DNA from: an uncultured virus (IMG/VR IMGVR_UViG_3300044639_000880)
Taxonomy: Duplodnaviria > Heunggongvirae > Uroviricota > Caudoviricetes
IMG/VR virus record: IMGVR_UViG_3300044639_000880
Location: 1 to 64,000 of that record
DNA: 64,000 nt
Reading direction: 5' to 3' (one strand)
Positions within the stretch are counted from its first letter, which is position 1. The number at the start of each line of letters is the position of its first letter. Of this stretch, positions 1 through 64,000 are shown in pieces. Below the pieces are notes generated by a model. The model had not been told where the DNA came from and did no database searches. It saw only the letters and a program-made list of their open reading frames with translations. Made by a program: the position numbers and the translations under genes.

Positions 1-30
1 AAAAGAATATCCCCCGAAGGGGATTGTTCT
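1..30 (-). terminator. Intrinsic terminator for the minus-strand gene
   Basis: Minus strand reads ATCCCC-TTCG-GGGGAT-ATTCTTTT (C-UUCG-G loop hairpin plus U-rich tail) right after the stop of 29..319. Confidence 0.75.
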
Positions 31-319
31 ATGAAGCAAGGTTCTTCTTGATAAGCCTAAAGAGTATATCTTTAGCTTTACTATTAGAAGGGAATGCACC
101 GCCAAAGATTATAAGATCTTTGTTTGAGCATTCATGGTACATCAACCCTGACTTTAGATTAGGATATTCTACAGAGAAGTCAGTCCAGACCTTGCGGGCA
201 ACTGCTTTCTTAGATATAAACTTAATACCGAAGGTGTTAGGTTGATTAGTTGGGTATTCAAACCCGAAGTCTTCTAAGCCTAATAGGAAAGAAGACATAG
301 CTTTTGTATCTGTTTTCAT
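29..319 (-). CDS. Hypothetical protein (first gene of the oppositely oriented arm)
   Basis: ORF with likely start MKTDTK at 319, followed directly by a terminator hairpin; no recognisable motif. Confidence 0.6.
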   Translation of the reverse strand: MKTDTKAMSSFLLGLEDFGFEYPTNQPNTFGIKFISKKAVARKVWTDFSVEYPNLKSGLMYHECSNKDLIIFGGAFPSNSKAKDILFRLIKKNLAS

Positions 320-555
320 AATATAGTTTAGACATAGACATAGACTTAAATAAGTAAAACATATGAGCACTGGTGAGCATGAGCTTGTAGCAGAGCTTCC
401 TAGCTACCATACCCATCTAGCTTCTTCTTCTGTTAGAAAAAAACATTTTACTAGACTAGATTTAGGATTGCCTAGTATAAAACATGGGGGGTAGGGGGGA
501 AGTTGTGAGAGGCCGGGGTTGTTTTATAGAAGACCCCACCCCCTGGTACATATAG

Positions 556-563
556 TATATTTG
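556..563 (+). promoter_or_regulatory. Bacteroidota sigma-A -7 element (TAnnTTTG)
   Basis: TATATTTG upstream of the first + strand gene. Confidence 0.5.
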
Positions 564-629
564 CCATACCATTTCCTATATACCCTACAAGATCTTGTTT
601 TTGTTCTTATATATATGTATATTTAATAT

Positions 630-794
630 ATGGAAGAATGGGAAGTATTACTCCGCGAAAAGTTAGAGCTTGAGATTCCGGAAGGGATCTATTCTATAGA
701 GATGGAAGGTAAGAAGTATCTCACCGGCAGAAATGGTATTATTGATTATCTGGTATATAAGGAAAGAGAAGTTAGGTTGAGTGGAAATAAGTGA
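630..794 (+). CDS. Small hypothetical protein (54 aa, MEEWEVLLREKLELEIPEG...)
   Basis: Translated by hand; below the ORF-track cutoff; AT-rich leader. Confidence 0.55.
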   Translation: MEEWEVLLREKLELEIPEGIYSIEMEGKKYLTGRNGIIDYLVYKEREVRLSGNK

Positions 795-802
795 TATCTT
801 TG
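795..802 (+). promoter_or_regulatory. Bacteroidota sigma-A -7 element
   Basis: TATCTTTG ending 22 nt before the groES start. Confidence 0.6.
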
Positions 803-824
803 CACCTATAAATAAACCAACAAT

Positions 825-1091
825 ATGAAAGTAAAACCATTAGCTAACAGGGTGATCATTTCACCAACAGATCAAGAGACAGAAGAGGTAAGAGCCTCCG
901 GATTAATTACCATGAAAAAAGAACTGCCTCCTTCCACTCGTGGAAAAGTAATGGCCATAGGAGAGAAGGTTTCAGCTGATGTTAAAGTAGGAGATCTTGT
1001 TCAATATGGTCAGCACTCAGGAATCATTTTTGAATGGGAAGAAAAAGAATATTTAATTATGCGTGAACCAGATATTATTTGTGTATTGTAA
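825..1091 (+). CDS. groES: Co-chaperonin GroES (Cpn10)
   Basis: KPLANRVII...SGLI...GKVMAIG...VKVGDLVQY...EYLIMREPDIICVL follows the Cpn10 pattern. Confidence 0.93.
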   Translation: MKVKPLANRVIISPTDQETEEVRASGLITMKKELPPSTRGKVMAIGEKVSADVKVGDLVQYGQHSGIIFEWEEKEYLIMREPDIICVL

Positions 1092-1153
1092 AAAATAAAG
1101 CCTAACTTTAAAGGCTTGTTCTATTGATATGTTTTTAGGGAAAACAGTAAAAG

Positions 1154-1189
1154 ATCCTCATTAAGAAATTTTTGAGGATTTTTTATTTT
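1154..1189 (+). terminator. Intrinsic terminator after groES
   Basis: ATCCTCA (1154-1160) / TGAGGAT (1173-1179) stem followed by a T-rich run. Confidence 0.6.
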
Positions 1190-1238
1190 GTTATAATAAT
1201 AATATGTATATTAGTACTTTATTTATAAAGTATAAAAC

Positions 1239-1835
1239 ATGGATCCAATAAGTTGGGATGCTCTAAAAGCAAGAGGTCAGATAATTAACTTAGCAGATAT
1301 CAATAGAGACAAGGATTATTTTGTTCTTGGTCATTATGATAATAGACGCAGGGAGTATCAATGGACTGACTATCCTTTATATCTAGTAAAGGCTTCTGAT
1401 ATTCTTGGACAAATAAATTTTGTAGATAAACAAAAAGTAAATTCAAACACAACATTCCAAACATTATTAAGTACATATATAGATGTACCTTTTATGACTC
1501 TTACAACTCAAGAGTTAGGTGGACCAACACCGGGAGCACTTGGAAATTATCAAATACATTTTTCAGCTAGCTATCAACTTTCAGATCTAGGATCTTCAGC
1601 TGAATTCATTTTAAATATTGATGGAGTAGATATACTTCCTACCGAGGTGATAGAGTCTCCAAATAATACAGGTATCTATAGAACAAGTATAATCTGGCAA
1701 GTAGATAGTTTACCAGCCAATAAAGTAATTAAAGTAAAATTCAAAATCATACCAATAACTCCTACTGTATCTACATTAACTGTGTTTAATAGAGTATTGA
1801 TGATTGATGGTGCTAACACATTAAATGTAATATAA
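1239..1835 (+). CDS. Putative fibre/decoration protein (shared N-terminal anchor plus beta-sandwich C-domain)
   Basis: N-terminal ~55 aa resembles those of 1837 and 3575; beta-rich C-terminus. Confidence 0.55.
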   Translation: MDPISWDALKARGQIINLADINRDKDYFVLGHYDNRRREYQWTDYPLYLVKASDILGQINFVDKQKVNSNTTFQTLLSTYIDVPFMTLTTQELGGPTPGALGNYQIHFSASYQLSDLGSSAEFILNIDGVDILPTEVIESPNNTGIYRTSIIWQVDSLPANKVIKVKFKIIPITPTVSTLTVFNRVLMIDGANTLNVI

Positions 1836-1836
1836 C

Positions 1837-3324
1837 ATGGAAGACACAACAATTGAATCTCTAATAGCTAACAATCTAGTATTGACTAAAGCAGATCTTA
1901 TTAATCCTGCTAATGATTATATAGTTGTTGGTATGTATCAACAAGGTACTAATAAGTATAGAGGAGCCGGAACAAGCTATAAGAATTATGCACTTGCTCT
2001 TAGTGAAATTGCTGGAAACAGTGTTAGTAATAGTAATAAGAATATAATAGTAGTAGATTCAGTTTTTGGTGATGATGCTTCAGCAGCAGCTGCTGGCAAC
2101 TATGACTTTAACAAACCTTTTCAGACTATTAATAATGCTGTAGCTAATGCTAATAACGGAGATACTCTTTGGGTACTAGGAGGAACTTATACTATTCTAA
2201 ACAATCTTCTAGATAAACAGCTGACTATTTATGCATGGAATTGTCAATTACTATTTAGAGGACCACAAACAGGATCAATTTTTACAGAACTTACTATTAA
2301 AGGTAATGCTGATATATATATTTTATCTGGTGCAGCCTTTAATACAACACCTTGTGTGAATGCTAATATAAACATAGAGTGTAATGTATTGTATGCATAT
2401 GAAGATGTACCTTTTTATCTAGATCATCAAGACTATAGTCAAGCATGTTACTTTACATTAAAAGCAAATTACTTAGATATACAAGGTGTATTCTTTGCTT
2501 TTATAGCATTAAACTATAATGTAAATGTTGATGTAACAACCTTGGAAAGAAATGGACCAACTCCACCTTTTTCTATGGGAGATTTTTGGTTTACTAATCT
2601 TGGTGCTGGTGCTGTTACAGGATTTGATACAACATCTAGATTTAACTTTGGTAGTACTAACATTAGTTCAAAGAGTGGTCACTCTCTTATAAAGTTAGAC
2701 TATGGTGCACCTGAAAATAAATACTTTGTAACAGGTAATTACTTTGCAGAAAACTATGCTGGAGTAAGTGGTCCAACAGCTATTGTTTCTCATGATACTT
2801 CACAAAGTTTTGTAGAGATAGATGCCACAATGAATCTTATAGGTGTAAGTGTTTATGTTTCAAGAGGTGCTGCATCACAAGCTATAATCAAAGGTAATAT
2901 TATCCATGATTCTAATACTTATGTATCAGATTTTGCTTCTTGCTATTATATAAGAGATGGCAAATTAAAACTGTATGCTGATACTAGAAGTATAGGTAAT
3001 CAAATTCTTGTTGTACCTGCAGTAACTGCATTAACTCCAGAAATAGATATTAATAACTGTAAGCTAGTTAATGCAGGAGGTCTTAATAATATAATCCTTA
3101 CTCTACAAGCGGCTTGTACACTAAGAATATTTAATGCCAAGTTTATAGTAGATCTTGCTAATACATATTCAGCTACAGCATCAACAACATTACTAGCAGA
3201 AGTTTATTCATTATATGATAATGTAGCAATGGATGCTACTATAGGTAATAGTTTGGGTACAGGTTCACCAGATCAATCAATAGGTGAGCTTACCAATACA
3301 AACATGACAGACATAGGATTTTAA
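1837..3324 (+). CDS. Putative tail fibre/spike with beta-helix-like body
   Basis: VDSVFGDD...KPFQTINNAV...GDTLWVLGGTY is a typical beta-helix N-cap; Asn/Ile/Thr-rich. Confidence 0.65.
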   Translation: MEDTTIESLIANNLVLTKADLINPANDYIVVGMYQQGTNKYRGAGTSYKNYALALSEIAGNSVSNSNKNIIVVDSVFGDDASAAAAGNYDFNKPFQTINNAVANANNGDTLWVLGGTYTILNNLLDKQLTIYAWNCQLLFRGPQTGSIFTELTIKGNADIYILSGAAFNTTPCVNANINIECNVLYAYEDVPFYLDHQDYSQACYFTLKANYLDIQGVFFAFIALNYNVNVDVTTLERNGPTPPFSMGDFWFTNLGAGAVTGFDTTSRFNFGSTNISSKSGHSLIKLDYGAPENKYFVTGNYFAENYAGVSGPTAIVSHDTSQSFVEIDATMNLIGVSVYVSRGAASQAIIKGNIIHDSNTYVSDFASCYYIRDGKLKLYADTRSIGNQILVVPAVTALTPEIDINNCKLVNAGGLNNIILTLQAACTLRIFNAKFIVDLANTYSATASTTLLAEVYSLYDNVAMDATIGNSLGTGSPDQSIGELTNTNMTDIGF

Positions 3325-3341
3325 CATTTAAAAATAACACA

Positions 3342-3536
3342 ATGAAAATATCAATCAATACATTAGAAGTAAAAGCAGAAGGTACAAATGGCACATCTAT
3401 TAGCCTTACTAATATAAACTTTAATACAGAGGCTACTAAACTAGGAATGTCTAATAAAGTTGTAGACACTGAATCTCTTTCTTCTGGAGAAAAAGCAATA
3501 GTGGCTGCATTTGTTAATCTTATAAACAGCAAGTAA
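3342..3536 (+). CDS. Small hypothetical protein (possible fibre accessory)
   Basis: 64-aa ORF with A-rich leader between fibre genes. Confidence 0.55.
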   Translation: MKISINTLEVKAEGTNGTSISLTNINFNTEATKLGMSNKVVDTESLSSGEKAIVAAFVNLINSK

Positions 3537-3574
3537 TCATGAGTGTAGGCAACTTAAAATAATAGAACAATAAA

Positions 3575-4918
3575 ATGGACATATTTAATATACAAGCTCT
3601 CATAAAAGAAGGAAGACTTATTATAGCTAATGATGTTGACCCAACTGAATCATATCTACAAGTAGGTGTTTTTCAAAAAGGTAATAGACCGAGTAATGCT
3701 AGTAACGCTGACACCTATCGTTCTTATGCACTTGCTCTTAGTGAGTTATCAGGAAGTTCACTACCTATAGTGCGTTATGTTTATTTAGTACAAGATGCTA
3801 GTGATGCCCTTCGTATGGGTGGCACTGCAAGTAATGTATACACTACTTTTCAAACAGCTTATGATGCAGCTAATACTTTACAACTAACTTTAGGTGGATC
3901 AAATACCGTTGTTATACTAGTTGGAAATACTACCGCTGCAACAGTAGGTAATCTTACACTTACAGCAAACTATAACCGGTTTGTCTTAATAAAAGGGATA
4001 AACCTTTATAGCTCTATTCTTGGAAATATTATAGCTACAAATAACCTAGGTGATGGATATCATGTGGGTGTAAATACCAGTACAGCTGTTACTATAACAG
4101 ATGTAAGAATTGGAACAATAAGTACTAATGCAACGGGTGCTACAGGAACTTCAGGAAATGTGTCTACTCGCCTCAATGCTGTCCAGTTAGGTAATATAGA
4201 CACGTCTATAACAAACACATTAAACACAACAGGAAATGGGGGGTCAGTTACTGTAAGTGTTAATACCAATAATTTTGTTGTATTTGGAAACATAACAACT
4301 TCAAGCAAAGGCCCAACAAGTTCTGCAGGATCAGTTGCCATTGTTGCGGCTTCTTTTTCATTTAGTCAAATTATTACAGCAAATGGAAACTTAAATGGAA
4401 ATGTAACACTTGGTGCAATACAAGGAAGCTTTTTTGGAAACCGTGTTAAATTATCAAGTGTTGGTGGCCTACAATCAGCATTTACAATGCAGAATGGACA
4501 AATAAGTCAATTAGACCTATCTACAGCAGGCAGCATAACCCTTACGGAAGCGGTAGTTGGAAGTCTTGCTGTAGTTAACACTAGCCCAACACTTACTCCT
4601 AATACTTTAACCATTATAGATTCAAGACTTATTAATAAGACAATTTCCGATTTGTTAACAGTAATAACAGCAAAACTAAGCTCTTTCAATTCTATAGAAC
4701 AAGTAGGTGATAATTCTATTATCTCAAATTGTGTATTTGATGGTATAGATACATCAGGAATCAGTCCAACAATAAGTGAAATTGGCACAGGTTGTTCAAT
4801 ATACAATTGCACTGTACTGCAAGGATCCTTAGGTATTGATAATAGTTTACCAGTAACTGTAAATGGTTTTGGAACTATATTTGTAAATGGTGTAGGAGCA
4901 AACGTAACAATAATTTAA
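3575..4918 (+). CDS. Putative tail fibre/spike (beta-helix-like)
   Basis: Same N-terminal anchor as 1837 (YALALSE); YTTFQTAYDAA N-cap; Gly/Asn/Thr-rich repeats. Confidence 0.65.
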   Translation: MDIFNIQALIKEGRLIIANDVDPTESYLQVGVFQKGNRPSNASNADTYRSYALALSELSGSSLPIVRYVYLVQDASDALRMGGTASNVYTTFQTAYDAANTLQLTLGGSNTVVILVGNTTAATVGNLTLTANYNRFVLIKGINLYSSILGNIIATNNLGDGYHVGVNTSTAVTITDVRIGTISTNATGATGTSGNVSTRLNAVQLGNIDTSITNTLNTTGNGGSVTVSVNTNNFVVFGNITTSSKGPTSSAGSVAIVAASFSFSQIITANGNLNGNVTLGAIQGSFFGNRVKLSSVGGLQSAFTMQNGQISQLDLSTAGSITLTEAVVGSLAVVNTSPTLTPNTLTIIDSRLINKTISDLLTVITAKLSSFNSIEQVGDNSIISNCVFDGIDTSGISPTISEIGTGCSIYNCTVLQGSLGIDNSLPVTVNGFGTIFVNGVGANVTII

Positions 4919-4929
4919 AACATATAATT

Positions 4930-6234
4930 ATGAGCATAGGTAATACAAAAGACAAGAATAATAATTATGGTAATAATTACCCATACCAACTAGCTAGTCT
5001 AAAACTATTAGGTAATATAAGTGATGCTGTTAGTAATCAAGTTGTTGGACCTATGGCTAACGATGCCTTTGGTAGACTAAGAGTATCTAGTCCTTTAACA
5101 CTATTTGATTCATCTCATAGATACAGAGACAATGGTTTGTGGAATACTTCTACAGCTAGTGGAGGTGCCGCTGTGTTTAGTGCTAATGAAGGTTTAGTTA
5201 ATCTTAATGTAAATACTACTAGTGGTTCACAAGTACTGAGAGAAACTACAAAAGTATTTTCTTATCAGCCAGGTAAGTCTTTACTAGTGTTTAACACTTT
5301 TGTAATGGCTCCTGCTCAAACTAACCTTAGACAAAGAGTAGGTTATTTTGGTACACAAAATGGACTATACATTCAGTTAAACAATAGTACTTTAAGCTTT
5401 GTAAAAAGAAGCTTAGTTACAGGAGTTGTTACAGAAACTGTTGTAAATCAATCAGCCTGGAGTGTAGACAAAATGGATGGCACCGGCCCATCTGGTGTTA
5501 CATTAGACATCACTAAAGCTCAGATTCTCTTTATGGATATTGAGTGGCTTGGTGAAGGTACTGTAAGATTAGGCTTTGTAATAGATGGTAATTTTATACT
5601 TTGCCACAGATTCAACCATGCAAATATTATTACCTCAACTTACATTACAACTGCTTCTCTTCCTCTGAGATATGAGATAACTAACACAGGAGCAACTGCA
5701 ATTTCTAGTACACTAAAACAAGTATGCTCTACTGTAATCTCAGAAGGAGGATATGAATTAAAAGGTACACAACAAACTGTAGGAACACCTATTACAGCCC
5801 CTACAAATTTAGCTGTTGCTGGTACATATTATCCTGTTATAAGTATAAAACTTGGAGCAAGTTATTTGGATGCAGTAGTAATACCAAGTGCTTTATCTAT
5901 AATGGGTGTTTCATCAGGTATTTACAACTGGAAAGTAGTAGCTACAGGAACAACAACAGGAGGAGCATGGGTTCCTGCTTCAGCAACATCTGCTGTAGAA
6001 TATAACATTACAGGAACAAGTTTTGCTTTAGGTAGAACTTTAGCATCTGGTTTCCTTACATCAAGTGCACTAGCTTCAGTAGCACTAGATATTTTAAAAG
6101 AAGCCTTGTTTGCTTTTCAACTAGAAAGAGACAGTTTTACAAGTACCCCTTATGAATTAACCTTAGTAGTAGCAGCTAGTACAAACACAGAACTTGTATA
6201 TGCTTCTATGGACTGGGAAGAAGTAAGTAGATAA
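4930..6234 (+). CDS. Putative virion structural/fibre protein
   Basis: MSIGN..NNYPYQL N-terminus plus a beta-rich domain starting DAFGRLRVS that resembles aquatic-phage virion proteins (from recall). Confidence 0.6.
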   Translation: MSIGNTKDKNNNYGNNYPYQLASLKLLGNISDAVSNQVVGPMANDAFGRLRVSSPLTLFDSSHRYRDNGLWNTSTASGGAAVFSANEGLVNLNVNTTSGSQVLRETTKVFSYQPGKSLLVFNTFVMAPAQTNLRQRVGYFGTQNGLYIQLNNSTLSFVKRSLVTGVVTETVVNQSAWSVDKMDGTGPSGVTLDITKAQILFMDIEWLGEGTVRLGFVIDGNFILCHRFNHANIITSTYITTASLPLRYEITNTGATAISSTLKQVCSTVISEGGYELKGTQQTVGTPITAPTNLAVAGTYYPVISIKLGASYLDAVVIPSALSIMGVSSGIYNWKVVATGTTTGGAWVPASATSAVEYNITGTSFALGRTLASGFLTSSALASVALDILKEALFAFQLERDSFTSTPYELTLVVAASTNTELVYASMDWEEVSR

Positions 6235-6252
6235 ACATATTAACTTTAAACT

Positions 6253-6798
6253 ATGAAAAAATATACAGTAGAAGAGCTTAAAGCTCAATTCCAAAAACAC
6301 AATTATGAGTGGCTTCCATTTCACTTTGTAGGCATTAGATCTACAGCTAACTTACCTAACCAGTTTGATGACTTGTTTGGTATGGTATATGGTGATAAAG
6401 TAGAATGGTTTACATGCACTACTAACCCAGGTACACACTGGTTAAAGAACTTGCTTAATCCAAAAGGTACTGCATTACTTAAAGCTAACCAGTATAAAGA
6501 TACTTGGTCTATAGGTATGCACCAAGGAAAGTACAAAGCTTTTTGCCAAGTTAAACCGGTAGAAGTATTCCGTGACAAAAACTTAGATGACAAAGCAGAA
6601 GAAACAGCTACTATAGACAAAGGCTTGTTTGGTATAAACATCCACAGAGCTAATGAGAAGTTTACTTCTAAGCTTATAGACAAGTGGTCAGCCGGTTGTC
6701 AAGTACTTAACAATCCAGCAGACTTTGCTAAAATATTGTTTGCTGCTGAGTCTAGTAAGCAAAAGTTTTTTACATACACTTTATTAAAAGAATTCTAA
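6253..6798 (+). CDS. Putative endolysin with YkuD/L,D-transpeptidase-like His/Cys motif
   Basis: GINIHRA-x(10)-KWSAGCQV; first gene of a cassette of membrane/holin genes. Confidence 0.7.
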   Translation: MKKYTVEELKAQFQKHNYEWLPFHFVGIRSTANLPNQFDDLFGMVYGDKVEWFTCTTNPGTHWLKNLLNPKGTALLKANQYKDTWSIGMHQGKYKAFCQVKPVEVFRDKNLDDKAEETATIDKGLFGINIHRANEKFTSKLIDKWSAGCQVLNNPADFAKILFAAESSKQKFFTYTLLKEF

Positions 6799-6799
6799 T

Positions 6800-7081
6800 A
6801 TGAAACTACCTATATCTTTCAAAGACTTTTCTAAAGACCCAGTTAAAGGTCTTTTATTCATAGTATTATTAGCAGTAGGCTACCTTTACTATGACAACAA
6901 AGCTAGCTACCAAGCTCAAACAAAAGAGTACAAAGCTCAGTATACTGACTGTGGTGTTAAAGTAGAAGCTCTAGAAAAAAAGCTTGATCAGAAAACAGAA
7001 AGACTTAGAAGAGCTGATAGTGTTATGGCTATTTCAGTAGCTAGATTAGAAGTGTTAAATGAAATAAATCAGATAAAATGA
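6800..7081 (+). CDS. Putative inner-membrane spanin
   Basis: Single N-terminal TM (LLFIVLLAVGYLYY) then coiled coil; overlaps the downstream lipoprotein gene. Confidence 0.55.
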   Translation: MKLPISFKDFSKDPVKGLLFIVLLAVGYLYYDNKASYQAQTKEYKAQYTDCGVKVEALEKKLDQKTERLRRADSVMAISVARLEVLNEINQIK

Positions 7082-7440
7082 AAAAGTTAATAATCATCAG
7101 TTTGGTCATACTCTCTTCTTGTCAAGATAATTCTGCTCCAAAAGTAGAAGAAGCTTTTGTAATGGATACAGTTGTTTTACTTGACACAACTAGAATAGAC
7201 TCAATTTCAGAAAAAATCTCTACTCTTTTAATAAGCACAGAACATGTTGAGAAAAAAGTAACAGAGATTAAAGCAATGAAGAAAGAAAACACAAGTCTTA
7301 AAAAAGAACTTGTAGAAACTAAGGCTGAGCTTGAAGAAGTTAAAGCTGTATTAGCAGATACAACTAGTGAAGTAAAAAAGAAAAAAAGAACATTTTTACA
7401 AAAAGTAATATCAACAATTAAAAAAGACACAGCACAATGA
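7078..7440 (+). CDS. Lipoprotein, putative outer-membrane spanin
   Basis: Signal peptide MKKLIIISLVILSS-C (lipobox), coiled coil. Confidence 0.6.
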   Translation: MKKLIIISLVILSSCQDNSAPKVEEAFVMDTVVLLDTTRIDSISEKISTLLISTEHVEKKVTEIKAMKKENTSLKKELVETKAELEEVKAVLADTTSEVKKKKRTFLQKVISTIKKDTAQ

Positions 7441-7691
7441 AAAAGTTTTGGACAATGTTTGATGACAACAACAGCATCAATGAAAAAGCAGTAGTAGGCT
7501 TTATAGCCTTTATAGTAATGATCCTTTTTGCCTTTGTAGATATAGGCACAGGAATAGTTAATAGACCTTTACTGGTTAATGAGTTTATCTTCAACTCATT
7601 CCAAGTTATAACAATAGCTTGTTTTGGTATAGCCTCTGTAGATAAGTGGATTAATAAAAAGCACAATACAGAAGAAAGTGGGAACAATTAA
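7437..7691 (+). CDS. Two-TM membrane protein, putative holin/antiholin
   Basis: Two hydrophobic helices and a charged C-tail, in the lysis cassette. Confidence 0.55.
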   Translation: MKKFWTMFDDNNSINEKAVVGFIAFIVMILFAFVDIGTGIVNRPLLVNEFIFNSFQVITIACFGIASVDKWINKKHNTEESGNN

Positions 7692-8052
7692 GCAACACTT
7701 ATTAGCATTACTAGGATCACTTGTAGTTTATTTTCAACCAGTTTATAGTATACTATTATTAGTAGGATTCTTTGTTACTATGGATACCATAGCTGCAATG
7801 ACTGCTGCTTATAAACAAGGTGAGCCTATAACATCAAGAAAATTCAGAACTATATTTCCTAAGTTTATAATATATGGTGTAGCTGTACTAGTATCACATG
7901 TTATACAAAGACAGTTTTTTCCAGACGTTCCTGCCACCAAGATTATAGCTGGCTATATTGTTTATAGTGAGTTACTTAGTATAGATGAAAATATAGAAAA
8001 AATAACTGGACAAAGTATGTTCAGGCTCTTTATTAAAATGCTTAAGAAGTAA
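7678..8052 (+). CDS. Holin
   Basis: Multiple TM helices with the D...A......ITSRK...K..IY...ELLSIDEN pattern of phage holin_4-like proteins; GTG start. Confidence 0.75.
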   Translation: MGTIKQHLLALLGSLVVYFQPVYSILLLVGFFVTMDTIAAMTAAYKQGEPITSRKFRTIFPKFIIYGVAVLVSHVIQRQFFPDVPATKIIAGYIVYSELLSIDENIEKITGQSMFRLFIKMLKK

Positions 8053-8579
8053 TGACAGAAAAAAAATATTCTTTTGACTGGATTAAGGTAAGCCTTATAG
8101 CTGCTGTTGTTATAATGTTTGGATTACTAACCAGGCAGTGTGATGATACTAAAGCTGTAGAAACTGATCATCTTAAAGACAGTCTAAAAACAACTATAAG
8201 AAATCAAAATAGAATAGCCGATAGCTTAAAGCTTGTAGCTAATAGTAATGACTCTGTAAGACTAGAGTACATAACTAAGTGGAGAACTAAGATTAAAACT
8301 ATAATCCAACATGACTCTATTCCTTGTGATAGCATTCTACCTATGGTTGTAAGCACATGTGATTCAATCATTTCAAAAGATAGTATTTATATTAAAGATC
8401 TTAGAGACATTATTTATACAGATAGCATAATCATGGATAGTCAAGCTCAGGTAATGGTCTTAGATTCTATAAAGATTGCTAAGCTAGAGAAAGATGTAAC
8501 AAAATTAAAGAAACATAGAAAATGGCTGTTTGGTTCAACAGCTGCACTCACAGGCATTCTGATATTATCTAGAAGATAG
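8052..8579 (+). CDS. Putative unimolecular-spanin-like envelope protein
   Basis: N-terminal hydrophobic segment ending ..TRQC, coiled coils, C-terminal TM (WLFGSTAALTGILIL). Confidence 0.5.
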   Translation: MTEKKYSFDWIKVSLIAAVVIMFGLLTRQCDDTKAVETDHLKDSLKTTIRNQNRIADSLKLVANSNDSVRLEYITKWRTKIKTIIQHDSIPCDSILPMVVSTCDSIISKDSIYIKDLRDIIYTDSIIMDSQAQVMVLDSIKIAKLEKDVTKLKKHRKWLFGSTAALTGILILSRR

Positions 8580-8583
8580 GAGT

Positions 8584-8634
8584 TAAACTTTTAAAGTATA
8601 AATTTGGTAAGTTTAAACTTTAATAGTATATTTG
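8584..8634 (+). promoter_or_regulatory. Promoter (TATATTTG 8627-8634) overlapped by three tandem quasi-palindromic 17-bp boxes
   Basis: TAAACTT-TTA-AAGTATA (8584), TAAATTT-GGT-AAGTTTA (8599), TAAACTT-TAA-TAGTATA (8614). Confidence 0.55.
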
Positions 8635-8655
8635 TTTAAATTTAAAACATATACT

Positions 8656-8922
8656 ATGGCAAAAGAAACCAACACTGAGCCTCAAGCTGAAAAACTAACA
8701 TCAGAACAGCTAGAAGCTAACCGCATCAAAGCATTAAACTTTTACAAATTACAAACTGAATTACTCACTGCACAAGCTGAGTATGAAAAACTAATGGCTG
8801 ACATTGAGCAATCTCGCGCCAAGAGGATGGAGATGATTATACGTCAAGCACAGATGGCAAACCCGCCAGAACAACCTGAAGAACCTGAAGAAACTAAAGA
8901 AAGAAAACTAAAGAAATCATAA
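8656..8922 (+). CDS. Hypothetical coiled-coil protein
   Basis: Likely start MAKETN at 8656, downstream of the promoter. Confidence 0.7.
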   Translation: MAKETNTEPQAEKLTSEQLEANRIKALNFYKLQTELLTAQAEYEKLMADIEQSRAKRMEMIIRQAQMANPPEQPEEPEETKERKLKKS

Positions 8923-8940
8923 TAGTCAAAACAAACCAAC

Positions 8941-9354
8941 ATGGCTAAGTTTAATGTAGTAGAAAAAAAAATAAGCATGTCTTTGGATGATATTATTAAA
9001 TTCCAAATTATGCTATACTGCTATACTCATAAGATTGTAATCAGTGAAGCTGACTTAACTTGTCTAACATTGCTCGGCCTTAATAAAAAGGCTGAGCTTT
9101 CAGACTTTTGTAATGCTTCTTGTGCAGCGGATCAGAGAGATAGAGACACAGAATTACCTTACCAAAAGGCTATATTCAAAACTCCACAAACTGTAAGAAA
9201 CTGTATTGCTAAGATGCGTAACTTTAATCTTATAAATAAGGATACATTAAGTCATAGTAAAATGATTGAATTAAATCCTGAACTGAGTATTCAAGGAGAA
9301 GGTAATATATTGTTAAACTTTAAAATGTATCATATTGGTACCCAAGAAAGCTAA
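8941..9354 (+). CDS. Putative winged-helix DNA-binding protein
   Basis: TPQTVRNCIAKMRNFNLINK...IELNP resembles a wHTH recognition helix and wing. Confidence 0.5.
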   Translation: MAKFNVVEKKISMSLDDIIKFQIMLYCYTHKIVISEADLTCLTLLGLNKKAELSDFCNASCAADQRDRDTELPYQKAIFKTPQTVRNCIAKMRNFNLINKDTLSHSKMIELNPELSIQGEGNILLNFKMYHIGTQES

Positions 9355-9778
9355 GGATTTTAAAAAACCTACAGCTGAAGACTTAGGTTTACCGGAGAAT
9401 CTAGTAAATGATGTAATTGATTTTTACTGGGCTAAGGTTAGAAAACATATATCAGCTTTAGATTATGATAACATAAGCATTCCTAATCTAGGAGTTTTTA
9501 AAGTTAAGCATTGGAAAATAGATGAAACAGTAGAGAAGTACAAACTTCATATAAGCAGAATGGAAGGCAAGTTTACAGAGCATATAGTAAAAAGAGATTT
9601 AGAAGAAAGAATAGCTAAACTTCATCTGGTTAAAAAATCAGTAGAAGAAACTGAATTAAAATTTAAAGAAATAAGAGATGCTAGAAATAATAAAAACAAT
9701 ATGGAAGAACAAAGCCCTGATATGGGAGGGCTTTCTAAACAGTCTGATCAAGAAGGAACCTGTAGAGAAGATTCATAA
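9335..9778 (+). CDS. HU/IHF-like DNA-binding protein
   Basis: AEDLGLPENLVNDVIDFYW...ISIPNLGVFKVK matches the HU/IHF fold pattern. Confidence 0.65.
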   Translation: MVPKKAKDFKKPTAEDLGLPENLVNDVIDFYWAKVRKHISALDYDNISIPNLGVFKVKHWKIDETVEKYKLHISRMEGKFTEHIVKRDLEERIAKLHLVKKSVEETELKFKEIRDARNNKNNMEEQSPDMGGLSKQSDQEGTCREDS

Positions 9779-9959
9779 TAAAAGAATGAAGATCTGCAGT
9801 ACTTGCCCAGAACTAGATCCACAAGGATCAAAATGTGTAATCACTGGTACTCAACCTTGTTGTGGTATTTGTGGTTGTAGCTTAGCTATGAAATTAAGAT
9901 CTATGGATTCTGAATGTCCACATCCTGATGGTCCTAAATGGAAAGCTGTAGAACTATGA
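9678..9959 (+). CDS. Small Cys-rich (Zn-binding) protein
   Basis: RMKICSTC...C...PCCGICGC...K...ECP...W. Confidence 0.6.
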   Translation: MLEIIKTIWKNKALIWEGFLNSLIKKEPVEKIHNKRMKICSTCPELDPQGSKCVITGTQPCCGICGCSLAMKLRSMDSECPHPDGPKWKAVEL

Positions 9960-9993
9960 GTAATAAACAGAAAGAAGCAAAAGAATATCACAA

Positions 9994-10191
9994 ATGAACA
10001 CACAGTATACTCTAAAAGATCCTGTAATAAAGGATGTAAGACAGTTTGCAGAAAACTTCAGACATCATCTTATTTTAGATAATAAAATAGAGCTAGACGA
10101 ATTTGAAGGATTAAATAAACTTATAGCATCTGAAGATGCTGAGAGTATTAACTTAGCAATAATTATGATGGAGCAAAAGAGTAACAAATGA
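9994..10191 (+). CDS. Hypothetical protein
   Basis: ORF in operon; C-terminus weakly resembles that of 10188. Confidence 0.55.
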   Translation: MNTQYTLKDPVIKDVRQFAENFRHHLILDNKIELDEFEGLNKLIASEDAESINLAIIMMEQKSNK

Positions 10192-10505
10192 ATATGAACA
10201 CCTGGATAGCTGAAAGAGAAAAACAACATCTAGCTCAAATAGCTATTGAGACGGAGCGTCAGCTTATGTGGGGTGATAACTCTTACAAAAGAAATGCGCT
10301 TAGGCTAGATCTTGCTGATTTATATAAACAAGGCAAAGTAGATTTAGCAGAGCAAAAAAGAATTATGGATATGATAGATTCTCCAGCAGGAGAAGATCTA
10401 ACCTTTGCAGAGATCCTTATAGAAACAATATCAACTCAAAAATCAATTCAACATGTCAGTAACATTTACAGCGGGAAATCACAAATATCAGAGCTTAGAT
10501 CCTAA
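10188..10505 (+). CDS. Hypothetical protein
   Basis: ORF coupled to the previous gene by an ATGA overlap. Confidence 0.55.
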   Translation: MNMNTWIAEREKQHLAQIAIETERQLMWGDNSYKRNALRLDLADLYKQGKVDLAEQKRIMDMIDSPAGEDLTFAEILIETISTQKSIQHVSNIYSGKSQISELRS

Positions 10506-11271
10506 TGAAAGGATAGACTGGGTAAGCGTAACTAGTTTTGTAGGACAGTTCAAGCAAAAGTTTGATCCTGTTGCCCAATCTATTAAGTCATCTAAAAATA
10601 AAAATTCTAAGTGGTTTGGTATAGATCCTAAAAAGATTCAAGAGATCTGGTCAGGTGAAGGTGATCGTGCAGTAACAGCCGGTTCATGGTATCATGATGA
10701 GAGAGAAGCAGACATTACAAGCATTGATACTATTCAGAGATCGGGTGTAGCTGTTGCTATTATTAAACCAATTTGGGAAGGTGGAATTAAATATGCACCT
10801 AACCAAAGATTGACAGAAGGGATTTATCCTGAACATTTTGTATATTTGAAGTCAGCAGGTGTGTGTGGACAATCAGATAGAGTTGAGGTAGTAAAAGGTG
10901 TAGTAGATGTTATTGATTACAAAACTAATAAAGAAATCAAAAAAAATAGTTTTGTAAACTGGGAGGGTAAGTCTCAGAAGATGACTGGGCCTTTATCTCA
11001 TTTAGATGATTGTAACTTTAACCATTATGCTTTACAATTAAGTACCTATATGTATATTATTCTTAAACATAATCCTCAGTATAAAGTTGGAAAGCAAATG
11101 CTTCATCATGTTATATTTGAGAAGGATGGTGAGGATGAGTTTGGTTACCCTATTGTAAAAAAAGATACTTCCGGAAATCCTATTGTGAAGACTGTAGTTC
11201 CTTATGAGGTGCCTTATTTGAAATCAGAAGTAATAGCTATGATTGATCATCTTAAAAATAACCCAAAATGA
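10453..11271 (+). CDS. PD-(D/E)xK (RecB/Cas4-like) nuclease
   Basis: SVT...GSWYH...E...GQSDRV...IDYKTN...YALQLSTY motifs. Confidence 0.85.
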   Translation: MSVTFTAGNHKYQSLDPNERIDWVSVTSFVGQFKQKFDPVAQSIKSSKNKNSKWFGIDPKKIQEIWSGEGDRAVTAGSWYHDEREADITSIDTIQRSGVAVAIIKPIWEGGIKYAPNQRLTEGIYPEHFVYLKSAGVCGQSDRVEVVKGVVDVIDYKTNKEIKKNSFVNWEGKSQKMTGPLSHLDDCNFNHYALQLSTYMYIILKHNPQYKVGKQMLHHVIFEKDGEDEFGYPIVKKDTSGNPIVKTVVPYEVPYLKSEVIAMIDHLKNNPK

Positions 11272-11402
11272 GAATACCTAAGATAACTTTTACAACCTTT
11301 CCTGGCCTATGTGTAGGAGTAGGTTTTCCATGGACTGATTATAGTGATATGTATATTACTATACTGTTTGTAGGTATTCATATTAAATTTAGAAAAAGAT
11401 GA
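11268..11402 (+). CDS. Small hydrophobic protein (44 aa)
   Basis: Translated by hand (MRIPKITFTTFPGLCVGVGFP...); ATGA overlaps at both ends. Confidence 0.5.
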   Translation: MRIPKITFTTFPGLCVGVGFPWTDYSDMYITILFVGIHIKFRKR

Positions 11403-11578
11403 CTATGAGTGAAGATGAATATCAACATAAGGCTTTCTTTGAAAAGAAAAAAGCTGTAACAATAAAGGGTGAAAATATAACAGTTACTTTTATACCTGAT
11501 CCTTTATTTGATGAATCACAAGAAAAGAAACTCTTCTGTGAAGAGATTAAAACCAACAAAGATGATAAAGCTATTTGA
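11399..11578 (+). CDS. Small hypothetical protein (59 aa)
   Basis: Translated by hand (MTMSEDEYQHKAFF...); fills the gap in the operon. Confidence 0.45.
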   Translation: MTMSEDEYQHKAFFEKKKAVTIKGENITVTFIPDPLFDESQEKKLFCEEIKTNKDDKAI

Positions 11579-12077
11579 TTTACAAAATGGGAAGATTATT
11601 CCTACAGAACATTGTTACACTTTAGGATTTCTTAAAGACATTATGGATGCGCATCCTGCACAACATCTAAGCATATACGCGTATCTCTTTTACATGACCT
11701 GTCCTAATCCTGAAATTAATCCATACTTTAATATGCCTATTGATGAGAAGGAGTATATTATCTTGCAAGATATTCGCGCAGAATTTAGTCCTGAGGAAGA
11801 TATGATAATTACAGCATTAGGTAAGTGCACATTGATGTATGAAACCCCTACTGTTAGAGCCTTCAGAGGTATCAGTGCTATGCTAGATAGATTAGCAAGT
11901 TACATGGAGAAGACTCCTGTATCTCATGGACGGGATGGAAACATCAACTCCCTGGTGAGTGCTGCTAAGAACTTTGATGGAATCCGTAACTCATTTAAAG
12001 GAGCTTATAAAGATCTTCAAGAAGAACAACAAACAAGAACTCGCGGTGGTGGAGAACTAGCTTATGATCAGAAATAA
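11562..12077 (+). CDS. Conserved protein upstream of terL, candidate terminase small subunit
   Basis: Likely start MIKLFD at 11562 (preceded by AAACCAACAAA); helical; C-terminal RGG; TAATG coupling to terL. Confidence 0.55.
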   Translation: MIKLFDLQNGKIIPTEHCYTLGFLKDIMDAHPAQHLSIYAYLFYMTCPNPEINPYFNMPIDEKEYIILQDIRAEFSPEEDMIITALGKCTLMYETPTVRAFRGISAMLDRLASYMEKTPVSHGRDGNINSLVSAAKNFDGIRNSFKGAYKDLQEEQQTRTRGGGELAYDQK

Positions 12078-14281
12078 TGGATAAATTTTTCTATACAGAT
12101 ATACCCACTTGGGATAATGGTGTTTGGACTACTACCAGTTTTGATACTAGAGAAGAATTTAGAGATCTAGTTTTATCTGTATTTAAAGAACCAGGTAAAT
12201 ATGATTTTGATGAAACATCTTTCATATTTAATGAAGAAGCTGCTAAGTATAACGCGCAAGGATTTTATACACCAGCTCCTGTAAGAAGTAAAGATTATAT
12301 TACTTATTGGGATGAGATGAATGCGCGATGTAGAAAAGGTGTGATCTTTAAGAATAAGAAGAAGACCTGGTACCTCACGCGTGAGTACTATATGTGGATA
12401 AACTTCCTACCTATCAACAACAAAGAAATAAGAAAGTTTGCTTTCCCTGATATACGCGATGCTCAATATCACTTAGCTCTTTATGAGATCTTAGCTGAAT
12501 TGTTTTATAAGCATGCTGCTATTCTTAAGAAACGGCAGATAGCCTCTTCGTATTTTCATGCAGCTAAACTGATTAACCAGATCTGGTTTGAACAAACTCC
12601 TATTCTAAAAATGGGAGCAAGTCTTAAAGCTTATGTACAAGATACTTGGAGATTTTTAGCAGAGTATAGAAACTTCTTAGATGAGAATACAGCTTGGTAC
12701 CGGCCTATGAATCCAGGTAAGGTTCTTGACTGGCAACAACAAATTGAAACAACTATTCCAGGAACTACAAGAAAAACCTTAAGAGGTTTAAAAGGTGTTA
12801 TTAAAGGAACATCCTTTGAGCAAGATCCAACAGCCGGTGTAGGTGGACCCTGTACTTATTTCTTTCATGAAGAAGCCGGGATTGCTCCGGACATGATGTT
12901 TACTTATGGATACATGAAGCCTGCTTTGAAATCAGGTATGATTACAACTGGTACTTTTATAGCAGCTGGATCCGTGGGTGACTTAGAACAGTGTGAGCCT
13001 TTAAGAAAAATGATTCAGACTCCTGAGGCTAATGAGATATTTTATGTTAACTCTAATCTTCTAGATGAGAGAGGGACGGTAGGAAGAACTGGTTTATTTA
13101 TTCCAGAGCAGTGGTCAATGCCACCTTGTGTAGATAAGTTTGGTAACTCTGAAGTAGAAAAGGCTCTTGTAATGCTTGATGAATATTTTGCTAAAATTAA
13201 AAAAGATTTAGCACCTGAGGATTATCAATTAGAAGTATCTCAGCATCCGCGCAATATTGAAGAGGCCTTTGCAACAAGAAGTGTATCCTTATTTCCTAGT
13301 CATTTAGTTGCTGCTCAGAAGAGAAGAATTGAAGATAAAGAATACCATACAGAATTTATAGATTTATCTAGGAATGCGCAAGGTGTATGGGTTATAGAAA
13401 AAAGTAAAAAGCTTCCTGTATCAAAGTTTCCAGTAGAGAAGAATGCTGAAGATAAAAGTGGTGTAATTGTAATGTATGAAAAACCAGATTTAAAGGCTGA
13501 GTGGGGTACATACTATGCATCTATAGATCCCGTGTCACAAGGTAAAACTACAACATCAGAATCCTTATGCTCTATCTTTATTTATAAGATTCCTATTGAA
13601 GTAACTAGACAAGATGGTGTAGATGTATCTACATACATAGAACAAGATAAAATTGTAGCCAGCTGGTGTGGAAGATTTGATGATATCAATGAGACTCATA
13701 AAAGATTAGAGAACATGATTGAATGGTATAATGCCTGGACCCTTGTTGAGAGCAACGTCCCCGGCTTTATAACTCACATGATCAAGCAAAAAAAACAAAA
13801 GTATTTAGTTCCCAAGAGTCAGATTACTTTCAGAAAAGACATTGATAATGTTCAAACTTATCACCAGGAGTATGGATGGAGAAATACTGGAACAATATTC
13901 CGGGCCCACATCTTACCTTACCTAATAGACTTTTGTAAAGAAGTTTTAGAAGAAGTAACCACAGATGAAGGTAAGGTAGTTAAAGTAGTTTATGGTATTG
14001 AGAGAATTCCTGATAAGATGGTTATGGTTGAGATGCAACAATACAGGGAAGGACTCAATGTAGATAGATTAATTGCACTAGGAGCTCTCATAGCTTTTGC
14101 AAAAGTTCAAGAAGCAAATAGAGGTATCAAAAAGAGATTAGATACTACTGATAAAAAAGACTTGTCCAAATCAGAAAATTTATATAAATTTACTAACAAT
14201 CCCTTCAGGCATATTGGAGGGGGTAGTAAAGTTATGAATGATGCTAAACCAGTCAGAAATCCTTTTAAAAATATAAGATAA
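12077..14281 (+). CDS. terL: Terminase large subunit
   Basis: ATPase (KKRQIASS Walker-A region, FFHEEAG Walker B) plus RNase-H-like nuclease (ASIDP, LVESN, NVDRL). Confidence 0.92.
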   Translation: MDKFFYTDIPTWDNGVWTTTSFDTREEFRDLVLSVFKEPGKYDFDETSFIFNEEAAKYNAQGFYTPAPVRSKDYITYWDEMNARCRKGVIFKNKKKTWYLTREYYMWINFLPINNKEIRKFAFPDIRDAQYHLALYEILAELFYKHAAILKKRQIASSYFHAAKLINQIWFEQTPILKMGASLKAYVQDTWRFLAEYRNFLDENTAWYRPMNPGKVLDWQQQIETTIPGTTRKTLRGLKGVIKGTSFEQDPTAGVGGPCTYFFHEEAGIAPDMMFTYGYMKPALKSGMITTGTFIAAGSVGDLEQCEPLRKMIQTPEANEIFYVNSNLLDERGTVGRTGLFIPEQWSMPPCVDKFGNSEVEKALVMLDEYFAKIKKDLAPEDYQLEVSQHPRNIEEAFATRSVSLFPSHLVAAQKRRIEDKEYHTEFIDLSRNAQGVWVIEKSKKLPVSKFPVEKNAEDKSGVIVMYEKPDLKAEWGTYYASIDPVSQGKTTTSESLCSIFIYKIPIEVTRQDGVDVSTYIEQDKIVASWCGRFDDINETHKRLENMIEWYNAWTLVESNVPGFITHMIKQKKQKYLVPKSQITFRKDIDNVQTYHQEYGWRNTGTIFRAHILPYLIDFCKEVLEEVTTDEGKVVKVVYGIERIPDKMVMVEMQQYREGLNVDRLIALGALIAFAKVQEANRGIKKRLDTTDKKDLSKSENLYKFTNNPFRHIGGGSKVMNDAKPVRNPFKNIR

Positions 14282-14287
14282 TATACC

Positions 14288-17056
14288 ATGCAAGTACTCA
14301 ACGCATTACAAATGAAATCCGGCAAAAAAGCCGAGTATAATAGGATGGGTTCTATTACTCAGCCTTTACAGTTTTTGCCAAGAAAAGACAAAGATCCGGA
14401 GTGGGCTGCTTGGAATCTAGACTGGCTTGAGTGGAACGGCCTTAAGCAACTTCGCAGAAATGCAAGAAGGCTTATGAAAAATTATAAGTTAGCTAAAGGA
14501 GTAATTGATAGAAATGATTATGTCATAGAGGAAGATAATGAAATGAGAGATCTTGTAGATACTCTTACTAAAGAAGATCCTAGTGTACTTGAGTTAAAGT
14601 TCTATCCTATCATTCCTAATATTATAAATGTTCTTACCTCAGAGTTTTCTAAAAGAAATAGTAAAATCACTTTTCAAGCAAAAGATGAGTATTCTTACAA
14701 TGAACAACTAGAACAAAAAAGATCTCAAGTTGAGAATGTTCTTCTACAACAAGCTGAACAAAAGCTTTTAGCTAAAATGCTTGAGCAAGGTCTTGATGAG
14801 AATGATCCTGAAGTTCAGCAACAAATGCAACAACAACTGTCTCCAGAAAACCTTAAAACACTTCCTGAAATACAAAACTTCTTTGATAAAGATTATAGAA
14901 GTATGTGTGAACAATGGGCTATGCATCAAACTAAAATTGATGAAGAGCGCTTTAAGATGGATGAATTAGAAGAGCGTGGTTTCCGTGATTCTCTTATTAC
15001 AGATAGAGAGTTCTGGCATTTTAAGATGATGGAAGATGATTATGATATTGAGTTATGGAATCCTGTGACTACTTTTTATCATAAATCTCCTGAAGCAAGA
15101 TATATCTCTCAAGGTAATTGGGTTGGTAGAATTGAGATGTTAACTGTTGCTGATGTTATTGATAAGTATGGTTATGCCATGACTCAAGAACAATTGGAAT
15201 CTATTGAAGCTATTTATCCGGTTAGATCTGCTGGTTATCCTCTACAGGGTTACCAGAATGATGGATCATATTATGATGCTACCAAGTCTCATGAATGGAA
15301 TACTAATATGCCGTCCTTAGCCTACAGACAGTTTACATCTATGTATGACAACTTTGTGTATAATGGTGGTGATATTATTAATTGGATCATGGCTGAAGGA
15401 GAAGACTACGCGCCTATGGGTGCAGCTTTCTTACTCCGTGTAACAACTGCTTATTGGAAATCACAAAGAAAAGTAGGTCACTTAACTAAGATTAGTGATA
15501 ATGGTGAAGTAGCTACAGATATCATTGGTGAAGATTATATCATCACAGACAAACCTATCTATGATACAACTTTAATAAAAAATAAAAGTAAAGATAATTT
15601 AATTTTTGGTGAGCATATAGATTGGATTTGGATTAATCAAACATGGGGTGGTGTAAAGATTGGCCCTAATCATCCAAGCTTTTGGGGTATGAATAATCCA
15701 GGAGGAATAAATCCTATGTATTTAGGTATTGATCAAAATAGAATGGGTCCTCTTAAGTTTCAGTTCAAAGGTGAGAATACTCTTTATGGATGTAAACTAC
15801 CTGTAGAGGGAGCTGTATTCAATGACAGAAATACAAGATCAACTTCTATGGTTGACTTAATGAAGCCTTTCCAGATCGGGTACAATATTGTAAACAATCA
15901 GATTGCTGATATCCTTATTGACGAGCTAGGCACAGTAATCATGTTAGATCAGAATGCATTACCTAAGCGCTCATTAGGAGAAGACTGGGGTAAGAACAAC
16001 TTTGCCAAGGCTTATGTAGCAATGAAGAATTTTCAGATCTTACCTTTAGATACATCTATTGCTAATACAGAAAACTCAATCTCTCAGAATCCTTTCCAGG
16101 TAATGAACTTAGAGCAGACTAACCGTATGATGTCTAGGATCCAAATGGCTAATTATTTCAAGCAACAATGTTTTGAAGTAATAGGAATTACACCACAAAG
16201 ATTAGGTCAACAGATTGGACAAACAGATACAGCCAAAGGCATAGAACAAGCTGTTGCAGGATCTTTTGCTCAAACAGAACCATACTTTATTCAACACTCT
16301 GATTACTTGATGCCTCGCGTGCACCAGATGCGCACAGACCTAGCCCAGTATTATCAATCAACTAAACCTTCTATTAGATTACAATACATAACATCTAGTG
16401 ATGAGAAAGTTAATTTTGAAATGAATGGTACAGATCTTTTATTAAGAGATCTTAATATTTTTGCTACAACTAAGGCTAATCAAAGAGCTATTCTAGAACA
16501 AATGAAAAACTTAGCAGTTAGTAATAATACTGCCGGTGCTACTATTTATGATCTAGGAACTATCATGCAAACAGAATCTATGGGTGAGCTTACAAATTCA
16601 CTTAAAGCTATTGATAGAAAAACTACAGCTCAACGTCAAGAAGAGCAACAGCATGCTCAGCAAATGCAAGAACAAGAAATGCAAACTAGACTTCAAGAGA
16701 AGCAAATGCAGCTTGATCATGATATGCAAGAGAAAGAAAAAGATAGAAGAAAAGATATTCTTATTGCAGAGATTAAATCTGCAGGATACGGTGCTATGGA
16801 GGATATTAATGCTAATCAACAAAGTGATTATTTAGATGCATTAGGTCAGATTCAAAAGTCAGAACAATTTCAGGAAACAATGGGTCTTCAGAATAGCAAA
16901 GAAACTAATAGAATGACCAATGATAGAGAGAAAGCACAAATTGAAAGAGAAAAAATGCAGACTCAAATAAAGTTAAAGCAAACAGATTTGGAGATAGCCA
17001 GGGAAAATAAGAATAAATTTGATAATAAAAAGCCTGATACAAAGAAGAAGAAATAG
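14288..17056 (+). CDS. Portal protein
   Basis: 922 aa directly after terL; FYPIIPNIINVL and GITPQRLGQ motifs; long Gln-rich C-terminal coiled coil as in crAss-like portals. Confidence 0.88.
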   Translation: MQVLNALQMKSGKKAEYNRMGSITQPLQFLPRKDKDPEWAAWNLDWLEWNGLKQLRRNARRLMKNYKLAKGVIDRNDYVIEEDNEMRDLVDTLTKEDPSVLELKFYPIIPNIINVLTSEFSKRNSKITFQAKDEYSYNEQLEQKRSQVENVLLQQAEQKLLAKMLEQGLDENDPEVQQQMQQQLSPENLKTLPEIQNFFDKDYRSMCEQWAMHQTKIDEERFKMDELEERGFRDSLITDREFWHFKMMEDDYDIELWNPVTTFYHKSPEARYISQGNWVGRIEMLTVADVIDKYGYAMTQEQLESIEAIYPVRSAGYPLQGYQNDGSYYDATKSHEWNTNMPSLAYRQFTSMYDNFVYNGGDIINWIMAEGEDYAPMGAAFLLRVTTAYWKSQRKVGHLTKISDNGEVATDIIGEDYIITDKPIYDTTLIKNKSKDNLIFGEHIDWIWINQTWGGVKIGPNHPSFWGMNNPGGINPMYLGIDQNRMGPLKFQFKGENTLYGCKLPVEGAVFNDRNTRSTSMVDLMKPFQIGYNIVNNQIADILIDELGTVIMLDQNALPKRSLGEDWGKNNFAKAYVAMKNFQILPLDTSIANTENSISQNPFQVMNLEQTNRMMSRIQMANYFKQQCFEVIGITPQRLGQQIGQTDTAKGIEQAVAGSFAQTEPYFIQHSDYLMPRVHQMRTDLAQYYQSTKPSIRLQYITSSDEKVNFEMNGTDLLLRDLNIFATTKANQRAILEQMKNLAVSNNTAGATIYDLGTIMQTESMGELTNSLKAIDRKTTAQRQEEQQHAQQMQEQEMQTRLQEKQMQLDHDMQEKEKDRRKDILIAEIKSAGYGAMEDINANQQSDYLDALGQIQKSEQFQETMGLQNSKETNRMTNDREKAQIEREKMQTQIKLKQTDLEIARENKNKFDNKKPDTKKKK

Positions 17057-17128
17057 TCTATAGCTATATATTGCAAAATTTTAATATAGGGCTTATAGAA
17101 TATTTCAAATGTATAAAGTTTAATTAGT

Positions 17129-17136
17129 TAAATTTG
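17129..17136 (+). promoter_or_regulatory. Bacteroidota -7 promoter element
   Basis: TAAATTTG upstream of the scaffold-like gene. Confidence 0.55.
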
Positions 17137-17164
17137 TTACAGTAAATTAAATAAACCAACAACT

Positions 17165-18421
17165 ATGAGTAATAATGAAACAACTACAGTAAATCAACAA
17201 GACATAAATCTTGATGACTTACTAGGTACACCGGGTGCAGAGAACATCATGGTGCCTGAAAAGAAAGAAGAGAAACCAGGGATGTTTTCTAGAGCTTCTA
17301 AAGTAGATCTTACGTTCCTTGATAAAGCTGATGATTCTTCTTCAGAAGAAGCTGGTGAAAATGCTGATAAAGCTGCACCTAACATCAGTGTAGAAGAGGC
17401 TAATAAGACTTTAGATAATCTTATTACTAATCCAGAAGATACTTCTAATAATGAAGAGTCTTCTAAAAAAACAGGAAGACCTACAGGCCTAGTAGAATTA
17501 GGTACAAGACTTATTGAAAAAGGTATCTTAACTCCTTTTGAAGGAGAAGAAGATGTAAGTAAATATACTCTTAAAGATTGGGAAGAGTTATTTGAATCTA
17601 ATGAAAATGCCAAAAAACAAAAGTTTGGTAAAGAAGCTTCTGAAGAATTCTATGAACAACTTCCTGAAGAATTACAAGTAGCAGCACACTATGTTGCTAA
17701 TGGTGGTAATGACCTAAAGAGCTTATTTAGATCCTTAGCAGCGGTAGAAGAAATTCGCCAGTTAGATACTTCTGATGAATCCAGTCAAGAACAAATTGTT
17801 AGAAGCTATTTACATGCTACACAATTTGGTACAGCTGAAGATATTGAAGAGGAAATAGAAGCTTGGAAAGATAGAGATGAATTAGAGGCTAAGGCTAACA
17901 AATTCAAACCAAAATTAGATGCTATGCAAGAGCAAATTGTTGCAAGACAATTACAACAACAAGAAGTTAAGCGTAAGCAACAACAACAACAAGCTGCAAT
18001 ATACACAGATTCAATATATAAAACTCTTGAACCTGGTGAGATTAATGGAATTAAGATAGACAAGAAAGTACAGAATATGTTATTTGGCGGTTTAACTCAA
18101 GCAAATTATCCTTCAGTATCTGGTAGAAATACAAACTTACTTGGTCACTTATTAGAAAAGTATCAATATGTAGAACCTAATCCTGCTCTGATTAGTGAAG
18201 CACTTTGGTTATTAGCTGATCCAGATGGATACAAAGCTAAGCTTAAAGCTGTAGGTGGTAAAGATCAAGTAGAGAAAACAGTGCGTACACTGAAGACAGA
18301 ACAAAACAATAAAATTACATCTAACTTTCAAGAAGAAGATGACAATGCTAGCAGAAAAAAATCAGGTGGTTCACCAGGTTTAGCAAGACCTTCTGGTAGC
18401 TTTTTTGCAAGAAATAAATAA
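17165..18421 (+). CDS. Putative capsid scaffolding/assembly protein
   Basis: Acidic disordered N-terminus, helical core, located between portal and MCP. Confidence 0.65.
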   Translation: MSNNETTTVNQQDINLDDLLGTPGAENIMVPEKKEEKPGMFSRASKVDLTFLDKADDSSSEEAGENADKAAPNISVEEANKTLDNLITNPEDTSNNEESSKKTGRPTGLVELGTRLIEKGILTPFEGEEDVSKYTLKDWEELFESNENAKKQKFGKEASEEFYEQLPEELQVAAHYVANGGNDLKSLFRSLAAVEEIRQLDTSDESSQEQIVRSYLHATQFGTAEDIEEEIEAWKDRDELEAKANKFKPKLDAMQEQIVARQLQQQEVKRKQQQQQAAIYTDSIYKTLEPGEINGIKIDKKVQNMLFGGLTQANYPSVSGRNTNLLGHLLEKYQYVEPNPALISEALWLLADPDGYKAKLKAVGGKDQVEKTVRTLKTEQNNKITSNFQEEDDNASRKKSGGSPGLARPSGSFFARNK

Positions 18422-18463
18422 CAACAATTAAATATAAATATAAACTAAAAACAAAAACAAAAA

Positions 18464-20101
18464 ATGGCAACTCCAGTATTAAACAATGGTATATTCTTGC
18501 GTGACACAAACTACAATGCTAGTTCTCACGTAGATTCATACCACTTAGTAAACATGTTAAAAGATGCAGAACCAATGGACTTAGGTCCGGTAGACATTTG
18601 GGCTATGGCTCAAAAAGTTGAAATGCCTCTTTACCAATTATCTTCATTTGGTGGTAAGAATATTATCATGGTTGAAAATGCTCGTGGTGAGTACAAATGG
18701 CAAACTCCTGTTAGTCAAGACTTACCATACATCATTGAAGACATTGAACCAGCTAACCTTACTAAAGGTGTTGATGGTACTCCTTTCAAAATTAAAGTTA
18801 ACAAGCGTGAGTTTGGTCATGGTGATATTATCACTTATGACAAATACAATGGTTGTGAGATGTACATTACTGCAGATGATATCCTACCTATGGGTGATGG
18901 TTTTATCTACACTGTACAATTAGTAAACAATGACAACTACAAGTTCCTTGAGAACAAGTATTTAGTATCTCAAACTAAATTATTCCGTAAAGGTTCTGCC
19001 CGCGGAGAGTATGGTGAGAGATTCTCTGATATTCAGACTCGCTCTGGATTCCGTGAGTTCTATAACTTCGTAGGAGGTGCAGAAGCTCATGTACATTATT
19101 CTATCTCATCTCGTGCTGACTTGATGTTAAAAGGTGGAATGGCTGCAGATGGTACAGTTCCTGTAACTGAGATCTGGAGAAACTTTGATACACAATTAGA
19201 TCCTGCTATTAGCAAGATTGAAGATGTAGCAAGCAAAATGGGTAAAGATTACTTAAAGCGTGCTATTGGTAATGGTACTTTAACCCGTACTTTCTTAACT
19301 ACTATGGAAGCAGCTCACTTAACTAAGATTGCTACTGACATCGAGACTTACTTAATGTGGGGTCATGGTGGACGTATTAAGCAAGATGGTCCAGATGACA
19401 TGCGTTTATCAGTAGGTTTATGGAAGCAATTAGACAACTCTTACAAGCGTGTGTATAACAAAGCTAGCTTTAGCTTAGAATTATTCCGTGCTGAGTTATA
19501 TAACTTCTATGCAGGACGTGTTGAATTCCAAGGTCCAGATCCTAAGAGACAATTAATTGTTCAAACAGGTATGGGTGGTATGAGATTAGTAAATGAGGCT
19601 ATCAAGCGTGAGGCAGTAAACACAGGTTTAATGATCAACATGGGTGATGGTAAAAATGGTGGAGGCGGTATTGGAGCTATCACTGGTCAAGGTATGGATC
19701 TAAACTTTGGATTCTCTTTCACTAGTTATGTAATTCCTTTCTTAGCTAATGTTAAGTTTGTTCTTAACCCAGCATTTGATAACTTACACACTAATGATAT
19801 TGAGAACCCAATCATTGATGGAAATCCATTAAGCTCTTATAGCTTTGTGATCTTTGATATCACTGATACAGGAAATGACAACATCTTCATGTTGAAATTA
19901 TCTTGGGATAATCAATTAAAGTGGTGGTACCAAAATGGTACTATGGATTACATGGGAAGAACTCAAGGGTTCCAATCTAGTGGACAATTCAATGGATACC
20001 GTGTTATGATGACTCAAACAATGCCAGCTATCTGGGTAAAAGATCCTACCAAGGTTCTTAAGATTGTAATGAGAAATCCTATCACTGGAGGATCATTCTA
20101 A
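18464..20101 (+). CDS. Major capsid protein (crAss-like)
   Basis: 545 aa; position after portal/scaffold; strongly biased codons and long A-rich leader; YLMWG..G..K...G....GLW.QL segment. Confidence 0.88.
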   Translation: MATPVLNNGIFLRDTNYNASSHVDSYHLVNMLKDAEPMDLGPVDIWAMAQKVEMPLYQLSSFGGKNIIMVENARGEYKWQTPVSQDLPYIIEDIEPANLTKGVDGTPFKIKVNKREFGHGDIITYDKYNGCEMYITADDILPMGDGFIYTVQLVNNDNYKFLENKYLVSQTKLFRKGSARGEYGERFSDIQTRSGFREFYNFVGGAEAHVHYSISSRADLMLKGGMAADGTVPVTEIWRNFDTQLDPAISKIEDVASKMGKDYLKRAIGNGTLTRTFLTTMEAAHLTKIATDIETYLMWGHGGRIKQDGPDDMRLSVGLWKQLDNSYKRVYNKASFSLELFRAELYNFYAGRVEFQGPDPKRQLIVQTGMGGMRLVNEAIKREAVNTGLMINMGDGKNGGGGIGAITGQGMDLNFGFSFTSYVIPFLANVKFVLNPAFDNLHTNDIENPIIDGNPLSSYSFVIFDITDTGNDNIFMLKLSWDNQLKWWYQNGTMDYMGRTQGFQSSGQFNGYRVMMTQTMPAIWVKDPTKVLKIVMRNPITGGSF

Positions 20102-20106
20102 TACTT

Positions 20107-20198
20107 GTGCTTGAGGGAAGATTTTTCATACTTTTCTTCCCTCATATAAGCACCTGCCTGGGGATGCGTCATTAACAGAGCTCGTAACTCTGCCCAGG
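20107..20198 (+). ncRNA. Structured intergenic RNA element after the MCP gene
   Basis: Stem TGAGGGAAGA/TCTTCCCTCA extended by GTGCT/AGCAC, then CCTGGG/CCCAGG stacked on CAGAG-CTCGTAA-CTCTG; no U-tail. Confidence 0.4.
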
Positions 20199-20229
20199 AA
20201 CTAATTATTAATATTTAAAAACATATACA

Positions 20230-20817
20230 ATGAAATTATTCAATAACAATCCAGCAAGTACTTTTAAAAATATTAAACAATTTGTAACTTATTTTCAAGG
20301 AGATAATAGACTTGGGGCAAGCATACAACAAGTAAATGATGTAATTACAAATTTTAATAGTATACTTTCATATAGAGTATATGATTTGTTAATCTCAATT
20401 CCTGGTCCAGTTTTTCAACCAGAAAATTTTCGATTACTTGCTACTGGTGGTAATAATGAAACAGGTTGTACTGTAAGTTGTAATCCAAATTATCAAACAT
20501 GTTGTGCTGGACAAAGTAAAGAGGATGTAGGCTTTGTTATGGACTCTGTAGTTTATATTGGGGTTGGTGTATACGACTTTACTTTTAAGGCTAATGCAAA
20601 GGTTTATCCAACAGGAATAGACCATATAGGATTTTCTTTTACTCCTTTTTCTGATATAGCTCATCAGGTGGCTGTTGAAAGAATAATATCTGGAGGTACT
20701 GTTGATCCATTAATTGCCACATACAGAGTTAAAACTTTTAATGCAGCAGTACCTGCAGATAATATTTTAAATAAAACTATAATGGCTACAAAAACCTATT
20801 TTATAGGAGTAAATTAA
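20230..20817 (+). CDS. Hypothetical, possible capsid decoration protein
   Basis: Beta-rich ORF immediately after MCP. Confidence 0.55.
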   Translation: MKLFNNNPASTFKNIKQFVTYFQGDNRLGASIQQVNDVITNFNSILSYRVYDLLISIPGPVFQPENFRLLATGGNNETGCTVSCNPNYQTCCAGQSKEDVGFVMDSVVYIGVGVYDFTFKANAKVYPTGIDHIGFSFTPFSDIAHQVAVERIISGGTVDPLIATYRVKTFNAAVPADNILNKTIMATKTYFIGVN

Positions 20818-20855
20818 GATCAAATAAATAATATAAACCAACAAAAAAAACCAAC

Positions 20856-21872
20856 ATGAGTATCACAATTGTATCCCTAGCTGAGACAGCTAAATCTGGC
20901 AGTATATCTGTTAAACCGTTCTTTGACCCCAATAAAGCTAATCTAGGCCTAGAGAAATATGGCTTAGCATTATTTGATGGAGTATTTCATGAAGAGCAAC
21001 TTGCTTGTATTGAGCGTAATGGTATCAAGAGATACATTACAGGTCTTAATGAGTTTGCCCCAGAGGTTAAACTTATTGCAGACAAAGAAGTACGCGAAGC
21101 TAAGATCAGAGAGATCCGTACAATAGTAACACAACTTGAAAGAGAACTTGCTACTAATGTGCTAGATCCTGAGGATCCTGATTTTTGGAATAAAGTTCAA
21201 TTACTTCAACCAAACAATCATGAGTTCTGGGAAAGAATCTCAATCCGTTGTGGTAATGAGCCGGTGCATTTAGATCCTGCAAAAGATCCTTATGACTTAA
21301 TTAAGTTATATGCAATTGATGCTGGTGGATTCTCTATTGTATGTAAAAGTTATGATGAGGCCCGCAGTAAAGCTGTTCCACCTAAGTTTTACTTAGACAG
21401 ATTTATAGATACTGTATCTACTAAAACTGAGATCAGCAAAATCCGTAATAAAGCATTATCTGAGCTTATTAAAATGTTTGATAAAAACCAGAATAAGTTG
21501 TTTTATGTATGTAAAGTTGTTGATGGAAATAGTGTTCAATACAAGAAGACTACTCCTAATGATGTTCTATATGACAACATGGATAAATTCATTACAGGAG
21601 AAGGTATTGAGACTAACTTAAGAAGAGCTGCTCAGACATTCTTGGATGCATGCGCGCTAGATATGGAGACACTTAAAATTAAGTCAATTGTAAAAGATGC
21701 AACTTTTTATAAGTTTATCTCTCCTAAAGCTGACGGGTTTATCTACCACACAGACAGTGCTTCAATGTTAGGTAGAAATGTATCTGATTGTATAGAGTAT
21801 TTGAAGAATCCATTAAATGATTCTATCTTACTTGATTTAACTAAGAAAGTAGAAAAGTATTGGAGTGTATAA
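20856..21872 (+). CDS. Conserved crAss-like post-MCP protein
   Basis: Synteny; helical protein with FW...I...N.PV.LDP segment and C-terminal LG.....C.EYLKNP. Confidence 0.65.
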   Translation: MSITIVSLAETAKSGSISVKPFFDPNKANLGLEKYGLALFDGVFHEEQLACIERNGIKRYITGLNEFAPEVKLIADKEVREAKIREIRTIVTQLERELATNVLDPEDPDFWNKVQLLQPNNHEFWERISIRCGNEPVHLDPAKDPYDLIKLYAIDAGGFSIVCKSYDEARSKAVPPKFYLDRFIDTVSTKTEISKIRNKALSELIKMFDKNQNKLFYVCKVVDGNSVQYKKTTPNDVLYDNMDKFITGEGIETNLRRAAQTFLDACALDMETLKIKSIVKDATFYKFISPKADGFIYHTDSASMLGRNVSDCIEYLKNPLNDSILLDLTKKVEKYWSV

Positions 21873-21895
21873 TAAAAACTAAAAAATAATATATC

Positions 21896-22066
21896 ATGAC
21901 TGGACAAATGAAAAACCCAAATGTATGTCCTGTAGTTGTAACAACTCCAGGCGGGCGCGTAGGAGGCACAAATGCTTCTGTAACAGTATTAACTAACCCA
22001 ACCAAGTATACTGGTGGCTTTAATAAAGCTGCTTGTGATGTACCAACTGGTAAATTAAAAAAATAA
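21896..22066 (+). CDS. Small basic repeat protein (56 aa), paralogue of 22390
   Basis: Translated by hand: VVVTTPGGRVGGTN..VTVLTNPTKYTGGFN; A-rich leader. Confidence 0.7.
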   Translation: MTGQMKNPNVCPVVVTTPGGRVGGTNASVTVLTNPTKYTGGFNKAACDVPTGKLKK

Positions 22067-22069
22067 GAC

Positions 22070-22387
22070 ATGGCAAAAAAACTAGAAAAAGCCCAAGCGG
22101 GTAAGATAGTAAAAGCAGTAGCCAAGGGTGCTAAAGGCGCATATAAAAATTATATGAGGAATGTAGACCAGCCTAGAACTAAAGCTTACGTAGCTGCATT
22201 AGGTGTTGGAGCAGGTGCTGGTTATGCTGCACTAACACCAACCATCCGGAAAGTTGAAGCTAGAGAAAAAGCTTTAGTACCAATTAAAGAAAAATATGGA
22301 AACAATGTAGCAGATTCTACAAGAGCTAAGATGCGAAGGATGGACGATAAAAAAACAGGTGGAGCAACTAAATCTAAAAAGAAATAA
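22070..22387 (+). CDS. Tag-flanked Lys-rich mini-protein
   Basis: MAKKLEKAQAGK...KKTGGATKSKKK. Confidence 0.8.
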   Translation: MAKKLEKAQAGKIVKAVAKGAKGAYKNYMRNVDQPRTKAYVAALGVGAGAGYAALTPTIRKVEAREKALVPIKEKYGNNVADSTRAKMRRMDDKKTGGATKSKKK

Positions 22388-22389
22388 TT

Positions 22390-22590
22390 ATGAAAGATAT
22401 CAAAGCTAAAGTGGTTACTAAACCTACAGGTAAAACAGGTGGTACTAATGGTACTGCTAAAGTACAAAAAAGTATTAAAGCTAAACCTTCTGGTAAAGTT
22501 AACACTCCACCAAAAGGTGCAGTTCCTGCTGCTAAGTATGGTACTATGATGAAAAAAGGCGGTATGGTTAAATCTAAAAAATCTTGTTAA
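22390..22590 (+). CDS. Small basic repeat protein with GG motifs
   Basis: VVTKPTGKTGGTN...AKYG.MMKKGGMVKSKK. Confidence 0.75.
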   Translation: MKDIKAKVVTKPTGKTGGTNGTAKVQKSIKAKPSGKVNTPPKGAVPAAKYGTMMKKGGMVKSKKSC

Positions 22591-22591
22591 T

Positions 22592-22843
22592 ATGAAAAAG
22601 TTAGCTAAAAAACAAACAGGTGGATCTAAAGCTACAATCACTAGCACAACAGGTACTGCAACTAAGAAGATTCGTCCAGTAATTGGAAAAGGTCCTACTA
22701 GAGAAAAAAGTATAGCTGATTTACCTCCAGCAAAAAATCCAATGTCTGGTCCATCATCACCAAAACCTTCTAATCTTATACCACGTAAGATGAAGAGTGG
22801 TGGATCAACCGGTGCATTTGATAGATATTCTAAAAAGAAATAG
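22592..22843 (+). CDS. Tag-flanked Lys-rich mini-protein
   Basis: MKKLAKKQTGG...KMKSGG. Confidence 0.75.
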   Translation: MKKLAKKQTGGSKATITSTTGTATKKIRPVIGKGPTREKSIADLPPAKNPMSGPSSPKPSNLIPRKMKSGGSTGAFDRYSKKK

Positions 22844-22845
22844 TA

Positions 22846-23079
22846 ATGGCAAAAAAATTAGCAAAAGCTCAATTTGGTAAAATAATCAAAGCAGCTGTTA
22901 AAACAGTAGCTAAAGAAGCAAAGCCTGTAGTTAAGGCTGTAAAACCTATGCTTGATATTTCAAAAAAAGAAGTAGGTAATGCAGTAGCTTTATCTGAAAG
23001 AGCTAGATTAAAAGCACATCTTGAATCTTTATCTAAGAAAAAAATGGGTGGTGCCACTAAAACTAAAAAAAAGAAATAA
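22846..23079 (+). CDS. Tag-flanked Lys-rich mini-protein
   Basis: MAKKLAKAQFGK...KKMGGATKTKKKK. Confidence 0.8.
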   Translation: MAKKLAKAQFGKIIKAAVKTVAKEAKPVVKAVKPMLDISKKEVGNAVALSERARLKAHLESLSKKKMGGATKTKKKK

Positions 23080-23081
23080 TC

Positions 23082-23408
23082 ATGGCAAAAAAATGTGCAG
23101 CTTGTGAAAAAGCTAAAATGAAAAAAATGCAGTCTGGTGGTTCTATAGAGAGTTTTTTAAAATCAAAACCTTCTAAATCAGATAGTGCTAGAGCTGCTGA
23201 AAGTAAAAAAGCTATTAATGAATATATGAGTAAAAGCTTTAACAAAGATGTTAAAAATAGTCCTATAAGTAATGCAGCTAAAACTAAGACTATGGCTAAA
23301 GGTGGTTCTTTCCCTGATCTTAATAAAGATGGAAAAGTAACTAAAGCTGATATCTTAAAAGGCAGAGGTGTTATTAAAAAAATGGGTGGTCCTACTAAAA
23401 AGAAGTAA
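23082..23408 (+). CDS. Tag-flanked Lys-rich mini-protein with EF-hand/dockerin-like loop
   Basis: KMQSGG...MAKGG-SFPDLNKDGKVTKADIL...KKMGGPTKKK. Confidence 0.8.
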   Translation: MAKKCAACEKAKMKKMQSGGSIESFLKSKPSKSDSARAAESKKAINEYMSKSFNKDVKNSPISNAAKTKTMAKGGSFPDLNKDGKVTKADILKGRGVIKKMGGPTKKK

Positions 23409-23409
23409 T

Positions 23410-23691
23410 ATGAAAAAACTAGCAAAAGCTCAAATGGGCAAGATTGTTAAATCTGTAGGTAATACACTTCTTAAGAAAAGACCTACAAAACAAGTCTTTG
23501 GTGCAGCTGGTGCTATAACTGGTGGTTTAGGAACTGCAGCTGCTATCTCAACATATCAAGCTAAAAAACAATTTGCAGAAAAAGAAAAAAGTCCAGAAGG
23601 TATTGCTCAAAAGAAAAAGTATGAAGATTTAAAAAAACAATATCCAAAGTCTTTTAAAAAAAAGATGGGTGGCTCAATTAAAAAGAAATAG
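23410..23691 (+). CDS. Tag-flanked Lys-rich mini-protein
   Basis: Start corrected to 23410: MKKLAKAQMGK...KKMGGSIKKK. Confidence 0.8.
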   Translation: MKKLAKAQMGKIVKSVGNTLLKKRPTKQVFGAAGAITGGLGTAAAISTYQAKKQFAEKEKSPEGIAQKKKYEDLKKQYPKSFKKKMGGSIKKK

Positions 23692-23692
23692 T

Positions 23693-23983
23693 ATGAAAAA
23701 AACAAGTAAAGCTTTACCTAAAGCACAGTATGGAAAAGTTATAAAAGCTGCTGGTAAAAGAGCTGCAGATGCTATAGTAAGAAAGAAAGAAATGGCTAAT
23801 GATCTTAAAGCAGCAGCTGCACTAGGAGTAGGAGCAGGAGGATGGATGGCTGTAAATGAAGATGTTAAAAAGAAAAAATTAGGACCATACTCTTCAAATA
23901 GCAGTGTTAACAAAACTCAAACAGACTCTCTTAGTAAAGCAAAGAAAAAAGTAGGTGGTGCTATTAAAAGTAAAAAGAAATAG
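23693..23983 (+). CDS. Tag-flanked Lys-rich mini-protein
   Basis: Start corrected to 23693: MKKTSKALPKAQYGK...KKVGGAIKSKKK. Confidence 0.8.
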   Translation: MKKTSKALPKAQYGKVIKAAGKRAADAIVRKKEMANDLKAAAALGVGAGGWMAVNEDVKKKKLGPYSSNSSVNKTQTDSLSKAKKKVGGAIKSKKK

Positions 23984-23985
23984 TA

Positions 23986-24141
23986 ATGGCTGAAAAAAAG
24001 GATAAGAATTGGATACAAAAAGCAGTTAATCCTGCACATAAAGGATACTGCACTCCAATGACTAAAGCTACTTGTACTCCTAAAAGGAAAGCATTAGCTA
24101 TGACTTTTAAGAAAATGGCAGCTGCTAGAAAAAAGAAATAA
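23986..24141 (+). CDS. Small basic protein (51 aa)
   Basis: Translated by hand: MAEKKDKNWIQKAVNPAHKGYCTPMTKATCTPKRKALAMTFKKM... Confidence 0.75.
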   Translation: MAEKKDKNWIQKAVNPAHKGYCTPMTKATCTPKRKALAMTFKKMAAARKKK

Positions 24142-24142
24142 T

Positions 24143-24292
24143 ATGGCAAAGCAGATGATCAAAAGAAAAGATGGTAGTGTATCTCAAAGAGGTCTTTGGG
24201 ATAACATCAGAGCTAACAAAGGTTCTGGTAAAGCACCTACCAAAGAAATGCTTAAACAAGAAAAAAAGATTAAAGCTAAAACTAAGAAATAA
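24143..24292 (+). CDS. Small basic protein (49 aa)
   Basis: Translated by hand: MAKQMIKRKDGSVSQRGLWDNIRANKGSGKAPTKEML...; TAATG coupling to the next gene. Confidence 0.75.
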   Translation: MAKQMIKRKDGSVSQRGLWDNIRANKGSGKAPTKEMLKQEKKIKAKTKK

Positions 24293-24564
24293 TGGCAAAG
24301 ACTGCAGCTTGGACCAGAAAAGAAGGTAAGAATCCTTCTGGAGGATTAAATAAAAAAGGTGTTGCTTCTTATAGAGCAGCTAATCCTGGTAGTAAACTTC
24401 AAACAGCTGTTACTACTAAACCATCTAAACTTGATCCGGATAGCAAAGATGCTAAAAGGAGAAAGTCATTTTGTGCAAGAATGTCTGGTGTTAAAGGACC
24501 TATGAAAGATGAAAAAGGAAGACCTACTAGAAAAGCTCTTTCTTTAAAAAAGTGGAACTGTTAA
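24292..24564 (+). CDS. Conserved small basic phage protein (possibly DUF6321-like)
   Basis: AWTRKEGKNPSGGLN...RRKSFCARMSG...KWNC pattern recalled from aquatic phages. Confidence 0.75.
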   Translation: MAKTAAWTRKEGKNPSGGLNKKGVASYRAANPGSKLQTAVTTKPSKLDPDSKDAKRRKSFCARMSGVKGPMKDEKGRPTRKALSLKKWNC

Positions 24565-24575
24565 AATAATATACT

Positions 24576-25181
24576 ATGAAAAAAACAACTAACTCAAATC
24601 CATTAAAGTACTTTAATGATGAGAAGGCTAAAAAAGTAGCTAAGCTTACTAAGGCTCAAGATGGGATGAACTATACTCGTAAATATGTATCTAATGTATT
24701 TGACAATGACCAATCTTTTTTAAATAGTACTAAAGAGGCACCTAAGAAATTTAATATTGTAAAAAACATTAAAGAAAAAATTAATGAGTATAAAGAAGAT
24801 AAAGCCAATAGAGATGCTTATAAAAATAGACCAAGATTTACAGCTACATCTGTATTGGTTCCAATACCTGAATCCTATACAAATACAAAAGCTGTGTCTG
24901 ATACTTCTTCTACTAAAAAAGTTAATACTACCCCTACTAAAAAAGTAGAAACAAAAGGTCCTAAAGGAGTAATTCCAGGAACTAGTACAAGTAAAAGTAC
25001 TTATACAGATAAAGATAGTAAACCTGTTTATACAGATACTTCTAGACCTAATGAATACTTTACTATGACAAAAACAAAAGCTGGTCAGGATAGTTTAGCT
25101 CCATACAATTCTCAAATGGGATTATATGGTGAAGTAAGAAAAAAATCAGGTGGTCAAACTAAATCTAAAAAGAAGAAATAA
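24576..25181 (+). CDS. Tag-flanked Lys/Thr-rich protein
   Basis: KLTKAQDG...RKKSGGQTKSKKKK. Confidence 0.75.
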   Translation: MKKTTNSNPLKYFNDEKAKKVAKLTKAQDGMNYTRKYVSNVFDNDQSFLNSTKEAPKKFNIVKNIKEKINEYKEDKANRDAYKNRPRFTATSVLVPIPESYTNTKAVSDTSSTKKVNTTPTKKVETKGPKGVIPGTSTSKSTYTDKDSKPVYTDTSRPNEYFTMTKTKAGQDSLAPYNSQMGLYGEVRKKSGGQTKSKKKK

Positions 25182-25366
25182 TGGGAAAATATAAATTACC
25201 AAGCTATCCTAACAGTGAAAACCAGGATGCAAAGAATAACAAGATTATGGAGCAATTCCGTAAGTTTAAAGAACAAGGTAACCGCGTAGAGGCTGTTAGT
25301 GTATTCAACTTAGACAACATGCCTCCAACTGTAGTTCCTGATTTTAAAAAACCTAAGAAAAAATAA
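25181..25366 (+). CDS. Small hypothetical protein
   Basis: TAATG coupling on both sides. Confidence 0.6.
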   Translation: MGKYKLPSYPNSENQDAKNNKIMEQFRKFKEQGNRVEAVSVFNLDNMPPTVVPDFKKPKKK

Positions 25367-26070
25367 TGTTAGCTAGCACTATACTTTTAAAGGTTCAAGA
25401 AAGACTTAATAAGCTTGCAAGTAATGACTATGATAATATTCAGAACTGGCAAATTGTTGAAGCTTTTAATAAGGGTCAAGTAGATTGGTGCCGTAGAAAC
25501 CTTCATGGTTTAAATATTGTTAAAGAAGGTGATGAGCAATCTACTCGTAGAATAGATGACTTGCAAGTACTGCTTGTTAATACTATTTTAAATATGAATA
25601 ACAAACAAACCTATTATGAAAGTGTGACCTTTCCTACTGATTATTTACAGTGGAAAAGAGTATCTGCAGGCGCTACTAGTGAATGTTGTCCAGATCCTAA
25701 ACCTATTGTTATATACTTAGCTGAGGTTGCCAATGTGGATGAGCTTCTTAGAGATTTTAATAAGCGCCCAGACTTTGAGTTTGGTGAAACTTTTGCTACC
25801 TTATCTAACAATAATTTAAAGATCTATACTAATGGTTTATTTAAACCGGTTAATGTAACTTTATATTATTATAGACAACCTGTAAGAATGCAGATTGCTG
25901 GAGTAGAAGATCCTTACACAGGACTTATCCCTACAGTAACAGTTAATCCTGAATTTAAGGATGACTTAGTAGAGGTGTTTGTAGATGAAGCGGTTAAGAT
26001 CCTTGCCGGTGATATTGAGTCTATGACTCAGTACCAAAGAATGAGTCAATCAACAGAAGAAAATAACTAA
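25366..26070 (+). CDS. Putative tail ring / head-tail adaptor protein
   Basis: RLNKL.S....I....I..AFN..Q N-terminus and YYRQP...V...V.IL C-terminus; crAss-like synteny. Confidence 0.7.
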   Translation: MLASTILLKVQERLNKLASNDYDNIQNWQIVEAFNKGQVDWCRRNLHGLNIVKEGDEQSTRRIDDLQVLLVNTILNMNNKQTYYESVTFPTDYLQWKRVSAGATSECCPDPKPIVIYLAEVANVDELLRDFNKRPDFEFGETFATLSNNNLKIYTNGLFKPVNVTLYYYRQPVRMQIAGVEDPYTGLIPTVTVNPEFKDDLVEVFVDEAVKILAGDIESMTQYQRMSQSTEENN

Positions 26071-26072
26071 TC

Positions 26073-26573
26073 ATGGAAGAAACACAATCTAGATTTTTAA
26101 AAAGAACTCCTGAAAAAATACAAGGAATCAGTAGACCAAAACCTGAACCGGTAAAAGCAAATCCTGCACCAAATACTGGAGCAGGTGGAAGTTCTGTGGA
26201 TAATATGGTATCAGCATGTGCCTCAGAACTCATGAATGCTAGAACTAGTTTTCATAAACTTCATTTAAAGATTAAAGGTGATGGTTCTTATGCAGCTCAT
26301 ACTGCTCTAAATGCTTTCTACGATGAACTACCTGATCAAACAGACACTCTTATTGAAGGCTACCAAGGAGCTGCTGAAAAACTATTAAGTTATACAGAAA
26401 CTACTCCTAGAATACTAGATACAGTTTCAGATGCTGTAGCTTATTTAAGAGATTTGTCAGCTATTATCACAAAACTACAAGGAATGCTGCCTTACTCAGA
26501 AATTGTTAACAACTTAGATCTAGTTAAAGACTCTATTAATTCAACTAAATATAAATTACTTTTCTTAAAATAA
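26073..26573 (+). CDS. Ferritin/Dps-like four-helix-bundle protein
   Basis: HKLHL...SYAAHTAL..FYD....D.LIE.YQG ferroxidase-type pattern; C-terminal KYKL. Confidence 0.75.
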   Translation: MEETQSRFLKRTPEKIQGISRPKPEPVKANPAPNTGAGGSSVDNMVSACASELMNARTSFHKLHLKIKGDGSYAAHTALNAFYDELPDQTDTLIEGYQGAAEKLLSYTETTPRILDTVSDAVAYLRDLSAIITKLQGMLPYSEIVNNLDLVKDSINSTKYKLLFLK

Positions 26574-26643
26574 TTTGCATATAATAAAACTAATTAATAC
26601 ATTTACTACTTATTTATTTATAAACTAAAAAACAAAAAAAAAC

Positions 26644-28263
26644 ATGGCTTATTTTAATCATGCCTTCACCAAGATGTTTCTTGGAACAGGCGCAACTCGC
26701 GATCTTGTGAGCACAGGTGCAGCTGCTTCAGCAATAGTACCTTACAATCCTTATTCAACAGGTGGTATGATAACTACAATTGGAACACCAACTGTTGCAT
26801 TAGCAAACTTACCTGTCTATCCTAACAATCCTCACACAGGTTATTTTGGATTTTTTGATCCTAAAACTTACTTGTCAATTAACACAGGTCTTACTAATTA
26901 TGATTGCTGTCCAATTATATTAGCTAGTTCTTCTGTATTACAGAATGACAAAATTGGTCCTTTCCATGGTGGTTATCAAGAGACTAACAAGTCTAAAATG
27001 ATCAATCCTAAGTATGTTCAAAAAACATACCGTGTAGATTCATGTGTACCTAAACAAGCAATAGTATCTATTGGTAACACTCCAACAACAGGTACAGGTA
27101 TTATTACTTTTGCTGGATTAGTTGGTGGTACTGGTTACGCTAATGGTACTTATGTAGTGAATGTTACAGGTGGTACAGGAGTTGGTGCTAAATTTACTAT
27201 AACTGTAGCTGCTGGTATTGTTACTGGTGCTGTATTATATAATGCAGGTACAGGATACACTGTTGCTGATGTTCTTACTTTAGTTGGTGGAAACAATGAT
27301 GCTACAGTAACTGTTGCTTCAGTTTCTACAGGACCTGCTTTAAATCCAAATGGATTCCAAGGCGGAACTACAGATGCACAATGCTGCTTCCAGTTCTTAT
27401 GTGGTGAGACTTATTACTTACGTATTGATGTTAAAGGTTCTCCTGCATTACGTGCTTTAAATCACAATGCTTACCAAACTCTTGATGCTTATACAGGATG
27501 TTGTGCTGGTCCTACACCTACTGTTGTAGATTCGACTTTAGTGATGATCTCTTGGGCTGAAAAAGTACTTATTAATAACTACTTAAAACCGTTTATATTA
27601 CCTGTTGTATTTGATGAATTAGGTGTTGCTTGGTATGCTCCAGGAACAACTGTTGATCCTATTACAAATGCTGCTGTATTACCAGCTCAGTGGTGGACTG
27701 CTTATGTATCTCCGGGTCATACTGCTGGTCAATGTGCAGGTCTTCGTTTATTTGGTGCCTTTGTTGGTACTGTATTTGGAGATTGTACTTTTCAAATCAC
27801 TGACTTTTTTGAGAAAGAGCCTGTTAAAATTATTGCTTCAATGGTTGATTATACTGGAGATCCTTGTGTATTTGAAGGCATCTGTGTGTACAATGACTGT
27901 TTAGGTTTACAAGGTATGGGCTTTGGTGACCAAGTTGTAAAAGACTTAATCTTAGCTGAATCATACTTACAAAACTTCTTTGCTAACAATGATCTACGTA
28001 TCCGTGAGATTACTCAAGGTTATGACATGACAAGTGCTATTAACCGTAATGCATTATACACAAGATATTTCTTGTTGCATAGTGTTCCACGTTGGAATAA
28101 CCCAACTGGTGTGTTTGATGCAGACCGTTACATGTTAGAGATTATTACTACTGCGCCTAATGCAGCTTTAAATCAATTCTTAACAAACTGGTTAACATCA
28201 TGTGCTGATTGTGTTGAATTTGAAGCAAATACTTGCACACCTTGTGTACCAGTAAATAACTAA
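26644..28263 (+). CDS. Abundant structural protein (auxiliary capsid protein-like)
   Basis: MCP-like leader and codon bias, own terminator, crAss-like synteny; central Gly/Thr-rich insert. Confidence 0.65.
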   Translation: MAYFNHAFTKMFLGTGATRDLVSTGAAASAIVPYNPYSTGGMITTIGTPTVALANLPVYPNNPHTGYFGFFDPKTYLSINTGLTNYDCCPIILASSSVLQNDKIGPFHGGYQETNKSKMINPKYVQKTYRVDSCVPKQAIVSIGNTPTTGTGIITFAGLVGGTGYANGTYVVNVTGGTGVGAKFTITVAAGIVTGAVLYNAGTGYTVADVLTLVGGNNDATVTVASVSTGPALNPNGFQGGTTDAQCCFQFLCGETYYLRIDVKGSPALRALNHNAYQTLDAYTGCCAGPTPTVVDSTLVMISWAEKVLINNYLKPFILPVVFDELGVAWYAPGTTVDPITNAAVLPAQWWTAYVSPGHTAGQCAGLRLFGAFVGTVFGDCTFQITDFFEKEPVKIIASMVDYTGDPCVFEGICVYNDCLGLQGMGFGDQVVKDLILAESYLQNFFANNDLRIREITQGYDMTSAINRNALYTRYFLLHSVPRWNNPTGVFDADRYMLEIITTAPNAALNQFLTNWLTSCADCVEFEANTCTPCVPVNN

Positions 28264-28286
28264 GAATTTATTAACCTATAAAGATT

Positions 28287-28320
28287 AAAGGGAGGTTGCT
28301 TTGCTTCCTCCCTTTTTTTC
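28287..28320 (+). terminator. Intrinsic terminator
   Basis: AAAGGGAGG / CCTCCCTTT stem followed by a T run. Confidence 0.85.
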
Positions 28321-28323
28321 TTT

Positions 28324-28331
28324 TATATTTG
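28324..28331 (+). promoter_or_regulatory. Bacteroidota -7 promoter element
   Basis: TATATTTG right after the terminator, before 28339. Confidence 0.6.
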
Positions 28332-28338
28332 TAAGATT

Positions 28339-28902
28339 ATGGCTAGACACGTATTAAGTTTGGAAATTCCAGACACTCTCAATAAATGTATTTTTAGAAT
28401 AGTAGATACTAGTGTATATGCACCTGATGTAGAAGTTACTTGTCCTTTATTGCAGATAACGCTTCCGGGATTTATACATCCTGTAAATATTGCACCTCCT
28501 CAAATTAATCCAGGATTTAATGCTAATCTAACAGCATGTGATTTAGGTATTCAAAGTGCAGATTGTGGTACAACTTTTTATGACATTCCTGATGGAATAT
28601 ATATTGTAAAATATAGTGTTGAACCAAAAGATCTTGTGTATGTAGAATACAATCATTTAAGAATGACTTGTGCTTTAAACAAGGTTAGACAGATCTATTG
28701 TGAATTAGATATGGGGGCTTGTTTGCCTTCAGAAACTATAATGCTTAAGTTACAAAAAATAAGATTAATACAACAACAATTACAAGCTGCTAAAGCATAT
28801 GTAGAAGATTGCCATAACCCAAAAGGAGGAATGGAACTATATAAATATGCAGTAAGTCAGCTAGATAAATTATCATGCGGAGCAGTCTGCAAAACTTGTT
28901 AA
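28339..28902 (+). CDS. Putative tail hub/structural protein
   Basis: DTSVY...L.IT.PGF...IPDGIYIVKYSV.P pattern; crAss-like synteny. Confidence 0.6.
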   Translation: MARHVLSLEIPDTLNKCIFRIVDTSVYAPDVEVTCPLLQITLPGFIHPVNIAPPQINPGFNANLTACDLGIQSADCGTTFYDIPDGIYIVKYSVEPKDLVYVEYNHLRMTCALNKVRQIYCELDMGACLPSETIMLKLQKIRLIQQQLQAAKAYVEDCHNPKGGMELYKYAVSQLDKLSCGAVCKTC

Positions 28903-28922
28903 ACCAATAAAACCAACATAAA

Positions 28923-29111
28923 ATGAGTGCATGTTTAAATTGTGGAGTATCCATGGGATGTAGTTGTCAAAGAAGAGTTGCTAGTGATGGCAAATCTGTA
29001 TGTGGAACTTGTATAGCAGAATATGAAAAAAAAATAAAGGGCACCGCTGTCCAAAAACCAACTAATAGCACAGCACCAACTAATGTAAATGTATTTTATA
29101 AAGCACCTTAA
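28923..29111 (+). CDS. Small Cys-rich metal-binding protein
   Basis: CLNCG...GCSC...CGTC. Confidence 0.65.
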   Translation: MSACLNCGVSMGCSCQRRVASDGKSVCGTCIAEYEKKIKGTAVQKPTNSTAPTNVNVFYKAP

Positions 29112-29124
29112 ATAATTAAAACAA

Positions 29125-32100
29125 ATGGCATGCTATAAACTCTCCTCATGTACAGCAGGTAATACAACAATACTTTGGTCTAATGATCCTGGTTTTGCAG
29201 GATTAGTTGGACAAACAATTCAACTTACACCTTATTCTGGTATATGTCTTACTGTAGAGTTAATAGAAACACCATGTATTTGTCAACCAAATAGTCCTGA
29301 TGTCAATGCAACTCAGGCCTCATCTTGTGAATGCACCAGTCCTAATGATTGTTATAAATTAACAGAGTGTAATGATTCAATACCTCCTATCTATGTAAGT
29401 AACAATCTTAATCCTTATATAGGATTATCTATTGCAGTAGAAGAATATCCAGGTTATTGTTTTAATGTAACTGGTGTTGAGGATCCAGCAGAGTGTGAGG
29501 CTAACTTACCTAATATTCAAGTTACATGTGTTAATCTATGTACTTGTGATCTTTTTTGTTACGAGCTTACTAACTGTTTAGTTGCTGATACAATTATAGT
29601 TCATACATCTTTAACTCTTACTTTAAATACAGTTATTGCAATAACTCCTGCTGTAATTGCGCCTGGTGGAAATAACTGCTGGACAGTAACAGATCTTTAT
29701 GTTCAGCCTTGTGATATTAGTACAGGAGTACTTGTAACCAGTATCATCCCTTACGGAGTAAGTGGTTGCGCTGCTTGTGGAATACCTCTGCCTTGTTATA
29801 CATTAGCTGATTGTTCTGGTAATATATTACCTTTTAATACAAATTCTAACTTGGCTGCCTATATAGGACAAGCTGTTCATTTAACTGAATATGGAGGTTG
29901 TGCAGGTCCTTGCTTTTTAGTAAGTCTTAATGCCGGACCTTGTCCAGTTGTTGAACCAGCAACGGTTACTCTAGGTTGTGTACTTTGTCCACCTTGTAAT
30001 CAAACATGTTATAAATTAATTGATTGTGAAACTAGAATTCAATATGCTATACTATCAAGTCCTACAGCAAACGGAGTTGACTTAAGCTTACTTGTTGGTC
30101 AAAGTATTGGCAAAGTATGTCTTAGTCCAGAACCTGTAGAATGTACTACTGGTTGTTGGGAAGTACAAATTTCAAATACTTGTGGAGGTGCTATATCAGC
30201 TTATGTATATAATATTTATGATGATTGCAATGCTTGTACAAATAGTTGTTATGTTTTTCAAAATTGTCAGACGGGTGCGCTAGGTCCTATAATTAAGTAT
30301 ACAGTTCCTAATCCTAATGGTTTACCTAATCCTAGTACTTTAACAGGAGCAGTAGGTTCTTTATGTTTTACGGCTCCTACTGGATGTCTTACAGGTTGTT
30401 ATCAATTATTACCACAACCAGGTGCTTCTTGTGTAGGTAGTATTGATTGGTCAACGGCTGTAAGTTATACACCATATAATGATTGCTTTAGCTGTTTACC
30501 AAAGTGTTATCTACTTACAGAATGTGCTCCCGCAATTTCAGTACCTATAGTAGTAAATAATGATCTTAGTCTGTATGTAGGACAAGTAGCTAAAATATGT
30601 GATTCATTAGGAGAATGTCATTGTTATAATGTAGAAATTTCACAGAGTTGTAATGGAGCTATCACTATTGATAATGCTAGTGCTAGTTTTACAACTTGTG
30701 AAGAATGTAATTCATGCGAGTGTCCTCCAGGCTATACTAAAGTAGGAGAGTTTTGTCAGAAGATAACAAGTATTCCAGCTGTAGCAAATCCTGTAATATA
30801 TTCAACAGGTCCTGGTAGTTTAAATACTGCCTTCTATGGAATACTAGGAACAAACTTTTATGGTAATATTTCAGCTTTACCTTTTCCATTAACTGCAGTT
30901 ACCGGCCCAGATCGTTTTCAAGATGCTTCTGCTACAAATGTAGTAGCTGTAAATAATATTATTGGTGTATGGGGTCCTGGTGCAGCATCAAGATTAAACT
31001 CTGTTGGTGTATGGACTACAGTTAATCCTAATCCTTTATCACAATGGATTGGTTTTACAGAATGCATTACTATCCCAACTACTGGTATTTATTGTATAGG
31101 TATTGGTGGCGATGATGCTGTAAGAATAAAAATTGATGGTGTATTGGTTGCTATAGCTAACATAGGCTTATTTGATTTTCGATACTGGCATGTATTTGAA
31201 ATCAGTCTTACTGCAGGAACTCACATAATCACCTTAGAAGGTTATAATACCGCAGGTAATACAGCTTTTGCTGCAGAAATATATAATGTAACTTCAGCAA
31301 CTCTTCAAACTTATACTACATCTGTTCAGGTACAGTTAGCTACAATATTTAGTACTTTTCCTAAAAGAATAAGTGGTACTTTTCAAACAGGTGAAACCTC
31401 TGGTTATTCATGTCCTCCCGGTTATGCTCTTAATTCATGCGGTGATAAACTTGTTTGTAGTTTAATTGAAACCATTCCTTATGTAGAATGCGCGGCTACT
31501 TATTTAGTAACAAGTTGTGAACCAGGTGTAGAACCTTTTTTAACTAATACTGACTTATCCGCGTATATAGGATCAACCTATAAAGCTTGTATAACCAATC
31601 CTACATATTCTACAACTTGTTTTATTTTAAAAGATTGTAATAGATTAGTTTCTGATATTGTTACTAATACTAATCTAACAAGCAGCTTATGGCAAATAAT
31701 TAAGGTTGATGGTTATCCAGGATCTTGTTTTATTGTAACAGGTGTTCCTGTAGGAAATCCTTGCATTGCTCCTATCCCTGTAGTAGCTTCATCACCTGTT
31801 GAAGGTTCTTGTAATTGTCCAGGAGCTCAAGTTCCTTGGCCAAATGGTTGTTATTGTGTAACTGTAGAAGAAGTTGCTTCAGAAGTTGCTATAAATTTTT
31901 TAGGAGTTTTTACAACAGAATATGTAGCATGCGAAGATTGTTTACAAGTTTGTTATGTTCTTACTGATTGTAATGATGCTTTAGATCCTGTTACTGTTTG
32001 TAATGATTTAGAAAATTATATAGGACAAGTTATTAAAATAGAAGGTTGTGGTGATATTTGCTGGCAAGTATCTCTTGCATTAAATTGTGATTCTAATTTA

Positions 32101-33414
32101 GCTATACCAGGCAAGATAACGCTTTATGAAGATTGTGAAGCTTGTCTTCCTCCTCTTCCGCCAGTTCCACCACCTTATGATTTACATTTAAGAAAAATTA
32201 AACCAGGTTGGAAGAGTCCTAATAGTTGTTATACTTTAGATTATATAGAAAGAATTAACTGTACTTTTGGACAGCAAATTTATAATGAAATGCTTGTTGC
32301 AAGATATGGTATAACCGTATGTTGTGATGAGGATGTCAATAAGTGGGATATTAAGAAACAAATGTTAGATCTTGATATGCTTAAAGATCCTAATCTTTGT
32401 AAGTCAACTTTATGCTGTTGTCCTGCTCCTTGTTTTATAGAAGCTTTTGTAACAGTGCTTCCTTTCTGTGGAGTTCCTAATATAGTATCTGTAGTTTTTA
32501 ATCTACCTTGTCCTGCGCCTGTATTAATTGATGTGGAAATTGAGGTACTTAGTGAACCTGCTGCATGTCGTTGCTTTTCTGTAGAAGTATTAGATGAACC
32601 GGTTAGTATTAGTTATATTGATTGTTGCTGTGTAGTTCAAACACAAGTAATAGATGCAGTAGGTATTTATCCTATATGTTCTTCTACAGCGCCTGTATCA
32701 ATAAATAATCCATCAAGTATTGTTGTTACTGACAGTGGTTTATGCGGTGTATCTCCTTTATGTACACCTCCACCTTTTCAAGTATGTTCATGTTGGTCAA
32801 TCTATAATCCAACAGTTGCAACTTTAGGATTTAGTATTGCTGCTATTTGCCCAGCTGGTCCAGATCCTGTAGAACAAGCAGGAACAATTGCTCCTCTAGT
32901 AACTATATATAATTGTTCTGTTGCACCTCCTGTAGTTGCTAATGGTTTAATAGTTACAAATACAGGACCTTGTAGTGATTACTGTGGTCCTATTCCTGCT
33001 GTATGTGTATGTTATTTACTACATGCTACTGAATCTTGTGCTTATACTTATCCTGATTGTAATGGTCGGCCAGCAAGTGGAACTTTAGTAATTGGTGATA
33101 ATTATATATGTGCTTATAGTATGCCTCTATTAGATCCAGCTTGTGCAGATTTTGTTACAATAGCTGCTACAGCAAATGTTTGTGTTGATGGTCAATGTGG
33201 ACCACCTTGTATATGTTATGTAGTAACAGTACCGTCTGATGGTAATCAGCATTTTATTACCATAACAGATTGTTTAGGTAATCTTATTATTAATACACCA
33301 TATTTTGGAGGTACATATTATATTTGTTCTCAAAATAGTATTTTAAGTGATCCAAACGTGTCTTATTCACCTACATCATTTGGATGTGGGCCAGGTCAAT
33401 GTGTAGAACCATAG
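29125..33414 (+). CDS. Giant Cys-rich repeat protein with PA14-like domain (putative fibre/hub)
   Basis: About 120 Cys by hand count; repeated CYxLxxC...SN.L..Y.GQ units; PA14-like GIYCIGIGGDDAVRIKIDG...LTAGTH segment. Confidence 0.7.
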   Translation: MACYKLSSCTAGNTTILWSNDPGFAGLVGQTIQLTPYSGICLTVELIETPCICQPNSPDVNATQASSCECTSPNDCYKLTECNDSIPPIYVSNNLNPYIGLSIAVEEYPGYCFNVTGVEDPAECEANLPNIQVTCVNLCTCDLFCYELTNCLVADTIIVHTSLTLTLNTVIAITPAVIAPGGNNCWTVTDLYVQPCDISTGVLVTSIIPYGVSGCAACGIPLPCYTLADCSGNILPFNTNSNLAAYIGQAVHLTEYGGCAGPCFLVSLNAGPCPVVEPATVTLGCVLCPPCNQTCYKLIDCETRIQYAILSSPTANGVDLSLLVGQSIGKVCLSPEPVECTTGCWEVQISNTCGGAISAYVYNIYDDCNACTNSCYVFQNCQTGALGPIIKYTVPNPNGLPNPSTLTGAVGSLCFTAPTGCLTGCYQLLPQPGASCVGSIDWSTAVSYTPYNDCFSCLPKCYLLTECAPAISVPIVVNNDLSLYVGQVAKICDSLGECHCYNVEISQSCNGAITIDNASASFTTCEECNSCECPPGYTKVGEFCQKITSIPAVANPVIYSTGPGSLNTAFYGILGTNFYGNISALPFPLTAVTGPDRFQDASATNVVAVNNIIGVWGPGAASRLNSVGVWTTVNPNPLSQWIGFTECITIPTTGIYCIGIGGDDAVRIKIDGVLVAIANIGLFDFRYWHVFEISLTAGTHIITLEGYNTAGNTAFAAEIYNVTSATLQTYTTSVQVQLATIFSTFPKRISGTFQTGETSGYSCPPGYALNSCGDKLVCSLIETIPYVECAATYLVTSCEPGVEPFLTNTDLSAYIGSTYKACITNPTYSTTCFILKDCNRLVSDIVTNTNLTSSLWQIIKVDGYPGSCFIVTGVPVGNPCIAPIPVVASSPVEGSCNCPGAQVPWPNGCYCVTVEEVASEVAINFLGVFTTEYVACEDCLQVCYVLTDCNDALDPVTVCNDLENYIGQVIKIEGCGDICWQVSLALNCDSNLAIPGKITLYEDCEACLPPLPPVPPPYDLHLRKIKPGWKSPNSCYTLDYIERINCTFGQQIYNEMLVARYGITVCCDEDVNKWDIKKQMLDLDMLKDPNLCKSTLCCCPAPCFIEAFVTVLPFCGVPNIVSVVFNLPCPAPVLIDVEIEVLSEPAACRCFSVEVLDEPVSISYIDCCCVVQTQVIDAVGIYPICSSTAPVSINNPSSIVVTDSGLCGVSPLCTPPPFQVCSCWSIYNPTVATLGFSIAAICPAGPDPVEQAGTIAPLVTIYNCSVAPPVVANGLIVTNTGPCSDYCGPIPAVCVCYLLHATESCAYTYPDCNGRPASGTLVIGDNYICAYSMPLLDPACADFVTIAATANVCVDGQCGPPCICYVVTVPSDGNQHFITITDCLGNLIINTPYFGGTYYICSQNSILSDPNVSYSPTSFGCGPGQCVEP

Positions 33415-33465
33415 ATGATTAATTAAAATAATAAAATAATAAGTATATTTAACAATAAATAAAAT

Positions 33466-34932
33466 ATGAAACCTTTAAACATAGATAAGACCGGATGTAG
33501 TAATATATCATCTAACTGCGTAACATGGCAGGGGCCAGATATTGAATGTATAAATTTATGTAAGGGAGATTCCGTTACAGAAGTTGTATACAAAATGGCT
33601 TTAGAGCTGTGTAAATTGATGGATACCTTTGATTTAACAAATTATGATTTAAAATGCTTTTCAAGTGGAGTATGTCAACCACAAGATTTTAAAGATTTTA
33701 TCAACATACTTATTAACAAAGTATGTCTTATACAAACCTGTTCTGGTTGTGCAGATCCTTGTTCACCAACACCTGTAGTAGTTACTGCTCAGTCTGTTCT
33801 TGGAAGTTCTGATTCTCAGTATGTGCCTATTGCTAAAGAGTTTCAGTATACTAATAGTTTAGGTGATCTAGTTACTACTATGTTAGTTAGTGATTATGTT
33901 CAAGCTATTGGAAATAAAGTATCTATTTTAGTTAATTCTACAACTGCAATACAAGAACAGTTGTTAGATCATACTTTAAGAATACAAGCTTTGGAAGATG
34001 CGCCAGCTCCAGTATTTACATTACCTCTTATTACAAATAGTGATGGAGATCAAATGTCTTTATCAGAAGCTACTCAAAATCTTCAAACTGCTTTTTATCA
34101 GTTAGAAACTGCTACAGGAACACCAAATGAAATTTATACTAACATTGCTAAGCAATCAGGCAGTCTTAATACAGCTGCTAGTTTATCTGTACCAAATGCT
34201 ACTATGGCATCTTTACCAGGATGGAATACTACTGTTGTAAATCAAGCTGATAGTGTTGGTAATATTTGGCAAACTGTTCTTGATATGCGTCTTGCTTTAC
34301 AGAACTTAATAACTAATTATATTCCTAGCGAGTGTAGATCAATTTCTATAAGTCTTATTGCAACATATGCTACTGATACAATAACTTTGTTTATGACAGG
34401 AGTTATTCCTTCAAGCTTTACAAATACTATACCTGGCGGTACACCTTTTACAATAACTGATATGTACGGTAATGTATTAGTTGTTAATATTAATATACCT
34501 ACTGTTATAAATAATCCAGAAGGTTTTGCTATTTCTATTACAGGAACAAGAATTAATCCAGCAGGTAATTTAGCTATTACAGCTGAACCTAGTTTTACAA
34601 ATAATACATCAGGATCTGAATGCAAATCAATTCTTCAATATCTTATAAGTAATCAAGCATCTTGTCCTGCAGTTACCTATGTACCTACAAGCACAAGTAT
34701 TGAGTTTTCATTTCTTACAGATACCGGTAACAAGATTTACACTGCTGAATTATGGGCTCCAGGAGCTGTAGCACCTACTAGTAGTCAATCATTTACTTCG
34801 ACAGCTGTTGGTACAATAACTAGTGTATTTGCAACATTAACTGCAAATACAGCTTACAGACTTAGAATATTAATAAATATAAATGGTATAATCACAACTT
34901 GTCCATTTACTGCAGTAAATACATTAATTTAA
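33466..34932 (+). CDS. Structural protein: Cys-rich N-terminus, coiled coil, C-terminal Fn3-like domain
   Basis: CSNISSNCVTWQGPDIEC N-motif; LTANTAYRLRI Fn3-like strand. Confidence 0.65.
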   Translation: MKPLNIDKTGCSNISSNCVTWQGPDIECINLCKGDSVTEVVYKMALELCKLMDTFDLTNYDLKCFSSGVCQPQDFKDFINILINKVCLIQTCSGCADPCSPTPVVVTAQSVLGSSDSQYVPIAKEFQYTNSLGDLVTTMLVSDYVQAIGNKVSILVNSTTAIQEQLLDHTLRIQALEDAPAPVFTLPLITNSDGDQMSLSEATQNLQTAFYQLETATGTPNEIYTNIAKQSGSLNTAASLSVPNATMASLPGWNTTVVNQADSVGNIWQTVLDMRLALQNLITNYIPSECRSISISLIATYATDTITLFMTGVIPSSFTNTIPGGTPFTITDMYGNVLVVNINIPTVINNPEGFAISITGTRINPAGNLAITAEPSFTNNTSGSECKSILQYLISNQASCPAVTYVPTSTSIEFSFLTDTGNKIYTAELWAPGAVAPTSSQSFTSTAVGTITSVFATLTANTAYRLRILININGIITTCPFTAVNTLI

Positions 34933-34943
34933 AATAAAAAGAA

Positions 34944-36155
34944 ATGACTACTAATTGTTCAAAATGTGGAACTTGTGATTGTGATTGTATACCTCAGGGT
35001 CTTACAACACCTAACTATTGTCCATCAGATCTACCACCTTGCCCAGATCCTAGTCCATGTAATGAGACTTTTGATAGCAAGTGTGTTATATATACAGGAG
35101 AAGATATTCCTTGTTTTAGTATTGAAACAGGAAATACTGTAGAAGAGGTTATAACAAATATGACTTCTCTATTACAACCTTTATTGTGTTTAAATTGTAC
35201 TATAATAAATATCCCGGCTAATGATGCTTTACAAGTACCGGTCAATCAAATCATGAGTTGGAATATTGTTCCTGGTGCTACATATTATGATGTGTATTTT
35301 GGAACAAATCCTACTACTCCTCCTTTGGTGGCTGCCGGCCAAATTAGCACTGCCTATACACATCCTTATCCTTTAGTTCCCAATACAGATTATTATTGGA
35401 AAGTGATACCAGGAAATAATGCAGGCAGTGTAAATGCTTGCCCTATTTACCATTTTAAGACTAAGGAATTACTTTGTGTAAATCCTTTATCTTATATGCT
35501 TGATTATGTTATGAGTGAACAACCATCAGGTAATGTACTAAATGTAGAAACTCTTGTTGAATCAATAAATGAGTTTCTTGACAATGGTGAGTTAATAACT
35601 AATTGTAATTTCTGTTGCCCTGATTGTACAGATACTCATAGATATGTATTAGCATCTGCTCCGGTATTTGCTACATATTATAATGATTTTTATGATATTA
35701 ATACTTGTCCTCCTGTATGTTGTATTGAAGTAGATGCATCATTAACAGCTCTTACTACTGTACTTGCTCCAGGATCACCTACATTAGCTGCTGCTTTTAA
35801 AGCTGTACCTCCTCCAACTAATTGTTGTGGAACTAATTTTAGTGAATGTAGTGAAAGCTTAAAAATAGCATTAGGCACATCACGCGATGCAATCTTTAAA
35901 ATACTAGGTGTAGTAGAAGAATCTACAATCAACCTTAGTACAGAACTTTGTATTCTTGCAACTTTCTTAAATGGATTACCTACAGCTGTTACACCTTTAC
36001 AAAAAGCATTAATCATTGCTGCAATTCTTAATAAAGGTTTTGTTGTAGATTGCCGTCCAGAAGGTACAATCATATCAGGATTATTAAAATATAAAGAATA
36101 TGTAGTTGCCGCAGAAGATGGCTGTCTATGTTATATACCATGTGTAATATCTTAA
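34944..36155 (+). CDS. Cys-rich structural protein with Fn3-like domain
   Basis: C.E..DSKCVIYTG.DI.C motif shared with 33466; WNIVPGATYYDVYFG...LVPNTDYYWKV. Confidence 0.65.
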   Translation: MTTNCSKCGTCDCDCIPQGLTTPNYCPSDLPPCPDPSPCNETFDSKCVIYTGEDIPCFSIETGNTVEEVITNMTSLLQPLLCLNCTIINIPANDALQVPVNQIMSWNIVPGATYYDVYFGTNPTTPPLVAAGQISTAYTHPYPLVPNTDYYWKVIPGNNAGSVNACPIYHFKTKELLCVNPLSYMLDYVMSEQPSGNVLNVETLVESINEFLDNGELITNCNFCCPDCTDTHRYVLASAPVFATYYNDFYDINTCPPVCCIEVDASLTALTTVLAPGSPTLAAAFKAVPPPTNCCGTNFSECSESLKIALGTSRDAIFKILGVVEESTINLSTELCILATFLNGLPTAVTPLQKALIIAAILNKGFVVDCRPEGTIISGLLKYKEYVVAAEDGCLCYIPCVIS

Positions 36156-36165
36156 ACTAATAAAT

Positions 36166-36882
36166 ATGTTAACACCAGCAACAATAACAGTAAATTTCAC
36201 AGCCAATTATGCAGGCGCGCATAGAATATGTTGGAGACAATGTAATGTAGGTTCTTATGTATGTACTAATGTAGTATCATGTGTAGGAGGCGGCAATGTG
36301 TGTAGTGCTACTATTTCTATAATGGTAGATCCAGAAAGTTGTACACCAATATGCTTTGAGGGATATATTCAAGCAACTTGTAATCCTGAGAATTCTTCTG
36401 TAGGCCAAGTACCTTGGTCAACTACTTTTACACCAACTCCAACTTGTAGTATGTATTCTATTACTTGTACAAGTCCTCCACTTAATCAACCTTGTGGAGT
36501 AATTTCTGCAGCTACAATGGGTTTAGATTGTAATGGTACACCAAGACCAGAGGTAGGACCTATTACTGCTGCTACTTCTGTATATGTATGTGCTACTGGA
36601 TTAATTCCAAATCTTCCTTTAGGTTATGAGATGACACTTTTTGATGGATGTTGTACTGATTGTGAACAATACACTATTACAATTATGCCTGGTATTATGC
36701 CTAGTGAATTAGATGGATCTTCTATTTATTACATAGATTGTGCAACAAAAGAACTTATCAGAATAGACTTAACAGGTAGTGTGTCTTATACTTTAACAGC
36801 TTGTATGGTTACCGGATCTATTAATCTGTATTTAACTCCGACTGTTAGTGGTATAATTACACAAGGTATACCTTGTCCATAA
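36166..36882 (+). CDS. Cys-rich structural protein
   Basis: Beta-rich, many Cys; C-terminal units resemble those at the end of 29125. Confidence 0.6.
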   Translation: MLTPATITVNFTANYAGAHRICWRQCNVGSYVCTNVVSCVGGGNVCSATISIMVDPESCTPICFEGYIQATCNPENSSVGQVPWSTTFTPTPTCSMYSITCTSPPLNQPCGVISAATMGLDCNGTPRPEVGPITAATSVYVCATGLIPNLPLGYEMTLFDGCCTDCEQYTITIMPGIMPSELDGSSIYYIDCATKELIRIDLTGSVSYTLTACMVTGSINLYLTPTVSGIITQGIPCP

Positions 36883-36891
36883 TATTAAAAT

Positions 36892-36917
36892 GTCATGATT
36901 TGTTGGTTCAACATGAC
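36892..36917 (+). ncRNA. Candidate antisense hairpin RNA (loop complementary to AACCAAC leaders)
   Basis: GTCATG / CATGAC stem enclosing ATTTGTTGGTTCAA, directly before a terminator. Confidence 0.45.
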
Positions 36918-36928
36918 TAATAGGTGAG

Positions 36929-36957
36929 AACCCCGGTTAAATTATACTGGGGTTTTT
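36929..36957 (+). terminator. Intrinsic terminator
   Basis: AACCCCGG / CTGGGGTT stem (one G-U pair) followed by Ts. Confidence 0.75.
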
Positions 36958-36988
36958 GCTACTTGAAAAAAAAGATGTAAATTTAGCT

Positions 36989-37582
36989 ATGATAAAAGAG
37001 TTTAAAAAGCCAGACTTAACCGCTCCAAGATGTAGACCCGGAGCACATAAAATAGTGAATGCTAGCTTTTTAAAAGAGTTTAAAGAAAAGCATCCTCAAT
37101 ATAAAGACTTAACTAATCATGAGATTAATCTTATTCTATCTACTTTTCATGGAAAGTTGTGGGATCATACTCTTCTTAATAGAGATGGTATAGAGCTATT
37201 AGAAGGATTGGGTTATATATTTATTGGAACTTGTTTTTCAGCTAAAAAATTTAATATTGATGTAGCTAATTCTATAAAGAATAAGTTTAAAACTAGACAT
37301 AACAATTTTGAATCTGATAATTATTTAGCAAAAATATTTTATACAAATTTTTCTACTAAGTATAGATTTAAAAATAGAGAGATGTGGACTTTTAAAGCAA
37401 CAAGAGATTTTAAAAGAAGTGTAGCTAAAGTATATCCTGTAAACTGGAAACTTTATGTACAAGTTGAGAGCGGAAAAAATATTGCTAACTACATGAAAAG
37501 AGCTAGAAAGAATGATTACTTTAGAAAGATTGGAGAAACTTTTATAGCTGATTCTTCATATAATGAATTTGATTTAAACTAG
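36989..37582 (+). CDS. IHF/HU-like protein of the crAss-like tail module
   Basis: Likely start MIKEFK at 36989; two helices plus DGIELLEGLGYIFIG hairpin; synteny. Confidence 0.6.
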   Translation: MIKEFKKPDLTAPRCRPGAHKIVNASFLKEFKEKHPQYKDLTNHEINLILSTFHGKLWDHTLLNRDGIELLEGLGYIFIGTCFSAKKFNIDVANSIKNKFKTRHNNFESDNYLAKIFYTNFSTKYRFKNREMWTFKATRDFKRSVAKVYPVNWKLYVQVESGKNIANYMKRARKNDYFRKIGETFIADSSYNEFDLN

Positions 37583-37588
37583 TATACA

Positions 37589-38260
37589 ATGACAACAATA
37601 GGTGAAGCTATCTCAAGAGTTCGTAATACAATCAAAGGTGTAAAAGAAGATGCCTTTCTTACAGATAGATTTATATACAGTCTTCTTATTAAACATGCTA
37701 ATTATATTGTCCGCAAGTTGGACAATGAGAATAAGATCATGCGTATCCAAAGCTTATTTGAGAAAATACCTTGTGTAGATCTTATTGAAGTAAGTACTAT
37801 TGACGCGTGTTGTGCAGGTGTGAAAACCAACTGTACTATAATGAGAACTAAAGAACATATACCAGAACCTATGGAAGGATCTGAAGGACCATTAATTAGA
37901 ACAGTTACTTCTTTAGATGGTTCTATTATCATGAATAATACAAATCCAAGTACTTATGTATACATGACTGGCCAACCTACTTTCAAATATAATAAAACTA
38001 AGTACTACTGGTATCTAGAAGGACATTTATATTTTCCAAATATTGAGTGGGAAGGTGTAAGAGTAGATGGTATATTTACATCATCTACAAAGAAGTTTCA
38101 CTGTGATCAAGATCCGTGTGCACCAAGACAGGATGATAGATTAGCAGTTCCAGAATTTATATTTGCTGAAGTAGAACAATTAGTTTTGAAAGATCTTGCA
38201 TTTATGTTGCAAACACCAACAGAGACACAAGACGATAAAATGAATCCTTTAAGATCTTAA
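37589..38260 (+). CDS. Putative tail ring/tubular protein
   Basis: crAss-like synteny; YYWYLEGHLYFPN segment; C-terminal D..NP. Confidence 0.65.
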   Translation: MTTIGEAISRVRNTIKGVKEDAFLTDRFIYSLLIKHANYIVRKLDNENKIMRIQSLFEKIPCVDLIEVSTIDACCAGVKTNCTIMRTKEHIPEPMEGSEGPLIRTVTSLDGSIIMNNTNPSTYVYMTGQPTFKYNKTKYYWYLEGHLYFPNIEWEGVRVDGIFTSSTKKFHCDQDPCAPRQDDRLAVPEFIFAEVEQLVLKDLAFMLQTPTETQDDKMNPLRS

Positions 38261-38264
38261 ATCC

Positions 38265-39293
38265 ATGAGTTATAACTATACCCTTAGATACAGAACATTT
38301 GACCAGCTTCTTGATGCTGCCAGAATAGATCTTACTCAATATGATTTAACTAATTATATTGAACCTCAGCAATTGATTAAAGTTGCTAAAAGAGTTAACT
38401 ATGATCTTGGATTAAGAATCATGGGTACAAAAGAAACTTTATTAGAAGTAAAAAAAGGAAAAGTAAGATTACCCACAGACTTTTATGTATTGAATTATGC
38501 ATTAGTTTGTGATAATGTAACTGTGCACGAGCCCGTAAGCCAAGGCACTTTTATAGAAGAGAGACCTGTAGGAATTCCTACTTATAAATCAATTGGTCCA
38601 GCTGTTATCAACTCTTGTACAGATGGTACTGTTAACTGTCAGACCTGTGGTATTCCTTGTAATACTTGTACTTGTCAACAACTTCCTGCAGCATGTCCTG
38701 CTTTACCGGATGATCAGAGTTATTGTAAAACTCCTAGACTTGAGTTAAACTGTAAAGGTGAGAGCTTTGAATTAGTGCAGATTGTTCATGGTACAACGCG
38801 TACTTATAGAAGGATGTGGCCATTAAGACTTATTACAAATAATGAAACTATTGCTTGTGATTGTCCTAATCTTTATGTAAAGTCTGCAGATCATGCTTGG
38901 ATTCAAGGTGATTTCTTATTTACTAATTTAGAAACAGCTAATATTTATATTAGTTACCAAGGTCAATTAGAAGATGATAATGGAAACTTATTAGTTCCGG
39001 ATCATGATTTACTTAATGAGTATTATGAATATGCTATTAAGCAACGGATTCTAGAGAACTTAATTATGAATGATGAGCCTGTAGGTCAGAAGTTACAATT
39101 AGTTGAAGCAAGATTACGTGTAGCAAAAAGTGCAGCTAATGCTCTTGTGCACACTCCCAATTTTGCAGAGATGCGTGAGATGTGGTGGACTAACAGAAAA
39201 GCTCAGTATGGTAAATACTATGAGGCTTTTAAGTCTTATCCGTGGAACCAACAAAGTAATCCTAATGTTAATGGTCAAATGAATAGATTCTAA
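38265..39293 (+). CDS. Putative tail ring/tubular protein (with Cys-rich insert)
   Basis: V..GKVRLPTDF...ISYQG...DD.G.LLVPD...EYYEYAIK pattern. Confidence 0.65.
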   Translation: MSYNYTLRYRTFDQLLDAARIDLTQYDLTNYIEPQQLIKVAKRVNYDLGLRIMGTKETLLEVKKGKVRLPTDFYVLNYALVCDNVTVHEPVSQGTFIEERPVGIPTYKSIGPAVINSCTDGTVNCQTCGIPCNTCTCQQLPAACPALPDDQSYCKTPRLELNCKGESFELVQIVHGTTRTYRRMWPLRLITNNETIACDCPNLYVKSADHAWIQGDFLFTNLETANIYISYQGQLEDDNGNLLVPDHDLLNEYYEYAIKQRILENLIMNDEPVGQKLQLVEARLRVAKSAANALVHTPNFAEMREMWWTNRKAQYGKYYEAFKSYPWNQQSNPNVNGQMNRF

Positions 39294-42200
39294 TGGCAGA
39301 GCAAAATAACAGTACTAGCAGCAATGACTCAAAGAGTTTTGATAAATCACTTAACAAAGATGTTAATGATTTTCACTTGCCCACCAATGAATGGAGCGGA
39401 GCTAGAAATGCTATAAACAATTCTATCACCGGTGATTTAGGTAAATTAGGTAATGAACCCGCAAACTTATTATGTCTGACAACAGATTTAAAGTATCCTA
39501 TAATTGGGTTCATTCATATTATAGAAGATAAATGGGCTGTGTTTTCTACAGACAGTGTTAATTCTGAAATTGGTCTGTTTGTAGAAAGTAATTGTGGTGT
39601 TCCAGATCCTATAAAGAACCCTGCATACAGTGTTGTTGTTAATGCAGCCTGTCTTAATTTTAAACCGGAGAACCTGATCATAGGTGTTAGCCGTGCTACA
39701 AGTACTTGTACATACAAATTATATTGGGATGATGGTCTTAATCCATCTAGAGTACTTGAGATTGATGTAGATAATCCTCTTAACAATCTTCCTTTTCTTC
39801 CTCCTCCAGCGCCTCCAGGAACTAACAATCCTAACAGTCCTATTCCTTGGGTACAGAACTGTGTTGATTCAAATGGTCCAGCTCCTGGTGGATGTATCAT
39901 CTGTACCAACACTCCGGTTCTAGATTGTGATAAGTTAAGACTTGCTCAATTTATGAGTCCTATTTGTCCTAGAGTAGCTAATGGTGTATCTGGTGGGAAT
40001 CTTTTAAATGGTTCTTACCTGGTTGCTATGGCGTATGCTATCAAAGGCCAAAAAATAAGTGACTGGTATGTATCAAATGTGCAATCTCTATGGACCCAAG
40101 GAAATTCATCAGGATCACTTGATGTCTTTATAGATAGCATTGATCTAGATTTTGATGAGATTCTAGTTACTCTTATCTCAGTAGTTAATCAACAAGCTGT
40201 TGGTAGAGATGCTGGTATATACAGCACACGTCAAACAAGATTAAGCTTTGATATTATTAATGATGCTTGGCCGGCTGTTCCTGTGGAGCAACTTCCAATC
40301 ATGACTCCTATTGTAGATAAGTCAGATGCTATGTATGCAGTAGGTGATTACTTAATACGCGTAGGACCAACAAACAAACAAGACTTTAATTATCAACCCT
40401 TAGCTAATCAGATAGTAGCTAAGTGGCAATCTGTAGAATATTCCGGAGACTATTATGCAAAAGGTGGTAATAAAACTAACTACATGCGCGATGAAGTATA
40501 TGCATTTTTCATCCAGTGGATTTATGATACAGGTGATAAGTCTGCTTCATATCATATCCCAGGTAGACCGGCTTTTCCTAATGATATTACACCAGCTAAT
40601 GTTTTAAATGCTTTTACCGGAGATACTCTTAATTGGCAAGTAGAAAATACAGCAACAGCTATTCCTATAGCTCCTGTACCTCAATCCGATGGTGGAGTTC
40701 TTATAGGAGAAGGTTATATGGGATACTGGGAATCAACTGAATTCTATCCAGATAAAACACCTCAAATATGGAATGCTGATTCACAATGTTGGTCATCATT
40801 AACTCCTAATCTTATACCAAATTGTACAGAACCTATTCCTCCAATTCCTTATCCGGGAACTGTTGCAGGAAATGCTTCATACAATTTATGTGGGACTCCT
40901 ATTAGACATCATAAGTTTCCTGAAGACAATCTTACTGCTGAGACTAACCGATACAATGCAGGCTTGGGCACCACAATAAGAATCATGGGAGTTAAGTTTG
41001 AGAATATCAGAGCTCCTAGAGATAACTCAGGTAATCTTATTCCTGGAATTATTGGATATAGAATATTGAGAGGCACGCGTAATGGTAACAAGACTATTAT
41101 TGCTAAGGGTATGATTAATAACATGCATGAGTATACTGTACCAGGAAGTACTAAGAGTCACTACATGCCTAACTATCCTTATAATGATCTTGAGGCTGAT
41201 CCATTCTTAAGTACTACTAAAACATTTACATCATCTTCCTTTAATCCACTAGGTAATGGTGGTGGTGTTCAAGGAGATACACCCTTTCCAGGAGGTTTTG
41301 GTAGTTTGCAGTTTAGTCCAAACTATGTAACTTTTCATTCACCAGATACTAATTTTAAAGATCCTTTTTTATCAGCTAAAGAACTTAGAATATATCAAAA
41401 TATTCATGGTGATGTTACTGGTAAATTTGAATTATCTGAGAAGCATCCTAGAGAAAAGCTTATGACAGATTATGTATTTTTAGTATCTGCTATAGGTGGT
41501 TTAGGAATTGCTGCTTTAAACTTAAATGGTGAAAGAACAACTAATACTAATGTACCAAATTATCAAGGATTTTCTTATAGAGAGTTGTATTCTAAGACAG
41601 CTGATTATGATTTAGACCATGGGGGAACTAATACTTTACAACCAGGTGGCATACAAACCTATGGCCCAGCAATGCCGAATGCTGGAACATTAACTCAAAC
41701 TACGGGTGCAACCACAAATGTAAATGAGAATACTACTGGTGATGTTACAAATTCTGCACCTATTAAAGCCGGTTTTGCTTCTGGACCAGATCCTGACTTT
41801 TGGGATACACTTCTAATACAAGGTCCTTTAATAACGCAACTTGGATTCTTTAATGCATATGCGGGCACAGTGGGTTTGAGCAATCTTATAGGTGCTACTA
41901 CTGGTTCAGGAGGTCCGGCTGATAGTTTAAAAACTCAAGCTGGTTTAATGAATAATGATGCGGCTATCTTTAATGCGGGTGGCTCTTGGGCATACGGTAC
42001 TACTAATATATCTTACAAGGATGGTCAACAAAATAGAATTCCAAGTTTTTTAAATACAGTTGTAGCACTTCCTACATTCTTAAATTACTTTAGTGATGGT
42101 ACTGATAGTTTTATAAGATTGATTTTAGCTATTTTAAGATATAGAGATTATGCTGTAAGATATCATTCACATGGTTTTTATAATAAGACAGATTTAAAAC

Positions 42201-44689
42201 CTACTGTTTTTAGAACTACTTTAGCTTCTCAACAATATATTGATCCTGAAATACTAGATTATCAACCAGGAGTAGTTGTTAATAATTTATATAGACAAAG
42301 AACTGTTGTCTTAGAGATGGGAAAATCCTTTGGTGTAGATATAGCTCCGCCACCAGTTATTGATAAAACTAGATATGATGCGGCAGGCTTAACTGCTCCT
42401 GGTTTTTGGGATGTTAATATATTTAATAATCCTATATATACTATAGAAGATTTATGTTCAAAAGAAATTACAGGATCTCAAACTAAAAATAATGGTCAAA
42501 TATGTTCATCTTATTATGCTGCTTTAAAAGTAAGAATAGATAATCAATATGGACAACTTAATAGAATAGTACAAGTTCCTATTGATAATTGTTATGTACC
42601 GGTTACAATTAATAAAGTAACTAAACAAATTGTTCCTGGAAAAGGTAACTTTACAAAGTCTTTATTTGGTGGAGATACTTATGTAAATAGATATACAGAA
42701 AAGAATAACTTTCAATTCTTTTATGATTGGTTATATGGAGAACCAGAAGGTGCACAATTTAATTACCAGCAGCACAATATGATTCCATATCCTAAGTATT
42801 GGGCTAATTTTAATAAGTTTCAGACTAGTGATTTTACAACATCTTTTACAGCATTTTTAATTAATCCTGTTAACTGGCCTAATATAGGTAATCCGGGAAC
42901 AATAATTACTCCTAGAGATTATTATGCATTAGATGGTCCTGGTAATTCTGGACCATGGGTTACTAATATTAAAGATAATTTTAGATTTGATAAGAGAGGT
43001 TGGTTCTATTTATTTAATTCTGGTATCAGAGACTTCTTTGTAGAGAGTGAGATAAATCTAGCACAGCGTGAGCGCGGAGAGCTACAAGCTGAAAGATTTT
43101 ACAATCCTTACTTTGGAGGAAACTCAAAAGATCTAACAACAACTGATATTATTAAAGTAGGTAATTATTATAAGTATGATGAGTCATTAAGTATAGCTAA
43201 GTTATTTATTAACTATGCATCTTGGGCATCAACTCAATCACCAAGTTATAATCCTTATATAGCAGAGACTTGTTTTCTGTATCAACCTAAAAGAGTTATC
43301 TATTCTTTACCAGCTCAGTTTGAAGGATTAAGAGATGGATGGAAAATCTTCTTACCTAATAACTATCAAGATTTTCTTAATATTGTTACTTGTATAAAGC
43401 CTGTAAATAAAAGTGGTGCTATGATATTCTTTGATGCAGCTAGTCCTGTTCAATTTCAAGGCACTGATCAATTACAAACAGACTTAGGTACCAAGCTTAC
43501 TATTGGTGATGGTGGATTATTTACTCAACCTCTACAAGCTCTTATTAATGTTGATGCATCTCATGAGTATGCTAGTTGTCAAAATAGATTAAGTGTTATT
43601 AATACACCAGCTGGTTTATTCTGGATGAGTCAAAACCAAGGTAAAGTATTTAGTCTTGCTGATGGTATCAAGGAAGTTTCTAATATTAATCTTAAGTGGT
43701 GGTTTGCAAAATATTTACCTTATAAGATCATAGAAGATTTTCCTGATTTTGCACTAATAGATAATCCTGTAATAGGTGTAGGATGTCAATCTATTTATGA
43801 TAATCAAAATGGCTTAATTTATTTCTGTAAAAAAGATTATATTTTAAGAAAAGATATAACTGAGACTCTTACTTATGTTGGATCAAATAAATTTAAAGTA
43901 GTTGAAACAGGCGCTCCTGTTATACTTGGTAATCCTTTATTCTTTGAAGATGCTAGTTGGACAATAAGTTATGATCCTAAAACTGGAGGTTGGTTAAGTC
44001 AACATGATTGGCACCCAACATTAAACATGCCGGGTAAGAATACTTTCATGACAGTTAATCCTACAGATAAGAAAGGTATATGGATACACAATACAAGATG
44101 TGATCTTTATGCTAATTACTATGGTAAGAATTATCCTTTTGAAGTAGAGTTCATAGTTAACAGTGGACAGCAAATTAATACTCTAAGAAGTATTGAGTAC
44201 ATCATGGAGGTTTATAAGTACGCGGAGAATTGTTATGATAGATTCCATGTATTAGATTTCAACTTTGATGAAGCTGTTATTTACAACACGGAGCAGGTCT
44301 CAGGTTTACTTAAGTTAAATCTTAGCCCACTGAATAATCCATTTGGTTTATTAAACTATCCTGTTGTAGGCCCAACTGATATTCAGATCCTATTTACTAA
44401 GAAAGAGAACAAATACAGATTTAATCAGTTCTGGGATATTACAGATGATAGAGGAGAATTCTTCAATCCAGCTATTCCAGGATTTGCTCAAAGACCTATT
44501 TGGGATACCAAACCAAATGGTTATATTAGAACTCTGAATCCTAGTAACTTAAATTATAGTAAAGATCCTTTTCAAAGAAAAAAATTCAGACACTACACTG
44601 TCTCTGTTTTATTAAGAAGAAAAGTATCCGGAGATAAGAAGATGCTAGTGATGATAGCAAATGTTAAGAACCTTTATTCACCAAGATAA
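39293..44689 (+). CDS. Tail stabilisation / muzzle protein (beta-propeller type)
   Basis: 1798 aa; LNKD....W..ARN..N N-terminus, YWDDGLNP.R, YMRDEVY.F, WTISYDP...W.S.HDW.P motifs; precedes the cargo genes. Confidence 0.78.
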   Translation: MAEQNNSTSSNDSKSFDKSLNKDVNDFHLPTNEWSGARNAINNSITGDLGKLGNEPANLLCLTTDLKYPIIGFIHIIEDKWAVFSTDSVNSEIGLFVESNCGVPDPIKNPAYSVVVNAACLNFKPENLIIGVSRATSTCTYKLYWDDGLNPSRVLEIDVDNPLNNLPFLPPPAPPGTNNPNSPIPWVQNCVDSNGPAPGGCIICTNTPVLDCDKLRLAQFMSPICPRVANGVSGGNLLNGSYLVAMAYAIKGQKISDWYVSNVQSLWTQGNSSGSLDVFIDSIDLDFDEILVTLISVVNQQAVGRDAGIYSTRQTRLSFDIINDAWPAVPVEQLPIMTPIVDKSDAMYAVGDYLIRVGPTNKQDFNYQPLANQIVAKWQSVEYSGDYYAKGGNKTNYMRDEVYAFFIQWIYDTGDKSASYHIPGRPAFPNDITPANVLNAFTGDTLNWQVENTATAIPIAPVPQSDGGVLIGEGYMGYWESTEFYPDKTPQIWNADSQCWSSLTPNLIPNCTEPIPPIPYPGTVAGNASYNLCGTPIRHHKFPEDNLTAETNRYNAGLGTTIRIMGVKFENIRAPRDNSGNLIPGIIGYRILRGTRNGNKTIIAKGMINNMHEYTVPGSTKSHYMPNYPYNDLEADPFLSTTKTFTSSSFNPLGNGGGVQGDTPFPGGFGSLQFSPNYVTFHSPDTNFKDPFLSAKELRIYQNIHGDVTGKFELSEKHPREKLMTDYVFLVSAIGGLGIAALNLNGERTTNTNVPNYQGFSYRELYSKTADYDLDHGGTNTLQPGGIQTYGPAMPNAGTLTQTTGATTNVNENTTGDVTNSAPIKAGFASGPDPDFWDTLLIQGPLITQLGFFNAYAGTVGLSNLIGATTGSGGPADSLKTQAGLMNNDAAIFNAGGSWAYGTTNISYKDGQQNRIPSFLNTVVALPTFLNYFSDGTDSFIRLILAILRYRDYAVRYHSHGFYNKTDLKPTVFRTTLASQQYIDPEILDYQPGVVVNNLYRQRTVVLEMGKSFGVDIAPPPVIDKTRYDAAGLTAPGFWDVNIFNNPIYTIEDLCSKEITGSQTKNNGQICSSYYAALKVRIDNQYGQLNRIVQVPIDNCYVPVTINKVTKQIVPGKGNFTKSLFGGDTYVNRYTEKNNFQFFYDWLYGEPEGAQFNYQQHNMIPYPKYWANFNKFQTSDFTTSFTAFLINPVNWPNIGNPGTIITPRDYYALDGPGNSGPWVTNIKDNFRFDKRGWFYLFNSGIRDFFVESEINLAQRERGELQAERFYNPYFGGNSKDLTTTDIIKVGNYYKYDESLSIAKLFINYASWASTQSPSYNPYIAETCFLYQPKRVIYSLPAQFEGLRDGWKIFLPNNYQDFLNIVTCIKPVNKSGAMIFFDAASPVQFQGTDQLQTDLGTKLTIGDGGLFTQPLQALINVDASHEYASCQNRLSVINTPAGLFWMSQNQGKVFSLADGIKEVSNINLKWWFAKYLPYKIIEDFPDFALIDNPVIGVGCQSIYDNQNGLIYFCKKDYILRKDITETLTYVGSNKFKVVETGAPVILGNPLFFEDASWTISYDPKTGGWLSQHDWHPTLNMPGKNTFMTVNPTDKKGIWIHNTRCDLYANYYGKNYPFEVEFIVNSGQQINTLRSIEYIMEVYKYAENCYDRFHVLDFNFDEAVIYNTEQVSGLLKLNLSPLNNPFGLLNYPVVGPTDIQILFTKKENKYRFNQFWDITDDRGEFFNPAIPGFAQRPIWDTKPNGYIRTLNPSNLNYSKDPFQRKKFRHYTVSVLLRRKVSGDKKMLVMIANVKNLYSPR

Positions 44690-47600
44690 TGAAGCAGAAC
44701 AAAGTACCTAAGAATGAATACACAAACGGGGAACCTTCTCCTTATAGAAAGAACCCTTTCAATAAAGATGTATTCTATGGAGATGATGGTCAATATGCAC
44801 ACCCTGGTCAAGTAACTAGAATACCTGGTGATGCTTTTGGTACTCATATAACAATGAAAGGTATCAATCAACCTTTGTATGCAAGAGATGATCAAGGTAA
44901 TGAACAGATGATGCAACCTGGTGAAGACTATACTTTTCCAGGACAGTATGTTACTGAGTATCCTCAAATACAAACAGCTCAATATGGTGAACAATTTAAT
45001 ACTTATGAAGCAGATCTTATATCTAAAGTATTAATGAATAGAAACAGAGATAAAGACTTTGTTAAAAGAGCTTATGATGTAGGAGCTTATCCTGATTCTA
45101 ATATGTTTACAGGATTAGATACAGAAGATTTTGGAAATAGAATGAGTCATAAAATGTCTTGGGGTGAAGATGATTCTGGACAAGCTTATATGTATCCTGA
45201 TATTTATAATCCTAACAATGAAGCTATAAAAGTTCCTAATCAATATGCAGATTATATATCTTCTGAAGGATATAAAAAAGCTACAGGAATGCCTGTTAAA
45301 AAATATGGTGGTGGACTTTTAAACAAGACTCTCACTTGTCCTAGTTGTGGTTGGTCTTGGAAAGCTGCAGATGGTGGTAAAGATATTGCAACATGTCATA
45401 AATGTGGAGGTACAGCTAAACTAGCTTATGGTGGAATACCTATGGCTCAAGAAGGATTTGAAAATCAAGAAGATCCTATAGCTCATCTTAAGTGGGGTAA
45501 GTATATTGATGATCCTAACAGAAGAAAACAACACATAGTTGATGTTTATCAATATCTTATGGATTCAAGATGGGATCCTAAGAATATTGTATCTTTTATG
45601 AAAAATGTAGGTGGCTATGGTTCTAAAAGCAGAGGGTCTCTTGCTAAGAGTGGAGCTGATTGGGGTTGGGATAATGAAGATATTACCAATGAAGTTTTAG
45701 GAGAAGCTTGGGATGACTATTACAACAAAGTAAGAAAGATTAAAAGCAAGCAAGCTTATGGCGGAAATCCTTCTCTACCTAACATAGAAAGTCATTATCA
45801 AAAAGGGGGCACTAAAATTTATACAGATAAAGCATTATTTGATAAAGCATACAAAGCTGAAACAGATAGTTTAAATCTTTATAATTTATCTAATCAATTA
45901 GTAAGAGGTAACTATGGATTTTCAGATAATTATGAATTTCCAGCAAATCCTAAATATTGGGAAGATTATAAAATTAAGTATAATCCTTCTGGTTTTACAA
46001 AAGACATTAATAATAATAAAATACCAATAGGTAGTAATAATACTAGAAAAGAAGTAGAAGCAAGTCTTAAAAGAAAAATTAAACCTCTTGGTTATACTTA
46101 TTCTGATTTTGCGGTACCGGTATATAAAAAACCAGTAATACATAATGTATATCAAGAACCTGTACCAGAAGCTGTCAAAGAACAACCTAAGAAAACAGAA
46201 GCTTCTAAGAAAGATTATCATCACAGACAAGTTGATTTCAGTAGTCCTTATGGTGCAGTGATGAAGTACTATGATGAGGCAGGAAAAGTAATAAGAGAAG
46301 AACCTTACAAAAAACCTTTTGGTGGTATACATAGTAAGACTCATACTCACATGCAAGAAGGTGGATGGTTAGATGACCTAGACAAATATCAAGGAGGCGG
46401 CTGGGATGAAAACTTTCAAAGACCTGGACCAGTTGCTGAAAACTCTATACCTGTTGCTAGCCCATCTTTTAATCCTAAAATATCACAAGAGTTTATACAG
46501 CAAAATGTTACTCCTTATTCTTATCAACTACCTCCTTTAAGAACTTTTAAAGATTTTAAAGGAAAAAGATCTAGTCCTGCTGTAGATTATAAGGATTACC
46601 TGGATTATAAATGGCATAGTGATAGAAATGATTTAGAATCAGCCGAAGATCTATATCAAAGGAGAGGAGAATGGGAGAATGAGATATTAGGATCAGAATT
46701 CTTAAAAGACCCTGAAATAAAAGCTTTTACAAAACTAGATAGGCTAGATGATGTTTATTATGATAAAAGTAAAGAAAACCAATATTATATTCCAAGTGGC
46801 AAAAAAATAAAACTTACACAAGGCAGATATAATCTTGGTAAGATTGATACAGGTCTTATAGATGAGGTTGTAAAAAAAGCTAAACAATACGGTGTTGATC
46901 CTTTAGATATATTATCAATTGCTGGTAGAGAATCTACTTTTGGACAACCTTATGGTGACCCAAGTAGTGTGAGACGAGAGAATGATTTAACAGAAGTATT
47001 TAGTGCCTGGGCAAATTCTGAGGCAAATGATGGTAATTTTTATAACTACTTTGGAAAAAAGAAACATCCAGGACTAAAGTTGGTAAAAAATAAAAGTGGA
47101 TGGAACTACCGTCCTGAAGATGAAAGCAAAAAAACTCAAATATTTACTCAAGAGGATGTAGATGAGTATTTAAAGTACAGACAAGAACAAGAAAAAATAA
47201 AATCTAAAGATAATGCTTTAGATTTTGTAGCAAAGAAGATAAAGAACAAGGAGCTTCATAAGTATAATCCTGGAGATCCTGATTATCAAAATAAACTTGC
47301 TAATGAGAAAAAACTTTTAGCTCAAGAAAAAGAGTTGATGAAATATCTTAAAAGTAACAAAGAAGATCAATTAACAACTAAACAATATGGTGGCTGGCTA
47401 GATGAACTAGATGAAGAATACAGAAGAGGTGGTATGGTTAATCCTCTAATGAAATCTAGAAGTAAGAGATCAGGAACATCTAAGAATATCCAGTCTTCTA
47501 TTAATAAGCTCTTCTTAAGAAACCGTGATATATTTGGACCAGGTGGTAAGAATATTTATGATCCAAAATCTAAGTATCAAGATGGTGGAGATCTTCCTAA

Positions 47601-49956
47601 AGCTCAGCTAGGAGCTCTTCTAAAGAAAGGTGCAAAGGCTGCATTAAAAGTTGCTAAGTCTGCATCACCTCACGGAAGTTGGACTCATGTAGAAGCTATA
47701 AAACCAAGAACAAAACTTGAAAAAGTTATTGATGTAACAAAAAGCTTAGCTAAAGATGTAGCTCATAATGTTGACAAAAAAATAGTAACACCTATTCAGT
47801 TTAGAAAAGACATAAAGCAAATAAAAAACAAAGCTGCTAAACAGCATGAGTATTTTCAAAAACCTGAAGTTGTAAAAAAACTAGAAGATATTGGAGCAAG
47901 TCCTTCTGCTATAAAATTTTTGCAAAGACCTAACCAGGTTGATCTATCTTTTGTACCTAACATTGGAAGTCATTATGATACAGTATTTGATCATATAAAC
48001 ATAGACATGAGACAAGCAAAAAAGTTGTCTAAAAAGCTTGGTATGACACCAATGCAAGCTTATGAACATGAGTTAGGTCATAAAATACAACAAAATATAG
48101 ATCTAGGTTCTGCTGAGTTTCAACAAAAATATGCTAAGTATAAAAAAGATCTTGAAGACTATACTATTAGAAAAGGTTTACAAAGTAATACATCTAGTTT
48201 AGATCCTATGGCTGTAAGAAACATGTCAGACTTTGTAAAGAACATGGATATTCCACTGCCTCCTAGAGCTACATCTAAACCTACTCTTTTAGATAAACAA
48301 GCTGCTGGTATGCTTAGACTTAGAGCTAAGGATAAAAAATTACTTACACCAGAAGAAAAGAAAATACTTCATTACTACCACTCTGAATATCCAGATCAAG
48401 GTATATCAAAAATAGGTTATGATATAGAACATGGTGCAGAAAGAGTTCCTCATTTAAGAGAGATGAGACAAGCTATGATTGATAAAGGTCATATAGAAAA
48501 TGAACTATCACCTATTACTGAAGATATTGTAAGAAACTTTATTAAAGAAAATCCTAGTAACAGAATAGCTCAGTTCATGGATCCTAACTTTAACATTAAC
48601 TATAAAAAGCTTGTTAAGACATTTAAACATTTGCCAGCTCTTGCTCCTATTGGAATAGGTGCTGCTGCTTTACAAGAAGAAAAAGATGGAGGTTGGTTAG
48701 ACAAAGCTCAACTTGGTAAAATTATAACTAGACCTTTAACACTACTTACCAAAACAGAAATGTTAAGTAAAAAAGGTAAAAATATGGGTTATAGAAAAAT
48801 AGGTAATGTTGCTGGCTTACAAGATCTTATTAGAAAAAAAGGTGCACAAGCTCCTGCTCCCATGAAAATGAGATCTGGTTTATATGCAGATACACCATTT
48901 TTTGGAATGGGTAAAAAACCTAATGAAAATTATAAAGGTATTTATGCAGTAGAGGTAGATCCTCATAATCCAAAATATAACTGGACATCAAGAGTTGCTG
49001 GAACAGATAATTTAGGAGTAGCACCTATAAATCCTAAAACAGGAGAGCTTATTAAAAACATTCCACTAGAAGACTTAAATGTTTATAGAAAAAAATGGTT
49101 TAGTGATAATTATAAAAGGCTAGATCCAGAAAATCTAGAAGAAGGTTTAAAAAATGCAAAGTTACAATCAGGATTAGAAAATGCTTGGAAGTGGGGTGTA
49201 AGAGGTACTGCTGCTGTTGCTGCTCATGATTATATGTCAAAGGATAGTGATGATTGGGCACCTCAAATACAAAACTATCTAAACATAAAACAAAAAGGTG
49301 GAAACAATATTAGTGAAAGCACTTTTGTAAGAAAGCCTATAGTAAATATTAAAAAACCAAATAGACAACCAACAGCTGATGACTTAGCTTGGTATAGTAT
49401 GATGGCTGCTCAAGAAAGACAACCAGATGTCTTACAACAAAAACAAGCACAAGGAAAAGGTAGCAAAGCTTGGGATATTATGATGAATCCTTTTACTGCT
49501 GCCGGTCACATGTATCAACATGGATCAATTCCTGATAATTTTACACAAGGTCCAACAAGTGCATTAGATATAGCACCTCAGTTTGTTAACCCTGTCACTT
49601 ATGCTGAGATGATTTACAACACAGGAAAAGCAGCAGTTAACCCACAGACTTACAAAGACATGGCAAAAACTGCACAAGGTTTAGGTATGAAAGCTATGGG
49701 TAAAGAAGGTCCTGAAGGTTGGCAAGAAGCCGGACTTAATACTTTAGGTATGGGTATAGATGCAGTATTTGCTTTACCAGGTGTAAAAATGGCAAAAGGT
49801 CTTAAGAAAAATATTAGTAAGTCTATAAACAAGTCTATCAATAAGACAGCTAAGGGTATAAAAAAAGGAGTAAGTGAGAATATGAGAAATTATCCAGGGC
49901 CAGCAATTACTCCAACTAACTTTAAAACAGGTGGCTGGCTTGATAATTTACATTAA
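44689..49956 (+). CDS. Modular (polyvalent) putative virion cargo protein
   Basis: Zn ribbon, SLT-like, HExxH zincin-like and possible ART-like modules separated by xxGG/KAQxG/GGWLD motifs. Confidence 0.75.
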   Translation: MKQNKVPKNEYTNGEPSPYRKNPFNKDVFYGDDGQYAHPGQVTRIPGDAFGTHITMKGINQPLYARDDQGNEQMMQPGEDYTFPGQYVTEYPQIQTAQYGEQFNTYEADLISKVLMNRNRDKDFVKRAYDVGAYPDSNMFTGLDTEDFGNRMSHKMSWGEDDSGQAYMYPDIYNPNNEAIKVPNQYADYISSEGYKKATGMPVKKYGGGLLNKTLTCPSCGWSWKAADGGKDIATCHKCGGTAKLAYGGIPMAQEGFENQEDPIAHLKWGKYIDDPNRRKQHIVDVYQYLMDSRWDPKNIVSFMKNVGGYGSKSRGSLAKSGADWGWDNEDITNEVLGEAWDDYYNKVRKIKSKQAYGGNPSLPNIESHYQKGGTKIYTDKALFDKAYKAETDSLNLYNLSNQLVRGNYGFSDNYEFPANPKYWEDYKIKYNPSGFTKDINNNKIPIGSNNTRKEVEASLKRKIKPLGYTYSDFAVPVYKKPVIHNVYQEPVPEAVKEQPKKTEASKKDYHHRQVDFSSPYGAVMKYYDEAGKVIREEPYKKPFGGIHSKTHTHMQEGGWLDDLDKYQGGGWDENFQRPGPVAENSIPVASPSFNPKISQEFIQQNVTPYSYQLPPLRTFKDFKGKRSSPAVDYKDYLDYKWHSDRNDLESAEDLYQRRGEWENEILGSEFLKDPEIKAFTKLDRLDDVYYDKSKENQYYIPSGKKIKLTQGRYNLGKIDTGLIDEVVKKAKQYGVDPLDILSIAGRESTFGQPYGDPSSVRRENDLTEVFSAWANSEANDGNFYNYFGKKKHPGLKLVKNKSGWNYRPEDESKKTQIFTQEDVDEYLKYRQEQEKIKSKDNALDFVAKKIKNKELHKYNPGDPDYQNKLANEKKLLAQEKELMKYLKSNKEDQLTTKQYGGWLDELDEEYRRGGMVNPLMKSRSKRSGTSKNIQSSINKLFLRNRDIFGPGGKNIYDPKSKYQDGGDLPKAQLGALLKKGAKAALKVAKSASPHGSWTHVEAIKPRTKLEKVIDVTKSLAKDVAHNVDKKIVTPIQFRKDIKQIKNKAAKQHEYFQKPEVVKKLEDIGASPSAIKFLQRPNQVDLSFVPNIGSHYDTVFDHINIDMRQAKKLSKKLGMTPMQAYEHELGHKIQQNIDLGSAEFQQKYAKYKKDLEDYTIRKGLQSNTSSLDPMAVRNMSDFVKNMDIPLPPRATSKPTLLDKQAAGMLRLRAKDKKLLTPEEKKILHYYHSEYPDQGISKIGYDIEHGAERVPHLREMRQAMIDKGHIENELSPITEDIVRNFIKENPSNRIAQFMDPNFNINYKKLVKTFKHLPALAPIGIGAAALQEEKDGGWLDKAQLGKIITRPLTLLTKTEMLSKKGKNMGYRKIGNVAGLQDLIRKKGAQAPAPMKMRSGLYADTPFFGMGKKPNENYKGIYAVEVDPHNPKYNWTSRVAGTDNLGVAPINPKTGELIKNIPLEDLNVYRKKWFSDNYKRLDPENLEEGLKNAKLQSGLENAWKWGVRGTAAVAAHDYMSKDSDDWAPQIQNYLNIKQKGGNNISESTFVRKPIVNIKKPNRQPTADDLAWYSMMAAQERQPDVLQQKQAQGKGSKAWDIMMNPFTAAGHMYQHGSIPDNFTQGPTSALDIAPQFVNPVTYAEMIYNTGKAAVNPQTYKDMAKTAQGLGMKAMGKEGPEGWQEAGLNTLGMGIDAVFALPGVKMAKGLKKNISKSINKSINKTAKGIKKGVSENMRNYPGPAITPTNFKTGGWLDNLH

Positions 49957-49962
49957 TTTTAA

Positions 49963-49970
49963 TATATTTG
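49963..49970 (+). promoter_or_regulatory. Bacteroidota -7 promoter-like element
   Basis: TATATTTG 4 nt before ATG 49975 (would give a near-leaderless mRNA). Confidence 0.4.
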
Positions 49971-49974
49971 TACT

Positions 49975-52794
49975 ATGACCAAAGATGAGATTTTAAATGG
50001 CATGTCAGAGCAAGAGTTCTACAGCATGTATCCTACTAGAGAGGCTTGGGAACAGTCTCAACAAGAAATGGCCTATGGTGGTTCTCCTTTTATTCAAGGC
50101 TTTCCTTTTGGTGCTGGTATAACAATGGCACATGGTGGAACTCCTTATTATGGTGGTCCAATTTATCCAGCTCAAGATGGAATACAAACTCCAGGATTTG
50201 ATAGTACTAACATGGTTCTTACAGGACAAGATAATCTTAGTGATCAACAAATAGCAAATGCTAACTTAAAGTCGTTAGGTAATAATGAATATATAAACAG
50301 TGAAGGTGATAGCCGCTTTGTAAAGAATGTTAATCCAGTTGTAGTTCCTTTTAATCCTTATGGTGTACAATCAAAAGGAAAATTTGCCAATAATCCTAAT
50401 TCTTTTCTTAATACAGGAATTCCTGGAGTTAGCACTTCAACAAATAATAGTTCTGTAACAGATCAACAAGTTAATACTAAAGTAAGAGGTTCAGTACTTC
50501 CTATTCTAGGAAAAAAACAAAAATATGGTGGATTGCCTGGTGGGCCTCATCAATATGATATGCCTTGTATGAATTGTGGTGGTTATATGGAAGATGGCGG
50601 TAATGCTAGTCCATTTAACTACGGAGCATTTCCTGCTATGCAAGGTGGTGGTGATCCTAATGATTTATGGTTAGCTCAACAACAATTAGCTTTAGAAAAA
50701 AGAACTAAACAAGGTGTTCCTTCCGATGTTAAACCTACAGGAACTAATCCTCTTAACTTTAATCCTTACATTAAAGGAAGTGATATTGCTCAGACTGATT
50801 CTATGCATACTAGTCCTTACAATCCTAACATTGCTGCTTACTTTAAAGGTAATAAGATGATAGCAGGACCTGCGCAAAATACAGGACAAGCTATTAAAGC
50901 AGCAAGGAAAGTCAATACCGGAAAGTTTTATAAAAAAGATAATGAAATCTACCCTAACTATCAACAAGATGGTGGAGGATTTATTAATGATGGAAGCTAT
51001 CCTCAAATGAATTTTGGTGGAATAGATTATTCTAGTACTATTAATGATGTGTTTTCTAAATACCAAAAGAAGTCTGGTGGAGTTACTAGTCAAGGAGGTA
51101 ATCAAAATTTGATTAAGAAACAACAAGCTGATTTTTACAATGCTATTCAAAGCAATGTGATTAATAAGTTCAATCAAGATGAACGCGATATAGCAAACCA
51201 GGTTACACAACAAGCTACTCAAGAAGTTGATCAAGCTTATCAAGGATATCAAATGGGTGGTGGTCCAGGAATGAGTTATGGTTATAATGCATATGGTGCA
51301 CCTAACTTAGATAATCAATATAATCAAGAGATGCTTCAAGCTAAACTTGATAGTTATAATGATCAACATGCTTTAGATAGAGAGAATATGCGCGGAGCTA
51401 ATCAAATGCTTGCAGGTTATATTGATCAAACATTAAGTAATAGAAGAGCCGGTGCACAAGAAGCAATGGGTATGTATAAAGCTCAATCTGGTGGTGATTG
51501 GGATGCTGCTTGGGCTCAACAAGAAGCTGAAGAAGCTCGGAGAACAGCAGCCTACTCTATAGAAAAGAAAAAAGCTAAAGAAGCTTATATAAATAGTCTT
51601 AGACAAAAAGGTAAAACTGCTGAAAATACTCAAAATCTATCATGGTCTCAACAAGCAATGCAAAGCTTTGGACCAGATAATAGACTTAATGGATTTAATT
51701 ACTTTCCTGGTAATGTTGGTAGAGGGTATGAATTTGGTAAAGCTGATATGGCTAAGTTATCAAAGCTTACAGCTAACGATCCTCTCACAGGTGTACAACT
51801 TAATTATGGAAGATTAGGTAGAATGGCTCCAAGATTTTTTGGTCCTAAGTCTATTACTTTTGGTACAGTGAATCCTAATAAAGGTTACTTTGAAGATCTT
51901 AAAGAACCTGTTTCATATGATCAATCTCAACAACAAAATACTGATGTAAATTATTTTAAAGAAGATCGTGAAGCAACAAAAAGAAGAGCTGAGATAGCTA
52001 AGATTGGACCAGATGCTTATAAAAGAAACCAAGCATTTGATGATATGAGTTGGAGTGAAAAAAGAGCTTCTAAAAAAGCTATGAATCAAAATCTTAATCA
52101 AAATATTGACCAAGAAAAAAGATTTGAAAAATCAAAAAAAGCAGTAGGAGCTGTGGATACAGAAAATGCTTATGGTGGATTATATAAAGCTCAAGAGGGT
52201 TATGAAAATCCTTTGGCTTTCAAACCTACTCTAACAGAAGATGACGGTATGGATATCATGCCGCCACCAATGTCTGTTGCTAATAAACCAGTAGATCCAA
52301 ACTATAATCCTTTTACTGATCAAGCTGCTATTCAGAAAAGAAGACAAGAACAAAGAGATATGTTTGGTCCTCCTATAGATGATCAACCAGATATCATGGC
52401 TCCCGATTCTGTTACAGCTAAATCAAAATTAAAAGGTGTAAAAAATTTAATAGGTCAATATGCAGTACCGGGTATTAACAAGTTAGCTAATATGTTTGAA
52501 CAAGATGATCGTGAGAATAGCGAAAGAGCATTAGAGCAAGGTATGTTAGCTGATAATGCTAAAGTAACAAGACCCGCTAATGCTTTTAATATGGGAACTT
52601 ACAATGTTAATTCAGGAGACTTTAGAGAGAATCAAAAAAACTCTAGTCAATATCCTGGATTTAATGCACAATTTGGTGGATTCAATACTATGCAAATGGG
52701 TGGAGGAATGGATGATTCATGGGAAGATGATTTAACTGAAGATGAAATTGAGAACTTAAGAGCACAAGGATATAACATTGAATATTTAGATTAA
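49975..52794 (+). CDS. Low-complexity putative virion cargo protein with more than 15 xxGG/AQxG motifs
   Basis: MAYGG, MAHGG, PAQDG, KYGG, MEDGG, MQGGG, QDGG, KKSGG, YQMGG, KAQSGG, AYGG, KAQEG, AQFGG, MQMGG. Confidence 0.7.
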   Translation: MTKDEILNGMSEQEFYSMYPTREAWEQSQQEMAYGGSPFIQGFPFGAGITMAHGGTPYYGGPIYPAQDGIQTPGFDSTNMVLTGQDNLSDQQIANANLKSLGNNEYINSEGDSRFVKNVNPVVVPFNPYGVQSKGKFANNPNSFLNTGIPGVSTSTNNSSVTDQQVNTKVRGSVLPILGKKQKYGGLPGGPHQYDMPCMNCGGYMEDGGNASPFNYGAFPAMQGGGDPNDLWLAQQQLALEKRTKQGVPSDVKPTGTNPLNFNPYIKGSDIAQTDSMHTSPYNPNIAAYFKGNKMIAGPAQNTGQAIKAARKVNTGKFYKKDNEIYPNYQQDGGGFINDGSYPQMNFGGIDYSSTINDVFSKYQKKSGGVTSQGGNQNLIKKQQADFYNAIQSNVINKFNQDERDIANQVTQQATQEVDQAYQGYQMGGGPGMSYGYNAYGAPNLDNQYNQEMLQAKLDSYNDQHALDRENMRGANQMLAGYIDQTLSNRRAGAQEAMGMYKAQSGGDWDAAWAQQEAEEARRTAAYSIEKKKAKEAYINSLRQKGKTAENTQNLSWSQQAMQSFGPDNRLNGFNYFPGNVGRGYEFGKADMAKLSKLTANDPLTGVQLNYGRLGRMAPRFFGPKSITFGTVNPNKGYFEDLKEPVSYDQSQQQNTDVNYFKEDREATKRRAEIAKIGPDAYKRNQAFDDMSWSEKRASKKAMNQNLNQNIDQEKRFEKSKKAVGAVDTENAYGGLYKAQEGYENPLAFKPTLTEDDGMDIMPPPMSVANKPVDPNYNPFTDQAAIQKRRQEQRDMFGPPIDDQPDIMAPDSVTAKSKLKGVKNLIGQYAVPGINKLANMFEQDDRENSERALEQGMLADNAKVTRPANAFNMGTYNVNSGDFRENQKNSSQYPGFNAQFGGFNTMQMGGGMDDSWEDDLTEDEIENLRAQGYNIEYLD

Positions 52795-52798
52795 TAAC

Positions 52799-54919
52799 AT
52801 GGCAAGAGTTAGAATAACCAAAACACCTAAAGCTCTATCAGGGCTTGAAGTAAAGATGAAGGATATGAAATCAGGATTGTATGGTACTAATGGTAACCGT
52901 CAATTTAGTTTACCTAATCAAATACAAAGCAGTAGATTCTCAGAACCTCTTACTGAGGTGAGAAATACTTTACAACCTGTAGCTAGAGAAAGTGCTAACC
53001 TTGAAGCTGAGAGAGGTGAAACTGCAATAGTTAATATGGGAGGTATGCCAGCACATTTTAAGATTGGTGGCAAGAGACATTCAGAAGGTGGTACTCCATT
53101 GAATCTTCCTGATAACTCTTTTATCTATAGTGATACTGCTAAGATGAAGATTAAAGATCTTATTATCCAAGCTCAGTTTGGTATGGTACCAAAAAAGTCT
53201 GGATACACTCCGGCTGAGATCTCTAAGAAATATGATATCAATAAATTCAGAAAAGTTCTAGCTGATAAAAACTCAGAACCAGTTGAGAGAAAGACTGCAG
53301 AGATGATGATCTCTAACTACAACTTAAAATTAGCTAAGCTAGCTTTAATACAAGAATCAATGAAAGGATTCCCTCAAGGAATTCCTCTTGTAGCTATGCC
53401 TTATATTATAGAGAATGAAATGGATGCCTCTCAATTCTTACCAGATCAAGCTCAAGAACAATTAGAAGGAGCTGAACAACCAGATGCTGATACCGGTGAA
53501 GCTAGATATGGTGCTAATGTTATCTCTACATGGGACACACATAGATATGGTGGTATACCTAAAGCTCAGTTTGGTGTTAATACAACTATGGACTCTGTTC
53601 CAAGATTTGATCCAGCATTGATAGCTCAACAAGTTGCTGCAGAAGAACTTGCAGCTAAACAAAAAGGAACAATGACAACAGGGTCAGCTCCTAGAACAGT
53701 AACAGGTACTCCTTCATACAATGTACCTTTACAAATAAATGATGGAGAGTATCAACAAACAGAACCTGATATGTTTACAAAAGCTTTACAAGGTGTTGGT
53801 GCTATTATGGAAGCTCCTCAAAGAGCTATGATGTATGCTGGTACAAGTATGTTTGGAGATGAAAACTATGAAATGACTAATCCAAAAACTGGTAAAAAAG
53901 AATGGATAGATAAAGATATTGTTGATATAAGAATGAAACAAGGATATACACCTACAGGTAAAAAGAAAACAGGATTTTATGAAATGCCATCTGAAACATT
54001 AGAAAGAGGATATCCTGATGCTTCTCCTGCTCTTAAGTTTGCATCTGATGTTTTTGGTGATCCTTTGCTTCCTGTAACAGCATGGAAAACTGCAGGAAGA
54101 TTAGCTACTAAACAAATATCTAAACCTTTAACACAAGCTATTTATCAATCTAAAGGAACACTAAGCAAAACAGAAGCTATTAAAAATTTAGGTCCTAAAC
54201 TATCACCAAGAAAAAAAGAAATAGCATCTAAGGTTTATGATAAGATAATGGATGCTTATAAAAAGAATCCATCAGTTGATGAAGCTAAACTATTAAAGAT
54301 AGCGGCCCCTGCAGCTCATAATGCTGCAATAGCTCATGATGCTGAAAAAGCTTCAAAAGAAGCTGTTAGAATAGCTAGAGAAGCTGCAGAAGAAGTTGCT
54401 AGAAAAGCAGAGTATGCATATGTTTATGGTATTGAAAAAGCTAAAGAAATATATGATAAAGCACATCCAGTAATCAAAAAAATTGCTAAAGGAACAAAAA
54501 AAGTTGCTGAAAAAGTTTATAATGCTGTTGATGATCCTTACTTAGGACCAACTTTTAAGATGGCTGGAAAAAATATAATCACTTCAGGAGGTAAAACTAT
54601 ATTTGCAGATGAAGCCAAGAAAGAAACTAAATACTATAAAAATTTAGCACAAGAAGAAAAAGAAAGAGCAAACAAAGCAGAACAAAAATCAGACAGTTTA
54701 AGTGTGCTTTTAGCTAAGAAACCTAAAGAATCTGAACAGAAATATGGTCCTATTATTAGTAATAGTATTGGCCAACTTGGGCCAGGTTCTATAGCAAGAA
54801 AAAATTTAGCTACAGGAGAAGAAGAATGGTTTGATCAAAAAACTGGTAAACCATGGGCTGGTAATGTAGCTCCAGCAGATACCACAAGTAAAGTAACACC
54901 TGTTCAAGGAGATTGGTAA
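52799..54919 (+). CDS. Putative virion cargo protein
   Basis: N-terminal EAERGE...GKRHSEGG...FIYSD domain recalled from crAss-like cargo proteins; internal RYGGIPKAQFG. Confidence 0.7.
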   Translation: MARVRITKTPKALSGLEVKMKDMKSGLYGTNGNRQFSLPNQIQSSRFSEPLTEVRNTLQPVARESANLEAERGETAIVNMGGMPAHFKIGGKRHSEGGTPLNLPDNSFIYSDTAKMKIKDLIIQAQFGMVPKKSGYTPAEISKKYDINKFRKVLADKNSEPVERKTAEMMISNYNLKLAKLALIQESMKGFPQGIPLVAMPYIIENEMDASQFLPDQAQEQLEGAEQPDADTGEARYGANVISTWDTHRYGGIPKAQFGVNTTMDSVPRFDPALIAQQVAAEELAAKQKGTMTTGSAPRTVTGTPSYNVPLQINDGEYQQTEPDMFTKALQGVGAIMEAPQRAMMYAGTSMFGDENYEMTNPKTGKKEWIDKDIVDIRMKQGYTPTGKKKTGFYEMPSETLERGYPDASPALKFASDVFGDPLLPVTAWKTAGRLATKQISKPLTQAIYQSKGTLSKTEAIKNLGPKLSPRKKEIASKVYDKIMDAYKKNPSVDEAKLLKIAAPAAHNAAIAHDAEKASKEAVRIAREAAEEVARKAEYAYVYGIEKAKEIYDKAHPVIKKIAKGTKKVAEKVYNAVDDPYLGPTFKMAGKNIITSGGKTIFADEAKKETKYYKNLAQEEKERANKAEQKSDSLSVLLAKKPKESEQKYGPIISNSIGQLGPGSIARKNLATGEEEWFDQKTGKPWAGNVAPADTTSKVTPVQGDW

Positions 54920-54940
54920 TTATATTTAAAATTTTAACAC

Positions 54941-56254
54941 ATGGGAAAAGAATCCGGCCTTAAAGCAACTACCATTTCAAAAGATGGTACTAAATTAAGA
55001 GATGAGTATAATGATGGAACATTTGGAAATGTAAGACCAAATCCTAATTATAAAAAAGAAGAAAAGCCTAAAGAAGGCAAATCTTCTACTACAAAAGAAC
55101 AAGGTGAACCACCTTTGTTAATTGAACCTTATGCTTATAATACAGATAAGTTACATCATTCTAAATATGATAAAGCTCAGTGGAGAAAATGGGCTCAAGA
55201 AACAGGATTTAAACCTAAAAGTAGAACAGTAGCTGGGCAAAATAAAGAATTCCAATTATATTTATTGCAAGATGATAAATTTAAAGACAAAGTAAAAGCT
55301 ATTCATAAAGAATTAGGTATGCCTTATGCAGGTAAACCTGATGATGAATTTCTTGGAGAAAGATGGGATAAGATAATGGAAAAGCTTACAACTGAACCAG
55401 AAAAACAACCAGAACCAGAAAAAGATTTACCTGAGCTTACTGTTAAGAAAGATGAAGAAAAGCCAGCAGAAGAACAAGATGTAAAGAGAAACACACCACA
55501 AGGTGTAACTGGAAACAGAAGAGCTCCTTGGTGGTTACAAGATATTATTAAAACTTCTGGTGCTGCAGCTGACTTAGCTAGAATAAAGAAGTATGATCCT
55601 TGGCAAGATACTCCACAAGTATTTTTACCTAATGCTACTTATTATGATCCTACACGCGAACTAGCTGCTAATACTGAACAAGCTAATTTAGCTAGTCAGT
55701 TTCATCAAGCATTCACTGGTCCTAAGTCAGGAGCTATATCTGGAGTTCAAGGTAAAGCTTTGGATAATGCTGCTAATATAATGGCTAAGTACAATAACTT
55801 AAATGTTGGTTTAGCCAATCAACTATCTCAAGAAAGAGCAAGTATCTTGAATCAAGCTTCTCAAAATCAAGCTGGTTTAAATACTCAACTTTTTGATAAG
55901 TATACTATAGCTAATCAAACATTTAATACCTCTAAGAATATGGCCCGCCAGAACTTGAGACAATCTTATATGGATGCTATCACTAATAGAGCTAAGACAC
56001 AAGCATTAAATACTTTATATCCTAACTATTACACAGATCCTTCTGATGGAGGATATCTTACTTTTAATCCTAACTATACACCAACTCCTACTTATAAAGG
56101 TGATACTAATGAATTTGATGAAGCTGTAAAAAAATATGGTAGTGTAGAAAATGCTAGTAAGTACATGGATTGGAAATATCGCAAGGCATCTAAAAAAGCT
56201 TCATCAGATTATCCATATGAAGGATATGAAGGATATCAAGGAAATGAAGTATAA
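54941..56254 (+). CDS. Putative virion cargo/ejection protein
   Basis: Charged N-half; Gln/Asn/Ala-rich helical C-half (YDPTRELAANTEQ) typical of ejected proteins. Confidence 0.65.
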   Translation: MGKESGLKATTISKDGTKLRDEYNDGTFGNVRPNPNYKKEEKPKEGKSSTTKEQGEPPLLIEPYAYNTDKLHHSKYDKAQWRKWAQETGFKPKSRTVAGQNKEFQLYLLQDDKFKDKVKAIHKELGMPYAGKPDDEFLGERWDKIMEKLTTEPEKQPEPEKDLPELTVKKDEEKPAEEQDVKRNTPQGVTGNRRAPWWLQDIIKTSGAAADLARIKKYDPWQDTPQVFLPNATYYDPTRELAANTEQANLASQFHQAFTGPKSGAISGVQGKALDNAANIMAKYNNLNVGLANQLSQERASILNQASQNQAGLNTQLFDKYTIANQTFNTSKNMARQNLRQSYMDAITNRAKTQALNTLYPNYYTDPSDGGYLTFNPNYTPTPTYKGDTNEFDEAVKKYGSVENASKYMDWKYRKASKKASSDYPYEGYEGYQGNEV

Positions 56255-56301
56255 TAAACTTTATAAGTGTATTACTATACCATATAAATTTAATAGATTT
56301 A
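56255..56301 (+). promoter_or_regulatory. Two copies of the 17-bp quasi-palindromic box upstream of 56319
   Basis: TAAACTT-TAT-AAGTGTA (56255) and TAAATTT-AAT-AGATTTA (56285). Confidence 0.45.
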
Positions 56302-56318
56302 CAATATAAAATTAACTC

Positions 56319-59123
56319 ATGGCAACATATCTTCAAGGCGTAACCGACTATATACCTCAAATTCAACCTTTTCAACCGGATCTTAATTTTTACAGCAATG
56401 TAATGCAGGCCAAGCAAGGTAAGTATGATGATGCTAAAAATAAGATAAATGACTTATATGGTAGTTTGCTATATGCAGACATGAGTAATCCTGAAAACAT
56501 CAAAAGAAGAGATAACTATTTTAAAGTTATAGATCAAGATATTAAAAAAATATCTGGATTAGATTTATCCTTACAACAAAATGTAGATCAAGCATTTAAT
56601 GTATTTAAAGGTTTCCATGATGACAAGTACATGCCTACTGATATGGCTTGGACTAGAAAATATAAAGCAGCTGTTAATAAACATGAGATGTTAAAAAACT
56701 GCACTGATCCAAAGAAGTGTGGTGATATGGTAGCTTGGAATGAAGGATTACAAGAATTAGAATATAAAAGAGAAGCTTTTGCTAAAGCTGGTTTAGAGGA
56801 AACTTTAAACATGGAAGCACCTAGTTATACCGGATACTTTAACTGGAAGCCTGGAGCAATGAAGTTTGCTAAGGACCAAGGTATGAGTATTACCAAAGAT
56901 AGCAGTACAGGTAAGTTTATAGTAAGAAACAAAAATGGTGAACTTATAAAAAATGGTATGGAAACTCTTCTTACTACTGTGTATGGTGATGATCCTAGAA
57001 TATCAGCTAATAACTATACTAAAGCTTTTGTAAATAGAAAAAATACTATTAAGTCTACTGCTGCTATGTATGGCAGTGAAGAAGAAGCTGAAAAAATGTA
57101 TATCCAGAACACCATGCATACTGGTATTAAAACATTATCTAGTAAAATAACAGATCTAAATAATGGCTTTGAGCAGTTGGATGCTATACAGAAAAAGCTA
57201 GAGAAGCAAAAAAAGATTTCTAGTTTAACTAATGCTGAAGAAAGATACTATCAAGAAATAGTACAGCAAAAAGCAAATGTAGAAAAAACTAAGAACTATT
57301 ATGACTCACAAATAAGTGAGATTCAGAATAACATGACGGATGCAGATTTAGCAACTCTTAATAGAAAAGCTGATATTGCACAAGCTTCTGTATACTTAGA
57401 TAATGATATCAAAAATATGGCTGAAGTTTTATCACATACAGATGAAGAGATTAATACTATCCAAAAAGTAGATCCTGACTATGAACATAAATTAGCTAAA
57501 AATCTAGCTAAGTATGAGAATGACTTGGGTATGATCAGAGATGCTGTACAAAGTGAGCTTAAAAAAGATGAGCTTTATTATGGTTCTTTTTTCAAAGACA
57601 GAAAAAAGGGTAAAGATAAAACAACAGACTTTGGAAATGAAGATATTATACCAGTAGAAGCTGTACCAGGTGGTAATAAAAACTTTAATGCAATAGACCA
57701 ACCAGAAGAGTTTTTTACAAAATCAGCAGCTGATTTATATTCAAAAGCTAAATCAGCAGGATCAGAAGAAAGTATACAAGTATTGTGGGATGTATTTAAT
57801 AACGCAAAAGAAGCTGCTGCTACAAAAGAGGGTGTAGGAGCAAAAAAATATCTTCAAAAGTTTTATGGTAATAAGTGGCAGAATACAATGTTTATGAACA
57901 TTACCGGTTTTAAAGCATTACTAGAAGAAAATAAAAGAAGTTCTTTTAATATGATGCATGATACTGATGATTATATTAAGGATAAGACTAATGATGTTAG
58001 AGGTTGGGGCGATGTAGCTAAAACAAAATATAATGCTGATATGGCTAAAGCTGATTTAAAAAAGTTTTCAGCTAACAGTGAAATAGACTATTTTCAAAGT
58101 GGTGTAAAGAGTGTACTTAACAATATGAGTGCTACAAAAGAGTACAAGTATGCTAAGTATCTTCCTAACAAATACGGTCAGATTAATCTTACAGATGACA
58201 TACCTCAAGAGTTTACTAAAGCTTATCTTAATGATAACAACGATGCTGATGTTGATGATGTTTTAGATGCGTATGGAGCAACAAAGAAAGAGTTCTATAG
58301 ACAATATGTATTAGCTGATAAAACTAGTATTGAACAAGGTAAAGGTTTAACTGGTTTAGGTATGAAAGGTGGTAAAGGTATAACAAAGACAGTTAATAGT
58401 AATGATCCTGAAGATGAGTTTAACAATGCTTTAATAAGTACTACTAATCAAGGTTTTGGAAATCCTGGTGCTGTTAAAATTATTATTGGTAATGCTGGTA
58501 AAGATAACTATGATATTAATAAAGAAAGTGATCCTAATGCTTCTGGTTTTATAGCAGACTTTGCATTAAAGATTAGAAGCAGAAGTACCCCTGATAAAAA
58601 GAAACCTTTATATAGAATGCTTGCTCAGGGTATAGCTGCTGATGATGATGTTAAAAGTTCTTTTACAATATACCCTACCAAAGAAGATGTAGATGAATAT
58701 TTTGGTGATTCTAAAGAAGTTAAAGAAAGTGGTGTAAAAGAAAGGATCATGAGTGAAGGTATTAGTTATGTTTATGACAATACAAAGATTGCTTCACCTA
58801 TAAGTGAGTTTTTAAATGTATCTCCTATAGAGAAACAACTTTTAAGCAAAGGCTCTTATAGAATAAGTGAGTTTGTAGAAACAGCTGGTACAGTTAAATT
58901 ATCTTATGATGGTAAAATAACAACTGTAACCTCTTTATATAAACTATTTGATAATTCAGAGCAAGGTTATTCACTAAAGGAGAAGATATATGTTGTTCCT
59001 AATATTAAAAAAGTTCAAGAAGTTGTTGATCAACAAATAATTGTATTAGAAGATTTACAACAATATAACCTTAATAGACAACAAGAGATCCGATTAGCTA
59101 ACAAATCTAAAACACAAAACTAA
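56319..59123 (+). CDS. Large putative virion cargo/ejection protein
   Basis: MATYLQGVTDYIPQIQPFQPD N-terminus, extensive coiled coil; precedes the giant ORF. Confidence 0.7.
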   Translation: MATYLQGVTDYIPQIQPFQPDLNFYSNVMQAKQGKYDDAKNKINDLYGSLLYADMSNPENIKRRDNYFKVIDQDIKKISGLDLSLQQNVDQAFNVFKGFHDDKYMPTDMAWTRKYKAAVNKHEMLKNCTDPKKCGDMVAWNEGLQELEYKREAFAKAGLEETLNMEAPSYTGYFNWKPGAMKFAKDQGMSITKDSSTGKFIVRNKNGELIKNGMETLLTTVYGDDPRISANNYTKAFVNRKNTIKSTAAMYGSEEEAEKMYIQNTMHTGIKTLSSKITDLNNGFEQLDAIQKKLEKQKKISSLTNAEERYYQEIVQQKANVEKTKNYYDSQISEIQNNMTDADLATLNRKADIAQASVYLDNDIKNMAEVLSHTDEEINTIQKVDPDYEHKLAKNLAKYENDLGMIRDAVQSELKKDELYYGSFFKDRKKGKDKTTDFGNEDIIPVEAVPGGNKNFNAIDQPEEFFTKSAADLYSKAKSAGSEESIQVLWDVFNNAKEAAATKEGVGAKKYLQKFYGNKWQNTMFMNITGFKALLEENKRSSFNMMHDTDDYIKDKTNDVRGWGDVAKTKYNADMAKADLKKFSANSEIDYFQSGVKSVLNNMSATKEYKYAKYLPNKYGQINLTDDIPQEFTKAYLNDNNDADVDDVLDAYGATKKEFYRQYVLADKTSIEQGKGLTGLGMKGGKGITKTVNSNDPEDEFNNALISTTNQGFGNPGAVKIIIGNAGKDNYDINKESDPNASGFIADFALKIRSRSTPDKKKPLYRMLAQGIAADDDVKSSFTIYPTKEDVDEYFGDSKEVKESGVKERIMSEGISYVYDNTKIASPISEFLNVSPIEKQLLSKGSYRISEFVETAGTVKLSYDGKITTVTSLYKLFDNSEQGYSLKEKIYVVPNIKKVQEVVDQQIIVLEDLQQYNLNRQQEIRLANKSKTQN

Positions 59124-62100
59124 TGGCTGAAGAACTTTCTAACCAAGAACAAGATGCAGCTAGTTCAGAAGAATATAAAGTATCGGTTAAACCTCCTGAT
59201 TATCAAGCTCTTACAGAAAATGCTAAAAACATAGTAGCTGATATAAAAGCCGGTATGAATTTACCAGCAAGACCTACAGCTATTGATACTTATAGTAATG
59301 TAGCAGGTAATCCTATAACAGGAAGTAATCCTGGTAGTAAAAAGGCAACATCAGGTTTAGATTATATAAATGCTTTACATAGTACTGTTCAAGCTAAAGC
59401 TGCTGAATCTATAAGTCCTTTTGCAGAACTTAGACCATATACCTATAGTGGTGATATGGATGCTAGTAAGTTTGAAAGATATTATGCAACCGGTGACTTG
59501 TATAACAAGTTAGGTTTTTCTCCGTATAGAGATAATGAATCTTTATACAACAACAACATGACCTTTGGTGATCAGTTTACAAGAGCTGCTAAACAATGGG
59601 ATAATCTAGTTGGTGTTGGTTTTATGTCAGGATTAAGATCTTGGAAGACAATGTTTACTGATCCATTAGCTCCAGATATTGAAGGAGCTAGAGATATGGA
59701 AAGATATACTTCTATAGGATCTTCTTCTGCAGGTGGACTAGGTGGATTTTTTACAAATACATTTTTAAACTCTGCATACACGGTTGGTGTTGGTGCAAAC
59801 TTATTAGCTGAGAATCTAGCATTAATGGGTGTGGGTACTGCAGTAAAAGGTGTAACTACAGCACTTAGAGCTCCGGCAATGCTTGAAAAAGCTATGGGTG
59901 CTTTTAAAAGTGCTGATGTTGTAGCAGACTTTACAAAGATAAACCCAATGGATGGTGTTCGTGCTTTAGGAGAAACTATTCCTGAAGCAAGATCTTTTTG
60001 GAACACTATAGGCAAAGGTGCTAAGAAAGTTGGTGTTGGTGCTTTAGATATTATCAATCCTTTAGATAATACAATAGATGCTTTAAGAGCTAAAGATTAT
60101 GCAACTAACTATGCTAAAGTAGCCGGAACATTTGGTGCTTTTGCTGATGATATGTTGATGATGAAAGCTGCTGTATCTGAAGCTAAGCTAGAAGGTGGTA
60201 TGTCTAAGATCAATATAACTAAAGATCTTATCGAAGACTACAGACAAAGAAATGGTAGAGATCCAGAAGGAGTAGACTTAACAAACATAGAAAAGATAGC
60301 TGATGAGAAAGCACATACAGTTGCTTTCTGGAACATGCCGGCCATCATGACTAGTAACAAGTTATTATATGCTACAATGTTAGCACCACTGCGTAAAGTG
60401 ATGGGTAAGCAAGTAGCTGGTACAGTAGATGATTATATATTAAAAGATAAAACCTATTCTGTTTTAGGAGAAGATTTTATATCAAGAGCAGGAGCTGCTG
60501 TTAAATCATTAGGTAAACCAAATACTTATGGTAAGTTTGGTATGAATTATTTGACAGCAAACTTTGCAGAAGGTATTCAAGAAAATATACAAGAAGCTTT
60601 ATCAGAGGGAGCATCTCAACATGCTTTAGAGTTATTTAGAGATCCTATCAAAGCTAACTATGAAGGTTATATGCCTTACTTCTTAAAAGGTATAAAGAGT
60701 CAATTCTCTGCTCAAGGTGCTGAAACATTTGCAGGAGGTTTCTTAATGGGAGCTTTTGCACAACCTATTATGGCAGCACCTTCTATAGGTATAAGCAAAA
60801 TAATAGAAGCTGCTACAACTGATTCTGTTAGAGCTAAAGAACTAGAAGAAGAAAGAGCTAAACATAAAGCAGAAACTGCAGAAACTCTTACTGAGTTTTA
60901 TAATAATACTTTAAACTATTTAGCGCCTGACTTACCTAATGCTGTAAGAACAGGAAGACTTTCTGATGATATGTTTAGTGCTGCTAGAGTTGGAGACAAA
61001 TTAGGAACCATATCTGCACAAGAAGCAATTAAGAATCATCATATTATTACAGCCGCCAGAACTGGTAAGCTTGATGTTATGATTGATAGAGCTAAGGATT
61101 ATAAAAATCTTACCAAAGAAGAAGCTGTTGAGGCTTTTGGTAAGTATGGTGTAGAAGCTCAGGATGTTGATAAAGCTATGGCTCACATAGATGGTATAGT
61201 AGAAAGAGCAAAAGAAATAAAAGATGATTTTGAAGATGTAGCAAATAGATATCCTAATCCTTTTAATCCTAGTAATTTTAGAATAGGTAGTCCTGAGTTT
61301 ATAGCAGCAGCTGTTGCTAAAACTTCTTGGGATGAAGCTGCCCATAATCTTATATTTGCAAAGGCTACATTCAAGTCACACAGTAAGCGTATAGCTGATA
61401 TAGCTAATACTTTCTCAAAACTATCAAGCGCTTTAGCTAAGGGAGACGTAAACCTTCTTACTTCAATGCTAAGCTCAACAACAATGACCAATGAGATCAA
61501 TATGTTGAGAAAAGAGATTGCTACTCTAGATGATAGTTTACCTGAACAATCTAAGATAAAAAAACAAAAGTTAAAACATCTAGAAGGTATACAAGCTTTC
61601 TACAAAGCAATAGAGAACTATCAGTATGCTAAAACAGATGCTGAGAAAGCTATGGTAGAAAAAAGAGCTAAAGATGCTTTTGCAAAACATCTTAAAAACA
61701 TAGCTGATAAAAATGATGTACCTGTATTTGATGAAGAATTAGATGCAGCTTTCTCTTTAATAAGAGATCATATGTTATTAAAAGATCAGCAAACTGGATT
61801 GGTTAAGAACATTAATGTGTTAATGACACCTGATAGCTTTTTCCAATTCCAAAAAAGATTATACTCTACATACGCAGAGGGTGTGTACAACATACCGGAT
61901 ACTATAGGTCACAATCTTGACAGACATACTTTTACTAAAGATCTTAATGATATTATAAATGATATAAGAGGTTTAGGTTTTAATATACCACAAGATGTTA
62001 TTGCATCTTACTCTGATGCTTACTTTGCAGGAGAAGAGTTATTACCTTTGGTTTTCTTATTAGATAGTAATGGTGTTAAGATAACATCTGGTCCAGCTTT

Positions 62101-64000
62101 TGAAAAAGCTAATGGTATATGGAATACTTTTATAGAGCTTACTTCTAAAAAACGTAAGACTATAGAAGCTATGGAATATGATCAAGATAACTTCTTGACT
62201 TACCCTGAAGAGCTTAAGCAGATACTTACAGATGAATACAATGATCTTTCTGATGAAATAAAAGCTGCACAAAATCTAGAAGACTGGGCTACTGGCGATG
62301 CTAATATTGGTATAAGAAAATTATTCTTTGAAGGCAGAGCTGCTGAAACACAAGGTATAGAAGAAAGATATAAGTCTATGACTATACCAGAACTTACAAC
62401 AGCTTTAGAAGAACTTGCAGAACAAGCAAAAACTGATCCTAAGTTAGATGCTAAAGTAACTGTTTTACAAGACTACATAGCCTACCGTGCAGTAGAAGCT
62501 GTTGATATGCCTGAGAAACAAAAGCAAGCATTGAGAAATATGAAAGCTCAAGCTGCTAATACTCAGAACAGAGATAAGGATAATGAAAAGTATATTCTTA
62601 ATGGTAAAAAACTAGATACCAGGGTAACAACAGTAGTACAAGAAATACTTGCTAAAAAATATGGTCTTAGTCCTTTTAATTTTCCTAACACCGGTTATGG
62701 TAAAGAAATTCTTAAGGATCAGAAAGACATGCTTGAGCAACTTATTGAAGAGAAACAAGATAAAAATATCATAGTTAATATATGGGCTGACACTGTAAGT
62801 AATACAAGAGCTTATAAAGATAGATGGGATGATAGTAAAACTGCTTTATTAAAAGAGACACTCAAAGAAAAGTTTACATATGAGGACTTTGAAAAAGCTG
62901 TATCTTCTTTAGCATATCAAGAATCTAAAACTGGTGGAAACACTGTGGATGAGATAGCTAGAAACTTCTTAACAGGAACTCCTATATCTAAGCCAGGTAA
63001 TATGACTCAAGAGGCTTTCAATAAGCTAAGAGGTATATTAAAAGATTTAATGAATACTATCAGAGAAAGAGGAGAAATCATCTTAGCTAAAGATCTTTTT
63101 CTTAAAGGTGAAGTTATCATTGATGGTGTAAAACAAACTATTGGTGGTGAGATGGACATGCTAGTTATAGACAAAGATGGTAATCTTAAAATCTATGACT
63201 TTAAAACCGGTAGAAACTATAAGTGGGAGATGTATGGTACAGAAGCTGATGAAAAAGGCACTGATACTAAAGACCCAACCTTATACAAAAAAGGATATGG
63301 TTTACAGCTCTCTTTATATAAAAGACTTATAGAAGAACAAACTGGTCTAACAGTTGATTCTAATAAACTTACCATTGTACCTTTCATTATAAATGTGAGC
63401 AATAATGGTATGATCAATGACATTGAGCTCAGCAATGAAGATAAGAATATTATACACGAGTATAATCCTGTAGTAGAGGAATACATACCCGTAACTAAAA
63501 CTGCAGCATACAGTCCTCAACCTTTTGTTCAAGCTATAGAAGTACTTAGTGATAAGAGTAAAACAGATCCAGAATTTGAAACAATAGGTAAGTACAGCAT
63601 ATCAAAACCTAGTATTGATAAAGATGGTAAAGAAATAGTAACTGTAGAAAGTACAACACGCCCAGGTAAGGGCATGACCTATATTGTAAACACAGATGAG
63701 AATGGTTCTGTAATATCTCTTACTCCTAAGAACAATCCTAAGCAACATATAGTTAATGAAAAACTACTAGTAGCTGTTGAGATAAAAAGAAATAAGTATG
63801 AGTACAACTCACCTACAATAAACAATATAGCAAAAGATGAAGAGAAATATAACAAAGTTAAAGAGCTTCTTCCTGCTGTAACCGTATTAGAAAATACTTT
63901 AAACCTTGGTCTTGATAACAGTATAACAAGTGCTTTAAATAATCTATATGCTAACAAGCCTTTAGATAGAGCTTCTTTAATAGCTATACAACTTTGGGCA
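59123..64000 (+). CDS. Giant putative virion-ejected protein (3' truncated) with TM-like segments and a PD-(D/E)xK domain
   Basis: Starts MAEELSNQEQ (TAATG coupling); open to the window end (>1600 codons); Gly/Ala hydrophobic stretches at ~59.7-59.9 and ~60.7 kb; GEMDML...IYDFKTG...YGLQLSLY at ~63.1-63.3 kb. Confidence 0.8.
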   Translation, partial: MAEELSNQEQDAASSEEYKVSVKPPDYQALTENAKNIVADIKAGMNLPARPTAIDTYSNVAGNPITGSNPGSKKATSGLDYINALHSTVQAKAAESISPFAELRPYTYSGDMDASKFERYYATGDLYNKLGFSPYRDNESLYNNNMTFGDQFTRAAKQWDNLVGVGFMSGLRSWKTMFTDPLAPDIEGARDMERYTSIGSSSAGGLGGFFTNTFLNSAYTVGVGANLLAENLALMGVGTAVKGVTTALRAPAMLEKAMGAFKSADVVADFTKINPMDGVRALGETIPEARSFWNTIGKGAKKVGVGALDIINPLDNTIDALRAKDYATNYAKVAGTFGAFADDMLMMKAAVSEAKLEGGMSKINITKDLIEDYRQRNGRDPEGVDLTNIEKIADEKAHTVAFWNMPAIMTSNKLLYATMLAPLRKVMGKQVAGTVDDYILKDKTYSVLGEDFISRAGAAVKSLGKPNTYGKFGMNYLTANFAEGIQENIQEALSEGASQHALELFRDPIKANYEGYMPYFLKGIKSQFSAQGAETFAGGFLMGAFAQPIMAAPSIGISKIIEAATTDSVRAKELEEERAKHKAETAETLTEFYNNTLNYLAPDLPNAVRTGRLSDDMFSAARVGDKLGTISAQEAIKNHHIITAARTGKLDVMIDRAKDYKNLTKEEAVEAFGKYGVEAQDVDKAMAHIDGIVERAKEIKDDFEDVANRYPNPFNPSNFRIGSPEFIAAAVAKTSWDEAAHNLIFAKATFKSHSKRIADIANTFSKLSSALAKGDVNLLTSMLSSTTMTNEINMLRKEIATLDDSLPEQSKIKKQKLKHLEGIQAFYKAIENYQYAKTDAEKAMVEKRAKDAFAKHLKNIADKNDVPVFDEELDAAFSLIRDHMLLKDQQTGLVKNINVLMTPDSFFQFQKRLYSTYAEGVYNIPDTIGHNLDRHTFTKDLNDIINDIRGLGFNIPQDVIASYSDAYFAGEELLPLVFLLDSNGVKITSGPAFEKANGIWNTFIELTSKKRKTIEAMEYDQDNFLTYPEELKQILTDEYNDLSDEIKAAQNLEDWATGDANIGIRKLFFEGRAAETQGIEERYKSMTIPELTTALEELAEQAKTDPKLDAKVTVLQDYIAYRAVEAVDMPEKQKQALRNMKAQAANTQNRDKDNEKYILNGKKLDTRVTTVVQEILAKKYGLSPFNFPNTGYGKEILKDQKDMLEQLIEEKQDKNIIVNIWADTVSNTRAYKDRWDDSKTALLKETLKEKFTYEDFEKAVSSLAYQESKTGGNTVDEIARNFLTGTPISKPGNMTQEAFNKLRGILKDLMNTIRERGEIILAKDLFLKGEVIIDGVKQTIGGEMDMLVIDKDGNLKIYDFKTGRNYKWEMYGTEADEKGTDTKDPTLYKKGYGLQLSLYKRLIEEQTGLTVDSNKLTIVPFIINVSNNGMINDIELSNEDKNIIHEYNPVVEEYIPVTKTAAYSPQPFVQAIEVLSDKSKTDPEFETIGKYSISKPSIDKDGKEIVTVESTTRPGKGMTYIVNTDENGSVISLTPKNNPKQHIVNEKLLVAVEIKRNKYEYNSPTINNIAKDEEKYNKVKELLPAVTVLENTLNLGLDNSITSALNNLYANKPLDRASLIAIQLWA

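Follow-up and report, generated by a model that had tools for sequence, protein, structure and literature searches.

In adenovirus and African swine fever virus (ASFV), both of them eukaryotic viruses with a cysteine protease, core proteins are matured at Gly-Gly, and the information that specifies the site lies on its N-terminal side. Compared with the crassvirus tag described below, these sites have their hydrophobic residue nearer to the glycines by one position, and we treat the likeness between the two as an analogy only. Among bacteriophages, the internal proteins of T4 carry a capsid-targeting sequence (CTS) that is cut by the prohead protease gp21 (PMC3012670, PMC5694885), and T4-type head proteases cleave after Glu (PMC5694885). 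In Crassvirales, gp45 is a proven cargo protein (C1, PF25725) of crAss001, regarded by its authors as one stretched chain (PMC10172136), and phi4:1 gp40 and gp41 are annotated as virion proteins detected by MS. Phage polyvalent proteins, which contain zincin-like MPTase domains, are multi-module virion proteins for which cutting into units by HExxH peptidases has been proposed; the accessible text of that report mentions neither a junction motif nor a crAss-like example (PMC5512222).

The locus analysed here lies in a 64,000-nucleotide stretch of an uncultured virus (IMG/VR IMGVR_UViG_3300044639_000880; hereafter the window), which contains a Crassvirales structural module: TerL, portal, crass-type major capsid protein and ring proteins follow the conserved order, with Pfam/PHROGs matches to PF23898, PF25702, PF24228, phrog_6681 and phrog_6547. 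The major capsid protein is 22-28% identical to the nearest named ones, which include those of phi4:1 and of phi17:2, the latter a member of the epsilon group. Genes are named by their first base, and all of those discussed are on the + strand. Two anchor genes flank a set of small genes: upstream is 20856 (20856..21872, 338 aa, with a C-terminal RecA-CTD-like domain), which by position and fold, without a sequence match, is the equivalent of crAss001 gp33, and downstream, at a ring-protein position, is 25366 (25366..26070, 234 aa), a homologue of phi4:1 gp62, which is annotated as a virion protein by MS. The initial annotation had recognised an array of mini-genes at 21896..25181; the array is real, but its true span is 21896-25366 and it comprises 13 ORFs. 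They are tightly coupled within the head-tail operon, being separated by 1-3 bases or overlapping by one, with a single gap of 11, and lysis-like genes are far off. Promoter-like sites (19 against 20.5 expected) and terminator-like sites (6 against 3.2) are at or near chance, and no notable inverted repeats were found.

The seven ORFs listed previously were all found at the starts and with the tags given for them. Seven genes are thus tagged at both ends: 22070..22387 (105 aa, KAQAG and KKTGG, net charge +19, with an amphipathic segment and a Gly/Ala hydrophobic stretch), 22592..22843 (83 aa, KQTGG and MKSGG), 22846..23079 (77 aa, KAQFG and KKMGG), 23082..23408 (108 aa, two modules and three tags, MQSGG, MAKGG and KKMGG), 23410..23691 (93 aa, KAQMG and KKMGG, with a Gly/Ala hydrophobic stretch), 23693..23983 (96 aa, KAQYG and KKVGG, likewise with such a stretch) and 24576..25181 (201 aa, KAQDG at residues 26-30 and KKSGG). 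One gene, 22390..22590 (66 aa), has the C-terminal tag only (MKKGG). The other five have neither tag and belong to widespread families: 21896..22066 (56 aa, internal repeats, family at 12 loci), 23986..24141 (51 aa, 16 loci), 24143..24292 (49 aa, 11 loci, with fused forms joined via the tag), 24292..24564 (90 aa), which is DUF6321 (PF19846; 87 bits against a curated cut-off of 28.5), and 25181..25366 (61 aa, 6 loci). The tagged genes have a net charge of +16 to +23; a basic segment of amphipathic character (moment about 0.6) is present in three of them, and Gly/Ala hydrophobic stretches also occur in three. Their cores had been described as unrelated and about 50-160 aa long. The size holds (53-158 aa), and with the tags masked no two cores match each other by BLAST at E<1e-4. 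They are nevertheless not wholly unrelated, as the N-terminal tag continues alike (G-K-[IV]-[IV]-K) in four array genes and a Gly/Ala stretch (repeat D17) is common to two. No match above cut-off came from searching families, atlas and structures with the tagged cores, the Dockerin and T7 assembly matches scoring below curated thresholds. As fragments of cargo proteins the cores gave one weak case (L004:10070, E about 1e-3), and we rejected this origin.

The tag can be written as K-A-Q-x-G or hydrophobic/K-[QAK]-x-G-G. A pattern derived from the array tags matches the 13 array ORFs at 18 places (1.07 in shuffles), a comparison that is circular because of this derivation. Across 33 loci, 30 of 165 non-redundant island ORFs (7 of the 30 from the window) have both tags, against 2.0 in shuffles, and 89 have none. 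As with the T4 CTS, small, diverse and basic proteins at a variable locus have only a short terminal peptide in common, and this peptide is conserved at the N-terminus while the rest of the protein varies. Unlike the T4 cleavage site, which ends in Glu, the array tag ends in Gly, and it stands at both ends of the mini-proteins as well as within polyproteins.

Comparison among relatives showed the array to be variable. The site is a hypervariable island with 0-13 genes across 46 distinct intervals, and the window's phage has the highest number of doubly tagged genes among the compared loci. The island is missing from 13 of the 46 intervals and from crAss001, phi4:1 and Lbo-JY46; the mini-genes are therefore dispensable. 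Genes for endonuclease and for metabolic functions also gather at this site.

The tags had been described as constant ends of the array genes, but they are not confined to the array, since they also fill large cargo-like proteins. Between the muzzle and RNA-polymerase-associated genes, where crassviruses encode cargo protein C1, the window has two cargo-like polyproteins, 44689..49956 (1755 aa, HExxH at residue 1127; 9 array-type tags against 0.7 expected, 18 with a wider pattern) and 49975..52794 (939 aa; 9 array-type tags against 0.56 expected), and a third cargo-like protein with few tags, 52799..54919 (706 aa). The array pattern has no match in 27 of the 33 non-array proteins of the window; two matches in the scaffold-like 17165 are not kept in relatives, and we attribute them to chance. 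In relatives, proteins encoded behind the muzzle gene are likewise rich in the pattern, including those of all four intact island-less records (record G005, whose cargo region is too fragmentary, was not counted). Tag motifs are also present in phi4:1 gp40 and gp41, and crAss001 gp45 has a mini-gene-like start and end and internal [AK]-x-G-G motifs; motif glycines fall at residues 209-210, 263-264, 332-333, 373-374, 562-563 and 828-829. These proteins share with the array the motif, a basic leader and basic tail and small modules, and the window's polyproteins occupy the same gene position after the muzzle; crAss001 and phi4:1 differ in having no mini-gene island and only weak similarity to the window's proteins. 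By profile comparison, a domain of 52799 is similar to phi4:1 gp40 (E 2e-4) and weakly to crAss001 gp45 424-555 (E 0.026). A Pfam search for the PF25725 portal-binding domain in the window's cargo-like proteins, a PDB sequence search with 52799, and a profile search of the window's cargo-like, AUX-like and scaffold-like proteins against crAss001 gave no match. Of 148 cargo-protein homology blocks, 52 end near a tag (random mean 30.2, maximum 48 in 2000 trials). Among 52 cargo proteins, GG occurs within 8 residues before the xAQxG tag in 17 of 37 cases (background 8%), an arrangement in which a C-terminal and an N-terminal tag stand in tandem. That large cargo-like proteins are filled with the same tag suggests a phage-wide code, of which the mini-genes would be the free-standing form.

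Modules of the array recur in fusions joined through the tag, whose last Gly stands where the free gene starts. Among the best 120 long matches to DUF6321, a Gly tag precedes the module in 80 (78 of them exactly 3 residues from the anchor), a hydrophobic-x-Glu sequence in 33 (21 at 3 residues, 8 at 2 and 4 at 4), three have other junctions and four could not be anchored. Partner clusters never mix the Gly and Glu classes. All five named T4-like cyanophages examined have an acidic x-x-Glu junction ahead of DUF6321, at the same offset as the Gly tag in the fused forms, and PMC3037559 lists the DUF6321 polyprotein, T4-GC119, among the proteins found in a cyanophage virion. This comparison supports the view that the Gly tag occupies the position of a T4-type head-protease site before the same module. 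The residues after the tag are shared in the 80 Gly-class fusions (of whose source contigs locus L028 is established as crAss-like), which may represent one ancestral junction with swapped partners rather than 11 independent events. For the 24143 family, among the 120 matches listed (67 begin at the module, and 11 with an in-frame Met were excluded as wrong starts), the tag Gly lies 1-3 residues before the module in 42 of 42 upstream fusions and a tag lies within 16 residues in 65 of 69 downstream fusions. This family also forms the N-terminal module of a cargo-like polyprotein in the relative G004, through which an island family of the relatives links to gp45 375-425 (E 1.8e-5 and 8.5e-5, with a set of 20 proteins). 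Comparison thus supports relatives of the array modules being parts of virion-detected proteins. Polyvalent proteins are likewise built of several modules, and HExxH, the motif of the peptidases proposed to cut them, occurs in 44689 and in a gp47-like protein; the modules here differ in being mostly tiny and basic and in occurring also as free genes.

We suggest, with a probability of about one half, that the array products are internal head proteins bearing a Gly-ending signal for maturation cleavage and packaging. The small basic proteins would be loaded into the prohead, and their Gly-ending terminal peptide would be a phage-wide signal common to mini-proteins and large cargo polyproteins. 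A maturation protease would cut the tag after its first or second Gly, and, like the CTS of T4, the tag would probably also direct its protein to the head during assembly. With cleavage, each mini-protein would lose some 10 residues of basic leader (30 for the longest gene) as well as 5-12 residues of basic tail, which would free the basic core of 53-158 aa; in polyproteins it would release similar modules one by one. The cores could neutralise DNA charge, and some may insert in the membrane during ejection. For the mini-genes themselves, expression, packaging, cleavage, the protease and core function are all predictions from sequence. Several observations weigh against this reading: the protease searches described below, the published view of gp45 as one chain, the dispensability of the island, the many island ORFs that have no tag, the packaging of untagged cargo in crAss001 and the weak homology of the window's cargo-like proteins to gp45.

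A somewhat unlikely alternative, although the best of the three that we considered, is that the tag is an uncut docking handle, which binds portal, scaffold or other cargo and so loads or orders the head proteins, two tags giving avidity. The ordered, portal-bound part of crAss001 gp45 (model 425-552) opens exactly at the motif A425-F-G-G and contacts the portal wing loops (PMC10172136). Since the chain is modelled from A-F-G-G onward, the particles that were modelled have no cut here, either at the glycines or behind them, which speaks against cleavage; we note that an off-consensus Asn precedes the Ala of this site. Docking would also fit the tag positions, which are at both ends of the mini-proteins and, in roughly half of the cargo proteins (24/52 and 27/52), close to the ends. 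However, it leaves unexplained both the replacement, at a fixed offset, of the start of a free gene by the last Gly of the tag and the swap with a Glu-ending site in T4-like phages. The C2-like and RNA-polymerase-associated cargo proteins have no tag, yet are packaged in crAss001 (PMC10172136); the tag is therefore not the sole route into the head.

It is less probable still, and in our view unlikely, that the tag is a mere flexible linker or by-product of duplication, arising as Lys/Gly low-complexity ends recombine, spawn near-neutral short ORFs and fuse modules. Some features of the island would suit such an origin: about 55 codons of 23082, exactly between its first two tags, are missing in two relatives (L004 and L078), repeats in the DNA, 58-62 nt long and 61-77% identical, run across the gene joints, the tagged cores are singletons while the untagged genes are conserved, and the site collects the endonuclease and metabolic genes noted above. 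Against it, the position-specific residue preferences ahead of the glycines, which control proteins lack, are common to acidic cargo contexts and to basic ones of the island, the motif is retained in distant phages, and the seven homologues of 22846 (two of them extended by another tagged module) keep the frame and both tags at 56-97% identity. The codons of the tag show synonymous variation in line with the usage of the genome (GGT for the first Gly in 13/16 against 35/50), so that the tag is conserved at the protein level. On this ground, and with promoter-like and terminator-like sites at or near chance and no notable inverted repeats, we rejected a DNA-level recombination site. The earlier proposal that the conserved ends serve as recombination handles thus keeps the one indel in its favour and loses the codon argument. 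It is very unlikely that the mini-proteins act in the infected cell, as nucleic-acid binders or lysis-aiding amphipathic peptides with a host-side partner for the tag: their charge and their amphipathic and hydrophobic segments would suit this, but the genes lie inside the head-tail operon away from lysis-like genes, the tag is common to proven virion cargo, and relatives of the modules are parts of virion-detected proteins.

Returning to cleavage and packaging, we advance more tentatively the wider proposal that Crassvirales possess a maturation protease specific for Gly, so far unrecognised, together with a peptide code that has two ends, by which C1 and its relatives would be cut into modules, any gene that gains tags could become injectable cargo, and the island would be a workshop for new cargo. 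If so, the gp45 pieces in head and tail need not form one chain, and if the tag is a cut site, the published view of gp45 as a single stretched chain changes. If it is an address, it would do in crassviruses what the targeting sequence does in T4 and would offer a means of loading proteins into these phages. Crassviruses are more common than any other phages in the gut and abound in waters, and the tag bears on how they select and prepare megadaltons of injected protein. As a short, transferable element it is testable in cultured crAss001 and phi4:1, in part with existing mass-spectrometry data. It may also allow many small "hypothetical" genes that are rich in Lys (DUF6321, DUF5872 and kin) to be read alike, as internal head modules that take on the junction type of their phage.

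In the literature searched, the tag motif, the island and a Crassvirales maturation protease are undescribed, and in the text and peer-review file of PMC10172136, as searched, nothing is said of a role for the motif, of cleavage or of a protease. The four gp45 peptides in that paper are tryptic and span no motif. The 13 MALDI peak lists that PMC6235969 (supplement file 8) gives for virion bands of crAss001 were re-analysed after removal of contaminant masses; the portal gave 11 matches against 1.7 expected, gp45 was not above chance in any band, and the motif-free gp46 was likewise not found. Pfam/PHROGs scans of the 38 window proteins returned no protease family, and neither a gp21-type prohead protease nor a cysteine protease of adenain/Ulp1 type was matched in these proteins or in 10 more stretches; the head here, unlike that of T4, is of the podovirus-type Crassvirales. 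In the model of 20856 (pLDDT 86), compared mainly over its C-terminal half, no protease fold was seen, and Foldseek gave no match at E<=0.001; its best VIA matches were to the C-terminal domain of RecA (62 residues, Z 9.9, rmsd 1.8). The best protease candidate may be the HExxH zincin-like domain of the large gp47-like protein just past the window. HExxH is also present in 44689, where the Zn-peptidase hint is weak (Pfam E 0.27) and the module that contains it occurs in only some relatives.

Thirteen close-packed ORFs (21896-25366; 49-201 aa; net charge +6 to +23) lie between two anchor genes, 20856-21872 and 25366-26070. Seven carry both an N-tag (K-A-Q-x-G type) and a C-tag (hydrophobic or Lys, then [QAK]-x-G-G), just as the initial annotation had read them; 22390 has the C-tag only, and five ORFs, including one DUF6321 gene (24292, PF19846), have neither. 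The cores had been called unrelated, and once the tags are masked they give no BLAST match to one another at E<1e-4; the description is too strong for four genes that are alike directly after the N-tag and for two that have a common Gly/Ala stretch. The window takes in the structural half of a Crassvirales genome, with every gene on the + strand: family searches identify the terminase (12077) and portal (14288), and after these come an acidic scaffold-like gene (17165), the gene for the major capsid protein (18464, PF23898), those for ring proteins (37589, 38265), one muzzle-like gene (39293) and, starting at 44689, genes for large proteins. The closest named capsid proteins are those of Lbo-JY46, csAssE-Sib, phi4:1 and phi17:2 (22-28% identity), the last a member of the epsilon group according to an excerpt of PMC7886860. 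The best match, Leptolyngbya phage Lbo-JY46 (PP438436.1, L082), has a crAss-like gene order, and its record gives a cyanobacterial host. The full source record is 72.8 kb; a 122-kb record (G006) has anchor and ring proteins identical to the window's. A DUF5856 gene, Dps/ferritin-like (26073-26573), sits between the ring-position and AUX-position genes, and a Cys-rich protein of 1429 aa (29125-33414) and its neighbours, all without a family match, are probably fibres.

The array is a hypervariable island. Eighty loci were found via the upstream anchor. Where the downstream anchor was present too, they supplied 45 distinct intervals in addition to the window's, holding 0 to 11 ORFs (13 are empty). 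Content and copy number, which the initial annotation proposed to compare, thus vary among relatives, with a range of 0-13 genes when the window is included. The matching position is empty of genes in crAss001, phi4:1 and Lbo-JY46, and the island is dispensable. L004 has 8 ORFs in 1950 bases versus 13 in 3497 bases in the window; its upstream anchor protein is 98.5% identical to the window's and its downstream one 78%, a difference that suggests a crossover within the island. Both tags occur in 30 of the 165 non-redundant island ORFs (2.0 in shuffles) and the C-tag only in 29 (10.0 in shuffles); the N-tag alone is not enriched, since 17 ORFs have it versus 19.9 in shuffles, and 89 have no tag. 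The tagged pattern is real and non-random. The window represents its extreme free-standing form, with seven doubly tagged genes versus 0-3 per island in relatives; all seven are singletons within the set, and the untagged array genes belong to families present in 6-16 loci. The interval resembles a general hot spot for insertions: Endonuclease VII-type genes occur there in L011 (12506-13012, PF02945 confirmed) and, by likeness, in L018, L055, L063 and L071. An LCIB/C-type beta carbonic anhydrase, a possible auxiliary metabolic gene, lies inside the islands of L057 (11982-12959; PF18599, E 1e-34) and L055 (12453-13427).

The tag is phage-wide. When a pattern derived from the array alone was run on the 33 non-array proteins, 27 gave zero matches, 44689 gave nine (0.7 expected) and 49975 nine (0.56 expected); the only other matches were two in 17165 and one each in 38265, 52799 and 65121. 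The two in the scaffold-like 17165 are not conserved in relatives, and we rejected it as a tag carrier; the single match of ring protein 1 (38265-39293), K-A-Q-Y-G near the C-terminus, recurs in the L086 homologue. In relatives, and in 4/4 intact island-less records, where the tag thus persists, the proteins that follow the muzzle gene are rich in tags. Cargo and island contexts share a preference for M/F/Y/H/K at the third and Q/A/K at the second place before the first Gly, absent from control proteins; for A-Q-x-G the count in cargo is 46 (12.3 expected), in islands 15 (3.2 expected) and in controls 1 (3.1 expected). Both tag types stand in tandem in 17/37 cargo cases (background 8%), an arrangement that would arise if consecutive mini-genes were fused tail to head, and homology-block ends in cargo proteins fall near tags in 52/148 cases (30.2 by chance). 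The crAss001 cargo protein gp45 has a basic leader closing in Gly-Gly, internal motifs, and a C-terminal tag with a basic tail; phi4:1 gp40 and gp41, annotated as MS-detected, also carry tag motifs. A small CxxC...CxxC-GG module lies within the 44689 polyprotein (45300-45430, residues about 213-246). Its second CxxC passes directly into the glycines of the tag, an arrangement also seen in an L023 island gene.

Modules are exchanged between stand-alone genes and polyproteins. A cargo-like protein of 1238 aa in G004 opens with a member of the untagged 24143 island family (iE 6e-25), and a tag follows directly. Among 120 longer homologues (11 with an in-frame Met set aside; 67 beginning with the module), the tag Gly lies 1-3 residues before the module in 42/42 true upstream fusions, where the free gene starts, and a tag lies within 16 residues in 65/69 downstream fusions; this second module confirms the fusion register. 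An L094 cargo-like protein opens with DUF5872. One family from the islands of relatives resembles the start of another G004 protein (E 1.8e-5), and that protein in turn resembles gp45 375-425 (E 8.5e-5; both in a small database). The proposal that the tags are recombination handles stands in part: indels lie between tags (about 55 codons of 23082 are absent from L004 and L078) and weak direct repeats make up the gene joints, which means that the tags can serve as microhomology. No special DNA site is seen, because tag codons match genome usage (first-Gly GGT in 13/16 array tags, 15/19 cargo tags and 35/50 control Gly-Gly pairs).

We suggest, with a probability of roughly 0.75, that the array products are packaged internal proteins. 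By analogy, the array most likely works like the T4 internal-protein system without being a member, differing in Gly instead of Glu, a two-ended tag and no gp21 found. Among the best 120 long DUF6321 homologues, a Gly tag precedes the module in 80 (exactly three residues from the anchor in 78) and hydrophobic-x-Glu in 33 (distance 3, 2 and 4 in 21, 8 and 4); three have another type and four allowed no anchoring. Partner clusters are 11 Gly-class and 8 Glu-class, with none mixed; a single origin is possible for the Gly-class junctions. Five named T4-like cyanophages have the x-x-Glu junction, inside a longer polyprotein in 4/5; in two pelagiphage/methylophage records DUF6321 is a free gene. In T4 the preferred residue two positions ahead of the Glu is hydrophobic. 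T4-type head proteases cleave after Glu and remove targeting propeptides (excerpts of PMC5694885 and PMC3012670). The Gly tag therefore occupies the place of a known kind of cut site, and this positional equivalence is the chief reason to expect that a Gly is followed by a cut, to which we give an even chance. DUF6321 is a module travelling in virions elsewhere: the cyanophage polyprotein cluster T4-GC119 is listed as virion-detected, with 13 counts for the phage that heads the columns, apparently S-SM1 by the legend (PMC3037559). In P0071, P0077 and P0081, DUF6321 and further modules are linked by a third type of junction, K-x-A, perhaps another phage group's processing site.

That the tag is instead an uncut handle is doubtful, although the modelled gp45 fragment 425-552 is continuous from its first residues, A-F-G-G (excerpt of PMC10172136), so that the protein is uncut at the glycines, cut before Ala, or holds a docking peptide there. 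Against a cleavage or packaging tag, tag-free crAss001 cargo (gp46, gp47, gp49, gp50) is also packaged, the island can be lost and most of its genes are untagged. A neutral linker is improbable given residue preferences that control proteins lack. A non-virion role for the tagged mini-proteins is the least probable, the same tags recurring in gp45. Our literature search, with most subscription papers beyond its reach, found no description of the motif. Family scans of 38 window proteins and 10 more stretches, and structure comparison of the upstream anchor protein, chiefly its C-terminal half, gave no protease. HExxH occurs in 44689, the matching protein of 4/12 loci (L085-L096), phi4:1 gp41, and the gp47-like protein of the window's phage and of crAss001. 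Zincins have been proposed as processors of phage polyvalent proteins (excerpt of PMC5512222), and by analogy the HExxH proteins may be candidate tag proteases. Two island-less phages have a stand-alone 119-aa HExxH protein with no Pfam match in the ring-muzzle interval (L110:11838-12197, L112:2268-2627). A 4307-aa protein (L116:5066-17989 in G006; 65121 onward in G000) combines an HExxH motif near its N-terminus with a 2OG-Fe(II) oxygenase domain at the C-terminal end (E 2e-7).

Follow-up and report, generated by a model that had tools for sequence, protein, structure and literature searches.

CpxQ, SroC, DapZ and MicL are bacterial base-pairing small RNAs that derive from 3′-UTRs. Loop-seed antisense RNAs acting by kissing are represented by CopA/CopT, RNA I/RNA II and Sok/hok. 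Among phage RNA hairpins, lambda nut boxB and the HK022 put hairpins precede terminators in 5′ leaders and exert their effect on RNA polymerase; lambda boxB is recognized by a protein and combines an invariant loop with a variable stem. For the Bacteroidota, passages of PMC7366714 report 3′-UTR-derived small RNA candidates in Bacteroides, and also GibS of B. thetaiotaomicron, which pairs with translation initiation regions and represses. According to PMC13000457 and PMC7797042, initiation in Bacteroidia relies on upstream adenines and not on Shine-Dalgarno pairing. Here we describe a two-hairpin element of a virus genome, the loop of which is complementary to a motif found directly before several gene starts of the same genome.

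Genomic context

The window, that is, the whole stretch of DNA analyzed, comprises the first 64 kb of one 72,823-bp virus contig, which is estimated to be 61% complete. Its G+C content is ~0.33 and nearly every gene lies on the + strand. Pfam searches revealed a crAss-type major capsid protein together with tail ring proteins (Table 1), the combination that marks Crassvirales-like genomes. TerL is closest to Crassvirales at 24–26% identity. In the phage collection, the Ring-2 protein matched only Flavobacterium psychrophilum phages (~30% identity) and one Leptolyngbya phage, and DNA and protein searches of the same collection with the flanking genes gave no match. Judged from its genes, the source is a distant uncultured crAss-like phage, the host of which is presumably a member of Bacteroidota.

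The genes upstream of the hairpin (29125–36155 and 36166–36882) encode Cys-rich proteins (with peptides such as CCTDCEQY and ICWRQCNV) that have no family match and vary strongly among relatives, as expected of receptor-binding proteins. Elsewhere in the window, at 22070–25366, ~12 small genes of 51–108 aa stand in tandem, each preceded by a near-identical junction (...AAATCTAAAAAGAAATAnt-ATG); each product has a lysine-rich end and one member matches DUF6321. Because of these junctions, AGAAATA is the top upstream 7-mer in the window genome.

Table 1. Positions in the window of the two-hairpin element, the leader motifs and the assigned genes
Feature	Position	Strand	Basis or remark
Cpn10/GroES	825-1091		Pfam
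TerL	12077-14281		PHROGs
Portal protein	14288-17056		PHROGs
Crassvirus major capsid protein	18464-20101		Pfam Crass_capsid 6.3e-30
Cys-rich 238-aa gene, last of variable tail-fibre-like block	36166-36882	+	hairpin in its 3′ UTR
crAss tail ring protein 2 (Ring-2)	37589-38260		Pfam CrAss_Ring_2 5.3e-19
crAss tail ring protein 1 (Ring-1)	38265-39293		Pfam CrAss_Ring_1 1.2e-8
Holin	in window		Pfam
Hairpin 1, 5′ arm GTCATG	36892-36897	+	stem covaries in relatives
Hairpin 1, loop, 14 nt	36898-36911	+	holds TTTGTTGGTT at 36899-36908; core TTGTTGGT
Hairpin 1, 3′ arm CATGAC	36912-36917	+	6-bp pairing with GTCATG
Purine-rich linker between hairpins (CTAAT/CTAACA-like)	36918-36929	+	RNAfold and relatives' sequences
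Intrinsic terminator (core)	36930-36957	+	ACCCCGG / CTGGGGT stem, 10-nt loop, T5
AACCAAC leader, GroES (Cpn10)	815-821	+	3 nt before ATG
AACCAAC leader, 137-aa gene	8934-8940	+	abuts ATG
AACCAAC(AAA) leader, 171-aa gene before TerL	11551-11557	+	4 nt before ATG at 11562
AACCAAC leader, 418-aa gene after portal gene	17154-17160	+	4 nt before ATG
Double AACCAAC leader, 338-aa gene	20836-20855 (20836 and 20849)	+	
AACCAAC leader, 62-aa gene	28911-28917	+	first gene of block ending at hairpin

Structure of the element

A sequence-only reading of this DNA had proposed that a GTCATG/CATGAC stem presents TTTGTTGGTT in its loop just before a terminator. Both the coordinates and the predicted fold agree with this description: RNAfold of 36880–36965 gives exactly two hairpins (−29.1 kcal/mol, z −5.9) and none of 200 shuffles is as good. 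The second hairpin, a G+C-rich stem-loop with a T-tract directly after it, has the makeup of a Rho-independent terminator; its stem is formed by 36930–36936 with 36947–36953 and T5 occupies 36953–36957. A simple terminator scan misses it because of the 10-nt loop. The linker pairs in part with the T-tract in an extended terminator helix. Within the loop of hairpin 1, weak A-U pairing could leave only UUGGUU free in sequences of the main clade.

Hairpin 1 starts 9 nt after the TAA (36880–36882) of the upstream ORF. Among relatives this distance is 1–15 nt; the gene in front is variable and has its terminator in common with the hairpin. The element is therefore located in a 3′-UTR and ends with the terminator of the parental mRNA, which fits the 3′-UTR anatomy proposed earlier. 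Upstream, relatives have in common only an A/T-rich 'AATAT'-like stretch, and no promoter of the element's own was recognized; a Bacteroidetes-type box at a fixed distance was not seen. On the minus strand there is only a 3-codon ORF (ATG ACA TTT TAA), as had been stated. The sequencing runs listed for 33000–40000 include no RNA run.

Conservation among relatives

Relatives were gathered with the Ring-2 protein, which yielded 44 loci at 41–100% identity; one of them (L036) has no upstream DNA and was left out of the assessable loci. The two-hairpin element is present at the syntenic site in 42 of the 43 assessable related loci and absent from it in L049. A hairpin loop followed by the terminator carries GTTGGTT in 40 loci and GTTGGTA in 2 more. 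The element is positioned either ~700 nt or ~1,900–2,100 nt upstream of the Ring-2 gene. In the latter group, a gene for a 415–437-aa protein lies between the hairpin and a conserved 197-aa gene; therefore, the fixed feature is the end of the variable tail-fibre block and not the downstream neighbour.

The two parts of hairpin 1 evolve differently. The loop core TTGTTGGT is invariant in all 37 distinct sequences, as would be expected of a conserved single-stranded seed, and the stems are rewritten (GTCACG, GTCAGG, GGAGG, GCTGTGA, TCAGAAT and others). A hairpin of variable stem and invariant loop at the syntenic site, which the sequence-only reading had suggested looking for in relatives, was therefore found. 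We built a covariance model from ten sequences; with one match per source, it retrieved 34 at E≤0.02. In the resulting alignment (33 distinct rows), 98.0% of cells are paired, compared with 32–51% in slid-register controls. Double (compensatory) changes occur in 13 of 14 pairs (hairpin 1, 6/6; terminator, 7/8 modelled pairs), and the covariation score of 0.715 (0.230 in shuffles) is not reached by any of 500 shuffles. Since this alignment is fitted to the model, we added an alignment-free energy test. With the core forced to be unpaired, 30 of 33 sequences fold better than their flank shuffles at p≤0.05 (mean z −3.8). Two other approaches were set aside. A helix-length null turned out not to be discriminating: the longest core-enclosing helix has a median of 6 bp, but helices of at least 5 bp occur in 57% of flank shuffles, and only 4/33 sequences were significant. 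A MAFFT alignment analyzed with RNAalifold recovered the terminator alone because the arms of hairpin 1 were misaligned. G-U pairs are frequent in both helices, indicating that the structure belongs to the + strand, the same strand as the genes.

Records reached through a different gene extend this picture. Among 25 further records collected with the 338-aa protein, 18 have a model match; 17 of these are readable and all 17 are hairpins with GTTGGT in the loop, two of them with an altered 5′ loop flank (UUUAGUUGGUUU and UAAAGUUGGUUU). The element is also carried by G051. Whole records show one copy per genome. Candidates for a second copy at L086:15003-15080 and L094:9699-9760 were rejected, being weak model matches without the loop core; at L086:15003-15140 (record G002) there is an unrelated hairpin with a terminator directly before a tRNA-like sequence. 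A second, weaker model match was also observed at the centre of loci L208 and L209 (records G044 and G043), where the canonical hairpin is present as well. It has the same linker (TGACTAACAAAG) and a terminator and differs in the upstream part, which contains CTTGGTGGTTTTT adjoining ACCAAAAC; it may be a diverged paralogue of the element.

At the nucleotide level, the window and L010 (~70% identity overall) reach a peak of 0.90 over the hairpin, with 0.45–0.85 in the flanks. In one relative (L003/L009), the intergenic region 36850–37000 is 100% identical to that of the window and the downstream 197-aa protein is only 74% identical, which points to a recombination boundary close to the element.

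Among cultured phages, no carrier of the element was found. Rfam 15 at gathering thresholds gave no match in the whole window, and the best sub-threshold matches on 36500–37300 (PsrR1, Spot 42 and others, E 2.4–7.4) are terminator-driven. The nearest relative in culture, FpV4, contains no exact TTGTTGGT, and the model gives only a weak match there that lacks the core. G038, a complete relative lacking the element, shows no hairpin of a similar kind over 16 kb ahead of its Ring-2 gene; CACCTAA, the 7-mer enriched before its gene starts, was considered as an analogue of the leader motif and rejected, since it resembles a promoter fragment and no hairpin antisense to it was seen. A search of IMG/VR with the 14-mer GGTTTGTTGGTTTA is of no use as a census, real elements making up 2 of 80 loci among the matches listed.

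Taken by its predicted fold and its covariation, the element is a conserved structured RNA of ~70 nt, encoded on the + strand at the 3′ end of the transcript of the tail-fibre block. An invariant loop on a variable stem is also typical of hairpins that are recognized by proteins. The loop could thus be the site of a phage or host RNA-binding protein engaged in processing, stabilizing or antiterminating, with its complementarity to leaders being incidental or serving as a guide. The single copy per genome, the position at an operon boundary and the adjoining terminator suit such a role, and so does the constancy of the loop in cases where the pairing potential next to it has changed. Against it, Pfam revealed no RNA-binding domain in the 56 window proteins scanned, most of which have no family at all, and the enrichment of the loop complement before gene starts, described in the next section, is unlikely to be a coincidence. 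We consider protein binding a rather doubtful explanation; moreover, its guide variant overlaps with the explanation by leader pairing.

Leader motif complementary to the loop

In the window, AACCAAC occurs at seven sites located 0–13 nt before the ATG of six genes (Table 1). All the leader matches listed by the sequence-only reading (at 815, 8934, 11551, 17154, 20836, 20849 and 28911) are present, and, in line with its count, five of the six genes start with ATGA. The reverse complement of the loop sequence, AACCAACAAA, is found exactly at 11551 and 20836, and additionally at 39246 inside a coding region; 815 and 17154 are 9/10 matches. The third exact match (39246–39255) falls in the last part of the Ring-1 gene and precedes by 37 nt the ATG (39293) of a 1798-aa gene, the G002 orthologue of which (1789 aa) has AACCAA 5 nt before its ATG; judging by these matches, the 1798-aa gene may be a further target. 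Strong evidence for the motif is comparative, the window-only statistics being modest: AACCAAC is seen 18 times against 7.65 expected (1/100 shuffles reaches 18), and the AACCAACAAA 10-mer with ≤1 mismatch 15 times against 9.4 (5/100 shuffles reach 15).

For the comparison, five relatives were used in full, with crude gene calls. An unbiased count of all 7-mers in the 25 nt before the start (−25 to −1) covered 659 genes from six genomes that carry the hairpin. Its top entry is AAACCAA (44 seen, 2.1 expected), followed by AACCAAC (33 seen, 1.4 expected). The top two upstream 7-mers are therefore exact complements of the invariant loop, a seed complementarity above chance. Moreover, the motif recurs on the same orthologues: the 338-aa gene, the ~420-aa gene after the portal gene, the 137-aa gene, GroES and the ~60-aa opener of the tail-fibre block. 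It also precedes a few genes that differ between genomes, some of them on the opposite strand.

The best sampled case is the 338-aa gene. Its orthologues (56 distinct leaders, 53–100% protein identity) have AACCAA in 52/56 leaders and twice in 39/56, compared with 3–7/56 in control segments, so that the expected retention of AACCAAC leaders on orthologous genes is observed. The motif is still present in this leader in the distant G019, G023 and G025 (13–16 nt from the ATG) and in G054 (locus L165). The leader of the 418-aa gene is kept in G001, G002, G003 and G005, and that of the 171-aa gene (ATG 11562) is not kept in the G001 and G002 orthologues. In the complete carriers G023, G025 and G054, a loose pattern, AAACCAA-N0-10-ATG, is not above control; this pattern is too loose to tell genomes from controls, and the target set in these three genomes may consist of one or a few genes.

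The motif behaves as a feature of initiation regions. At 28911 it shares bases with the stop codon of the gene before it, which argues against a promoter feature. The consensus of the Bacteroidetes −7 promoter box is TAnnTTTG, and TATCTTTG (795–802) and TAAATTTG (17129–17136) match it. They lie ~12–18 nt upstream of the GroES and 418-aa AACCAAC leaders, respectively, implying very short 5′ UTRs for these two genes.

The distribution of leaders bears on the possibility that the element is purely a cis-acting 3′ end, which stabilizes the tail-fibre mRNA, tunes termination or pairs only with its own 28911 leader (5′–3′ closure). The hairpin does directly follow the stop codon (by 1–15 nt) and shares the operon terminator. 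Furthermore, the block ending at the hairpin opens with an AACCAAC leader in G000, G001 and G002, and genes just upstream of the hairpin also have the motif in G002 and G003. However, an invariant loop of 8 nt would not be needed for stability alone, and the best-conserved leaders (338-aa and ~420-aa) are 16–20 kb off, in other transcription units with promoter-like TAnnTTTG boxes of their own. A cis role alone is accordingly unlikely.

A DNA-level function has also to be weighed, since at the level of duplex DNA loop and leaders represent one sequence in opposite orientations. The element might be a single-stranded DNA hairpin (an N4-type promoter, an origin or a packaging signal) or a double-stranded site of a protein that also binds AACCAAC near promoters. 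Passages of bioRxiv 10.1101/2020.03.07.982082 describe crAss-like phages as carrying a virion RNA polymerase with undefined early promoters, which would leave room for such a role. Several observations speak against it. The frequent G-U wobbles in both helices would be C-A mismatches on the other strand. The element occurs in one copy, between a stop codon and a T-tract terminator, whereas N4-type hairpin promoters stand in several copies ahead of early genes. Finally, the leader motif is strictly sense and hugs the ATG, even at an internal cistron junction that has no room for a promoter (28911). We regard a DNA-level element as very improbable.

Distribution of the motif across genomes

The hairpin and the leader motif share their distribution across phages. 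In a whole-genome 7-mer test, AAACCAA ranks 1–40 in six hairpin-bearing genomes and shows no excess in the hairpin-less G038 and FpV4. Counts of AACCAAC-N0-6-ATG in carriers exceed those in the reversed control (G001, 9 versus 0; G002, 9 versus 4; G006, 6 versus 2; G015, 5 versus 1). In four related phages without a model match, namely G038 (complete), FpV4, crAssphage cr1_1 and Azobacteroides phage ProJPt-Bp1, there are 1–2 matches versus 1–4 in the control. In five Bacteroidota genomes the motif precedes ATG at the control rate, and thus it is not a general host signal. By these comparisons, the motif is specific to hairpin-bearing phages.

A link to ribosomal RNA was also considered, in which AACCAAC leaders would recruit ribosomes through a GUUGGUU of the host rRNA and the hairpin loop would be a competing mimic. 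The variable spacing between motif and ATG (0–16 nt) does resemble a pairing element more than a position-specific context. We inspected 60 Bacteroidota rRNA loci that span the whole of 16S; 45 also cover 23S. No conserved position was found for either the motif or its complement: GTTGGTT, TTGGTTT, AACCAAC and AAACCAA occur at no position common to at least 8 of the 60 loci, and the 6-mer GTTGGT alone recurs (30 loci, ~70 nt upstream of the probe site). Together with the lack of enrichment before ATG in the five Bacteroidota genomes, this makes an rRNA-linked signal scarcely plausible.

Proposed pairing between loop and leaders

Of 64 gene starts, 7 are predicted to form duplexes of ≤−10 kcal/mol between the start region and the loop. 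The mean for shuffled loops is 0.71, with 1/300 reaching 7, and 3.3% of random windows attain −10 kcal/mol with the loop. The combination of an invariant exposed loop with a complement that is the top phage-private leader motif makes RNA–RNA pairing the most economical explanation.

In the mechanism we propose, hairpin 1 would present the single-stranded invariant loop UUUGUUGGUU(U) as a seed, with hairpin 2 being the intrinsic terminator of the tail-fibre operon. The seed would pair over 7–11 bp with the phage-specific leader (A)AACCAAC(AAA), located 0–16 nt before start codons. Proposed targets are the 338-aa and ~420-aa head-region genes, GroES, the 137-aa gene, the first gene of the tail-fibre block and a few genome-specific others. 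As this pairing would fall inside the ribosome footprint, initiation would most likely be blocked, and the RNA, either released from the mRNA or still part of it, would serve in trans as a one-to-many translational brake. We put at about even the chance that the 3′ end of the tail-fibre transcript pairs by its loop with the leaders and blocks initiation; that the two RNAs meet, and that the action is in trans and represses rather than activates, is what we infer. Occlusion appears to be the likeliest outcome of pairing because the host group uses upstream adenines, the motif lies in the ribosome footprint and GibS provides a precedent.

Several observations count against this pairing. The duplexes are modest, at −10 to −12 kcal/mol. 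The loop and the leader are both invariant among relatives, and no compensatory change links them, so that the covariation between loop and leader suggested earlier as a check was not seen; the base preceding GUUGGUU on its 5′ side is changed in G041 and G057, where the leaders are still AACCAACA. The regulatory logic is a further difficulty, as the RNA terminates what is presumably a late operon and most candidate targets are also structural. In addition, one part of the sequence-only reading, that arm and loop together are antisense to motif, spacer and ATGA, has to be given up as a general feature. The 5′ arm GTCATGA is found in the window's clade only, and most relatives have GTCACGG, GTCAGG, GGAGG or others instead; therefore, pairing with the start codon is not conserved.

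Pairing might also have the opposite effect. The RNA could be a trans-acting guide that delivers or marks phage mRNAs for ribosomes, alone or with a phage or ribosomal protein, as an activator or selector substituting for the Shine-Dalgarno/anti-Shine-Dalgarno interaction. This would explain why the leader motif is absent from genomes of the host phylum and yet kept on the most important head-region genes. We hold such a guide to be distinctly improbable.

Significance of the element

No description of the element was found in full-text searches of the literature or in passages of the phi14:2 preprint, and the words 'motif' and 'UTR' do not occur in PMC9723584. The element is a new RNA family that most likely follows a known principle in a layout, one motif for many genes, that is unusual in a phage. 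crAss-like phages are among the most abundant Bacteroidota viruses, and translation control in non-Shine-Dalgarno hosts is little known. In this setting, one invariant RNA loop and one phage-specific leader are kept together over deep divergence (Ring-2 identity down to ~44%). If the proposed pairing is true, a single 70-nt RNA would coordinate head, chaperonin and tail-fibre synthesis in a compact one-to-many circuit at the level of translation, which would be without a described precedent in this phage order. The element is also a new family to be entered in catalogues such as Rfam, and it conveniently marks where the variable tail-fibre module ends.

Comparison with known systems

One close likeness is to the 3′-UTR-derived small RNAs. 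Like them, the element directly follows a stop codon, shares the intrinsic terminator of the parental mRNA and has a short conserved seed with complementarity to several mRNAs. It differs in being encoded by a phage, in having the seed in a hairpin loop instead of a linear 5′ region, and in that its targets carry one dedicated phage-private leader motif.

GibS, as presented in passages of PMC7366714, acts in the same host phylum, which makes no use of Shine-Dalgarno pairing, and it pairs with initiation regions and represses, as is proposed for the element. However, the same passages describe GibS as a chromosomal intergenic small RNA with an unstructured 5′ seed of 30–50 nt and two validated targets. 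There is no likeness between the two in sequence or structure (no Rfam match).

With the kissing antisense RNAs, the element shares an exposed loop that offers nucleating bases to a target RNA. CopA/CopT, RNA I/RNA II and Sok/hok are cis-encoded, fully complementary and directed at a single target, whereas the element is predicted to pair over 7–11 nt in trans with several linear A/C-rich leaders. Lambda boxB and HK022 put, too, are phage RNA hairpins close to terminators in which the loop is conserved and the stem varies. In contrast to them, the element is found at the end of an operon, and sequences complementary to its loop stand in multiple copies in front of gene starts.

Follow-up and report, generated by a model that had tools for sequence, protein, structure and literature searches.

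The cargo proteins of the crAss-like phage described here share a single peptide motif, in which Tyr, Met, Phe or Ala is followed by Gln, Lys or Ala, any residue, Gly and usually a second Gly. Alignments with related phages show that modules are exchanged at this motif. In addition, matching handles at the ends of consecutive cargo genes probably link the proteins in gene order. The explanation to which we give a probability of about one half is that motif and handles form an uncut handle-and-joint assembly code that chains the cargo to a portal-bound C1 domain. Both elements are apparently unpublished: a literature search, with most subscription journals outside its coverage, returned no description of motif or handles, and the crAss papers searched contain no Gly-Gly term.

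Genome context and cargo genes

The window, which is the whole stretch of 64,000 nucleotides that was analysed, belongs to a crAss-like phage: it encodes a crassvirus major capsid protein (PF23898; 18464..20101), two ring proteins and a muzzle-like tail protein (39293..44689), the last being assigned by gene order relative to crAss001. All coordinates are positions in the window, on the + strand. A virion RNAP ORF with a DFDxD motif starts 1.1 kb past the window, and G001, a 122 kb record rated complete, is identical to the window in both genes compared. By gene order, three ORFs, 44689, 49975 and 52799, occupy the position of the crAss001 cargo protein C1 (gp45), between the muzzle and the C2/RNAP genes of crassviruses, and are probably C1 pieces behind the muzzle gene. 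We infer that the three proteins are most likely packed in the phage particle; their positional equivalents in phi14:2, gp080 and gp081, are annotated as detected by virion mass spectrometry.

The first cargo ORF (44689..49956, 1755 aa) is a string of variable modules that ends in a motif followed by a WLD tail (C-terminal handle type W, 49921..49953). Three further copies of motif plus WLD are internal, with the first Gly at 558, 901 and 1334. Its modules include a motif-bounded, Zn-ribbon-like module (45313..45426) with Pfam matches below cut-off and identical boundaries in four related loci (L174, L177, L179 and L184), and a module with a weak lytic-transglycosylase signal (46402..47379; SLT_2 E 0.03, below cut-off), for which relative L126 gives a clear SLT match. 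These are followed by a zincin-like module (47614..48678) with HExxH at His1127 (48067-48081), which has no Pfam or PHROG match and a single Atlas lead, LPD23, at 0.88 only.

The second cargo ORF (49975..52794, 939 aa) begins with a head of the type that pairs with the WLD tail (residues 1–24), carries many tandem motifs and ends in C-terminal handle type A (52690..52791), a motif plus an acidic module of ~25 aa. The third (52799..54919, 706 aa) comprises N-terminal handle type A (52799..52843), which is a basic strand followed by a KAQxG-type variant, then a folded C1-like domain (residues 50–205; 52946..53413; pLDDT >90), a paired motif (Gly 251 and 259) and a variable module. The C-terminal half of C1 is a separate, motif-free gene here (54941..56254), and its counterpart is fused to the 52799 homologue in genomes G002 and G003. 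None of the three cargo ORFs has a Pfam or PHROG match when scanned as a whole protein, and a locus search with 56319 as query returned this genome only.

A single motif in one register

An earlier note, made from the letters of the window, described two tags, KAQxG and xxGG. Both are present, but they are not distinct, as KAQxG is the same register minus the second Gly. The motif logo has information at -3 (Tyr, Met, Phe, Ala), at -2 (Lys, Gln, Ala) and at Gly-Gly, with little downstream, and the spacing of tandem copies peaks at 6–9 residues. With a regex that was broadened after the window data were seen, 44689, 49975 and 52799 hold 19, 13 and 3 copies; these 35 compare with a shuffle mean of 2.9 (maximum 10 among 1000). 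The mini-genes described below add 16 copies (0.8 shuffled), and the other 41 ORFs of the window hold 6 (5.7 shuffled). The proposal of one recognition element common to all is thus borne out, far above shuffles. All 12 strings that the note listed for 44689 are present, with two spacers longer than written (3 residues after MQEGGWLD and 5 after KQYGGWLD), as is RYGGIPKAQFG in 52799. The description of 49975 as motif-rich is correct; the count is 13 or 15 depending on the regex, and more than 15, as had been claimed, needs looser variants.

Eighty related loci were collected with the muzzle as query and scored with a narrower regex than the window. Here, 220 unique cargo-region ORFs hold 872 motifs versus 79 shuffled, an 11-fold excess that is diluted by some C2 and endonuclease ORFs sorted into the cargo class; for later tests, 8 such ORFs were removed and the set was reduced to 194 at 70% identity. 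The controls in these loci are not comparably enriched (muzzle, 49 versus 31 shuffled; upstream ORFs, 18 versus 20), and C2/RNAP-type ORFs have 9 motifs versus 13 shuffled. The C2 and RNAP cargo lacks the motif, which is therefore not a universal packaging tag. The motif is also found in crAss001 gp45, phi14:2 gp080 and gp081 and p-crAssphage gp47 and gp48, the assignments in the last two phages being made partly by eye. Because the Gly codons at the motif match background, a DNA-level signal is ruled out and the constraint is on the protein.

Among the small basic ORFs clustered at 22070..25181, 8 have the motif close to one end or to both. One short signal is therefore common to unrelated small basic proteins, both in these mini-genes and in relatives. 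Others in the cluster, 23986, 24143 and 24292 (DUF6321), are untagged free modules here and are fused behind a motif in relatives.

Modules and their exchange at the motif

The earlier note suggested asking whether module gain and loss among relatives breaks at the motifs, and it does. When motifs were compared with equal decoy windows, both masked, 330 of 999 internal alignment ends lay near true junctions, where 194 were expected, and 129 lay near decoys, where 212 were expected. Junctions at a motif in both alignment partners numbered 204, versus 46 at decoys. Within 44689, the first module, the Zn ribbon, a 47-aa module (915–962) and the zincin-like module all end at motifs in relatives. 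The right edge of the zincin-like module is a motif plus WLD junction in 4 homologues, and this junction, at 1334, is the natural C-terminus of P0163.

Mini-genes had been proposed to be free-standing versions of cargo modules, and modules that are free in one genome are indeed internal in another, with a motif just upstream of the internal copy. In unique contexts this holds for DUF6321 (3/3), PTNP (2/2), GLWDNI (2/2), WIQ (4/5) and KNIQSS (7/7), where copies within one module family may share a single origin. For DUF6321, PTNP and GLWDNI, Gly-Gly falls 0–2 residues from the Met-Ala position of the free module.

That motifs lie between domains is largely upheld: 14 of 15 Pfam stretches, read by eye in 37 related cargo proteins, have no internal motif. 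The claim fails for DUF5872 in L154 and for an FKIGG match (residues 87–91) inside the folded C1-like domain of 52799. The cargo domains of relatives are SLT, YkuD, glucosaminidase, lysozyme and PG-binding, the corresponding signals in the window being weak, and several unrelated effector domains occur in one variable polypeptide in this cargo family. The layout of the mini-genes, which the earlier note saw repeated in two modules, is found at 976–1330; the second module (1344–1533) begins with an amphipathic segment but lacks a true hydrophobic stretch. In relatives such a stretch is not enriched before junctions (3/623 versus 12/1998), which rules it out as a general feature.

The clustering of alignment ends at motifs, together with internal junctions that copy former ends, would also be expected if the motif were an evolutionary seam only, that is, a flexible Gly-rich fusion linker and recombination anchor with no protein reader. 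We consider this improbable, as the Gly codons place the constraint on the protein, gut, marine and present phages all conserve the three residues that precede Gly-Gly to a degree beyond the needs of a linker, and the motif is also found at the ends of single-module mini-proteins.

Matched tail and head handles

The handles at gene boundaries are absent from the earlier note. A total of 140 adjacent cargo ORF pairs were scored with regexes tuned by eye, and the pair counts are not phylogenetically independent. An acidic tail and a basic-strand head occur together in 69 pairs, tail only in 3, head only in 8 and neither in 60. The WLD tail and its own head occur together in 16 pairs, singly in 1 and 1, and not at all in 122. 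Both misses come from a single pair that has a gene inserted between its members. The window carries both links, the first at the 44689/49975 boundary and the second at 49975/52799.

A quick tree of the muzzle was built for 53 of the 74 cargo-bearing loci. In these, the first cargo link is WLD-type on both sides in 16, acidic/basic (type A) on both sides in 13, neither in 19 and half-scored in 5, and in none of the 53 does a W tail face an A head or an A tail a WLD-type head. The tree implies 3 changes for the WLD pair and 6 for the A pair, of which well-supported branches force only 1 and 4. Complementary tails and heads on consecutive genes thus switch together.

The internal copies follow the terminal handle. 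Internal WLD copies are present in 15 of 17 WLD-ending ORFs and in 0 of 177 others. For internal acidic copies, the counts are 9 of the 73 ORFs with an acidic end, 0 of the 17 WLD-ending ORFs and 2 of the other 104. The motif separates handle from payload in 12/17 WLD tails, 61/73 acidic tails and 43/75 basic heads, over a background of 17%, and some heads have no Gly altogether. Collectively, these patterns suggest that matching handles probably link the cargo proteins in gene order, and that the pieces are kept joined at least while assembly proceeds.

The probable C1 domain and the structure of crAss001 gp45

The domain of 52799 at residues 50–205 is probably homologous to C1's portal-bound domain. 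Its top Foldseek match is 7qog_M, a weak one with E 0.14; comparison with 7QOG chain M gives Z 4.9 and rmsd 4.6 over 100 aligned residues, and hhalign gives E 0.001 with a probability of 20%. These scores are concordant, each being weak. There is no Pfam (PF25725) match, and sequence searches of the PDB and of phage records gave no significant match.

In crAss001, residues 214–245 of gp45 are located in the tail and 425–552 on the portal (Bayfield et al. 2023, PMC10172136; 7QOG chain M), and the accessible part of that paper has no mention of the motif or of cleavage ('cleav' occurs 0 times). The protein holds 7–8 motif copies. Each of the two parts falls within one motif-bounded module, and they are 420 Å apart, tail versus head. 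With a length of 126 residues and an alignment that reaches at least residue 551, chain M must start at or before Gly427. Gly-Gly modelled on the portal-bound domain argues against a cut after Gly-Gly at that site and leaves room for one just before or within Gly-Gly.

A proposed uncut assembly code

In the uncut assembly code, the single protein gp45 of crAss001 would be split here over several genes, with only 52799 having a domain, probably homologous to that of C1, that may anchor to the portal. The other pieces would be recruited in gene order by the short complementary end handles. Tail and head co-occur as described above, and the putative binding would join 44689 to 49975 through WLD tail and head, and 49975 to 52799 through acidic tail and basic strand. 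The conserved Y/M/F/A-Q/K/A-x-G-G peptide is the joint between handle and payload and between payload and payload; it would probably be read by one common assembly partner and would bend at Gly-Gly. Payloads (cell-wall enzymes, zincins and basic peptides) would be added as cassettes of payload, joint and handle, and internal junctions would therefore be retained former ends, as is seen in the WLD-type proteins, and may provide extra sites for docking. In the small basic genes, this joint would serve for loading, as a tag, and the cargo chain would be packed and ejected largely uncut.

Several observations favor this explanation. Cutting at tandem motifs 6–9 residues apart, or before tails of 5–8 residues, would yield useless products. 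The pairing of tails and heads with no crossed types, the rule for internal WLD copies and the junction of 44689 that equals the C-terminus of P0163 point the same way, as do the start of chain M and two results given below, the near absence of the motif from scaffold proteins and the missing ThiF and JAB genes. Against it are the one-sided logo, which is like that of a protease site, the replacement of the initiator Met-Ala of free modules by Gly-Gly in several families, the 420 Å between the parts of gp45, the lack of a gel band for the full-length protein and the C2 and RNAP cargo that does without the motif.

Candidate proteases and evidence on possible cutting

The same observations can be accommodated if the motif is an address label that is also cut. 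Here, the chain would be loaded through its handles and then cleaved by a protease at every motif, either inside the particle or once ejected. Cleavage would strip off the handles and release the payloads, as capsid targeting sequences are removed by T4 gp21, and the motif would be a proteolytic stop and start. This explanation shares the loading step with the uncut code and differs only in the cut. We regard it as a substantial possibility, short of an even chance. It would account for the one-sided logo, for a motif that stands in place of both Met-Ala and the stop codon, for its position between handle and payload and for a portal-bound model that begins at a motif; if the protein is cut, its parts can lie apart in tail and head without any threading. 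The heads without Gly do not fit, and Gly427/428 being modelled together with the portal-bound domain would require the bond to be cut before or within Gly-Gly, not after.

The best candidate enzyme is the zincin domain on the RNAP-associated cargo. Zincin-type HExxH is present on RNAP-associated ORFs of G001, G002, G003 and crAss001 (4/4 genomes checked) and in phi14:2 gp076. This RNAP-linked zincin has been described before, with the RNAP polyprotein or peptidoglycan as its proposed substrate (10.1101/2020.03.07.982082, accessible part). HExxH inside cargo modules is found in only 12 of 74 loci, which counts against cutting. The statement that no dedicated protease is identifiable in the window was too strong, as 44689 has an HExxH module and the RNAP ORF with its zincin lies just outside. 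Pfam scans of the larger ORFs, 40 in the window and another 47 in G001, gave no cysteine protease; remote homologues could escape such scans.

Other candidates were rejected. ORF 20856, which is conserved and follows the capsid gene, has no protease match, its N-terminal half being barely covered. It has pLDDT 95 and no invariant residue in 88 homologues, its BFVD matches are crassvirus proteins, and its C-terminal end resembles the RecA C-terminal domain (Z 10, rmsd 1.8, 61 aligned). A DUF2201 metallopeptidase lies beside an AAA ATPase on the other strand and has no match in G003, and the protease hunt in the Atlas gave unnamed clusters only. The capsid protein is motif-free and a scaffold C-terminal motif is kept in 1 of 46 (by eye), which rules out a scaffold release site. 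With no conserved motif in capsid and scaffold, the system is therefore unlike those of prohead proteases, and this counts against a cut of the T4 type.

A ubiquitin-like scheme, in which a JAB protease exposes a C-terminal Gly-Gly that an E1 enzyme (ThiF) ligates, is suggested by adjacent ThiF (gp76, E 8e-16) and Prok-JAB-like (gp77, E 5e-4) genes in crAss001. Each is found in 0 of 5 motif-rich genomes of the clade, 3 of them rated complete, and controls were positive in 12 and 8 of 14. Phage-encoded ubiquitin-like enzymes are thus largely refuted in this clade, and we hold the scheme to be very improbable.

Evidence on cutting itself was sought in the 13 available band peak lists of PMC6235969, which were re-fingerprinted against 43 crAss001 proteins with bands assumed to run from large to small. 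The fingerprints recover gp47/50, gp49/44, the portal, gp22/23/25/26, gp32, gp36 and gp29. In these lists gp45 is absent (best score 5 versus 1.8, with 4 peaks explained by gp22): no band fits the full-length protein, it is missing from the 70–100 kDa bands, and its Arg-ended peptides in bands 5–10 number 0–1 of 11, versus 4 of 7 for the portal. This absence is what cutting predicts; it is weak and not specific, because the motif-free gp46 is likewise absent. A 15 kDa band was ruled out as a gp45 fragment, as it is gp29, and the zincin-bearing gp47 runs full length, which counts against the cut. For gp45 1–424, the peptides named in the available part of the crAss001 paper include 0 of the 2 motif-spanning tryptic peptides of <30 aa, versus 5 of 9 others, which is in the direction of cutting and is not significant.

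A two-layer code across the order, in which handles chain the cargo on the portal and Y/M/F-x-x-G-G is then cut by a virion-borne zincin, just before or within Gly-Gly, to release enzymes and basic peptides, is offered tentatively and is on the whole unlikely. If true, it would explain the two parts of gp45 in different virion compartments and would let selected proteins be loaded into gut phages and released from them.

Relation to known systems and implications

Among the closest known systems is C1 of crAss001, which is alike in its position after the muzzle, the probable portal-binding domain and the motif. It is one protein, whereas the cargo here is split over four genes, is much longer and has matched handles and enzyme-like payloads. 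NRPS and PKS assembly lines have complementary C- and N-terminal docking elements on consecutive genes. The likeness is in those complementary ends; here, they are on phage virion cargo and their binding is putative. Papain-like proteases of adenovirus, ASFV and coronaviruses recognize Gly-Gly with an upstream hydrophobic residue and little downstream constraint. In the present motif the hydrophobic residue is one position further upstream and the second Gly is optional, and Pfam finds no cysteine protease in the ORFs scanned.

In T4, the capsid targeting sequence occurs at the N-terminus only, and the prohead protease that cuts it also cuts capsid and scaffold (PMC9026906; SPN3US propeptides, PMC7411985; accessible parts). 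Both systems place one short peptide on unrelated cargo, including small, basic, variable proteins, and targeting and cutting are possibly one signal. They differ in that the present motif is internal and at both ends, and that it is missing from capsid (0 motifs) and scaffold. Polyvalent proteins are multi-module, are delivered with DNA and were proposed to be processed by zincin-like peptidases (Iyer et al. 2017, PMC5512222, accessible part). They share with this cargo several effector domains per protein; in the accessible text they have no common junction motif and no handle pairs, and 'crAss' has 0 occurrences. Unlike polyvalent zincins, the HExxH modules are optional here, and the zincin-like module has no profile match.

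The present analysis contributes the rule for internal copies, the finding that the two handle types exclude each other on the tree, and the gel re-analysis. The motif and handles explain how payload modules are freely added and swapped in these phages. With a motif that extends from gut to marine members and two switchable handle pairs, there are exact residues to mutate and exact peptides to look for in the crAss001 proteomics that already exists. The role of the long-noted RNAP-linked zincin becomes directly testable, as does the question of how a crassvirus chooses, loads and releases several megadaltons of cargo.

Cargo gene boundaries in relatives

In four of the related DNA stretches (L155, L156, L176 and L185), the first cargo ORF ends with a basic strand positioned directly behind the motif. 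As this strand is normally the N-terminal head of a cargo protein, its C-terminal placement here hints at a third type of pairing. The boundaries between cargo genes in relatives also carry insertions, which are probable homing endonuclease genes (L130:13860-14474, L117:11220 and L126:1643), and one of these separates a WLD tail from its head.

Additional domains and replication-arm genes

The virion RNAP ORF, which encodes 4307 aa (L013:7066-19989, starting at 65121 of G000, the genome of the window), carries a zincin HExxH (residue 694); a 2OG-Fe(II) oxygenase-like domain lies at its C-terminus, matched with an E-value of 3.5e-7, that is, at the cut-off. The RNAP-associated cargo ORF at 59123-64000 of the window has a weak match to PD-(D/E)XK nucleases in residues 1265-1416.

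In crAss001, a ThiF gene adjoins a Prok-JAB-like gene (gp75-gp78, L113:23583-28066), and neither was found in the five genomes searched of the window's clade. The replication arm of G001, a 122 kb record rated complete, includes an AAA ATPase with a DUF2201 vWA/metallopeptidase partner, as well as a ClpS adaptor gene (L014:15395-17833 and L015:12552-12848).

Structural module and other ORFs of the window

Within the structural module (window coordinates) is a Dps/ferritin-like gene (DUF5856, 26073-26573), whose place, judged by eye, is taken in some relatives by another ferritin-like ORF. The ORFs of 1429, 488, 403 and 238 aa in 29125-36882 are unusually rich in Cys and Pro, had no Pfam matches and are probably fibre or decoration proteins.

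Behind the capsid gene, at the position of crAss001 gp33, lies an unannotated, strongly conserved ORF (20856-21872). Its fold is confidently predicted, with a RecA-C-terminal-like end, and structural relatives were found across the crassviruses; the annotation of its phi14:2 equivalent lists no virion detection. This protein is a candidate assembly or DNA-binding factor. For the scaffold-position protein (17165-18421), most relatives have a conserved tail of the Arg-Pro ... Phe-Phe-Lys-Arg type at the end, which is likely to be a capsid-binding motif.
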